Assembly: GCF_006345805.1 (NCBI RefSeq)
Contig: NW_021828070.1
Coordinates: 1-47,845, forward strand
Direction of reading: 5' to 3'
DNA: 47,845 nt
Source: Octopus sinensis
Lineage: Eukaryota
Shown piece by piece: positions 1 to 47,845 of the stretch. A program made the translations under genes and the position numbers. Each line of letters starts with the position of its first letter. Positions within the stretch are counted from its first letter, which is position 1. The notes beneath the pieces were generated by a model. It was not told the origin of the DNA, searched no databases, and saw only the letters and a program-made list of their open reading frames with translations.

Positions 1-886
1 GTGTGCAACCTGTAATCGATTGGTGTAAAACACCTCAGAGCTGAAAATACATATGCGTAGTCAGCAAATTGAATAAAATTCTTTGTGCATATTAAAACTG
101 TAAATAATGAAAACGAATTAATTATATTATAGATTTCCATCAGTTCATGGTTAAATTGTAAATAATGAAAGCAAATTAACTATATTGGAGGATTTTTATC
201 TGGTGATAGGGTGTATGTGTATGTGTGTGTGAATTGGACAGAGAATCAGACATTTCGCATACAGATATCAGAATTACCACAGTGCACCAACCACTTTACT
301 GTGAGAACTGGGTTGTTATTCGTGCCACCTAGTCTGTTGAGGTCACCATGCAGTTCAGAGGACTGGGAGAAGTGGGGGGGGGGAGAGTATTAGCGTCATG
401 CTAGGGAACAAGTAGATTGCTATAAGAGAGAGCAGACTCTTGAAGGAAGAAACTGCATTTAGTTGGAGAAAGAAAGAGTGGAGAGAAAAATAATCAGAAG
501 CAAGTGTGAGACATAGATAATGGTGATGCGGTGCCCAGATGGCACTACAAGCCCAAGCAGAAATGTTTGGGTGGGGGATATGCAAGATAGCTAGTCCTTT
601 GAAGATGGTTTGTGTGAGGGAATTACATATGCAACAGGTATCTACAATAACATATGACCTTGAAAACTAATCCCTGCCAAGTTAGGAAGGGGTCAGCAAA
701 AAAGGCCAGTGGAATAAGTTCACGGGTTTAAGGGTATTGTGAAAGGCATGGCTTGAAGCCCAATCTTCCAAGCTCTTTCACAAAGCTTAGAAAAACTGAA
801 TGACCGCTGCCATAAGTGGGTGAATCTGAAACGGGGGATATATTGAATAAAATCATAATTAACTGATCCATCTTCCTGTATTTCCT

Positions 887-1103
887 ATTTCTTTACTACC
901 CACAAGGGACTAAACACAGAGGGGACAAACAAGGACAGACAAACGGATTAAGTCGATTATATCTACCCCAGTGCGTAACTGGTACTTATTTAATCGACCC
1001 CGAAAGGATGAAACGTAAAGTCGACCTCGGCGGAATTCGAACGTAGCGACAGACGAAATACTGCTAAGCATTTCGCCCTGCGTGCTAACGTTTCTGCCAG
1101 CTC
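887..1103 (-). mobile_element. SINE family A1 (tRNA-like head GGCGAGCTGGCAGAAACGTTAGC, central CTTTCATCCTTTCGGGGTCGAT domain, tail ...CCCTTGTGGGTAGTAAAGAAAT)
   Basis: Same sequence recurs many times in the window. 14-bp target-site duplication TTCCTGTATTTCCT at 873-886 and 1104-1117. Confidence 0.92.
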
Positions 1104-1469
1104 TTCCTGTATTTCCTTTTACCCAAATCTAGGACTTTTTCAGCACCCCTTCGTACTATACGTCTGAGTATAAGCATACGGCATCTGTCAAACGAATTAT
1201 CAAAAGAAGGGCTGAATATAACTAGCGTGTTGCCGTTGCACTGCAATTCTTAAATGTGATGTGACTCAACTAGATAGTCATGTGACCTCATTATTTAACG
1301 TAACTTAGCTAATCCGTTGACTGGAGGATGTTGGTTACACAGGTGAACAGAGGTTCAAGTTCCAAAGGATCGTGAATGGTTATATAATTACGTTGATGAA
1401 TATTTTTCTGTGATATTTCAGTAGAGGATTTGAATTACTACTTGCCCAAGCACATACGCGCTGATACAT

Positions 1470-1891
1470 ACAACATACTGATACAGGCGCAACACGTTCA
1501 TATACACATGACATGCATATGCAGAACCATACACATAAATACATACAAAAATACAAAGATATGTGCAGCTATAGACATGTGCGTAAGCTCACTTGAACAT
1601 GCGCATGCAGAAATAAAACCAATTATAGACACATATTGACATACACTTACACCATTATACGACAAACAGACCCACGCACGCGCACAAAAAATACACACAC
1701 ATTTGAAGCACAAAGACATACGCACCCATAAGAAATGTATGCAGTTATAAACACACACATATATGCAGAATTGAAAAAATGCACACGCATATACAAACGT
1801 GCACACATTCTCACCCACAGACATACACAACCTGATTTAGGCATACAGAGAAAAAATATATACAGACAGACATACACATACAGACAACCGT

Positions 1892-1941
<50 letters not shown>

Positions 1942-2560
1942 GCATTAAAATAAAACGAAAACAAGCAACCATAAATAAACTGGAACTCAGTCTAATCAAT
2001 ATTGATTTTTCACACTGATGTTTAATAAAGTCACACATTTCTAATAAGATGAGGATGAGTAGGTGAAGAGATAGAGGTAGAATTGATTGAATCTCCACTG
2101 CACCACCTCCAGGACTTACGAGAAAGAAAGAGAATAAGAAGATGAGAAAGAGAGAAAGACATGGCTTCGGGTACAGTCCCACTGCTGCTGTACCCAGGGC
2201 AAGTGTCTTCCATTATACCCCCAGTCCAACCATCCAATCAACCAAACAACAAACCAATGACTTGTGAGTGAATCTGGTAGACAGAAACTGTGTGGCGATC
2301 CGGTGTAAATATATATGTGTATGTGTGTGTGTGTGTATATATATATATATGTATGTATATATAGATACATTCACACACATACACACACATGCATACACAC
2401 ACAGATATGCAAATGTATATATGTATACATGTGATGTGTTTGAATTTGATATCTTCATTTTCATCTTACGCACACACACACACACTCGCACATGTATTGT
2501 ATGTGTGTGTATATATGTGCGTTTGTGTAGATGTGATTGTGTGTGTGCATGTGTACGGGC
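1470..2560. repeat. Degenerate (CA)n/(TG)n/(TA)n microsatellite-rich region
   Basis: Runs of CACA, TGTG and TATA, including pure (CA)n near 1902-1932. These explain the H/T/Y/V/C-rich ORFs. Confidence 0.85.
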
Positions 2561-2594
2561 TTTAGTCGTTGTCTCTGCACGTCAAGACAGCCGA

Positions 2595-2720
2595 TGCGAG
2601 CTTGTTTACGTTCCATTAATTTAGCTGCTCGGCAAAAGAAGACGTTGGAATAAATATAAGACTTAAAAAATAAATACGAAGTGGGACTAAATTCTTCAAA
2701 GAAGTTTCCAGCCTGGCGGT
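2595..2720 (+). mobile_element. Decayed 3' part of SINE family C
   Basis: GTTTACGTTCC...TTAGCTGCTCGGCAAAAGA resembles the family C tail at 35655-35790. Confidence 0.45.
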
Positions 2721-4074
2721 ATCCCTATGGTTGGAATGTGTAAAATAATATATATTCATATTTGTTCTATAATGACGCTACGGTACTCATAAATTATAAG
2801 TATTTAGAAAAAGATATGATTCTAGTGCAGAACGCCATGGTTGACCGCTAACTAATTCGCATAATTCCAATAAATGATAATGGATGAGATCCATTGACAT
2901 CCTATGTACATGTAAAGAAAGAATTAGGATGTGAAGAATTCCCTCATCAGCTGCCAATCGGATATCTTCATCATTTCGACACATTAAGTTAGTATCACTC
3001 TGTTTGGAGCTGACGAAGAGCGTTCAGAATTATTCCAATTCTGTGCGGAAATATAGTAACATATCTATGCTTTGTATATAAACAGCAAACAGTGTTTAAA
3101 TAGAAACCATTAACGTATATTGCAACAAATAAAAGAAATATATATTAAAATACTTGCACAGAAACAAGCTCACACACATACACGTAAATTCACATATATA
3201 CACAAACTCACAAACACAAAAGTATATAAATAGATGAAGAGAGAGAGAGGGGGGAGAAAGAGAGAGCAAAAGTGAGAGAGAAAGAGCAAGGACCTGCATT
3301 CAATCTCGTTATCGGCTGGAAATAGCCCCAATATTTCTATAATACCATACGTGTAATTTGATTTAAAAAGGACACTCTGGTCAATGCAATACATGGGTGA
3401 ATCAAACAAGGTGGAAATAAAACAAAAGGTGGGGTGGTCAGGATGAAACGCTGTTTTATCTTAGTTCTGATCTTTTAGGGTTGACTGGCCTGGGTGCATA
3501 AACAGCAACAACGACAACAGCACAACAACAGGGAACATTTCGCGCGGTCACTCAGTCAGCGATAATTAGCATCAACCCTCCACTCAAATCTCAACCGTAT
3601 TATTTTACACGGTATAATCATACCTGGAACGCTTTTGATTACCGGAAACTTCTAGGCTTGGATCAACAACAAGAGCAAAAAAAGGCGTCAATCTGATTGT
3701 TACTTTTAAATTCTTTCGTTCTTGGATTGAGAAAGACTTTTGCAAGATTTGAATGTAAAACTTAAATTGACAAAAAATCAAATTCTAACCATACAAAATA
3801 TCCTCCTACCTAGTGATCACCCTACCTACAAATCTTCCTACCAGACGATCGTCCCTCCAAGATCATCTAGTATTTCAAATAAGCCAATTTGTCGAAGTTA
3901 CATCAGTTTTATATCATCGGTGTAAGGCAGTGTATGTGACCCATTTAAGACGACACATCTAAGCTGGTTATTGAATTCGTTCTCCTTGGCACATATCAAA
4001 GCCAAGTCATATAAGCTACCAAATACATCAATTGCACATGTCCAACTGCTGAAAGGTAAATAAAAAACGGCCTA

Positions 4075-5190
4075 AAATTCTTAGAAGGTTAAAACCACTA
4101 AATGCCATGCTTTTAACAACCACCGCAAAGCTATTAGCAAGAATAGCAATAGATTACATTAGCCAGATATTTGATCCTTTGGTCGAAGGATATCCAGCAA
4201 ATCTGCAGAATCCTTCCATCACCATTATGGCTATTTTGCAACACTTCAACTCATAAAGTTCCCAGTTTTATGATGTACACAGTCAATAAAACTCACCTTC
4301 ATCATTCTCTTTTTCTGATTCTTGTTTAACTTTAAGGGACACAAAATTTTACGTGCCAAATCTCTTCTGGTCATTGTAGTTTAAAAAGTAGCCCGTCATT
4401 ATGGCGTCTTAAAACAATTATCATTCGAATTAGCTGCTATCGTCATCAGATTTGTAGCTCTCTCTCCCTCTCTCCCACTTTCTTCTCTCATTCTCCCCTC
4501 CCTTTTTATCTCTACTCTCCTATTGCATACGCCAATCTTTGGAAACATGCTACGATACATCCTAAACCCTGTAAGAATCAATTTCTTTCACCCAGCCAAA
4601 TCCTGACAAACTGTACACTCTTGCGTTATATCAAAACTGATTGAATTATTTGCTAAAATTTACATCCTTTATGGCATTGGATCTCCTTCTCTCCTTCTCT
4701 CTGATTACCTGAAATCTTATTCTGTTCCGTCCAATACCACTGGTTTCTCGTTCTTGAGAATCTCAGGATTGCCACCAGAATTCTTTAGCTGTGCTTAACA
4801 TAAGAATCGCATAAATAAATTTCCCACATAAAGTCTCCATTCGCTTCCCATTTTATTATTGGAACCATTCTTTCATGCCTTTTTATTGCAGCATAAACCT
4901 TCAGTACACATTCTCTACTCTGTGTTGGACTACTCCAAATCTCGGTAATCTTTCTCACACACCATCTTCTCTATTTTGCTAACAACTCTTATTTCTACTT
5001 AGATGATACCGCGTTCAGTCCACAGTATGTCATAGAAGACAAATATTTACTTCATGGAACGCCACCCTTCAGTGACGGACATGCTAACTTTGTACGTTTC
5101 AATCGAAAAACATTTCTCATAATGAGAATAACACTTCTCATTTCACTTATGAGCAACACAGCCAAACTCCTCAAGATTGTACGTTTCATA
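4075..5190 (+). pseudogene. Possible highly decayed LINE reverse-transcriptase fragments
   Basis: Two short + strand peptides resemble the RT motif RPISLL...KLL: AMLLTTTAKLLARI (~4105-4150) and ISLMSNTAKLLKIV (~5138-5182). They are surrounded by stops. Confidence 0.3.
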
Positions 5191-5570
5191 ATTTCTGATG
5201 ATCTGTTATGGTGGCTCCACATACAATTTTCCAGGAATTGCATTCACTTTTAATCAATTACAAACTCTTTATAAAAGACAAATATGATCAGAACTGCAGT
5301 GCTATCCACATAAACGGGAAGATGCAAAGAGATGGCACGCAAGAAAGGGAATTTCTCTTCAAACACTGTCTCACAGACACACACCGTATGTATGTATATT
5401 ACTGTTCCGTGGTGGTAAGATCAACAAAAATAGTGCTCCATCTGGTGAGAGGTAAATATTATTTAGCACAGAAATATATGTGCTTATGTGTTGCTATTAG
5501 CTTCATATGATGAAAGTATCTCAGATAGCATTTTACAGGCATGTAAAAAGATAGTCTGAGATGCTTTCAT

Positions 5571-5614
<44 letters not shown>

Positions 5615-5620
5615 GATATA

Positions 5621-5806
5621 TAGATTCAAATGAATATGGTACTTAAGTTAGAGGCGCCAGAATTTTGTATGGTATTATCCAAGTAAATCCATGGAGTGAT
5701 TATAATCAAAATAAGCAACAAGGGATCTTCAATTGGTACGATAATGAAGTAACATGAAACACTCGTACCAAATTACCGAAGATATACTTGTTGCTTATTT
5801 TGATTA

Positions 5807-5808
<2 letters not shown>
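5621..5808 (+). mobile_element. Hairpin-terminated repeat element, copy 1 (80-bp leader plus ~108-bp inverted repeat, followed by (TA)n)
   Basis: Arms TATAATCAAAATAAGCAACAAG...CTTGTTGCTTATTTTGATTATA (5701-5808). A second copy in reverse orientation is at 41711-41907. Confidence 0.75.
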
Positions 5809-5852
<44 letters not shown>

Positions 5853-7091
5853 GTTCATATCATCCAACATCACATACCTTCTCCCATATACTTGCACGAC
5901 TAACTGATCCAAACCTATATAACCCACCCAACTTACCTGTCTCCAGAAACAACAGACTTAAAGTATGAATCCGATGTCTCAGTCCTTAACACAAATACTA
6001 CCAAAGAATGTAAAATATAACCACTTATTAAAATTCAACAACATAAAAACGAAACACACAAGCACAGAAAAAAATGGAATTTGAAACGTCCAAATACTTA
6101 AATAATAAACAATGTACCAACCAAACAATGTACCAGCATACGGTACTTAAAAATAACCTCAAATAAAATACTTAAATATATAAGGATAGCCGCTAGTGCT
6201 AGAGATAATTATTTTCGTCTGCCATAAAGACTGGCTACAATGATCAGAGGAGAATTTTCCTACGACTATTTGTGTTTCTGTGTTGGGCAAATGTGATCAG
6301 GAACAAGGAATGATGGAGATGATATTTGTTGAGTACATCATAAAAGTGTAGGCGAATCAAGAAGCAAAATTGGTGTTTTTTTTTATACCATATAAAAAAA
6401 ACAACATAAATACAACAGAAAGAAACATAACGTGTACACTGACAACATCAAGAAGCAATAATGGCATAAACACTACATTATGTCTATTAGTTCTATCATC
6501 ATTTTTAGCGAATGTAATAAATTTTGGACTCTAAGTGTGTAATAGACTTTGGTGTATTATAATTTAGGTGTTTTATAGTATAATGGTTATAATATTTAGG
6601 TGTTTTATATTATTTAGCTGTATTAGAGTATTACAGTCTTATGCTATAAAACCTAGGTGTATTTATAATTTTATCAGATCCTGTGTCTTTTCAGCTTTAC
6701 TAATTTTCTAAAGGTGTTCATTTGTCTGATGGCGAGAGGAAGATGCGAATATAAGGTCGAAATAAGATCTAGTATGTATCGAGCGTATCGTGTTTCGTCT
6801 TCCTGTTGCCCTTGTATTCGTGGACAGTCAACCGATTAGAAATAGCAACGAATTCCCCAAGATTTATTGTAAAAAATGTATAATGACTGCATCATATCTT
6901 GGATATGTATATATTAAAAAAATCCATTCAAGATGGACGTAGCTAGATTGCCTGTTAAATGATACAGATCTTCAGTTTACACTGTAGTGTCTTAAAAATG
7001 TGTTAACACATTCAATAAAACATTTCTGGATATGAATATAAAAGAAGAAAAGAGAGATGGTCATGGGTACAATTTGGTACATATAATTGAA

Positions 7092-7320
7092 GGCGTCGAG
7101 CTGGCAGAAACGTTAGCACGCCGGGCGAAATACGTAGCGGTTTTTCGTCTGCCGTTACGTTCTGAGTTCAAATTCCGCCGAGGTCGACTTTGCCTTTCAT
7201 CCTTTCGGAGTCGATAAATTAAGTACCAGTTACGCACTAGGGTCGATGTAATCGACTTAATCCATTTGTCTGTCCTTGCTTGTTCCCTATATGTTCAGCC
7301 CCTTGTGGGTAATAAAGAAA
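7092..7320 (+). mobile_element. SINE family A1
   Basis: Full head, body and tail. TSD ACATATAATTG at 7079-7089 and 7322-7332. Confidence 0.92.
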
Positions 7321-7859
7321 CACATATAATTGTTTAAGGATCAATTGATGGGGTAAGTGATCAACATGGTCAAGTATTGAGCAGTAGTAGGTTTTAGTAT
7401 ATCTTGGTAAGAATCACGAATTTAAGTGGAGGAAAAGAAAAAAAGGGTCTTACTGTTGTTTGCTTGGGGAATTGCCTTCCTATAACACCAGAGAAGTGGT
7501 TAGCAGTGGAGACTTATTGGAGTTTGCCGTACAGAATTGTCCCAGTGCTGTTCTTTTCAGCCTTTTTGGAACCTTGCATATGTTATACTTCTCACACACA
7601 CGCACGCACGAACGCACGAACGCATGTACGCACACACTCTCTCTCTCTTTCTCTCCTCCCTCTCTCCCAGACACGCGCTCTTACCTATGCTTTATATTAT
7701 TTTGTCGTTTAATTTTCCGTATGAGATTGACCTGAAATGTTTACCTTTGCCAGTGTATTGCGATGTTTTTTTTTTCTAATTTTTGTTTGCAATGCCATTG
7801 TTGTAAAGAGGCAAACATCTATCCCTCCTCTTCCTTCTCCTTATTCTCTACAATATCCA

Positions 7860-8018
7860 CATACAACTATTACACCACCACCGCCCCCACTACTATTACT
7901 ATTAATCATCATCATCATCACCATCATCATCACCACAACCACCGCCGCCGTCGCCACAGCCGCCACAACCACCATCATCATCATCATCAACATCCTCATC
8001 ATCATCGTCATCATTATA

Positions 8019-8067
<49 letters not shown>

Positions 8068-8077
8068 GTTATTGTTA

Positions 8078-8115
<38 letters not shown>

Positions 8116-8149
8116 GTTATTATTATTATTATTGTTATTATTATTATTA

Positions 8150-8183
<34 letters not shown>

Positions 8184-8198
8184 GTTATTATATTATTA

Positions 8199-8258
<60 letters not shown>

Positions 8259-8278
8259 CATCATCATCATCATCATTC
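7860..8278. repeat. (ATC)n/(TAT)n/(CAT)n trinucleotide tract
   Basis: Directly visible. It lies immediately upstream of the 5' end of decayed Tx1-like copy A. Confidence 0.95.
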
Positions 8279-8568
8279 TAATTACTATGATGGCTGTTAG
8301 CCGGACAAGCCACGCTTGACATCGGCTCTATAAATTTTGTTTACAAACTATGCTGTTTACGTTGGGAAGAGTTGTTTTTCGTTTCAGTTTTTTTGTTTAA
8401 TTGTGAAGAAGAAATGACGTGCTATCTGCTGGTGAGTTGCTTTTTTTTTTTTTGTTTAAAGTCCCCCATTTCTCGTGGGACTTGCTGATATAAATTTTAT
8501 ATCGATTGGAAAATTTGTGCTTTTCATCAATTTTGTTGATGGAGTCAGTCGTGTTTGAGAAGTACATA

Positions 8569-8608
<40 letters not shown>

Positions 8609-8699
8609 TAGTTGGCAGAGCGTAACAATGATGTTATGAAGGAGGGTGAGGGTGGGGCGAGATTAGTAGCGTTACTACTGCGTCAGTGACATCTGACTG

Positions 8700-9550
8700 C
8701 AAAGCAGACAACAGCAGCAGCAGTAGCAGCAACAGCAGCAGCAGTAGCAGCAACAGCAGCAGCAGTAGCAGCAACAGCAGCAGCAGTAGCAGCAGCGACA
8801 ACAGCAGCATATACAGCAGCAACAACGGCAACTGCATAAATAACTTCCAGCAGCAGAAGCATCAGCAGCATCATCAGCATCATCATCAGCAGCGACAATA
8901 ACACCAAGAGCAAGAACGGAAGAACAAACAGCAGCTTCGAGAGCGTGATATCCACCAGCAGCAGCAGCAGCCGTTTCAGTAGCAGCAGCAGCAAAAACTA
9001 CAGTAATAAAATCAACAAGAAAAAGTCCCCCCCCCTCCCAGAAGAATAACAGTATCAACAAAGACAGCAGCAAACTGCAACAGCAACAACAGCAACAGCT
9101 GAAAGCGATAGTAACAACAACAGCGACATCTGCACAAAACTGCGGCCACAATAATGACAACACCAACCGCATCAAAGAGACTACCAACACTACCACCGCC
9201 GCCACCACCACCACCAAAACAGGCAAGGACAACACCAAGAACAAGAGCAACAACAACAACAACAACAGCAACGGCATCAATAGCAACAACAGCAACAACT
9301 GTGAAAAATGACAACAATAGCAAAAACAACTGTATCAGAGACAGAACCACAACCACCATAACAACATCACCACCACTACCACCACCTCCACAAGTAACAA
9401 CAGAAACAACAACAACAACAACAACAGCTACAACAACATCACCACCTCCACCTCCACAAATAACAACAACAACAACAACAACAGCAACAAAAACAACAAC
9501 AGCACCACCACCACAACTACCACCAGTAACAGAACAACCACATCAATAGC
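8700..9550 (+). repeat. (AGC)n/(AAC)n/(ACC)n compound trinucleotide tract, probably the low-complexity ORF1 N-terminus of copy A
   Basis: Visible repeats. Position after the 5' UTR matches the T/N/S-rich ORF1 N-terminus of copy B. Contains stops. Confidence 0.7.
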
Positions 9551-9642
9551 AGAAGCAAGAACAAAAATGACGGCGACGCCAAATTAAGTGATGGAGGACA
9601 ATCTACGAGTGAACAATCGCGTTGTGGTAACAAAATCAAACG

Positions 9643-9955
9643 GGCGAGCTGGCAGAACGTTAGCAAGCCGGACGAAATGCTTAGCAGTATTTCGTCTGCC
9701 GTTACGTTCTGAGTTCAAATTCCGCCGAGGTCAACTTTGCCTTTCATCCTTTCGGGGTCGATTAAATAAGTATCAATTACGCACTGTGGTCGATAGAATC
9801 GACTTAATCCGTTTGTCTATCCTTGTTTGTCCTCTCTGTGTTTAGCCCCTTGTGGGTAGTAAAGAAATAGGTATTTTGTCTGTCTACGATCTGGGTTCAA
9901 ATTCCGCCGATGTCGACTATGCCTTCCATCCTTTCGGGGTCGATAAATTAAGTAC
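9643..9955 (+). mobile_element. SINE A1 plus head-less second unit (9869-9955)
   Basis: Complete monomer to AAAGAAATAG (9868), then restarts at GTATTTTGTCT. Confidence 0.88.
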
Positions 9956-9956
9956 T

Positions 9957-10100
9957 AGTGCGTAACTGGTACTTATTTAATCGACCCCGAAAAGATGAAA
10001 AGCAAAGTCGACCTCGGCGGAATTTGAACTCAGAACGTAACGGCAGACGAAATACGGCTACACATTTCGCCCGGCGTGCTAACGATTCTGCCAGCTCGCC
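9957..10100 (-). mobile_element. SINE A, 3'-truncated, inverted relative to 9643-9955
   Basis: Reverse complement of head and body: ...TTCTGCCAGCTCGCC. Confidence 0.88.
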
Positions 10101-10548
10101 GTGGAACCATATCACTACGGCAAGGCAGTTTGGGAGAATGCAGGTCCCTTTAGGAGCGAAGCACTCGCATTGAAGCTCTCCTTAGCGCTTATACTAGACA
10201 AGGAGACCTGACTTATTTAGAGAGAAAGACCTGTCACGTCAAGATAGAGTTCTATCTGTATTGGATATCTGGTAGTTGTCATTTTAGAAGGTACAGACAC
10301 ATTCTTCGTTGTGAAACGACACTTAGAAGGGGTTTTAAGTGGGACCACAGTGAAGATCGTCAACCAGATCAAACCAGAGGAGGGGAAGAGATCCCAGACT
10401 TCATCCGCCTGCTCAGTGATGCGGAACTGCGTGTTGTAATTCATAGTACAAACGGCCACTTCAGAGATTTCTGTCTATAATATAGAGCGCAAAAGAGACG
10501 AGGTCCCAACTACTGCCGACATCATGGCCTTAACAGCAACTGCATACC

Positions 10549-10778
10549 TATTTCTTTATTACCCACAAGGGGCTAAACATAGAGGGGACAAACAAGGACA
10601 GACATAGGTATGAAGTCGATTATATCGACTCAGTGCGTAACTGTTACTTGATTTATCGAAACAGAAAGGATGAATGGCAAAGTCGACCTCGGCGGAATTT
10701 GAACTCAGAACGTAACGGCAGACGAAATACCGCTAAGCATTTCGCCCGGCGGGCTAACGTTTCTGCCAGCTCGTCGCC
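10549..10778 (-). mobile_element. SINE A1 inserted in ORF1 remnant of copy A
   Basis: ~22-bp TSD GCCTTA(A/G)C(A/G)GCAACTGCATACC at 10527-10548 and 10776-10797. Confidence 0.9.
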
Positions 10779-11167
10779 TTAGCGGCAACTGCATACCGTA
10801 GTACCAGTAGTAGCACCAGCACCAGCACCACCAGCACCGACATTACCACCATTACCATCACTGCTATTACCCCTACCATTACCATCATCACCACCACCTT
10901 TACCATCATTACCACAATTCCCACCGTTTCCACATCCATCACCATTACCACCACTACCGCCACCACTGTCACCACCACCAACAACAACAATGACATCAGC
11001 AACAGCAGCAACAAGAACAATAACAAACCCAGCAATAGTAGCAACAGCAACGATGACACTCACAAGAGCAGAACAAAATCCCGCCACTCAAGAAACTATC
11101 CGATCTAACTTACATTGCATTACACTCCCGTACCTTCAAGCAAAACACATGGACAAACACTTGCACA

Positions 11168-11365
11168 TAACATCATCATCATTGTTCGACTATGGTCGAG
11201 ACAATGGAATTTACTATGTTACGCCAGACCTCACGGTCCATCATAGCATTACGGAGGTCCTGTTGCTTAATGCCTGTATCCCTGGAGATTACATCAGGGT
11301 AGGAGAGTGTGCGCCCTCTGGTATCGCGAGCAGAGGGCTTCCAGAGGAGAAGAGTAGAAATTACC
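11168..11365 (-). mobile_element. RTE-type LINE 3' fragment with (TGA)n tail
   Basis: Translation LLWKP..RGRTLSYPDVISRDTG...LRNAMMDREVWR matches the typical RTE ORF C-terminus. The stop runs into a TGATGATGATG tail. Confidence 0.75.
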
Positions 11366-12209
11366 TTGTTTTCTAGACATGTCACATACATTCCTGCATC
11401 GAGTCTTTCCAATATGGAAACATCATCTTGCAAGGAGGTGGGTCATCTTGCGAGCAAATTCAAAACAAGGAGTAGACACCTGCACTAAACGAGGCACATA
11501 AACCACAACCACATCATCCATATCTACGATTCCTGCACGACTATCAGCACCTACCTCAACAGAAAGAAAACACATGCAAAGTATCAGCAGGTTGCCACAA
11601 AAAATGCCACATCAAGACACACCCACCCCAAAATTGTGCTGATAAAAAGCACAAAATTAAAGACTGATGTCTTCCTGTGGGGGAAATGGGTAACTTTGAA
11701 ATAGTAGAGTTATGGATTTGAATTTTTAAGATCATCCATCCCCGCCCCGCTTTCGGATTCTTTCTCAGCAGCATCACCACAATAAAGTTCAACAATAAAG
11801 TGCCAAAGAACTTCCGGAAAAAAGCCTAAAACTTCTGGAGACCCAATCACGCATTTTCCGGACAACCAAATAGGTAAGTAACTTGTCTTCTTTCTCTCTT
11901 TTTCCTCTTTCTGCCAATGTGAAGCTTCGAGAGTGGTTTGCATTAATGCAAGTAACCTGGTATCAATCTGTCACTTGATTAATGATCTTATGTCATTTGC
12001 CTGGATATGACAGCTATGAGCGAGACCAGAATTTCTGACACATGTGTTTGGGACCCATTTTTTGTGACCCTGAGATTTTCGTATCTCTTCCACGGATAGG
12101 GATGTGTAGAGTACGTTTTGGAAAGGTTTCATGCCCATGATATTCTGTATTTCCTGGATCGGAGTGTAAATCACTGGTTTTGGGCGTGAATAGTAACGAA
12201 GGGAATATC

Positions 12210-12432
12210 TATTTCTTTACTACCCATAAGGGGCTAAACATAGAGGGGACAAACAAGGACAGATAAACGGATTAAGTCGATTACATCGCCCCCAGTGCGT
12301 AACTGGTACTTAATTTATCGACCTCGAAAGGATGAAAGGCAAAGTCGACCTCGGCAGAATTTGAACTCACAACGTAAAGACATACGAAATACGGCTACGC
12401 ATTTCGCCCGGCGTGCTAACGTTTCTGCCAGC
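12210..12432 (-). mobile_element. SINE A1 interrupting APE remnant of copy A
   Basis: Family sequence. The APE peptide continues on both sides (..LGVNSNEGN / VAMYNA..). No clear TSD. Confidence 0.88.
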
Positions 12433-12799
12433 AACAGTCGCCATGTATAATGCGATGGGGGAAGGGATGCCTGAATGTTTTCAGGTGTTTGAAGATTTTA
12501 TTAGGAACATCCCGTTCTTTTCTACAACTGCTGTGAGAACGTCATCTGGAATTCACGTTGGCCACGTAAATCTTTTCAGTCGTTTCCAACAAGATGACAG
12601 ATATAAACTAGATCTACCGAATTGCACACAAGCAAACAGAACCAAGTTATTCAGATAATGTCTAGGTAGAGTACTCTGTAGAGCAGTAAATAGCTTAAGC
12701 AAAAGTTGTACAGTCCACATTTGTCGGCTACACAGACCACAAATTTTATCTCTACGATAAACCGCGCACCAAGTTTACAGACACCAGATTACAAAACAT

Positions 12800-14184
12800 T
12801 GTAAGAGAGAAAGAGAAAGAGAGAGAGAGAGAGGGAGAGGAGAGGGAGAGAGAGGGAGAGAGAGGGAGAGAGAGAGAAACAGAGCGAGACTGAGAAAGAG
12901 GGGGGAAACTGACCAGAGAAATCTTCAGCAAACGCTAGTACTTAGCCCTGAAAATTAGTTAACGGTTGGCTAGGTGCATTTTGGTGACCCACATAGGAAT
13001 AATGGCACCATGATGTCTGGGAAATGTGACGGGTTCTTTGTCTAATGGAGGACTGATGGGTTTTGGAATGACCTGTGACCTCGTGTGGTTGATAAGGGGT
13101 CAGTGAGAATGTGAAAGAGGAAGACAGATTAAGGGAATCTAAGAGCAGATGGAGAGGGTATTGACAGTAAGAGAAAAGGGACAGATTAAGGGCTGAGAGC
13201 AAATAGAGATAGGTATAAGCAGTAGGGGACGGATGGAGAGGCTAAGAGACAGCAGGCGATATAAATAGAGTAAGGAATCAGATAGCAAATAGAAAGGCTA
13301 GGAGACAGCAGGCGATATAGATAGGGTATAAGGACCAGGGCAGTTAGAAAGGGTAAGAGCGATATAGACAGAGGGAGATGAGGGGAGTGGAAGAAGGACA
13401 GAGTCGAAGTGAGGTCTGGTAGTTCGCAGTTGGTCGTCAAGAAGGGCAGTCGTTGAGCGGTCGTCGAAGAACACAGACGGATCTTGCAGTCGCTGGCCGG
13501 TCCTCGAAGAAGACAGTGGGATTCTGGAAGTCAGAGCGAGTAGATGGAATCTTAGAAGCGTTGGAATTTTAGGAGCAAGTTGGATGCGAGAACGCTTGGC
13601 GGCACAGAAGGGAATTAGCAGTATTCAGAGGATTTAGCAGTATTGAGAGGAATGGGACACTGGCAGATTCAATTAGGAATTGAGGTATGTGATTGTGTAT
13701 TGAACAGTGAAGAGAACAGTCAGAGACTCTGTCGATATGTCGATTATCGAGTTGTGGTATTTATGTTACAGAATTGAGTAAAGGACTTGTTGATGTGACT
13801 TTATCTGTGATGTTCAGAAAGAGACTTTAAAAGAACTGTTGTCTTCGGACGTGAACTTTGAATTGTACTCTTGAAATGCTGTTGTATTATGCTTCGATCT
13901 GTTGTATTATGTATTGAGTAGTCACGTGCATGTTCCTTTAATGTATTTGATGTTTTAACAATTGTAATTGTCGTATAAACTGTTGTTAAATATAAGCCAG
14001 TGTCTCTGTTGCCTCTGTGCCTCTTTTGGGTGTCTCTCTGGGTTGTGCCTCTGTATCTCTGTGCTGCTGCGGTTGTGGTTGTTGTAGTATCTCCTCTCGT
14101 CTCCTCCTCTTGGGTTCCGTGGCGGAATTTGTGTGCCGTTCGGGGCGAGCGACGACGGCGGGCGATTCCGTCCGTTTCGTAACA
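12800..14184 (+). mobile_element. Probable solo LTR (Gypsy-like)
   Basis: 1385 bp bounded by TGTAAG...CGTAACA (TG..CA). Near-matching 4-bp flanks ACAT/ATAT. TATA-like motifs near 13210-13270 and a GT-rich U5-like 3' part. No ORF. Copy A homology stops at its left edge. Confidence 0.5.
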
Positions 14185-14245
14185 ATATATAGGGATGGTA
14201 TTATATATATATAGGGATGGTATTATTATATATATATAGGGATGG
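14185..14245. repeat. Three tandem copies of ATATATAGGGATGGTATTA
   Basis: Directly visible. Confidence 0.85.
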
Positions 14246-14740
14246 TATTATTAAAATACCATCACGAGTGGTAAGCGAATTATCTACCGTACAGGCAAAT
14301 TAATAAAATATCTACATACAATATTAGATATGTACATGTATACACAAGGGTACTACATGAGTACCTATATCGCTAAAGATAGAAGTCAAAAAATACTTCT
14401 GTACCACCGAATAGTCACAAATCTATTACAGACATGATAGGAAAATATATAAGTGAACAATAATAATGTCTTGCCTCAAATAGGTGAGAACAAGTAAATG
14501 CTGGTCAACCTGGTGCCGGTTTCGAAATTCAACGCCAAATAGGTGCCTGATTTCTTATCAGCCAAAGTCCGTCAGCTAAATTACTACTAATATTCTCCCT
14601 CACCATGACTGCAAAAGTTCGTTTGAAGTGACCAAGTTTCGAAACCGGTGTGCACATTTTGCCACAGAGAACGTAATCGCCTAAAGTGACGTTTAAGGGA
14701 GGCTTTTATCTATAGACATTTGCATACAAATACTTATATA

Positions 14741-14775
<35 letters not shown>

Positions 14776-14814
14776 CCCCTGCATGTATGTGTAGTAATAT
14801 GTATGATATATATT

Positions 14815-15105
14815 GGCGCAGGAGGGGCTGTGTGGTAAGAAGCTTGCTTCCCAATCATATGTTTCTGTGTTCAGTCCCACTGCGTGGCACATTGGGCAAG
14901 TGTCTTCTACAACAGTCTCGGGCCGACGTGAGCCTTGTAAGTGGATTTGGTAGACGAAAACTGAAAGAAGCCCATCGTATACATACATATATGTATGTGT
15001 GTGTTTGTGTGTGTATATACGTATTTGCATGTTTGTGTTCGTCCCCTCCACACCAACCATCATCGTTTGACCACACATCATTTGGTGTGTTTACGTCCCT
15101 GTAGC
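14815..15105 (+). mobile_element. SINE family C (GGCGCAGGAGTGGCTGTGTGGTAAG head, CORE-like TTGGGCAAGTGTCTT, internal (TG)n)
   Basis: Homologous to 35405-35828 and 39228-39636. Confidence 0.85.
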
Positions 15106-15120
15106 ATAGATAGATAGATA

Positions 15121-15419
15121 TGTTTGTTCCTTCTCGAGCCATGCCTAACTCACAAGGGCCGGTTTCCCGGTTTCTTGGCGTATAGGTTCCCCACCTGAAT
15201 GGGACGCCGGTCCGTCGCAGGTGAGCAGCCAGATGCAGGAGGAAAGAGTAAGAGAAAGTGTGGGGCGAAGAGTCAGCAGTAGTTCGCATTACCTTCTGCC
15301 AGAGTCGCTGATCTTAGGTGTTTTCGCTCATAAACCACACATCGTCCGGTCTGAGATGTGAACCCGCGATCCCTCGACCGCGAGTCCGCTGCTCTAACCA
15401 CTAGGCCATGTGCCTCCAC
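15121..15419 (-). mobile_element. tRNA(Arg)-like-headed SINE family B, tail variant 1
   Basis: Head GTGGAGGCACATGGCCTAGTGGTTAGAGCAGCGGACTCGCGG shared with 40493-40873, 41088-41491 and 46847-47145. Confidence 0.85.

Positions 15420-15420
<1 letters not shown>

Positions 15421-15500
<80 letters not shown>
15421..15500. repeat. (GATA)20 at the 3' junction of Tx1-like copy B
   Basis: Perfect 80-bp tract. Confidence 0.98.
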
Positions 15501-15501
<1 letters not shown>

Positions 15502-15794
15502 CTTTTTATTGTAGCCACACAGGGCTAAACACAGAATAAAATGGACGAAATACAATGTAGAATTTTTTCTTTTCGAGGTGGGATGGGTGGGGCAAAAAAA
15601 AAAAAAAAAAAACCTTTGATCAATAGGGATCTGTGGGTTGTGTGGTGTATAAAAAAGCAATATATATATATATATAAAGGTTCACAGTTTAGGTGTAGCC
15701 TTGGAAAGAAAAACCTACAAAAAGACCAAGGTCACCTCAGACAGTTCGAAAAGAACACATGAGTAAGTCGCCTTACTTCTCGTTGTCTCTTTGG

Positions 15795-18700
15795 TTACAG
15801 ATTTATGCTTAAAATAGTGTCGTCTTTCATACTGACCATTTTTGCCACTTTTACCCACTTTTTATTAAAACATTCGTTCGACAAAGCCTTCCTCTCTATT
15901 CTCATCCTCCTTTTCAAGTGGTACTTGAAAAAGTTGACGAGAGACTGACCAGAGAGGAAGGTGTTTGTTTGCAGTCCTTTCAAACGCGTCCACCACACAC
16001 ATTCTTTCGCCATAGCCATCAGCGTAACGAAAACCGTTTTCCTTCCCGTTTAAAGGAAGGTGGTGGAACAATATTCACGATAGACTCGGCCGATAGGCGA
16101 GCCTGACCTACACGTGACAACAGCTGTTCGACGAAGGACCACAGCTCTGAAATATCTGGACACTGCACGAGTGCGTGCAGAACGGTTTCGTCGCTCTGAC
16201 CGCATCTCGGGCAGGTCGGTCCGGTGATGGTTTTCGAACCGTGTCTGTAGCTCTTCTCTCGAACAGGTAGTGCGTCTCGATAGCACTGCCAAGCCAGGGA
16301 TTTCTGGAAGTTATCCATAGGCCCCGGCCCGAACGTCGTCCTGAACAGGCGGGTTAGGAATTCCTCGTCGACGCCCAGGTTTGCCCCGAGTGTGTCGTCG
16401 GACCTCCCCTCCACTAGTCCTCTATAGAACGCTTTAGTCGTTTGGAAGTTGCACAAGTTTGACCCCGTCGGCAGAGCTGCTGTAGAGCTTGGCGACACTC
16501 TCGGTGCCAATCGCCCAGTTTCGGTCTCTTTTTGATCCACGTTTGCAGTTCGGTCAGTGAGACGAGCTGCGGGAAGTCGCGCCTCACAAACGGCGCCCAC
16601 ACCTGTTCACCGTCGTCGATGAATTTCCAGAGATGTCGCAGTCTCAGCGCATGCCTGCGCATCATCAACCACGGCATGCCCAGTCCTCCATTCAACGGAT
16701 GTTGACAGCAAATGGACTTCCTCACCATCGGAACGCCACCCTTCCACAGGAAGCGGAAGAGTATGCGTTCCAGTTTGGTGATGGTGGCGTCGGGACAAGG
16801 TACGACGGTCAGGCGGTAATCGATGACGGATGCGATGTACGCGTTCGCCACCTCCGCCCGGCCTTTTAGAGACAGCTTTCTCTCGGCCCATGTTTGGCTG
16901 AGAGCGACCACTCTACTCGTGATCTCGTCCCAGTTCTTATCCATTTGGAGGTCCGGACTGAACCAGACCCCGAGCAATTTAACCGGTCCGTCCGTCCAGC
17001 GTCCCACTACTGAGCCGCAGTCGGACGGCATGGGCTTGCTTCTCCAGGTGCCGAGTAGCAAACCCACTGACTTTTCCGGGTTAATCTTTGCTCCCGTCAC
17101 CGTTTCATATTTTCTTAGTGTCTCGCCGACCATTCGATGTGCTGGTAGCTCGACACTATGACGGTGACATCGTCCGCATATGCCGACACGCTCGTCCCGC
17201 AACCCAGTTCCCGTGGGATGCCCCTCAGTGTCGCCAGCTTCCGCAGTAGCGGCTCGAGAGTCAATACATACAGAAGCGCCGACAGGGGACACCCCTGACG
17301 GACCGAACGCGTGATGTCAAACGGTTTCGACAGGTGACCGTTCACCCGAATCACCGATCGGATGCCGCTATACAAGGCAGCGATCCAACCGCGGAAGACG
17401 GGACCGAAGCCAGCCGCCCTGAGGACGGCCGCCAAGTACCGATGGTCGACCCTATCGAAGGCTTTAGACTGATCCAAATTTATCAGCGCCCCACCCATGC
17501 CAGGATCCTTAACTACCCTGTCCACAATGTAGCGCATCAGATGGAGGTTGTCATGTATGGTTCTGCCCGGCACGGCGCATGTTTGCGCCCTGTCGACCAG
17601 TTTACCAATGACAAGCGCCAACCTCTCGGCTATTACTTTGGCCAAAATTTTCAAATCTGCGTTGAGCAGAGTGATGGGCCTGAAATTATCTATAAAATTC
17701 CCCTTGTTTGAGTCTTTCTTCAGCAACGTCACTGCACCTCGGCTCACGAAACCGGGGATTCTCCCGTTTTGTTGCCAGTTGCAGTAGACTGATGCCAAGA
17801 GGTCGCCAAACAAGTCTGGCATTCGACAATACAGCTCGTAGGGTAAACCATCCAATCCAGGCGACTTATCCCTCGCGCAGCCCGCCATCGCATCCCACGT
17901 CAGCGGCTGTGATGGGACTTTCACAACACTCCGCCTCTCTTGCCGAGAGCCGCGGCAGGTCGGTCAGGTAGGCACTGAAATCCATCCCTCGTTCCGACCC
18001 ACCACTCGCACCAAACAGTCGAGCAAAGTGCTGTTGAAAGGCCTCACACATCCTTTCGGGTTCGAGTAAACTGCATCCCTGTTGATCTATTAGAGACCGA
18101 ATGGTTGATCTGTTGCCACGCTGCGCCTCCGCTACCCGGGCCTCTCGCGCAGCTTCAATCCCTTCGTTCCTTAAGGCACGCATTTTAGCTCTGACGACGC
18201 AACCTTCGTGCTTGGCGTTGAGGTGTTGGTCGAGGGCCATCCTCGCAGCTAGCACGTTGGTTGCGCTGCCAGTGGTAAGTGCCTCTTCTAGTTTCTTAAC
18301 TAAGTCTCCCTCTACTCTATTTCGTTCTATCGCTAATTCCTTGCTAAACCTAATTGATTCCGATTTTATTGCCATTTTCAGGGCGTACCACCAGCGGTTG
18401 TTAACGACCGCTCCCGTCAGCGCCCTCTTAATTAACTCGCTAATCCGGTTCCTGTAAACCTGTCGCGCTAACAGCGACGTGTTCAGTTTCCAGTAACCGG
18501 GACCCTGCCTATGTGTTTTATCTAAGTCGAGCGTACACGTAACAAATTTGTGATCTGTGTAGCTGACTATTTTAAATTGTGGACATCCTACACTATCCCT
18601 ATCCGCTGTCCTGCATAGAATTCTATCTAGATAAGATCTCGACGATCCGACGCGGTTTGTCCAAGTCCACGTTGGCACGTTCGGATGGTCGAGTCGGAAC

Positions 18701-19239
18701 CTGTCAGACAAATGGAAACGTCTGAGCAGGTCTTTGAGGCTCTTACACCCCCTTCTATTCCTATCCCTTCCCACATAATCTAGATGCGTGTCCAAGGTAG
18801 CGTTCCAATCCCCTACTAACAGTAAAGGTCTAGACGTACCCAGGAAAACCTCTAGACGTCTGAAGAAATCCGCCCGACCCGTTAAGGACGGTGCATAAAC
18901 TGCCATCAGACGGAATGCACACCCATTTCTGCCATCCACGTCCAAGACAACCAGCCTACCCTCCGGGTCTAGGAATATTGCTCTTACTTTTACCTTTAGA
19001 CTCTTTCGAAAAAGCACCGCAGTACCTCCACCACCCATGTTCGGCAGACAGGGAGAAAAATAAATGTCAAATTGATTGCCAAACATGGACTCGAGGGCCC
19101 GCGGCTTACTGAGTCTGGTTTCACTGATAGCTACTATATCCACGTCCAGTGACTTGATGTCGTTTAGAAGGTAACCTTGCTTCCAAGCCGACGCCAAGCC
19201 ACGCGCATTCACACAACCTAATTTAAGCATACTTGACAT
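15795..19239 (-). CDS. ORF2 polyprotein (APE endonuclease, reverse transcriptase, C-terminal Cys/His finger), ~1149 aa after restoring 5 missing bases at 4 frameshifts
   Basis: APE motifs: NARG, SETRL, VYAP, GDWN, YLDRI, TDH. RT motifs: SPGLDG, NFRPITLLNADLKILAK, DQSKAFD, RQGCPLS, YADD. Finger: CPRC..ETVLHALVQC. Frameshifts near 17895, 17132, 16467 and 16036; no in-frame stops. Confidence 0.93.
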
Positions 19240-19440
19240 TTACGAAAATTGTGTTTTACACACTATATTAGAAGAGACAAGAGGCAAGAAGTGAGGTCAC
19301 TTACTCATTTTAAAAGTTTCATTTTTTCTTCTTCTTTTGTATCGTTTTGATGAGGTGTTTGTATAGTTTTTTCGACAGGTATCGTTGATACCCGCCTACC
19401 GCATTCGGAATAATGTTTTCAGTATGTGGTGTTGCTTGTG

Positions 19441-21118
19441 TTATGTGTAAAATTCTGATGTGTTTCGGTGGTGTGGTGTGCGGATGATTGTTTGTCTTAA
19501 ATCATCTTCACAGACGACCATGTTAGATTTGATGTAGTCCATTAATTCTTTATTGTCTGTGTCTATTGCAGTTAGTTGTGTGTGTGGTTTTACGGGTTCA
19601 TTACTTTTTTGATTGTCTAGGGGAATGTTGTCCTGAGTGAGATATCTCCCTGCTTTAATTCCTTGTTTGGTGGATTTTTTGGATCTTTTTTTTTTACCCC
19701 CTGTGGCTATTTGCCATTCCGTCGAACTTTCGTCGTCCGACGGTATCAGTATGGGGTAGAGGAAAAGAACAGGATCACTATGTATGCTTGTATAAATTGT
19801 TGATGTTTTGTGCGGTGTTTGTGTTGTTGTGGTGTTAGGGGTAGCATTTGTCTTCTCGTCAGTGTTTTCTGTCTTTTTAATTGTCGTCCTGGGTGTGGGT
19901 GTGGGTCGATTTTTTGAAGATTCAACAAGTTTAATTGGTTGTGACGTCAACGGTGATTGTGTTGGTACTGTTTTTCTTGGTGATGTTGTTGGTTTGGTTG
20001 TTTTTCTTGGCGTTGTTCCATAATTGAGTGTGTTGGTGTTGGTGTTGGCAACAAAGGGATTTTATTTGTTTTCTGAATTGTTCTTTCTTGTTTTTTCTGT
20101 ACCAGATCGCACTTGGCAATCAAATGTTCGGGGCTGCCACATTTGTAGCATCTAGGCTTTTTGCCTTCTGCCATAACATATAGGCATTGCCCATTCTCCA
20201 AGTATATCTTGTCGGGTAGGCTCTCGATAGAGGCCCCCTCAATCTGGATGGTCAACACTACTGTTTTTCCACCCCAATTGTCGTTTAGGTACACGGCTGT
20301 TTCTAGAATATTGATCTTTTTCAAGTGGTAACAGATTGCCCCTGTTATCCATTTGTTCGGCATATCGGGGGGTACATTTCTGATAGTAATTCTACTCACC
20401 CTCTGGTTTTTATAATAAGGGACCATGATGATTTCATCATTTCCCAGAGACTCAGTAGAGTGAGCTTTTGCCACTTCCTGGTTAGGGAAGCGGACCACTA
20501 CTGTGTTAAACTGGGGACCCCAGTTTATATACTCTTTTTCTTTCATTATGTTTTTTAAACATTTCTCCACATCAGTTTTTGTAATCTGTTCATTTGGTTT
20601 TTTGTTTTTTCTAATAATTTTATATACAATTGTCTTATTTTCTATTTCTTGTTTTATATGTTGAGGTGTATGCAGGACTAAATCTTGTCCACGGGTTGTA
20701 AAGAGAGCTCTTGTTTCTATGAGCTCTTCATTTGTGAATGTAACAATCTCCTTTTTCTGGCGAAGAATATCTGCGAAATTTACTGTTGTTGACTTTTTTG
20801 TATTGGCATCTTCACTATTAGATAGTTCATTTTTATTGTTGTTCTTGTTGTTGCTGTTGTTTTTGTCAATAGTTTTCGTTTCAGTTTTATTTTTATCATT
20901 TATGTTGGTCGTGGTAGTGGTGGTGGTGGTGGTGGAGGTGGTGGTGGTAGCAGTTGTTGTCTCGTGGTTGCTGTTGTTAGTGGTGGTGGTGGCGGTGGTG
21001 ACAGGGCTGTTAACGCACGTGGTTGCAGCGTTCCTTTCACCGAATTTCACGTTGGCATTTTCCGTGCGAACGTTCTTTTTTTCTCTGTCGTTTCCAGACT
21101 AGGAAAATTTTGTTCCAT
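19441..21118 (-). CDS. ORF1 gag-like protein (T/N-rich N-terminus, RRM-like middle, CCHC knuckle, T/P/K-rich C-terminus), ~559 aa after two 1-bp restorations
   Basis: CYKCGSPEHLIAKC knuckle. Probable ATG at 21118 (MEQNFPSL). Frameshifts in the A-run at 21076-21082 and near 20031. The RRM-like label is inference. Confidence 0.85.
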
Positions 21119-21361
21119 AAAAGAACGCGACCAGCGTTCAACAATAAAAGAAATTTCTAGACATTTTCTAATGTCGAGAAGAATACAGAAATGAAATGGG
21201 GGGTCGAAACTGCCCCTAGGGGCGAATTCCTCCCTTGGAAAAGCACTCAAATGAAAGTTGGTTGCCTTCACACCTTATTTGCAAAAATCTACACAAAATT
21301 GGCCTATAAATAGTCAAAATAAATGATTACCTTCGGAGCTGAAACGACATCACATCCGTCA

Positions 21362-21386
21362 ATAGATAGATAGATAGATAGAATAG

Positions 21387-21468
<82 letters not shown>

Positions 21469-21484
21469 GATAGATAGATAGATA
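21362..21484. repeat. Imperfect (GATA)n between copies B and C
   Basis: About 30 units with a few interruptions. Confidence 0.97.
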
Positions 21485-23633
21485 CTTTCTTTTATAGCCA
21501 CACAGGGCTGAATACAGAGGGGACAAATACAAATGCAGAGCTTTTCTTTTCGAGGGTGGAAAAAAATAAAAATGTAAGATTGCGATCAAAAGGGATCGAG
21601 AGGAGGAAAAAAGGAAAAAAAGAAAATCGTGTATCACAGAAATAATGGTGTAAACATTGATATAACAAGATTGGGTTCATCCGTGGAAGAAAAGCCTACA
21701 GAAAAGACCACGGGAACCCCAGTCAGGGAGGAAATAACACATGAGGTCAAAAATGCTCTCTTTCTTTCTTTTTACGATTTACAGGATCATGCTCAAAATG
21801 GTTTCGTTACTAGCACGCACCATCTTTGCAACATTCACCCATCTTTTTTTGAATCTTTCGCGAGACAAAACTTCCCTCTCCATTCTCACCTTCCTTTTCA
21901 AGTGGTACTTGAAAAAGTTGATGAGCGATTGGCCAGAGAGGTAAGTGTTTGTCTCTAATCCTTTCGCTCGAGTCCACCACACACATTCTTTCACCATGGC
22001 CACCAGTACGATGAAAACTGCCTTGCCTTCCGGTTGAGGGAAGGGGGCGGAGCAATTCTCACGATAGACTCGGCCGATAGGCGGATTCGTCCCACACGTG
22101 ACAGCAGCCGTACGGCATAAGCCACAGGTCGGAAATGGTTGGGCATTGCACGAGTGCGTGCAGAACGGTTTCGTCGCTCTGACCGCATCTCGGGCAAGTC
22201 GGTCCAGTGTGTCTGGAACCGTGTCTGTAGAGCTTATCCCGAACAGGTAATGCTTCTCGATAGCACTGCCAGGCCAGGATCTTTGGTGATTGTTCATAGG
22301 TCCCGGCCCGAAAGTTGTCCTGAACAGGCGGGTCAGTGTTCCTCGTCGACGCCCAGACTCTGCCCGAGTTCGTCGTCGCACCTCCCCTCACTAATCCTCT
22401 ATAGAATGCCTTTGTTGTGATGGAGTCGCACAAGTTCGATCCCGGACGGCAGAGTTGCTTGAGAGCAACGCGACACTCGCGGTGCCATTCGCCTAGCTCG
22501 GTCTCTGCTTGATCCATGACTGTAGTTCGTCCAAGGAGACGAGCTGCGGGAAAGCGCGCCGCACAAAAGGCGACCACCCCTGTTCACCGTTGTCTATGAA
22601 GCGCCGGAGATGTCGCAGTCTCAGCGCATGTCTGCGCATCATCAACCACGGCATGCCCAGCCCTCCATTTAGCGGGTGTTGGCAGCAAATGGATCGTCTA
22701 ACCATCGGAACGTTTCCCTTCCACAAGAAGCGGAAGAGTATGCGTTCCAGTTTGGTGATGGTAGGGTCGGGACAAGGCACGACGGTCAGACGATACTCGA
22801 TGACGGATACGATGTGTACGCGTTCGCCACCTCCGCCCGACCTTTTAGGGATAGCTTTCTCTCAGTCCATTTCTGGTGAGAGTAGCCACCCTAGTCGTTA
22901 TCTCGCCCCAGTTCTTCTCCATTTGGAGGTCCGGACCGAACCAGACCCCGAGCAATTTAACCGGTCCGTCCGTCCAGCGTCCCACGATGGAGACGCTGTT
23001 GGACGGCATGGGCTTGCTTCTCCAGGTGCCGAGCCGCAAGCCCACTGACTTTTCCCGGTTAATTTTTGCTCCCGTTACCGCTTCGTATTCTTTCAGTGTC
23101 TCGCCGACCAGCTCGATGTGCTCGTAGCTCGACACTATGACGGTGACGTCATCCGCGTATGCAGACACGCTCCTCCCGCATCCCAGCTCTCGTGGGATGC
23201 CCCTCAGCGTCGCCAGTTTCCGCAGTAGTAGTGACTCAAGAGTCAGTACATACAGCAGCGATGAGAGGGGGCATCCCTGACGAACCGAACGCATGATGTT
23301 AAAAGGTCTGGATAGATGACCATTTACGCGAACTACTGAGCGGATGCCGCTGTATAAGGCAGCGATCCAACCGCGGAAAACTGGACCGAAACAGCCGCTT
23401 TGAGGACAGCCTCCAAGTAGTGATGGTCTACCCTATCGAAGGCTTTTGATTGATCCCAATTGATCAGCGCCCCACCCATGCCAGGATTTTTAACTACCCT
23501 GTCTATGATGTAGCGCATCAGATGGAGGTTGTCATGAATACTTCTACCCGGCACGGCGCATGTTTGCGCCTTGTCGATTAGTTTCTTGATGACAAGCGCC
23601 AACCTCTCGGCTAACACCTTGGCCAAAATTTTC

Positions 23634-23636
<3 letters not shown>
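21485..23636 (-). mobile_element. 5'-truncated Tx1-like copy C (RT to 3' end), frameshifted
   Basis: Begins at LKILAK directly after (TATC)n. Contains DQSKAFD, RQGCPLS, YADD and CPRC finger. Same 3' terminus as copy B. Confidence 0.93.

Positions 23637-23724
<88 letters not shown>
23637..23724. repeat. (GATA)22 at the 5' truncation junction of copy C
   Basis: Perfect tract abutting RT-coding sequence. Confidence 0.98.
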
Positions 23725-23725
<1 letters not shown>

Positions 23726-23981
23726 ACGAAATCGAGAACATTTTATAAATGTTTCGTACAGCAAACGTACAAACGTCTCACTCACAATTATCACCAACAG
23801 CATTGACACAAATAAGAGCGGTCGCTTTCTAAAGCAAGACAATTCAGCCTTGGTGATGTCCATAATTATAATCTGATGTTCTCAGTTAGCCTGTTTTTAG
23901 TCAATTGAGCTTGATTAGTGATTTATTTTTCTTATTGGGGAACAGTCATATAATTCCTTATTGCACCAACTATGCACTCGC

Positions 23982-24015
<34 letters not shown>

Positions 24016-24196
24016 GCACACACATCACATGCAAGCACGCACGCACGCACGCATACACACCCACGTTCAATTTTCAATCAGCTACAACGCCAATACCAAC
24101 ACCATAACCTAAATATTGGTTCCGAATTTATACGCTCAGCGCTTTACAGTTGAATATGATTTTAGATGTATTAGGTTTTATCGGCGTTGTGTGAGG

Positions 24197-24198
<2 letters not shown>

Positions 24199-24228
<30 letters not shown>

Positions 24229-24249
24229 GTATGCATGCATGTATGTGTG

Positions 24250-24280
<31 letters not shown>

Positions 24281-24720
24281 GTATGCATGCATGTATGTAT
24301 GTATGTATGTATGTATGTATGTATGTATGCATGCATGTATGTATGTATGTATATGCATGCATGCATGCATGCATGTATGTATGTATGTATGTATGTATGT
24401 ATGTATGTATGCAGGCATGCATGCATGTATGTATGTATGTATATATATATATGCATGCATGCATGCATGTATGTATGTATGTATATATGTATATATGTAT
24501 GTATGTATGTATGTATGCATGTTTGTCATTATTCAGTTTTATTTCAAGATTTCTTGCCAATAGGGAAAGAGCCGGTTTCTAACCTAGATTCAAGACTCCT
24601 ACATTCGAATTTCTACATCAACAACAGGATACGTTTATGTATGTATGTATGTATGTATGTATGTATGTATGTATGTATGTATGTATGTATGTATGTATGT
24701 GTGTGTGTGTATGTATGCAT
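24199..24720. repeat. (TATG)n/(CATG)n tetranucleotide tracts
   Basis: Two visible blocks, ~24199-24520 and ~24637-24720. Confidence 0.95.
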
Positions 24721-24794
24721 ATGTGCAGATTTGTATGTTATTTTTATGTATGTATTCTCATGTATATAGCTGCATGTGTAGACATGCTCACATA

Positions 24795-25767
24795 TACCGC
24801 AAATCCTCAAGTATAGTCCGCCCTTGAGTATAATACGCAGGGTATTTTTAGGGGACTGTACCTCTGATAAACCTAAACCTTGTGTATAATACGCATCCCT
24901 TCTCTAACTTGAGTCAAGGAGGTCTATATAACGTCCTAGGTCTTTAAAAATGTATACGGTAACGTTCTTTATTATTGCATTCTTGCCTTCTTTATCTTTG
25001 GTATCTGTTTAATTTCATCTTTATTTTTTCTCCGTAACCTGACATTGCTTTCGTCAACATCAAATTTTCTTCCGGTGGCCCTATTATCATGCTCTTCAGC
25101 ATATGATATAACTTAAAGTTTAAACATAGCTGAATAAGATCTACGAGGCATTTTATGGGTAAGTAATGTATAAAATGTTTTATTGGAGATTAATGTACAG
25201 GTTTAAGTCCCGCTTATAAAAAAACCCTAGTAAAGACCCACAGTAGTTCAAACATTTAATACTGGTATTTAATTAAGCAGCTATTGTTTGCCACGGTAAT
25301 GATGCAAACTGCCAATAGAAATAGCAGGATGAACTATTTAGCGCTAAACCATTAAGCACAATTCGTGTGTAATTTAGCCAACAGTAACTAGTCGAACAAA
25401 CACTTCCGCGCATTCGTAATACAATAATGGTGATGTTCTTAACTGTTATATGGGAATGTAAATATATTTGCAAATTGTTTTTGTTACATGTTATTCTGTG
25501 ATCTGAATACTTTTATTTTAATGAATGTTGCTTACTGCAAGTTATGGATGATTTTTTTATGACTTCATTGCTTTCAGGCTTAGCTTAAGGTATTTTCGAG
25601 CCCTACATCACAAAATGCGTCTGAATAAACATTGCTGGACAGCAAATAGAGACTCGGCCATTGTTTAGAAACTATTTATCATTTTTAACCTCGTATATAG
25701 TACGCACTAGGAATATTGACCTTTGAATTTTGGGAAAAATGCGAAATATACTCGAGGATTTACGGTA
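24795..25767 (-). mobile_element. pogo-type (Tc1/mariner superfamily) non-autonomous DNA transposon
   Basis: 21-bp TIRs including terminal TA: TACCGCAAATCCTCAAGTATA and TATACTCGAGGATTTACGGTA (19/21 match). Internal transposase N-terminal remnant. Confidence 0.85.
24975..25151 (-). pseudogene. pogo transposase N-terminal HTH remnant
   Basis: MPRRSYSAMFKL*VISYAEEHDNRATGRKFDVDESNVRLRRKNKD resembles the Brinker-type DNA-binding domain of pogo transposases. One internal stop; DDD domain absent. Confidence 0.8.
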
Positions 25768-26180
25768 CTTAAATGATAAACTTCTGGAAAATTTTACAAA
25801 TTTTTATGTGCGCGTGTACGTGTGTATATGTGTGTGTGAAAGACAGACACAGTGGGGATAGAGAGAAAGAAAGTGGTAGAGAGTACAATCCATATGAATG
25901 AATCAGGGGTAATGCGCATAATTACTGGTGTTTGACATTTAGTTGGACATTTTTTACGAATGTCTGTGTGTGTATGTATGTGTTTGTTAATATGTAAACA
26001 TATATAAATATATATGCATATATGTATATATATATATATATATATACACTGGAGTAAGCACATAAATGTGAAACAAGGTGAAAAATAGAGTACTCAAATA
26101 CCAGAGGTAGAGTAATATATATATGCTTATTTACCTATCCCTCTGTCTGTCTGTATAGCTTTCTATCTGTTTGTTTTTCC

Positions 26181-26265
<85 letters not shown>

Positions 26266-26282
26266 GCATATACATATAACAC

Positions 26283-26510
26283 TGGAGGTGTATGGCTTAG
26301 TGGTTAGTGGTTTTGGACTCATGATCGATTCCTAACTGGTCGACGCATTGTGTTCTTGAGCAAAACACTTCATTTCGCGTTCCTCCGATCCATTCAGCTG
26401 GCAAAAATGACTAATCCAGCAACGGATCAGCGTCCGTCCATGTGGGGAACATATACGCCTTTGAAAACGTGAAACTGGCCCACATGAGCCTGGCATGGCT
26501 TGAGAAGGAA
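26283..26510 (+). mobile_element. CORE-type SINE with the same tail as 15121-15210
   Basis: TGGAGG..TGGCTTAGTGGTTAG head, TTCTTGAGCAAAACACTT core, tail CATGAGCCTGGCATGGCTTGAGAAGGAA. Confidence 0.7.
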
Positions 26511-26813
26511 ATAAATAGCTCATGGCTACAATCCAATACTAATTACTGGAATCAAACCAATGATACCTATTTTTCTAAGTCTGGCCTGTACTCTATCGAT
26601 ATCCTTTTGGAGAACTGCTCAGTTACGGGACGTACAGATTGCAACATGTTTGTCAAGCGGTAATGGGACCCAAACGCAAAGACATATGAGCGCATTCACA
26701 TAGCAGACCTCGTTTATTTACAGTTTACGAAATCCACCCACAAGGCTTTAGTTTGCCCGGGGCCATATTTGCCAAGACATGCCCGAGATTCCGCACAACG
26801 GTACTGAACCTTA

Positions 26814-27223
26814 GAGCTGGCAGAAACGTTAGCACTCCGGTCGAAATGCTTTGCGGTATTTCGTCTGCCGTTACGTTCTTAGTTCAAATTCCACCGAGCT
26901 CGACTTTGCCTTTCATCCTTTCAGGGTCGATTAAATAAGTACCAGTTACACACTGGGGTCGATATAATCGACTTAATCCGTTTGTCTGTCCTTGTTTGTC
27001 CTCTCTGTGTTTAGCCCCTTGTGGGTAGTAAAGAAATAGGTATTTCGTCTATCTTTACGTTCTGAGTTCAAATTCCGCCGAGCTCGACTTTGCCTTTCAT
27101 CCTTTCGGGGTCGATTAAATAAGTACCAGTTACGCACTGGGGCCGATATAATCGACTTAATCCGTTTGTCTATCCTTGTTTGTCCTCTCTGTGTTTAGCC
27201 CCTTGTGGGTAGTAAAGAAATAT
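26814..27223 (+). mobile_element. Dimeric SINE A1 (full unit plus head-less unit), inserted into a decayed family C fragment
   Basis: A single 15-bp TSD GTACTGAACCTTAGA (26801-26815, 27224-27238) brackets both units. Confidence 0.9.
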
Positions 27224-27544
27224 GTACTGAACCTTAGACCTCGTTGTTGGAATGCAATATTCTTACCACATTGCTATTTTTCTGAAAATATATCTCAATT
27301 TCTTTGTCTATTTTTTTTATTTATCTCTTTCAACCTCCCACCCTTATTTTCCTTCTTAATCGTTCATATTTTTTTTTTACATCATTCACTTACATATAAA
27401 CCCTTGTTTCTCATTCCTTCTCTTCAAGTTTATATATCTAATCTCTCAGTATTTCTTCTCCCAAATTCGCAACATCTTCAAAAGTTCCTCCCTAATCTTC
27501 ATCATAATTTTCCCTTGCTTCATTTCATAAATACGACTTCTCTT

Positions 27545-27592
27545 TATCTTCATCAGATATTATTATCATTATCATCATTATCATCATCATCA

Positions 27593-27674
<82 letters not shown>

Positions 27675-27798
27675 CATTATCTTATCATTATCATTACCAT
27701 TATTATTATTATTATCATTATTATTATTATTATTATTATTATTTATTATTATTATATTATTTATTATTATTACATTATCATTATTATTATTATTATTA

Positions 27799-27835
<37 letters not shown>

Positions 27836-27839
27836 TATC

Positions 27840-27877
<38 letters not shown>

Positions 27878-27890
27878 CATTATTATTATC

Positions 27891-27949
<59 letters not shown>

Positions 27950-27965
27950 TATCATTATTATTAAT
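27545..27965. repeat. (TAT)n/(CAT)n tract
   Basis: Directly visible; no element inserted. Confidence 0.95.
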
Positions 27966-28375
27966 TTTTTTTTACAGTATCGCTTGCGTCTAACATTTGC
28001 ATTGACTGCCATTTGCTTCTTTTTTCGTGTTCTTTATCCACCAATATTCTCTGTATTTCTATCAGCGGCGGCGTCTTACTCTTCTTATTTCCAAAGTGGA
28101 ATGACTAAAAGCTTTTCGATATTATTTTGATATACCCATTAGATACTTTCTTCCGTGAAGATTTCTATCTATGAATAATACATAATACCTTAAACAGAAA
28201 GATAGATAGGCAAGCAGAGACACGCATACGCACACCCACCTGTACGTACATATGCATAATGTATATATTATTATATGTATATGAGTATCTATTCGATATA
28301 TACATATACATATATGCATATATATGTGTGTGTGTATGTGTGTATGTATGTATGTATATAATATATATAATGTTA

Positions 28376-28422
<47 letters not shown>

Positions 28423-28551
28423 TGCACATATATTTTTATTATACAAGAGCACCAAAACATATATGCATAATATATTTTTTTATCTATGTCTATACATACA
28501 TAGATACACAAATATATCTGTGTATATGTGGATATTTATTATATATATATA

Positions 28552-28606
<55 letters not shown>

Positions 28607-28753
28607 TAATGATTAATATATATTGCTCATATACAATATCACCATGCTTTAACTGAGACGCATTAGTATACTAGCATATTTTTCTATTTATCGACTTATA
28701 TTTCCAATATCCCAGTCTAAATTTGTCATTCAAATTTATGTATGCAAATGTAG

Positions 28754-28801
<48 letters not shown>

Positions 28802-28838
28802 GTGGGTGTGTGGTAAGTGTGTGTGTATGTGTCTGTAA

Positions 28839-28903
<65 letters not shown>

Positions 28904-29133
28904 CGTGTATGTATAATTTGTCTCTTCATATGAATATATTCTTTGGAATTTATTTATTTACTTGTTCATAAATGTTTCAAATCCTATTCGCTACAATCAT
29001 TTCTTTTATCTGTGCTCTGATAATATGAAAATGGGTTTTGGATACATAATATGGATGTGTTGATGTTTTACACACACACACACACACACACGTATGTTTA
29101 CATATACACGTTATGTATACGTGTATATAAAAT

Positions 29134-29166
<33 letters not shown>

Positions 29167-30741
29167 CATATATATTCTACATATAGATTATAATATGTAT
29201 ATATAACATATACTTACATATGTATATATACATTGATACATACATGCAAACATATACACAAATATATAAAACGTAGATATGTATATCTTTGATAATATCT
29301 GTTGGCGGGAATCTGTATGTCGGTGCATCAATGTACGTGTATATAACCTAAAGAATCTTTCTCTGTTTTATGTGTGCGTGTCAGTCCGGTCCGTATTTTC
29401 ATTGTTATCGCCATTGATGTTACATAATTCATACCGATTGCATTAATATTTATCATCCTTATTTATTCCTCTTATTAATTAGAAAACATCCAATCTTTCT
29501 TTTTATATCATTTTCCGCCCCTTGCTTTTCTCTTTTTCCTTATTACTAACATATATTAAGTTCTCTATTTATATATGTAATTATTTATATATTCAGTTAA
29601 CTTATTTATTTGTTTATTGCTGCTCTGTAATTCAAGATTAAGACGCAAGTATCTGACTGAAAGAACCTGGGGTAGTGGAGGGGGGGGGGCTAGACAAGTA
29701 ACGCCATCTGTCTGGATTATTTTTAATTTCCGGCACAATCTATACGGTTTTCTCCATTCGTAAACTTGTTTCTGACTCTGCCAAAGTGCAAGACTTCTTT
29801 TACGGTTGGCTGGAGTCTAACTGAAACAGGGGTTGAGCAGCGCTGATAGGTGAATTTTGTTTAAAGTCTTTAAGGAAAGAATATGAAAAATGACTTGAAG
29901 ATACCGTCGAAATGAGAGAGAGAGAAAGAGAGGTAGAGAGGTAGAGAAAGAGAGAGGAAGAGGGAGAAGGGGAAAGACAGGAGATTGGGAGAGCTGGTTT
30001 TGATCGAAGGGAGGGAGAGGAGACGGAGAGGGGAAAAGGAGGTGACTGAAATGGAGAGAAATAATAAGAGATTAGAAAGAAGAGAGCGGGAGAGACGAGG
30101 GAGGGAGGGATTTGGAAAAAAGGGTGACGGGGAATAAAGATATTGAGAAAGGGGTGGGAAGGATTAAAGAGAGGAAAAAGAAAGGAGATAAAAGAGATAA
30201 TTACAGATAGGGAGAGTGCGTTACGAGGGGAGAGGTGGTGGGGAGAGAGAGAGAGAGAATGACACATGAAAGGAAACATCAACGAATCATTTTTGTTTAT
30301 GAGACAGAGAGATTGGGAAAGATAAGAAGAAAACCGAACGGTATTTAAAAAGAGAGAAAGAATGATACATAAAGAAAGGGAGAGAGAGAGGTGGGTGAGA
30401 AGAGGAGAGGAGAAGAGATGATAGGAATGAAGGTTGAGATGGGGAAAATGAGGTAGGGTGAGAGGGGGAAAACAGCGGCAGTGAAAAAGGAAAAGAACAG
30501 GAACAATTTAACATATGAAAAGGGTGTGTTTAATGACGTACATTTACACATACACACATAGTTAAACTAGCATTCATATATACAAGCATATACGCAAATT
30601 TTTCAGTGGGTGGATGAGAATTTGAGCAAATGGAACGATTCTCATCCAGTATTTATTCTTCTTCACGTGATTCTTAGATTATAGAATGTGATAAGGAAAT
30701 CAAATTTGATTGGCACTACGCCTAGCAGAACGCCAAATATG

Positions 30742-30816
30742 GAATGCAGCTGAACGGTTGCAGGAAAAATGGTGTGGTTGGTTCCACACCATTTTATACT
30801 GCAACTGTTCGTATTC
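30742..30816. other. Isolated ~25-bp stem hairpin of pre-miRNA size
   Basis: GAACGGTTGCAGGAAAAATGGTGTGG-TTGGTT-CCACACCATTTTATACTGCAACTGTTC, with a possible lower stem GAATGC/GTATTC. Confidence 0.6.
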
Positions 30817-31008
30817 ACTCGCAAATAAATAAATAAATACACACAAAGATGCATACACATATAAACGAATGTATATATACAGTTCAACGTACAAACGTAC
30901 ATACATTCGTATATGCATTAGTGGAAGTATGAATACGCATATTTGTGTGTGTGTGTGTATATGTATGTATTATATATACATATACATATATACATATACA
31001 TATATATA

Positions 31009-31062
<54 letters not shown>

Positions 31063-31371
31063 GTATTTATATGTAAATGTATGTACATGTATGTATACGT
31101 GTATATGATACGCATTTATATATAGGTATGTATGTTTTATAGATATACATACAAGGCAGAGAAGGGAGATGCATGTAAGTGTATGTATGTGTAAGAGAGG
31201 GTGTGTGCGTATGTGTGAGAGTCAGCGTGTGTGTCTTTGCACATGCATATGGATATGCATGTATATATAAGTCTGTGTGTATATGTGCGAGTATATGTAT
31301 TTTTTTGTTTCAATTTTTATTTGTGTCAAACTTGTTTGCGTTCCGTGCTGATAAATTTATATATATATATG

Positions 31372-31421
<50 letters not shown>

Positions 31422-31839
31422 CACAAATACAGGTTTATAAAATGTCATTGTTAAAAAACAGAAGAATATTTATTATTCCAAAATAGTAGAATATAAAAGT
31501 AATACTGCTCAATAGTTCCGGAATAAGTTTCTCAATTATCGAGAGATGAATGTTCTACGCAAGTGGCAGTAGACAGGCTATTTCGGGTGTCCTGGACTAT
31601 AACAGGTAACACTGTCTCGAGGTGGGTGCAATCAACGTAATTGAGAAGTAGTTGAAGTTATGGTCAGAGAAAGGTAGGAGTGAAACACAATAAGTAGCTG
31701 AATTTTGCTGGAACGAACCTAACTTTAACAAGTTAATATTTATGTTGAATGCAATTTTAAATTTTCATCTGTGTGTACATATACATACATAGATACATAG
31801 ATACATATATATATATATTTGTATACTCAGAGAGAAAAC

Positions 31840-32016
31840 CTGCGGCACTGAGAGTATTCGATGATGTAGACTAGTTCTTCTTCTTAAGTTTACGCTGTCC
31901 ATGTTCAGAGAGTGGGAATGGATTCGTGCAAACCCTTTCCCCACAATAAAAAAAATCATCATACACAAGCAGAAAGTAAGACTTATTACAAAAATGGCTG
32001 GTCGTAGCCTTCGCAT
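31840..32016 (-). CDS. Candidate first coding exon of a secreted or type II membrane protein (59 aa)
   Basis: MRRLRPAIFVISLTFCLCMMIFFIVGKGFARIHSHSLNMDSVNLRRRTSLHHRILSVPQ: basic N-terminus plus a 19-aa hydrophobic stretch. Ends at a weak phase-0 donor CAG|GTTTTC. No downstream exons identified. Confidence 0.4.
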
Positions 32017-32070
32017 GCATGAAAATTTCGATCAGGCGATGGCAATACGCGAACACGAGTTTGTAGCAAT

Positions 32071-32103
<33 letters not shown>

Positions 32104-32209
32104 GTGTATGTATGTATGCATGTATGTATGTGTGCATGTATTCATTCATGTGTATGTATGTATGTATGTATGTATGTATGTATGTATATATGTATGTATG
32201 TATGTATGT

Positions 32210-32539
32210 ATGGCTCAGTGGTTGGAGCTTCGGGTTGACAACCATGAGGTAGTGAGTTCGATTTCCGAACGTGGCTATGTGTTGTATTCTTGAGCAAGGC
32301 GCTTTATTTCACATTGCTCAAGTTCGCTCAGTTGAAGAAATGAGTTGTGACGTCACTAGTGCCAAACTGTGTCGGCCTATGCCTTTCCCTTGGATAACTT
32401 CAGTGGCATGGAGAGTGGAGGATGGTATGCATGGGCGACTACTGGTCTTCTATAATAATCTTGCCCGGACTTGTGCCTCGGAGGGTAACATTCTGGGTAC
32501 AATCTCATGGCGAGTCATGCCCGAAAGAGGTCTTTACCC
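32210..32539 (+). mobile_element. CORE-type SINE family D (duplicated at 33423-33750)
   Basis: ATGGCTCAGTGGTT head, TTCTTGAGCAAGGCGCTTTATTTCAC core. Homologous to 44356-44911. Confidence 0.8.
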
Positions 32540-32572
32540 ACCTGTGTTTTCAATATTTATATATATTTATAA

Positions 32573-32799
32573 GCGGTGAGCTGGCAGAAACGTTAGCACG
32601 CCAGGCGAAATGCGTAGTCGTATTTCGTCTGCCGTTACGTTCTGAGGTCGACTTTGCCTTTCATCCTTTCGGGGTCGATAAATTAAGTACCAGTTACGCC
32701 CTGGGGTCGATATAATTGGTATTTCATTTCTCTTTATGTTCTGAGTTGAAATTCCGCCGAGGTTGACTTTGCCTTGTGCCTAGAGTAGAAAAGAATATT
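32573..32799 (+). mobile_element. SINE A with partial second unit and A2 tail (duplicated at 33784-34009)
   Basis: GAGCTGGCAGAAACGTTAGC head; ends CCTTGTGCCTAGAGTAGAAAAGAAT. Confidence 0.82.
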
Positions 32800-34221
32800 T
32801 GTATTCTCTTCTTTGTTTGCCGAGGTTCAATTCACACTCCAGATCTTAATATTTTCTTCTCCAAATCAAACTTTTGATTTTTACCCCCAAAAAAACGCTC
32901 TCTTTCATCATGCAGTCACATTTTTCATTAACAAAAAACAAAAACAACACGTCTGAAAAAGCTATAGTGAAATTTAAAACAGTTATGTTCTGTCTGTATG
33001 TATGTGTGTGTTTTATGTGTGTATATATATATATATATATATTTGTATACTCGAGAGAAAACCTGCGGCACTGAGAGTATTCGATGATGTAGACTAGTTC
33101 TTCTTCTTAAGTTTACGCTGTCCATGTTCAGAGAGTGGGAATGGATTCGTGCAACCCTTTCCCACAAATAAAAAAAATCATCATACACAAGCAGAAAGTA
33201 GATGATTACAAAATGGCTGGTCGTAGCCTTCGCATGCATGAAAATTCGATCAGGCGATGGCAATACGCGAACACGAGTTTGTAGCATCACACACACACAC
33301 ACACACACATTATATATGTGTATGTATGTATGCATGTATGTATGTGTGCATGTATTCATTCATGTGTATGTATGTATGTATGTATGTATGTATGTATGTA
33401 TATATGTTGTATGTATGTATGTATGGCTCAGTGGTTGGAGCTTCGGGTTGACAACCATGAGGTAGTGAGTTCGATTTCCGAACGTGGCTATGTGTTGTAT
33501 CTTGAGCAAGGCGCTTTATTTCACATTGCTCAAGTTCGCTCAGTTGAAGAAATGAGTTGTGACGTCACTAGTGCCAAACTGTGTCGGCCTATGCCTTTCC
33601 CTTGGATAACTTCAGTGGCATGAGAGTGGAGGATGGTATGCATGGGCGACTACTGGTCTTCTATAATAATCTTGCCCGGACTTGTGCCTCGGAGGGTAAC
33701 ATTCTGGGTACAATCTCATGGCGAGTCATGCCCGAAAGAGGTCTTTACCCACCTGTGTTTTCAATATTTATATATATTTATAAGCGGTGAGCTGGCAGAA
33801 ACGTTAGCCACGCCAGGCGAAATGCGTAGTCGTATTTCGTCTGCCGTTACGTTCTGAGGTCGAACTTTGCCTTTCATCCTTTCGGGGTCGATAAAATAAG
33901 TACCAGTTACGCCCTGGGGTCGATATAATTGGTATTCATTTCTCTTTATGTTCTGAGTTGAATTCGCCGAGGTTGACTTTGCCTTGTGCCTAGAGTAGAA
34001 AAGAATATTTGTATTCTCTTCTTTGTTTGCGAGGTTCAATTCACACTCCAGATCTTAATATTTTCTTCTCCAAATCAAACTTTTGATTTTTACCCCCAAA
34101 AAAACGCTCTCTTTCATCATGCAGTCACATTTTTCATTAACAAAAAACAAAAACAACACGTCTGAAAAAGCTATAGTGAAATTTAAAACAGTTATGTTCT
34201 GTCTGTATGTATGTGTGTGTT

Positions 34222-34252
<31 letters not shown>

Positions 34253-34446
34253 TGATAATATGATATAACGCAGGAATTATCGATATGTTAATATTCAATT
34301 AATATTCCATCAATATGCTAATATTCAATTAACTTTTGAAATCTAGAAACACCTGTTACTTTTACATTTTGAAAAAGAAAAAAGATCAAAATAAATGTAA
34401 ACATGGTTGTGAGGTAAGGAGCTTGCTTCACAACAAAAGGCATTGA

Positions 34447-34659
34447 GGCGGCGAGCTGGCAGAATCGTTCGCACGCCAGGCAACATGTTTAGCAGCATCT
34501 CGTCTGTCTTTATGTTCTGAGTTCAAATTCCGCCATGGTCGACTTTGCTTTTCATCTTTTCGGAGTAGTTAAATTAAGTACCAGTGAAACTCTTTGGTTG
34601 ACGAGATCGACTAATCTCTTCCGACCAAAATTTCAGGTCTTGTGCCGATAATAGAAAGG

Positions 34660-34660
<1 letters not shown>
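34447..34660 (+). mobile_element. SINE A2 subfamily followed by (TTA)n
   Basis: A-type head and body; tail TTTCAGGTCTTGTGCCGATAATAGAAAGGA. Confidence 0.82.
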
Positions 34661-39080
<4,420 letters not shown>

Positions 39081-39120
<40 letters not shown>

Positions 39121-39125
39121 TATAA

Positions 39126-39207
<82 letters not shown>
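39081..39207. repeat. (TAT)n at the 3' junction of copy D
   Basis: Directly visible. Confidence 0.96.
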
Positions 39208-39227
39208 TTACACACGCACACACATTC

Positions 39228-39421
39228 TTCTATTCTAATTGTTTCGGTCATTTCATTGTGGCCATGCTGTAACACCGCCTTGAAGGATTTCAGTCAAAAA
39301 CAAATCGACCCGAGCTTTTTTTTTAAAACTAGTACATACACTACGGGAAGTAAACACACCACCACCGGTGTCAAGCGGCGATGACGAACAGACACAGGCA
39401 CATACAAATATATTATATATA

Positions 39422-39460
<39 letters not shown>

Positions 39461-39636
39461 GTATCTATACACATGCATCGATGGGCTTCTTTCAGTTTTC
39501 CGCCAACCAAATCCACTTACAAAGCTTTGGTCGGCCCGAGACTATTGCAGAAGACATTCGCCAAGGTGTCGCGCAGTGGGACTGAACCCGGAACCATGTG
39601 GTTGGGAAGCAAGCTTCTTACTACACACCCATCCTG
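39228..39636 (-). mobile_element. SINE family C
   Basis: Reverse complement of the family C head, core and tail, with internal (TA)n. Confidence 0.85.
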
Positions 39637-39639
39637 TTA

Positions 39640-39646
39640 TATATAT

Positions 39647-39695
<49 letters not shown>

Positions 39696-39918
39696 CTATA
39701 TATATATGTGTGTGTGTTTGTTGTGCGTGTGTGTATGTATATATATGTATTTATATGTAATGTTATGTATATACATATCTATCTATCTATCTATCTATCT
39801 ACTATCTATCTATCTATCCTATCTGTCCTGTCTTCTGTCTGTCTATCTATCTATCTATCTATCTTCTATCTATCTATCTATCTATCTATCTATATATCTA
39901 TATATCTATATCTATCTA

Positions 39919-39972
<54 letters not shown>

Positions 39973-39975
39973 TAT
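39640..39975. repeat. (TA)n and imperfect (TATC)n tracts
   Basis: Directly visible; the (TATC)n at ~39777-39920 carries no LINE. Confidence 0.93.
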
Positions 39976-40124
39976 AGTATATATATATACACGCACAATA
40001 TATTTCCATATGTATAGAGATCCAGAGTGTGTGTGTGTCATTTGAGTGTCGGTGCTTACCCCATTTATATGTGTGCTTGTGTGCGTGTGTGTTAGTATAA
40101 ATACACGTATATATAATATCAAAT

Positions 40125-40245
40125 AGTCCAATCGGTAGCCACTTGCTCCATGACTTGGCATCATTCCATGGAGTCGACGTGACGTGCAACAGGGGAAAAG
40201 TCGGCCGGACTTCGACTTCGATCACAACATCATGGCTTCACAGCA
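40125..40245. promoter_or_regulatory. CpG-rich unique segment, possible promoter
   Basis: Local CpG cluster with CCAAT (CCAATCGG) and CRE-like GACGTGACGTG motifs. Direction unknown. Confidence 0.3.
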
Positions 40246-40492
40246 GAGATTTTAGGGTCTAATGAAGTAAAGGCCACGCACAAGTGGACTGGTTACACCC
40301 TAGCATAGAGAGAGGGGGTTGGATATGAGGAGTTTTCTTCAGGATGATTCAGACTAATAGAAATGCATTTTTGACCATTTGTTATGTAGCTAAATTTAGA
40401 TTGAATTAAATGAAATTGAATGTCCTGTCATGCTTGCCTAATTGTTTGTCTTTCCTCACTACTTAACTACTGAATCTATATATACATAAAGT

Positions 40493-40873
40493 GGAAGCAC
40501 TCCGTCGTTACGACGACGAGGGTTCCGGTTGATCCGATCAACGGAACAGCCTGCTCGTGAAATTAACGTGTAAGTGGCTGAGCACTCCACAGACACGTGT
40601 ACCCTTAACGTAGTTCTCAGGGATATTCAGCATGACACAGAGAGTGACAAGGCCGGCCCTTTGAAATACAGGTACAACAGAAACAGGAAGTAAGAGTGAG
40701 AGAAAGTTGTGGTGAAAGAGTACAGCAGGGATCACCACCATCCCCTGCCGGAGACTCGTGGAGCTTTTAGGTGTTTTCGCTCAATAAACACTCACAACGC
40801 CCGGTCTGGGAATCGAAACCGCGATCCTATGACCGCGAGTCCGCTGCCCTAACCACTGGGCCATTGCGCCTCC
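40493..40873 (-). mobile_element. SINE family B, tail variant 2
   Basis: 15-bp TSD ATATATACATAAAGT at 40478-40492 and 40874-40888. Confidence 0.93.
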
Positions 40874-41087
40874 ATATATACATAAAGTAATAATTGATAG
40901 AATCACTAGATTATAAAGGCTTATGAGCATGTGTTTTTTAGTAAACATTCTTTTTAATCTCACTGAAAAGTACACACCATGAATAAATAGTGGGTTTTTC
41001 CCCCTCTGTGACTAGAAAAAGAAGACCAACCTGATTGTTAGTTTCAGTATTTGTTAACGCTTCATCAAACTGTTTATTCATTTTCCT

Positions 41088-41491
41088 GTGGAGGCGCAAT
41101 GGCCCAGTGGTTAGGGCAGCGGACTCGCGGTCATAGGATCACGGTTTCGATTCCCAGACCGGGCGTTGTGAGTGTTTATTGAGCGAAAACACCTAAAAGT
41201 TCCACGAGGCTCCGGCAGGAGATGGTGGTGATCCCTGCTGTACTCTTTCACCACAACTTTCTCTCACTCTTACTTTTTCTCTCACTCTTACTTCCTGTTT
41301 CTGTTGTACCTGTATTTCAAGGGGCCGGCCTTGTCACTCTCTGTGTCACGCTGAATATCCCTGAGAACTACGTTAAGGGTGCACGTGTCTGTGGAGTGCT
41401 CAGCCACTTACACGTTAATTTCACGAGCAGGCTGTTCCGTTGATTCGGATCAACCGGAACCCTCATCGTCGTAACCGACGGAGTGCTTCCA
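41088..41491 (+). mobile_element. SINE family B, tail variant 2, inverted relative to 40493-40873
   Basis: 12-bp TSD TATTCATTTTCC at 41075-41086 and 41496-41507. Confidence 0.93.
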
Positions 41492-41686
41492 TCCATATTC
41501 ATTTTCCCATCCACAGAAAGAATTAGTGCTCATATCTATTTACAGCATATACAACCTTTAATAGAACTGAATTGGTCTGCCTTATTTGCATACTACTACT
41601 AATGAAAATTTGTAATTAAATGAACTACAATGTGGCAGAAACACAATGCTCTTCTTATGTCACCTTTGAATTTCTAAATAAATTCT

Positions 41687-41710
<24 letters not shown>

Positions 41711-41718
<8 letters not shown>

Positions 41719-41907
41719 CAAAGTAAGCAACAAGGATATCCAAGGTAGAGTAGTACAATTGTTTCATGCTACTTCATTTTATTAAACACTCTACCTTGCA
41801 TATCCTTGTTGCTTATTTTGATTATAATCACCCCATTTGATTTATATGGATAATACCATACAAAATTCTGGTGCCTTTAACTTAAGTACCATATTCATCT
41901 GAATCTA
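41711..41907 (-). mobile_element. Hairpin-terminated repeat element, copy 2
   Basis: Reverse-oriented homolog of 5621-5808; inverted repeat 41711-41826 abuts (TA)n. Confidence 0.75.
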
Positions 41908-42002
41908 AATTTTGCTTAATTTATATATCTATATAGATGCATGATAAATTATTTATTATATACTACATGTGCATGTCCTTGCTTGTTTTGCAATTGTTCC
42001 AG

Positions 42003-42155
42003 TTTTAGTGAACCACAGTACAAATATGTGTACTTCAATCATATGAATCTGGCCCAGAAGACGACTGTACATGGTGACAATAAGAAATCAACAAATTTAA
42101 ACATTCCCCCTGATACAATCAAGCTCTTAAGTGACATCAGTTCAGATTTCTCTAA
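42003..42155 (+). CDS. CCZ1: Vacuolar fusion protein CCZ1 homolog, internal exon (FSEPQYKYVYFNHMNLAQKTTVH...PPDTIKLLSDISSDFSK)
   Basis: Matches my recollection of vertebrate CCZ1 (EPQFKFIYFNHMNLAEKSTVH...PDLMKILGDINSDF). Acceptor TTCCAG, donor GTAAGT. Phase 2 on both sides, in frame with the next exon. Confidence 0.93.
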
Positions 42156-43082
42156 GTAAGTATTCTTTTTCTCTCTACACGTTTTTTTCTTTAAATTAGG
42201 AATATTGTACAATAGTTCTACAGTTAGATTAGTGTGTATATATGGAGGCCATGGGGTGGTAAAGGAGTGCTTCATGAAGCCGCGAGAACTCCAATGGCCT
42301 GATGCTCTTCCAAATTCTCTTGTTTTAACAACTTTCCATGCTTCAGGTATGTGTCTGGGACAGTGGTGCTAATGAGGTGCAGGACACATGTCCTTGTTGA
42401 TAGAAGTGTTCCTCTACATATATTGGCTTGGGAGGGAATGTAGGGAAGACCGTGGCAGCCCACACATAACATATCAGATGTCACATATATATGTATGTGT
42501 TGAATAACGTCCCCAATGCAGAAACACAAACACACTTATGTACAAAATGTGACATCGTTGAACGTGGAAACACACACTGATAGACATATACACACTCGTA
42601 TGCAAACTGTGATGTTGTCATCTTCACCATGGTATAAAATGTCCTGTACTATATTTGACTATAGAAAGATTATCTCCATAAAATGTTTATATATTAAGCA
42701 CATGTTTTAAATGTTAATTTAAGGGTAAATATGTAGCAACCTTGCAACTGCTGTGATAATTATTAACTGGTAATTGAATGGTAAATGTGTATTTTTATAT
42801 ACTTTAGACTTGGTGTTATCACATTAGAAAGAATAAAAGTGAAACAATATTCACTTTTGACACGTAATACTGAACCAGTGTAAAAGATTGCTCTGGGGCT
42901 GCATAGGCAAAAGTTGAAAAATTTTTGGGGCCTATGACACTCCATGGACCCTAAGTAATACATGTGTAAAATTTGAATGAAATCAGTTGGGTATTTCTTT
43001 AGGGATTCATACATACATTCTCAGCTTTATATATATATAGATATTTGTACTTTCATATGTTTTTTCATTCTAGCATGGGCTT

Positions 43083-43481
43083 CAGGGGTTCTCAACTATT
43101 TTTATTCTTGTAGTGAGAACTCATTTGTTGCCAACAGAGATAATTGCTTTCTGATCTTTCTCCACCGATTCTCCCAGAATACTCAGCAATTAGATCAGGA
43201 TTTCCCAACCATTTTTTATCCATGGAACCTCTTTGATTGCTATTTTATTCTGCTGGACCACATTGCCATTCAATGTTTAAAAACTAGTTTTATAGAATGT
43301 TATTTATTAATGTTTTCACACATTAATTTGTGGAGGTGGAACTGTGTAAACTGCTAGAGAAAAGAAACCTGTTTCTTGCAATACATACATCTAAAGCAAA
43401 TTTTTTTCAGGGCACCTTAAAATACTACTGTGGATCCCCAATTTACTATTTTCTTGTATGGACCCTGGTTGAGAAGCACTG
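43083..43481. mobile_element. Possible hAT/Charlie-like MITE
   Basis: Imperfect TIRs CAGGGGTTCTCAAC and GTTGAGAAGCACTG. No 8-bp TSD seen. Confidence 0.45.
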
Positions 43482-43996
43482 GGTTAGATGAATGTATGTT
43501 ATTAAGACATTGTCTTTGCTGCTAGATGTTCTTCCTGTTGCTAACCATAAATTATTTTTCAGATAAGGGGGGTGGGGTTTCTTTCTACTCATCTTCGAAA
43601 GTACAATGCTACAAGATGATTTGTTGACTGACAAATATCCACAAATATCACCATCTGTAGTTCAGCAATTTTTTTTTTTTTACTGCACTTATTCTAAACA
43701 TTCACATACACACAGTTATGTGATGCATGCAGTCATACACTTAGATGATGCTTTGTACAATTTCCATATAATATAGAAAGGGTAATGATTGGGTGTATTG
43801 AGTACAGGATAGTGTGGGGTGAGTGAATACATGTAGTTACTGTGCCATCCCTCTTTTTACAGGTGGCATGGACCAGTTACATTTTACAGATGACATGGAG
43901 GGTGGGTGATTTTCAGAGAAACAGGAGGATCAAGCATGTCTGATGGCATACCTACACAGACAGCATGGTACAATGAATAGGGGAGATTGAATAGGT

Positions 43997-44223
43997 GGCG
44001 AGCTGGCAGAAACATTAGCACGCCAGGCGAAATGCGTAGCCGTATTTCGTCTGCCGTTACGTTCTGAGTTCAAGTTCCGCCGAGGTCGACTTTGCCTTTC
44101 ATACTTTCGGGGTTGATAAATTAAGTACCAGTTACACACTGGGGTCGATGTAATCGACTTAATCCCTTTTTCTGTCCTTGTTCGTCCCCTCTATGTTTAG
44201 CCCCTTGTGGGTAATAAAGAAAC
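43997..44223 (+). mobile_element. SINE A1 in CCZ1 intron
   Basis: 16-bp TSD GAATAGGGGAGATTGA at 43975-43990 and 44225-44240. Confidence 0.93.
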
Positions 44224-44355
44224 AGAATAGGGGAGATTGAGTGTTATCTAATATAATGAACAAAATATAATGAACTGGAGAGATGAGTTTAAATGTGTTA
44301 AAATGGCTAAACTATCAGAAACAGGATTTACTGCCAGAATTATTTCTCAGTAGAA

Positions 44356-44911
44356 GGCGCATGGTTAGAGTGTTGGGCTCACAATCATGAGGTAGCACGT
44401 TCAGTTCCCAGACAGTGTTGTATGTTGTGTTCTTGAGCAAGGCACTTTATTTCACGTTGCTCCTGCTCACTCAGCTGTAGAAATGAGTTGTGATGTCACT
44501 GATGCCAAGCTCATCGGTCTTTGCTTTTTCCTTGGATAACATTGGTGGTGTGGAAGGTGGTAAGCTGGCAGAAACGTTAGCATGCCAGGTGAAATGCATA
44601 GCAGTATTTCATCTGTCTTTTATGTTCTGCGTTCAAATTCCGCCAAAGTCGACTTTGCCTTTCACCCTTTTGGGGTTGATAAATTAAGTACCATTTGCAT
44701 ACTGGGGTCGATGTAATTGACTGCCTCCCTCCCCAAAAATTTCAGGCCTTGTGCCTTGAGTAGAAAAGAATATTGGTGGTTTGGAGAGGGGAGATTGGCA
44801 TGCATGGGAGACTGGTCTTTCATAAACAACCTTGCCCAGACTTGTGCCTCAGAGAGGAACTTTCTAGGTGCAATCCCATGATCATTGATGACCAAAGAGG
44901 GTCTTAACCCT
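44356..44911 (+). mobile_element. SINE family D with nested SINE A2 (44557-44772)
   Basis: D sequence resumes after the insert. TSD TTGGTGGT(G/T)TGGA at 44542-44554 and 44773-44785. Confidence 0.85.
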
Positions 44912-45194
44912 TTATCTTATTACACAGTACTGACAGTAGTAGCTATTATACAATACTGTCTGTGGCTATAGATTACAAAACTATTAACCTTTTGAGGACT
45001 CTAGTAAAAGAGCATTATAGTATGCTGCCTTCAGCTGTGAACTATTTTTGACATCATTAATAAAATGCAATTTATTATACATAATTCATGTTAATGCATA
45101 AAGTCTTTAATTGTGGTTCGTTTTTAACTCTTTGCCAACAGGATTCAACAAAACCAATGCATAAATTCTCTGGTGTCTCTGTTTTTGTTCACAG

Positions 45195-45321
45195 GTGCGA
45201 AGATGATGCAGAAACCATTGTGAAGACTTTGAATGACTCTTGGGTTGTAGGGAAAAATCTGACCATCGAGAATTCTATGTGGTTATTAACCAGAAAAATG
45301 CCAATCTCATTGAAATCAATG
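45195..45321 (+). CDS. CCZ1: CCZ1 penultimate exon (CEDDAETIVKTLNDSWVVGK[K]SDHREFYVVINQKNANLIEIN)
   Basis: Matches recalled CCZ1 EDEEIIVKAMSDYWVVGKKSDRRELYVILNQKNANLIEVNE. Acceptor TTCACAG, donor GTATGT. Needs one extra A in GGAAAAATCT (~45252-45257) to stay in frame. Last exon not found in the window. Confidence 0.92.
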
Positions 45322-46310
45322 GTATGTTCTAGATATTGTGTTGTTTGGTCATTCACTCTTGTAAAACTGGTTCTTTGTATTGTATATCCATTTTTTTTTT
45401 ATTCCATGTCAACATGAATAGTTTTGGGATGAAGTGGCTAGCAGGGGGCAGAGGAAAAAGGGAAGAGATTTGTAAAATTGAACAGTTGTATATTTTTATA
45501 GCTGGCTGCTCTTTCTGCTGTTAACTACTCAACCATGAAATAGCATTGCAATTTGTTTGTCAGCCAAGCAAGTTGAAGCAAACACAGTTATATGTTGTCC
45601 AAGGGTATAACACCATTCCACAATATGAATTGTGATCAAAGTTTGTGTTATTAATGCCTTTTTCTTTTTTAAATTTAAAACAGATAATAAAAAAAACTGT
45701 AGCATTTTCATTTATTGAAATCAGAAGGAAGAATTAAATATAAAAACATAAAACTGAAAATTGATAATTTATGCATGAAATGAAATGCAAGTGGAAATAC
45801 TTTATTTAAATTTATTTTCATTTTAAGTTTTACCCTAACCATCATCATTATTGCAACAGTTCTTCTTTTCAAACATAAATTTTTTTTTTCTTTTTCATTT
45901 TTCTCTGATGAGTTTGGCTTGTTTTTTGTTGTTTTTTTGAAGTAATAAGAATATTATATGAAATTGAATTTCAGCTCACATCTCAAGCTACTATACCATG
46001 CACAGTGTGTATGTGGAATAGTATTTCAAAATGTTGGACTTAGGATTAAGTTGTGGGTTTGATAACTGGATATATATATATATATATATATTATATTAAA
46101 TTAGAGATAAAACCACTATTAGGCAAATCATACAATGAAAAACTTAAGCCAATACATAAGATTATTTAATTTATATTATTTAAATATATAACAAAATTAT
46201 TAAAAAAATATAATTAATATAACACTACGATCATTTCATGGCTGTTAATTTCTTTAAATTTTCGAGTTACAGTCATTCATCAGGTGGTTTAAATATTTAA
46301 CTTGGCGAGG

Positions 46311-46707
46311 TTTATTGGCATTAAATAAACCAACCACTCTGCAGGGTGGACTCAGTGCTTTTTGAAGTTAGGAAATTCGATAAGCTTAAGATTTCTGTAC
46401 AACTCCTGCAAACACGAACAGTGTGGAAGACATGGGAATGGAAAAATTAAAGCTAATTAAGATATCCTCAACCTGCTGAGTACCCACCATTGGGTAATTA
46501 TTACATCAGAGGATCTGCTAGCTAGGAAACATATGCAGCTTGCATTTTGCTTGTTCCAATCCCTTAATTTGCATTTATAGTCGCATTCATAGCAACTCTA
46601 GTTGCTAACAGTGAGCTATACAGAAATCTTAAGCTTATCGAATTTCCTAACTTCAAAAAGAACTGAGTCCACCCTGCAGAGTGGTTGGTTTATTTAATGC
46701 CTATAAA
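46311..46707. repeat. 89-bp inverted repeat (2 mismatches) around a 219-bp spacer
   Basis: Arms at 46311-46399 and 46619-46707. Confidence 0.9.
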
Positions 46708-46846
46708 ATGTTTATTGTTCCTGAACATACACAGTCCACTTTTTGTTTTCTGTACCTGCTACAGACTGCTTGAGGCTTACAAACTTCCTACACTTGGAAC
46801 CCTGGGTTGTACCCTTGCATATCGATATATATATATATACATATAT

Positions 46847-47145
46847 GTGGTGGCGCAATGGCCTAGTGGTTAGGGCAGCAGACTCGCGGTCGTAGGATCG
46901 CGGTTTCAATTCCTAGACCGGGCGTTGTGAGTGTTTATTGAGCAAAAACACCTAAAAGCTCCACGAGGCTCCAGCAGGGGGTGGTGATCCCTGCTGTACT
47001 CTTTCACCACAACTTTCTCTCACTCTTTCTTCTGTTGGCCTGCTCGCTTAGCCAGTGGGGTGGCATCATTTGAAGGCTAAAACAATGCGAACGCATTGTG
47101 ACCAGCGATGTGTAACTACATCTGATAGCCTGGTCGATCATGGTG
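46847..47145 (+). mobile_element. SINE family B, tail variant 3
   Basis: Same head as 41088 but a different 3' ~110 bp. TSD ATATATACATATAT at 46833-46846 and 47146-47159. Confidence 0.88.
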
Positions 47146-47162
47146 ATATATACATATATATA

Positions 47163-47470
47163 TCATCATCATCATCATTTAACGTCCATCTTCCATGCAT
47201 GCATGGGTAGGACGGTTGACAGAAGCCGGCCAGGTAAAAGACTACCCCAGGTTACTCTGTCTGTTTTTGCAGCTGAATGTCCTTCCTAACACCAACCACT
47301 CTGCAGAGTGGACTCAGTGCTTTTTACATTGCACTAGCATAGGCAAGGCTAGTTTTGGCATGATTTTTTTCATTGGATGCCCTTCCAAATGCCAACCACT
47401 TTGCAGTGTGGACTGATTGCTTATTGCAGCACCAGCTCTGGAAGGGTCACCAAGTAACTTGCAAGACAAG
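47163..47470 (-). mobile_element. RTE-related LINE/SINE 3' segment with (ATG)n tail
   Basis: CATCATCATCATTTAACGTCC...GGATGCCCTTCC..CCAACC pattern, which I recall from RTE-associated 3' ends; two internal sub-repeats. Confidence 0.55.
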
Positions 47471-47845
47471 GATTTTGAGAGGGCTGGGGGCATTTGAGGA
47501 GGGGATCTTGTGTCAGATGATGAAAGTGACAAACGATAGTCTAGAGGAGGAAGGTATAGAAACTGAAACCATTCTCAGTTAAGCATAGAGAGGTTCTAGA
47601 TGTTGTGCACGATGATGAGGAAACAGAGGGCTTTTACAACTAGAGAGCATGAGCTTGGACAGCTAGGTATTACTTCTATAACATAGTGAAGATGGAAAGT
47701 TAATCACAATGATAGATAGTAGCGTGTCATGTAAATTAAAATGTTGGAGAAAAGTGTGTTCAAAATGTCAATGTCAAATTTACTGATGCTGAGGGGTGAA
47801 AAGAGGCTTGGAAATATTACAAGAGGTCATTGAAAGTAGGAAATG

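What the first reader, a model, noticed from the sequence alone, without database searches (positions are those of the whole stretch)
15421..23724. (GATA)n-targeted Tx1-like retrotransposon forming a head-to-tail array inside a microsatellite
Seen: (GATA)20 | copy B | (GATA)~30 | copy C | (GATA)22, both copies in the same orientation. Both 3' ends join in the same register (AAAG[T]|TATCTATC). Copy C is 5'-truncated in mid-RT (LKILAK), yet its 5' junction is also pure (TATC)n. The sequence beyond 23724 is not an element 3' UTR, so that tract cannot be a self-made tail. Established: Tx1-clade APE elements include sequence-specific families in fish (Kibi on (TC)n, Koshi on (TTC)n, Keno on U2 snDNA, Mutsu on 5S rDNA, Dewa on tRNA spacers). 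Inference: this is a tetranucleotide-specific family in a mollusc. I do not recall one being described, but I could not check.
Basis: partly seen in the sequence, partly recalled or inferred. Interest (0 to 1): 0.88.

Follow-up and report, generated by a model that had tools for sequence, protein, structure and literature searches.

The report
LINE copies nested in GATA microsatellite
Two decayed copies of an L1/Tx1-type jumping gene and a small SINE sit head-to-tail inside a single (GATA)n repeat, which points to a retrotransposon family that lands preferentially in that repeat: a new example of a known lifestyle, not a new kind of element.

Summary
On the minus strand the order is (TATC)22, copy C, (TATC)~30, copy B, (TATC)20. 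I add a tRNA-headed SINE in the same orientation, followed by (TATC)3.5.

Copy C is 2,151 bp and 5'-truncated at ORF2 residue 530. Copy B is 5,861 bp and full length. B and C are 83% identical, so they are separate insertions and not a duplication. B encodes ORF1 with a CCHC knuckle. Its ORF2 has an APE endonuclease, a reverse transcriptase and a C-terminal zf-RVT finger, broken by four frameshifts. The best solved-structure match is human L1 ORF2p.

A sister family in the window (D, E) is flanked by (ATT)n in the same way. More distant relatives lack microsatellites but form perfect head-to-tail arrays.

Preferential insertion into the family's own repeat is the best reading. The cause could be endonuclease specificity or pairing of the RNA tail with the target; I could not separate these. 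No other genomic copies were reachable, so the genome-wide test was not run. Tx1-clade membership was not tested directly.

Tetranucleotide-targeting Tx1 families are already published for crocodilians, (TTCC)n and (TTTC)n. This is therefore a new member of a known kind.

The parts
23636..23724 (-). (TATC)22, read as (GATA)22 on the + strand. This is the 5'-flanking repeat of copy C and abuts unique DNA at 23725.
21485..23635 (-). Copy C: 5'-truncated LINE of 2,151 bp. It starts at ORF2 residue 530 (LKILAK, in the RT), has several frameshifts, and ends ...GCCCTGTGTGGCTATAAAAGAAAG.
21362..21484 (-). (TATC)~30 with three interruptions, lying between the 3' end of C and the 5' end of B.
15501..21361 (-). 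Copy B: full-length LINE of 5,861 bp. Its 5' terminus is homologous to those of D and E.
19950..21098 (-). ORF1 of B: 383-codon open frame with a low-complexity N-terminus and a single CCHC zinc knuckle. No early ATG in this frame; a probable frameshift in an A-run near 21100.
   Evidence: Weak homology to ORF1 of relatives, E=1e-8.
15798..19239 (-). ORF2 of B, about 1,150 codons in five frame segments (four frameshifts). APE about 18520-19239, RT about 16900-17714, zf-RVT CCHC finger about 16138-16303.
   Evidence: Pfam Exo_endo_phos 2e-17, RVT_1 4e-26, zf-RVT 1e-6. Human L1 ORF2p 8e-58. APE residues aligned to L1-EN catalytic positions retained.
15513..15526 (-). 3'-terminal hairpin AGCC-CTGTGT-GGCT of B, 12 nt before the 3' end. 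The same sequence in C lies at 21496-21509.
   Evidence: Shared with the 3' end of the abundant SINE.
15420..15500 (-). (TATC)20 between the 3' end of B and the 5' end of the SINE.
15121..15419 (-). tRNA-headed SINE of 299 bp, same orientation as B and C. It has (TATC)n on both sides.
15106..15120 (-). (TATC)3.5, the 3' flank of the SINE and the end of the array. It abuts a truncated, oppositely oriented SINE.
34897..39080 (+). Copy D: sister LINE family, about 41% amino-acid identity to B in the APE-RT region. It has an internal RT deletion and a SINE inserted at about 35400-35820. It is flanked by (ATT)79 (34660-34896) and (ATT)42 (39081-39207).
8284..9640 (+). Fragment E: 5' UTR and ORF1 N-terminus of a D-like LINE. 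Its 5' terminus is homologous to that of D. It lies directly downstream of (ATT)83(ATC)6 at 8013-8283.

Best explanation
B and C belong to an L1/Tx1-group LINE family that has no poly(A) tail. Its transcripts end in a short GC-rich hairpin, a dozen A-rich bases, and (UAUC)n.

Proposed mechanism:
- The ORF2 protein (APE plus RT) nicks the (GATA)n strand of a pre-existing (GATA)n/(TATC)n tract.
- The freed ...GATA-3'OH pairs with the (UAUC)n end of the RNA and primes reverse transcription.
- The second junction also falls within the tract.

Each insertion therefore leaves the repeat on both of its sides and renews the landing pad. Later insertions then stack head-to-tail in one orientation. Here those are C (5'-truncated), B (full length) and a SINE.

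Shown: the anatomy, the independence of the copies, the protein domains, and the cognate repeat on both sides of every copy.

Inferred: the nick site, the pairing step, the order of insertions, and that the preference holds genome-wide.
For: (1) 3 of 3 insertions at this locus have (TATC)n on both sides and share one orientation.
(2) The 5' flank of the 5'-truncated copy C is (TATC)22 followed by unique DNA. That tract is therefore not the tail of an upstream element.
(3) B and C are 83% identical, so they came from separate events.
(4) The SINE is tRNA-headed (so probably pol III-transcribed from an internal promoter) and should not carry upstream repeat in its RNA, yet it has (TATC)20 on its 5' side.
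(5) Sister family D/E shows the same pattern with a different repeat. D has (ATT)79 and (ATT)42 on its two sides. E has (ATT)83 upstream. Both start at homologous 5' termini.
(6) More distant relatives (38-45% identity) have no microsatellite. Even so, 4 of 5 loci examined are perfect head-to-tail arrays. The one solo copy has a 10-15 bp target-site duplication with a 5-nt match (AGCAG) between the element's 3' end and the target. This suggests that homology to the 3' end guides priming across the lineage.
(7) The APE residues that align with the catalytic positions of L1-EN (as I recall them) are conserved.
(8) Microsatellite-targeting Tx1 families are an established category (PMC4494074, PMC3812793).
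Against: - All B/C evidence comes from one locus, so the three insertions are not independent samples of the genome.
- No other genomic copy of the family could be retrieved. The closest relative sits on a 3-kb contig without flanks.
- An abundant SINE shares about 45 nt of the B/C 3' end and has at least 8 copies in the window, but it has no (TATC)n tail or flanks. Machinery recognising that 3' module therefore does not always go to GATA.
- The second copy of the 3' part of the (TATC)-flanked SINE (26416-26510) is not in a GATA tract.
- Both LINE copies are decayed, so nothing shows current activity.
Confidence: 0.62

Rival explanations
1. The repeat is a self-made tail and the endonuclease has no sequence specificity. 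On this view (TATC)n is the element's own 3' tail, copied or slipped from the RNA as in eel UnaL2, CR1 or the I factor. The endonuclease nicks loosely. Copies end up in existing (TATC)n tracts only because the RNA tail primes best where it can base-pair. The apparent target specificity is then guidance by the RNA tail, and most (GATA)n tracts in the genome would be old tails.
For: - Within one lineage the flanking repeat changes with the family: (TATC)n for B/C, (ATT)n for D/E, none but the element's own 3' end for relatives. Changing an RNA tail is easier than re-engineering an endonuclease.
- 5-nt microhomology at the solo relative's insertion site.
- D lies in the (ATT)n tail of an upstream SINE.
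Against: The (TATC)22 tract 5' of copy C is next to unique DNA with no element 3' end, so at least one tract was not a recognisable tail. Sequence-specific nicking is, from memory (not checked here), the published mechanism for Tx1L, R1Bm and TRAS1.
Confidence: 0.25
2. One event or recombination produced the array, not repeated targeting. Either a single reverse-transcription event copied the B RNA and then jumped onto the tail of a C RNA, giving a concatemer. Or unequal or ectopic recombination between (TATC)n tails of elements from elsewhere joined them.
For: Relatives form arrays whose units are 99-99.9% identical with no spacer. That fits concatemer formation or unequal crossing-over. Microsatellites are also substrates for recombination.
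Against: - B and C differ by 17%, so they come from different source elements.
- A third, unrelated element (the SINE) is also in the tract in the same orientation.
- The outer flanks are still (TATC)n on both sides, so a repeat target is needed in any case.
Confidence: 0.08
3. Passive accumulation. The elements insert at random and merely survive better in repeat-rich, low-recombination DNA, as proposed for Waldo-A/B near (CA)n in Drosophila (PMC3812793).
For: The window is extremely rich in microsatellites (72 TRF rows, many overlapping). At least 13 copies of one SINE lie in 48 kb.
Against: - All six junctions of B, C and the SINE lie directly in the repeat.
- Orientation is uniform.
- The 3' junctions share one register.
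- The GATA strand makes up only 0.59% of the window.
Confidence: 0.04

Closest known systems
Kibi, (TC)n, and Koshi, (TTC)n: Tx1-clade LINEs of teleost fish (Kojima and Fujiwara 2004, as cited in PMC4494074 and PMC3812793)
   Same: APE-type LINE of the L1/Tx1 group with the target microsatellite on both sides of copies, including truncated ones.
   Different: The repeat unit is GATA/TATC, not TC or TTC. The host is an invertebrate, probably a cephalopod. Relationship to these families by RT phylogeny was not tested.
Crocodilian Tx1 families preferring (TTCC)n or (TTTC)n: Tx1-1_Crp, Tx1-2_AMi and others (PMC4494074)
   Same: Preference for a tetranucleotide microsatellite in L1/Tx1-group elements. 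This removes the 'first tetranucleotide-specific family' claim.
   Different: Different motif, which here is not a pyrimidine/purine-strand repeat, and a different host. Those families were called by a genome-wide criterion of more than 20% of flanks, which could not be applied here.
Waldo, (ACAY)n, and Mino, (AC)n: R1-clade LINEs of insects (PMC3812793)
   Same: APE-type LINEs inserted sequence-specifically in microsatellites, including a 4-bp unit.
   Different: A different clade. No R1Bm or TRAS1 endonuclease appeared among the PDB matches listed at E<=0.01; the top matches were all human L1-EN.
Dong, (TAA)n: R4 clade, encodes a restriction-like endonuclease
   Same: Same target repeat as sister family D/E, since (ATT)n is (TAA)n on the other strand. 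Dong-R4 is reported as abundant in Octopus vulgaris (PMC13282606).
   Different: D has an APE-type ORF2 related to B, not a restriction-like endonuclease. It would be convergent use of the same repeat.
Zepp of Chlorella, an L1-group LINE (Higashiyama 1997; recalled from memory, named only in PMC5203782)
   Same: 5'-truncated copies insert into the 3' tail of earlier copies and build nested head-to-tail arrays in one orientation.
   Different: Zepp uses poly(A). Here the tail and landing pad is (TATC)n. In the relatives it is the bare 3' end of the element.
Stringent-type LINE/SINE pairs with repeat tails, such as eel UnaL2/UnaSINE1 with (TGTAA)n (from memory)
   Same: A 3' hairpin followed by a short-repeat tail. 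A SINE shares the LINE 3' end.
   Different: Those elements are not reported to have the repeat on their 5' side.

Membership tests
L1-group (L1/Tx1) APE-type non-LTR retrotransposon | ORF2 with an N-terminal APE endonuclease, a central RT and a C-terminal cysteine-histidine motif, in that order | tested here: met
   Pfam Exo_endo_phos 2e-17, RVT_1 4e-26, zf-RVT 1e-6. The alignment to human L1 ORF2p is collinear over residues 7-875, E=8e-58. The finger reads C-x2-C-x8-H-x4-C.
L1-group (L1/Tx1) APE-type non-LTR retrotransposon | APE catalytic residues present | tested here: met
   The alignment to L1-EN keeps the residues that I recall as the equivalents of N14, E43, Y115, D145/N147, D205 and D229/H230.
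L1-group (L1/Tx1) APE-type non-LTR retrotransposon | 5' truncation of copies with intact 3' ends | tested here: met
   Copy C starts at ORF2 residue 530 and shares its 3' end with B.
Tx1 clade (Repbase sense) | RT domain groups with Tx1L, Keno, Kibi and other reference elements in a phylogeny | not testable with these tools
   No named Tx1 reference sequence was returned by three protein searches or a cluster look-up. Indirect support only: in molluscs and octopus the L1-group LINEs are annotated as L1-Tx1 (PMC10294476, PMC13282606).
Tx1 clade (Repbase sense) | Type-I ORF1 (RRM and/or CCHC knuckle, no Transposase_22) | tested here: inconclusive
   One CCHC knuckle at 19.4-19.5 bits, just under Pfam's cut-off of 20.8. 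It is above cut-off in two relatives (22.1 and 24.3 bits). No Transposase_22 and no RRM were detected. This is consistent with Tx1-type ORF1 as described in PMC5203782.
Microsatellite-specific LINE (Kibi/Koshi type) | The same microsatellite on both the 5' and 3' sides of copies, including 5'-truncated ones | tested here: met
   B, C and the SINE are 3 of 3. Sister family D is met on both sides and E on its 5' side. All B/C data come from one locus.
Microsatellite-specific LINE (Kibi/Koshi type) | The preference holds across the genome (criterion in PMC4494074: more than 20% of flanks) | not testable with these tools
   The host genome is not in any searchable collection. Searches found no further copies.
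Microsatellite-specific LINE (Kibi/Koshi type) | The endonuclease cleaves the target repeat specifically | not testable with these tools
   This needs a biochemical assay.
LINE with a self-made repeat tail that inserts at unrelated sites (UnaL2, CR1 or I type) | 5' flanks unrelated to the tail repeat, with ordinary target-site duplications | tested here: not met
   All 5' flanks are the cognate repeat and no target-site duplication is visible beyond it.

The most novel reading that the evidence does not exclude
In this LINE lineage the target may be chosen mainly by base pairing between the last bases of the RNA and the nicked DNA, so that changing the tail re-aims the element. The window and its relatives would then show three settings of one mechanism: (UAUC)n goes to (GATA)n tracts, (AUU)n goes to (TAA)n tracts, and no repeat tail goes to the 3' end of an existing copy, giving spacer-less tandem arrays. 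That would be a naturally re-targetable, RNA-guided safe-haven strategy, and SINEs could borrow it by swapping tails.
Probability: 0.2. Interest if true: 0.7.

Novelty: new member of a known kind. Interest (0 to 1): 0.4.

Why it matters
Target-specific LINEs are studied for two reasons. They show how selfish DNA avoids damaging its host, and they are starting points for site-directed gene insertion.

A (GATA)n-preferring family would add a new motif and a new phylum to the short list of microsatellite-targeting APE LINEs. The more useful point is the comparison inside one lineage. Close families are tied to (TATC)n, to (ATT)n, or to their own 3' end. This offers a natural experiment on whether the endonuclease or the RNA tail sets the target.

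It also bears on the origin and spread of microsatellites in this genome, in which SINEs and LINEs are very abundant.

Tried and rejected
- Three protein searches found one close relative only: P0001, 71% identity, on a 3-kb contig without flanks. They returned no named Tx1 or L1 references. The third search repeated the first at a looser threshold and added only four weak hits.
- The cluster look-up gave no useful names.
- An exact look-up of the window's own 457-residue ORF found nothing on record.
- A metagenome scan for the B/C 3' end followed by (TATC)3 gave 0 hits.
- Rfam and tRNA scans gave no hits. The SINE heads are too diverged from tRNA.
- MAFFT alignments of the 3' hairpins were not structurally consistent. 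I did not run a formal covariation count. The stem comparison is by eye only: AGCC/GGCT in B and C, AGGC/GCCT in relatives and one SINE, GCCC/GGGT in the abundant SINE, TGGC/GCCA in L002.
- Rejected: assembly or segmental duplication, because B and C differ by 17%.
- Rejected: R1-clade membership, because no R1Bm or TRAS1 endonuclease appeared among the PDB matches at E<=0.01 and the ORF2 alignment to L1 is collinear.
- Rejected: the upstream (TATC)22 as the tail of another copy, because its flank is unique.
- Rejected: microsatellite association as a property of the whole lineage, because the P0002-like relatives have none.
Full report
WHAT IS THERE. Tandem Repeats Finder reports three GATA tracts: 15420-15500 (20.2 units, 100% pure), 21362-21484 (30.8 units, 93% matches) and 23636-23724 (22.2 units, 100% pure). 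Reading the minus strand gives this order:
- unique DNA
- (TATC)22
- copy C (23635-21485, 2,151 bp)
- (TATC)~30
- copy B (21361-15501, 5,861 bp)
- (TATC)20

Both copies end with the same 14-mer, GCCCTGTGTGGCTA, followed by 10-12 A-rich bases. Both then enter the repeat in the TATC register (AAAAAGT|TATC in B, AGAAAG|TATC in C). That 14-mer occurs only at these two places in the window. Copy C begins at TTTGAAAATTTTGGCC, which encodes LKILAK. This is residue 530 of the conceptual ORF2 of B (tblastn). B and C are 83.1% identical over 1,980 bp. They are therefore products of different source elements and not a duplication or an assembly repeat.

A THIRD INSERTION IN THE SAME TRACT. Directly after (TATC)20 comes a 299-bp SINE with a tRNA-like head (15419-15121), in the same orientation. 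It ends ...GGAACAAACA and is followed by (TATC)3.5 (15120-15106). Unrelated sequence, a truncated SINE in the opposite orientation, follows. The tract therefore received at least three insertions, all in one orientation. GATA-strand tracts cover 0.59% of the window, all of it in this array. Three random hits in that fraction have a probability of about 2e-7, and uniform orientation adds a factor of one quarter. The figure is rough, because the tracts were measured after the insertions.

WHAT THE ELEMENT IS. B has two reading frames.
- ORF1 is a 383-codon open stretch at 21098-19950. It has a low-complexity N-terminus and a single CCHC knuckle at 19.4-19.5 bits, just under Pfam's cut-off. The knuckle scores above cut-off in two relatives. 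There is no Transposase_22.
- ORF2 (19239-15798) is broken into five frame segments by four frameshifts.
- ORF2 carries Exo_endo_phos (2e-17), RVT_1 (4e-26) and a C-terminal zf-RVT finger that reads C-x2-C-x8-H-x4-C (1e-6).

I stitched ORF2 with X at each shift. Its best solved-structure match is human L1 ORF2p, E=8e-58, collinear over residues 7-875. R2 proteins score far lower. The APE domain aligns to L1-EN with all the positions I recall as catalytic kept. No R1Bm or TRAS1 endonuclease appeared among the matches at E<=0.01. B is therefore a decayed, full-length member of the L1/Tx1 group.

I could not place it in the Tx1 clade by phylogeny, because none of the searches returned a named Tx1 reference. 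Three things are consistent with Tx1:
- the CCHC-type ORF1 (PMC5203782);
- the lack of a poly(A) tail;
- published annotation, in which L1-group LINEs of molluscs and octopus are classed as L1-Tx1 (PMC10294476, PMC13282606, PMC8967140).
None of these proves it.

A SISTER FAMILY WITH A DIFFERENT REPEAT. The window holds a second, related family on the plus strand. Copy D (34897-39080) has an ORF1 fragment and an ORF2 with about 41% amino-acid identity to B in the APE-RT region. It has an internal RT deletion and a SINE inserted in it. D ends ...GCCCGGATGTAAAATAAATGAAACT and is followed by (ATT)42. Its 5' end directly follows (ATT)79, which is itself the tail of an upstream SINE ending ...GCCGATAATAGAAAGG. 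Fragment E (8284 to about 9640) has a 5' terminus homologous to that of D, and less clearly to that of B. E lies just downstream of (ATT)83(ATC)6. In a neighbour-joining tree D groups with B and P0001, apart from all other hits. Two families of one lineage are thus each bracketed by their own repeat.

MORE DISTANT RELATIVES. The only close database relative is P0001 (71% identity). It sits on a 3-kb contig of assembly GCA_024449705.1 that ends inside the element, so it gives no flank information.

The next group has 38-45% identity and comes from ENA assemblies ERZ21867824 and ERZ25071366. It is the sister clade in the tree. These elements have no microsatellite flanks. Even so, four of the five loci I fetched are perfect head-to-tail tandem arrays. 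The units are 99-99.9% identical and abut directly (L002, L005, L006/L007, L008/L009). The one solo copy (L004) has a 10-15 bp target-site duplication. The last five bases of the element (AGCAG) are also present at the target. This suggests, from a single example, that priming in this lineage uses homology between the RNA 3' end and the nicked DNA.

SHARED 3' MODULE WITH SINES. The last 45 nt or so of B and C (...TCTGTGTTTAGCCCTGTGTGGCTA...) match the 3' end of the most abundant SINE in the window (...TCTGTGTTTAGCCCCTTGTGGGTAGTAAAGAAATAG). That SINE has 8 copies with this end and at least 13 bodies. Another SINE subfamily (near 44,632-44,760) ends ...CCCCAAAAATTTCAGGCCTTGTGCCTTGAG.... This matches the 3' hairpin region of the distant relatives at 88-94% over 32 nt.

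All of these ends contain a 4-5 bp GC-rich stem around a CTTGT or CTGTGT loop. The arms differ but stay complementary:
- AGCC/GGCT in B and C
- AGGC/GCCT in relatives and one SINE
- GCCC/GGGT in the abundant SINE
- TGGC/GCCA in L002
I read this by eye. MAFFT alignments were not structurally consistent, so no formal covariation count was made. I take the hairpin to be the likely recognition site for the reverse transcriptase. This is an inference.

The abundant SINE has no (TATC)n tail or flanks. Carrying this 3' module is therefore not sufficient for going to GATA.

HOW IT MOST LIKELY WORKS. Every B/C-type insertion seen has (TATC)n on both sides, including the 5'-truncated LINE copy and the SINE, whose RNA should start at its tRNA-like head. 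The simplest account is preferential insertion into existing (GATA)n/(TATC)n tracts.

The geometry requires the first nick to be in the GATA strand. The plus strand reads ...GATAGATA|ACTTTTT at B, ...GATA|CTTTCTT at C and ...GATA|TGTTTGT at the SINE. Reverse transcription was therefore primed from a ...GATA-3' end in all three cases. If the RNA carries some (UAUC)n, the register follows automatically from pairing, so the shared register does not by itself prove a precise nick.

Each insertion regenerates the repeat on both sides. This explains the stacking.

Two mechanisms remain open. One is an endonuclease that reads GATA, as is known (from memory; not checked here) for Tx1L, R1Bm and TRAS1. 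The other is guidance by the RNA tail. The second is supported by the change of repeat between sister families, by the arrays of relatives at their own 3' ends, by the microhomology at L004, and by published correlations for RTE-related elements (PMC6007223). I put 0.62 on preferential insertion into the tract, whatever reads it. Within the alternatives, I put 0.25 on the reading that the tail alone, and not the endonuclease, does the aiming.

WHAT IS KNOWN. Published microsatellite-targeting APE LINEs include the following:
- Kibi, (TC)n, and Koshi, (TTC)n, in fish;
- crocodilian Tx1 families preferring (TTCC)n or (TTTC)n (PMC4494074);
- R1-clade Waldo, (ACAY)n, and Mino, (AC)n (PMC3812793).
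Dong, of the R4 clade, targets (TAA)n (PMC3812793). Togen, a fish lineage related to the NeSL clade, targets (TG)n (PMC4640811). L1-Tx1 families are catalogued in octopus genomes, including 13 recently active families in O. vulgaris, without any target analysis (PMC13282606).

Seven full-text searches found no LINE described as (GATA)n-specific. Repbase and Dfam could not be searched. The finding is therefore a new member of a known kind, with a new motif and probably a new phylum. It is not the first tetranucleotide-specific family.

LIMITS. All evidence for B/C targeting comes from one locus in one 48-kb window. Both LINE copies are inactive relics.

Noticed in passing
window 34660-39207 (+) and 8013-9640 (+): A sister LINE family (copies D and E) is bracketed by (ATT)n in the way B and C are bracketed by (TATC)n. 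D lies in the (ATT)n tail of an upstream SINE. D and E share a 5' terminus.
   Followed up: yes
window 896, 7297, 9844, 10559, 12220, 27013, 27197, 44199 (3' ends); 13 SINE bodies listed: A very abundant tRNA-derived SINE shares its last 45 nt or so, including a hairpin, with LINE B/C. It has no microsatellite tail. It is probably mobilised by a related LINE.
   Followed up: partly
window 9640-9990 and 26815-27226: At two loci a 5'-truncated unit of that SINE (starting GTATTTYGTC) is fused exactly to the 3' end (...AAAGAAATAG) of a full unit. This is either a dimeric subfamily or repeated insertion at a copy's 3' end. The first locus runs on into an inverted copy.
   Followed up: no
window about 44560-44760; L004 9106-9137; L005 3680-3711: A SINE subfamily's 3' tail (CCCCAAAAATTTCAGGCCTTGTGCCTTGAG) matches the 3' hairpin region of LINEs from an unrelated ENA assembly at 88-94% over 32 nt, although those LINEs are only about 40% identical to B in protein. 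This is a deeply conserved 3' module.
   Followed up: partly
L002/L003 (ERZ25071366 ctg14421c); L005, L006/L007, L008/L009 (ERZ21867824): Relatives of the LINE form spacer-less head-to-tail tandem arrays with periods of about 6.4-6.8 kb and units 99-99.9% identical. Two of the contigs carry the 'c' suffix, which I take to be the assembler's circular flag; the tandem repeat probably explains it. The source organism is unknown.
   Followed up: partly
window 14801-15105 (+); compare 35400-35820: The SINE abutting the end of the array is cut off at ...CCCTGTAGC, where the full copy at 35400-35820 continues and, about 25 nt further on, reads ...GACCGATAGAATAAGTACT.... That internal GATAGA motif might have seeded the (GATA)n tract. 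The missing part of the SINE is not on the other side of the array.
   Followed up: no
window about 31900-34400: A tandem duplication of about 1.21 kb. It contains exact 187- and 193-nt repeats spaced 1,209-1,211 bp apart, and each copy carries a (TGTA)n tract and a SINE head.
   Followed up: partly
window 39776-39920 (+): The only other TATC/GATA tract in the window. It is impure, lies on the opposite strand relative to the array, and has no LINE or SINE 3' end next to it. At least one such tract therefore exists without a recognisable element.
   Followed up: partly

What the first reader, a model, noticed from the sequence alone, without database searches (positions are those of the whole stretch)
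21485..21535. The dominant SINE shares its 3' end with the Tx1-like LINE
Seen: the copy C terminus TTGTCCCCTCTGTATTCAGCCCTGTGTGGCTATAAAAGAAA aligns without gaps to the SINE A1 tail TTGTCCCCTCTGTGTTTAGCCCCTTGTGGGTAATAAAGAAA (by-eye consensus) at 34 of 41 positions, and both end at the same point. Copy B shares CTGTGTTTAGCCC exactly. Established: shared tails mark stringent SINE/LINE pairs, typically L2, CR1 or RTE; mammalian L1 relies on poly(A). Inference: SINE A1 is mobilised by this Tx1-like clade. Its TSD-flanked insertions (887, 7092, 10549, 26814, 43997) are not in GATA, so targeting is either relaxed in trans or the true partner is a non-specific sibling LINE.
Basis: partly seen in the sequence, partly recalled or inferred. 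Interest (0 to 1): 0.76.

Follow-up and report, generated by a model that had tools for sequence, protein, structure and literature searches.

The report
Octopus SINE borrows Tx1-like LINE tail
The commonest short repeat (SINE) in this octopus window ends in the same ~45-base tail, with a small conserved hairpin, as a family of microsatellite-targeting L1/Tx1-like LINEs, so that LINE family most likely copies it; this is a new example of a well-known partnership.

Summary
The last 41 bases of LINE copy C (21486-21526, minus strand) match the SINE tail at 34/41 without gaps. Both elements end within 1-3 bases of the shared AAAGAAA. Nothing else in the window exceeds 24/41 except the tail of LINE copy B (27/41). 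No shuffled 3' UTR reached the observed score (0/2000, z = 10.6).

The window is octopod DNA. The LINE has an AP endonuclease, a reverse transcriptase and an L1-type zinc finger, and sits inside (GATA)n arrays. A sibling LINE sits in (ATT)n.

The tail belongs to the whole LINE clade. It recurs in Argonauta LINEs, on octopod-like contigs and in cuttlefish. It holds a 4-bp hairpin with an invariant CTTGT loop, and the stem covaries. In Argonauta a LINE tail matches the local SINE tail at 50/59.

The GATA copies here are broken or truncated and carry a 6-nt loop. Trans-mobilisation is inferred, not shown. The Tx1 placement rests on domains, target specificity and published octopus annotation, not on a phylogeny.

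This is a new member of a known kind, of moderate interest.

The parts
21486..21526 (-). The 41-nt terminal segment of LINE copy C that is shared with the SINE tail (the finding itself).
   Evidence: It matches gaplessly at 34/41. The alignment reaches 34/42 and ends 1 nt before the LINE terminus.
21496..21509 (-). Tail hairpin of copy C: AGCC[CTGTGT]GGCT.
   Evidence: It is homologous to the CTTGT-loop hairpin that shows covariation.
21485..23636 (-). LINE copy C. It is 5'-truncated, with a frameshifted RT and C-terminal zinc-finger region plus a 294-nt 3' UTR.
   Evidence: It is 82% identical to B over 1983 nt. It has (TATC)n on both sides, and unique DNA lies beyond the 5' array.
15501..21361 (-). 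LINE copy B. It is near full length, with ORF1 (a weak CCHC hit) and ORF2 (AP endonuclease, RT, zf-RVT). ORF2 is split over at least 4 reading frames, so the copy is defective.
   Evidence: Pfam gives Exo_endo_phos 2e-17, RVT_1 4e-26 and zf-RVT 1e-6. It is flanked by GATA arrays.
15513..15526 (-). Tail hairpin of copy B: AGCC[CTGTGT]GGCT. The LINE ends at 15501.
21362..21484 (.). (GATA)n / (TATC)n array between copies C and B, part of the target microsatellite.
   Evidence: TRF and sequence.
23636..23724 (.). (GATA)n array 5' of copy C, abutting unique DNA.
15420..15500 (.). (GATA)n array 3' of copy B.
884..1116 (-). SINE type 1 copy. The tail 41-mer is at 888-928 and the TSD is GGAAATACAGGAAGA.
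7086..7322 (+). SINE type 1 copy. The tail is at 7280-7320 and the TSD is ACATATAATTG.
9634..9871 (+). SINE type 1 copy. The tail is at 9827-9867. A partial second unit (9870-9959) and an inverted partial copy (9957-10097) follow it.
10547..10784 (-). SINE type 1 copy. The tail is at 10551-10591 and the TSD is GGTATGCAGTTGC.
12209..12444 (-). SINE type 1 copy. The tail is at 12212-12252 and no TSD was found.
26799..27222 (+). Dimeric SINE type 1. The tails are at 26996-27036 and 27180-27220, and the TSD is GTACTGAACCTTAGA.
43988..44225 (+). SINE type 1 copy. The tail is at 44182-44222 and the TSD is (G)AATAGGGGAGATTGA.
44550..44772 (+). SINE type 2 copy. It has a related head and body, and a variant tail TTTCAGGC[CTTGT]GCCTTGAGTAGAAAAGAAT. 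The TSD is ATTGGTGGT.
34453..34660 (+). SINE type 2 copy whose tail abuts the (ATT)n array at 34660-34896.
34897..39080 (+). Sibling LINE copy A. Its ORF2 start is at 36574 and it has internal deletions. It lies between (ATT)n 34660-34896 and (TAT)n 39081-39207. The 5' limit is inferred. Its tail is diverged and shows no clear hairpin.
   Evidence: blastn to B gives 63-70%. tblastn gives APE 38% and ORF1 25%. Sequence is, and the fold.

Best explanation
The last ~45-55 nt of the SINE are homologous to the 3' end of an octopod clade of L1-superfamily, Tx1-like LINEs. These LINEs have a possible ORF1 CCHC knuckle (the Pfam hit is below threshold) and an ORF2 with AP endonuclease, RT and an L1-type zinc finger. 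The shared tail has three parts: a CTGTGTT-like motif, a 4-bp hairpin with an invariant CUUGU loop, and an A-rich end (AAUAAAGAAAU). The likely mechanism is as follows. The SINE RNA presents this tail to the LINE ORF2 protein, which recognises it in the 'stringent' manner and copies the SINE by target-primed reverse transcription, leaving 11-16-bp target-site duplications. The two GATA-embedded LINE copies in the window are defective relatives, not the exact driver. A sibling subfamily with a 5-nt CTTGT loop is the more likely partner. The SINE is dispersed either because that sibling is not confined to microsatellites, or because microsatellite targeting depends on features of the LINE's own transcript that the SINE lacks. 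Shown here: tail homology, common end point, hairpin covariation, TSDs, and microsatellite flanks of the LINEs. Inferred: RT recognition of the tail, trans-mobilisation, and the identity of the partner subfamily.
For: Tail match within the window: C matches at 34/41 without gaps and B at 27/41, against a window background maximum of 23-24. C gives z = 10.6 and B gives z = 5.1 against 2000 shuffled 3' UTRs. The alignments run to within 1 nt of the LINE terminus. LINE identity: Exo_endo_phos, RVT_1 and zf-RVT are present, and the RT is closest to human L1 ORF2p (3e-38) rather than R2 (3e-20). B, C and A lie inside (GATA)n or (ATT)n arrays. The tail is clade-wide: Argonauta L004 matches the Octopus SINE at 44/54 (score 54, better than C at 44), and L006, L005b and L129 also match. 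Independent pair in Argonauta: at least 12 SINE copies with at least 2 head types share one tail. That tail matches a 5'-truncated Argonauta LINE 3' UTR (L005b) at 50/59. Hairpin: 90% of cells are paired, against 73.5% when shuffled (0/500). The covariation score is 0.533 against 0.246 (0/500). Three of 4 pairs change on both sides, and slid controls reach at most 55%. RNAalifold predicts the same helix, and single-sequence folds show it in 8/11 tails. The cuttlefish LINE keeps the CTTGT-loop hairpin. A second SINE family in the window has the same loop with a flipped stem. No other site in the window has the hairpin plus the A-rich end.
Against: No intact LINE and no exact-tail partner is present in the window. 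B is frameshifted at least 4 times and C is truncated. The SINE tail differs from C at 7/41 positions, including loop length and one stem pair. The best-matching LINE tails come from another genus or from unidentified contigs. None of the 7 type 1 SINE insertions lies in a GATA or ATT array, unlike all three LINE copies in the window. The hairpin is tiny and its folding energies are not significant (z from -0.1 to -2.6). The covariation set is 10 hand-picked sequences with equal loop length. ARAGORN and Rfam do not recognise the SINE head; only A- and B-box-like motifs support pol III transcription. Tx1 placement was not tested by phylogeny. Other octopus LINE clades (RTE, CR1, Dong-R4) could not be screened genome-wide.
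Confidence: 0.75

Rival explanations
1. The GATA-specific subfamily itself (the B/C lineage) mobilised the SINE. Its microsatellite targeting is simply relaxed when the enzyme acts in trans on a pol III transcript.
For: Copy C is the best match found in the same genome (34/42). SINE copies are 92-94% identical to their consensus, so an older GATA-family master could have had a closer tail.
Against: B and C share a 6-nt CTGTGT loop and an AGCC/GGCT stem. All 8 SINE tails have the 5-nt CTTGT loop found in the non-GATA siblings L004, L005b, L006 and L129. L004 outscores C (54 against 44).
Confidence: 0.2
2. A LINE of a different clade (RTE, CR1, L2 or Dong-R4, all abundant in octopus) is the real partner, and the resemblance to the Tx1-like tail is secondary.
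For: Such clades are the usual partners of tailed SINEs, and they are active in O. vulgaris (PMC13282606). They could not be screened here.
Against: No other sequence in the window approaches the tail. The tail and hairpin are conserved in Tx1-like LINEs from octopods to cuttlefish. Argonauta SINE and Tx1-like LINE tails match at 50/59.
Confidence: 0.05
3. The LINE copies acquired the tail secondarily, through a SINE fragment nested at or captured by the LINE 3' end, so the similarity says nothing about recognition.
For: SINEs are dense here: about 13 copies in 48 kb.
Against: The tail sits at the exact terminus, next to the target microsatellite, in B and C (82% identical to each other) and in LINEs of Argonauta, other contigs and cuttlefish. 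No SINE body or head is attached, and the preceding 3' UTR is LINE-specific.
Confidence: 0.04
4. The match is a chance similarity of two short, T-rich, low-complexity ends.
For: The segment is only 41 nt long.
Against: No shuffle reached the score (0/2000). The two best non-SINE hits in the whole window are exactly the two LINE termini. The match recurs in independent genomes.
Confidence: 0.01

Closest known systems
Stringent-type SINE/LINE pairs such as eel UnaSINE1/UnaL2 (Kajikawa & Okada 2002; Ohshima et al. 1996; cited in PMC4494074, PMC4824008, PMC3472496)
   Same: The SINE's 3' tail is homologous to the 3' end of a LINE in the same genome. The tail contains a conserved stem-loop, there is no poly(A) tail, and TSDs are present.
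   Different: The partner is an L1-superfamily, Tx1-like element rather than L2, CR1 or RTE. There is no short 3' tandem repeat belonging to the element itself. Nothing has been tested experimentally here.
Stringent L1-clade pairs: maize/sorghum LINE1-1_ZM lineage with its SINEs, and Chlamydomonas L1-1_CR/SINEX-3_CR (Ohshima 2012, PMC3472496)
   Same: An L1-clade LINE shares a structured 3' end with a SINE. The stem varies while the loop is conserved.
   Different: Those are plant and algal lineages that end in poly(A). Here it is an animal Tx1-like lineage that ends AAAGAAAT with no A-tail, and the LINE is microsatellite-specific.
Crocodilian SINEU mobilised by Tx1-Mar (Kojima 2015, PMC4494074)
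   Same: A Tx1-group LINE is inferred to drive a SINE.
   Different: That inference rests on a shared insertion target (Mariner-N4_AMi) and shared 5' heads. Here it rests on a shared 3' tail, and the Octopus type 1 SINE does not share the LINE's microsatellite target.
Microsatellite-specific Tx1 elements Kibi (TC)n, Koshi (TTC)n and crocodilian (TTCC)n/(TTTC)n families (Kojima & Fujiwara 2004, as summarised in PMC4494074)
   Same: An APE-type L1/Tx1-like LINE lies inside a microsatellite, flanked by the repeat on both sides.
   Different: The targets here are (GATA)n and (ATT)n, in cephalopods. I found no paper in the library that describes these targets for Tx1.
Mammalian L1/Alu
   Same: An L1-superfamily ORF2 protein mobilises a pol III SINE in trans, and the TSDs are of similar length.
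   Different: L1/Alu uses relaxed poly(A) recognition. Here a specific non-poly(A) tail is shared.

Membership tests
SINE/LINE pair with shared 3' tail (stringent type) | The SINE 3' region is homologous to the 3' terminus of a LINE in the same genome, beyond chance. | tested here: met
   34/41 without gaps. z = 10.6 against shuffled 3' UTRs, and the window-wide background maximum is 24/41.
SINE/LINE pair with shared 3' tail (stringent type) | Both elements terminate at the same sequence. | tested here: met
   The LINE reads ...AAAGAAAG|(TATC)n and the SINE reads ...AAAGAAATA(G)|TSD. The ends lie within 1-3 nt of each other.
SINE/LINE pair with shared 3' tail (stringent type) | A conserved stem-loop lies in the shared tail. 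| tested here: met
   A 4-bp stem with an invariant CTTGT loop. Cells are 90% paired, 3/4 pairs change on both sides, and 0/500 shuffles reach the score. RNAalifold predicts the same helix. Caveats: the helix is small and the sequence set was hand-chosen.
SINE/LINE pair with shared 3' tail (stringent type) | The SINE has a pol III (tRNA-type) promoter head. | tested here: inconclusive
   An A-box-like TGGCAGAAACG lies at position 16 and a B-box-like GTTCAAATTCC at position 80 of the consensus. ARAGORN and Rfam find nothing.
SINE/LINE pair with shared 3' tail (stringent type) | The LINE protein mobilises the SINE in a tail-dependent way. | not testable with these tools
   This needs a retrotransposition assay.
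L1 superfamily LINE | ORF2 has an N-terminal AP endonuclease, an RT and a C-terminal Cys/His motif. The RT is closest to L1. | tested here: met
   Pfam gives Exo_endo_phos, RVT_1 and zf-RVT. The best PDB match is human L1 ORF2p at 3e-38, against R2 at 3e-20.
Tx1 group within the L1 clade | The RT groups phylogenetically with Tx1, Keno, Kibi and Koshi. | not tested
   No reference Tx1 sequences were available. Source names of relatives were uninformative. Indirect support: L1-Tx1 is the only L1-type LINE group that published octopus annotations report (PMC13282606, PMC8967140).
Tx1 group within the L1 clade | Insertion is target-specific. | tested here: met
   B and C lie inside one (GATA)n array, with unique DNA beyond it. 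A lies between (ATT)n arrays. L004 and L006 end in (TTA)n / (ATT)n. The sample is small.
Tx1-driven SINE that shares the LINE's target (SINEU/Tx1-Mar type) | The SINE inserts preferentially into the LINE's target sequence. | tested here: not met
   None of the 7 Octopus type 1 copies lies in a GATA or ATT array. There are partial echoes only. In Argonauta, 10 of 12 independent SINE and LINE 3' junctions are followed by CTAT. Type 2 SINE junctions start with ATT, seen in 3 independent copies.

The most novel reading that the evidence does not exclude
A CUUGU-loop hairpin at the 3' end is the template-recognition element of a Tx1-like LINE clade, conserved across coleoid cephalopods from octopods to cuttlefish. 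In this clade, microsatellite specificity is conferred largely by the LINE's own transcript rather than by the endonuclease alone. For example, the RNA could read through the internal AAUAAA into the flanking repeat and then anneal to the nicked microsatellite. SINEs that copied only the hairpin tail therefore escaped the targeting and spread genome-wide, which would explain the octopus-specific SINE explosion.
Probability: 0.25. Interest if true: 0.7.

Novelty: new member of a known kind. Interest (0 to 1): 0.55.

Why it matters
SINEs make up about 11.6% of the Octopus vulgaris genome, and almost all recently active SINE families there are 'unclassified' (PMC13282606). I found no paper in the searchable library that names their LINE partner. 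Three things follow from tying the commonest SINE of this window, a second SINE family here and several Argonauta SINE families to one Tx1-like LINE clade.

- It names a probable engine of the octopus SINE expansion.
- It adds an animal case of stringent 3'-end recognition inside the L1 superfamily. The published cases I found are in plants and algae.
- It supplies a small, testable RNA element (a 4-bp stem with a CUUGU loop).

It also raises a clear question: how does a microsatellite-restricted LINE lineage give rise to dispersed SINEs?

Tried and rejected
- **Metagenome scan.** The LINE-type tail 14-mer TTGTGGCTAATAAA returned only chance hits. None had the hairpin or the A-rich context.
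- **Source record.** An exact-protein look-up of the window's 457-aa APE ORF found nothing on record, so the species is not identified beyond octopod.
- **Contigs that stop short.** L001, L002 and L128 end before the LINE terminus and gave no tail. L134 was equally uninformative.
- **Tx1 label from source names.** The 120 best word-index hits and 10 clusters from the exhaustive search carry only generic names.
- **SINE head.** ARAGORN and Rfam found no tRNA and no RNA family.
- **Alignment A1.** The MAFFT alignment of all tails mis-registers the 6-nt-loop (B, C) and shorter-stem (L007) sequences. I did not use it for pair counts. Instead I used A2, which holds only 5-nt-loop sequences.
- **Extended helix.** A longer outer helix (UUCU...AGAA) is predicted for Argonauta tails but not for the Octopus SINE, so I do not claim it.
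- **Other LINE clades in the window.** ORFs of 70 aa or more outside the LINE regions look like low-complexity or SINE read-through. I did not run Pfam on them.
- **L005a as a non-microsatellite insertion.** I rejected this reading because its 3' flank is a degenerate TTA-rich stretch. Only L005b clearly lies outside a repeat.
Full report
**What the window is.** The window is AT-rich eukaryotic DNA packed with microsatellites and short repeats. Proteins translated from its long minus-strand ORFs find their closest relatives in Argonauta hians and Octopus bimaculoides, so it is an octopod genome. The exact source record could not be found.

**The LINE copies.**
- Copy B (15501-21361, minus strand) is nearly full length. 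Pfam finds a weak CCHC knuckle in ORF1. In ORF2 it finds an AP endonuclease (Exo_endo_phos, 2e-17), a reverse transcriptase (RVT_1, 4e-26) and the L1-type zf-RVT motif. ORF2 is split over at least four frames, so B is dead.
- Copy C (21485-23636, minus strand) is a 5'-truncated relative, 82% identical to B.
- On the element strand the order is: unique DNA, (TATC)n, C, (TATC)n, B, (TATC)n. Both copies therefore sit inside one GATA microsatellite.
- Copy A (about 34897-39080, plus strand) is more distant: 63-70% in DNA and 38% in the endonuclease. It lies between (ATT)n arrays.
- Among solved structures the RT is closest to human L1 ORF2p (3e-38), ahead of R2 (3e-20).
- Published octopus annotations list L1-Tx1 as the only L1-type LINE group, with 13 recently active families in O. 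vulgaris (PMC13282606, PMC8967140). Microsatellite-specific insertion is a hallmark of Tx1-group elements such as Kibi and Koshi (PMC4494074).
- 'Tx1-like' is therefore reasonable, but I could not run the RT phylogeny that defines the group. Names attached to relatives were uninformative.

**The SINE.**
- A ~238-bp element occurs as seven full copies plus partial and dimeric units. The copies are 92-94% identical to their consensus.
- It has A- and B-box-like motifs, but ARAGORN and Rfam do not recognise it.
- It ends ...GTAAAGAAATA(G) with no poly(A) tail.
- Five copies have clean TSDs of 11-16 bp, and none is in a GATA or ATT array.

**Checking the observation.**
- Copy B contains CTGTGTTTAGCCC exactly.
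- Scanning every 41-mer of both strands, the only non-SINE positions above 24/41 are the two LINE termini, at 34 and 27.
- Against 2000 dinucleotide-preserving shuffles of each 3' UTR, C scores 44 against 16.9 +/- 2.5 (z = 10.6, 0/2000). B scores 28 (z = 5.1, 0/2000).
- The alignments end 1 nt from the LINE terminus.

**Related sequences from elsewhere.** Contigs encoding relatives of the LINE's C-terminal region gave further 3' ends.
- An Argonauta hians LINE ending in (TTA)n (L004) matches the Octopus SINE tail at 44/54. It ends AAAGAAATAA and scores better than copy C (54 against 44).
- A metagenome-derived contig, apparently octopod (L006, ending in (ATT)n), also carries the motif. So do a Logan contig set (L129-132) and two further Argonauta ends (L005a, L005b).
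- The 30 kb of Argonauta sequence contain at least 12 SINE copies with at least two different heads. All end ...TTCTGTGTTCGGCCCTTGTGGCTAATAGAGAAAT.
- That tail matches L005b at 50/59. [quoted passage not shown]
- The SINE/LINE tail partnership therefore exists independently in a second octopod genus and involves the same LINE clade.

**The hairpin.**
- All these tails contain a 4-bp stem closing a CTTGT loop. The loop is CTGTGT in B and C, and AGGT in L005a.
- The stems differ: AGCC/GGCT, GGCC/GGCT, GGCC/GGCC and AACC/GGTT in LINEs, and GCCC/GGGT in the Octopus SINE.
- A second SINE family in the window has AGGC/GCCT. Its copies lie at 32578-32800, 33789-34010, 34453-34660 and 44550-44772.
- Two more distant LINEs have CGGC/GCCA and TGGC/GCCG. 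One is L007. The other is L133, from the cuttlefish Acanthosepion pharaonis.
- On a gapless alignment of ten 5-nt-loop tails, 90% of cells pair, against 73.5% after shuffling (0/500). The covariation score is 0.533 against 0.246 (0/500). Three of four pairs change on both sides. Slid controls reach at most 55%.
- RNAalifold predicts the same helix, and single-sequence folding shows it in 8 of 11 tails.
- The helix is too small for significant folding energies, and I chose the sequence set by hand. I therefore treat it as good but not conclusive evidence for a conserved RNA element.
- Nowhere else in the window does such a hairpin sit next to an A-rich end.

**Mechanism.** The best-supported reading is the classical 'stringent' model. 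The ORF2 protein of a member of this clade recognises the hairpin-containing tail and reverse-transcribes the SINE RNA at a nicked target. This gives tail-less, TSD-flanked copies. Three points bear on which LINE is the partner.
- B and C are defective and carry the 6-nt loop, while the SINE has the 5-nt loop of the sibling subfamilies.
- Those siblings match the SINE better.
- At least one Argonauta LINE fragment with the SINE-type tail (L005b) lies outside any microsatellite.

I cannot exclude the first alternative.

There are hints of a residual target signature. Ten of 12 independent Argonauta 3' junctions (11 SINE copies and the LINE fragment L005b) are followed by CTAT, which is one unit of the (CTAT)n repeat. 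The three independent type 2 SINE junctions begin with ATT. The type 1 SINE shows no such motif. Its TSDs begin with G or GG, overlapping the terminal G(G) of the element. AATAAA lies inside the tail, 4-8 nt from the end. LINE transcripts may therefore run into the flanking repeat, which could contribute to targeting. This last point is speculation.

**Comparison with what is known.**
- Shared SINE/LINE tails are textbook (Ohshima 1996; Kajikawa & Okada 2002).
- Stringent L1-clade pairs are described in maize, sorghum and Chlamydomonas (PMC3472496).
- Tx1-driven SINEs are described in crocodilians, but on the basis of a shared target and shared heads (PMC4494074).
- SINEBase's LINE-derived tail classes were Bov-B, CR1 and L2 (PMC3531059).
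- None of the searchable papers links octopus SINEs to a LINE partner or describes GATA-specific Tx1 elements. Repbase entries could not be consulted, so prior annotation there cannot be excluded.

**Verdict.** It is a new member of a known kind. Interest is moderate, because it points to the likely engine of the octopus SINE expansion and offers a defined RNA element to test. No step needed referral.

Noticed in passing
window 9634-9959 and 26799-27222: A dimeric SINE form occurs at two independent loci. In each, a full unit is joined to a second unit that starts at SINE position ~45, with the identical junction AAATAG|GTATTTCG. This suggests a dimeric subfamily rather than two chance tandem insertions.
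   Followed up: partly
window 9870-10097: Two partial SINE units meet head-on at 9957-9959: 9870-9959 on the plus strand and 9957-10097 on the minus strand. They form a palindromic arrangement directly after a full copy.
   Followed up: no
window 32578-32800, 33789-34010, 34453-34660, 44550-44772: A second SINE family has a related head and body but a different tail (TTTCAGGCCTTGTGCCTWGAGTAGAAAAGAAT). It has the same CTTGT loop and a flipped stem, AGGC/GCCT. The flanks after the tail begin with ATT.
   Followed up: partly
window ~32100-34300: A tandem segmental duplication with a period of about 1.21 kb: 32560-32960 is nearly identical to 33770-34170, including the (TGTA)n arrays and a composite SINE.
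   Followed up: no
window 34453-39207: The layout is type 2 SINE, then (ATT)n, then LINE A, then (TAT)n. The SINE tail ends ...AATAGAAAGG|ATTATT. The array that LINE A occupies may have grown from, or been seeded next to, a SINE end.
   Followed up: no
window 21681-21714 (-) and 15699-15731 (-); L001: An internal 3' UTR hairpin in the GATA LINE family shows a compensatory change. It reads CCGTGG...CCACGG in C (and ACCGTGG...CCACGGTT in L001) against CCTTGG...CCAAGG in B.
   Followed up: no
window 14820-14950 (+) and 15380-15420 (-): Other tRNA-like SINE heads occur, for example GGCCTAGTGGTTAGAGC and a GTTCAGTCCCACTG B-box. They are unrelated to the main SINE. One produced the 2-mismatch hit at 14865 in the 13-mer scan.
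   Followed up: no
L004 and L005 (Argonauta hians): Ten of 12 independent SINE and LINE 3' junctions are followed by CTAT, and the TSDs start with (C)TAT or TTAT. This short target signature equals one unit of the GATA-type repeat. L004 1041-1356 is a tandem array of a short SINE.
   Followed up: partly
L133 ~9050-9100 (Acanthosepion pharaonis); L007 ~6890-6950: In decapodiform-type LINE tails the CTTGT-loop hairpin is followed by a second hairpin that also covaries: TTGTATT/AATACAA against TTGTAC/GTACAA. L007 carries two LINE copies in tandem with a 7547-bp period.
   Followed up: no
window 21488-21497 (-) and all SINE tails: A polyadenylation-signal-like hexamer lies inside the shared tail, only 4-8 nt from the element end. 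It is AATAAA in the sibling LINE tails and some SINE copies, AGTAAA in other SINE copies, and TATAAA in copy C.
   Followed up: no
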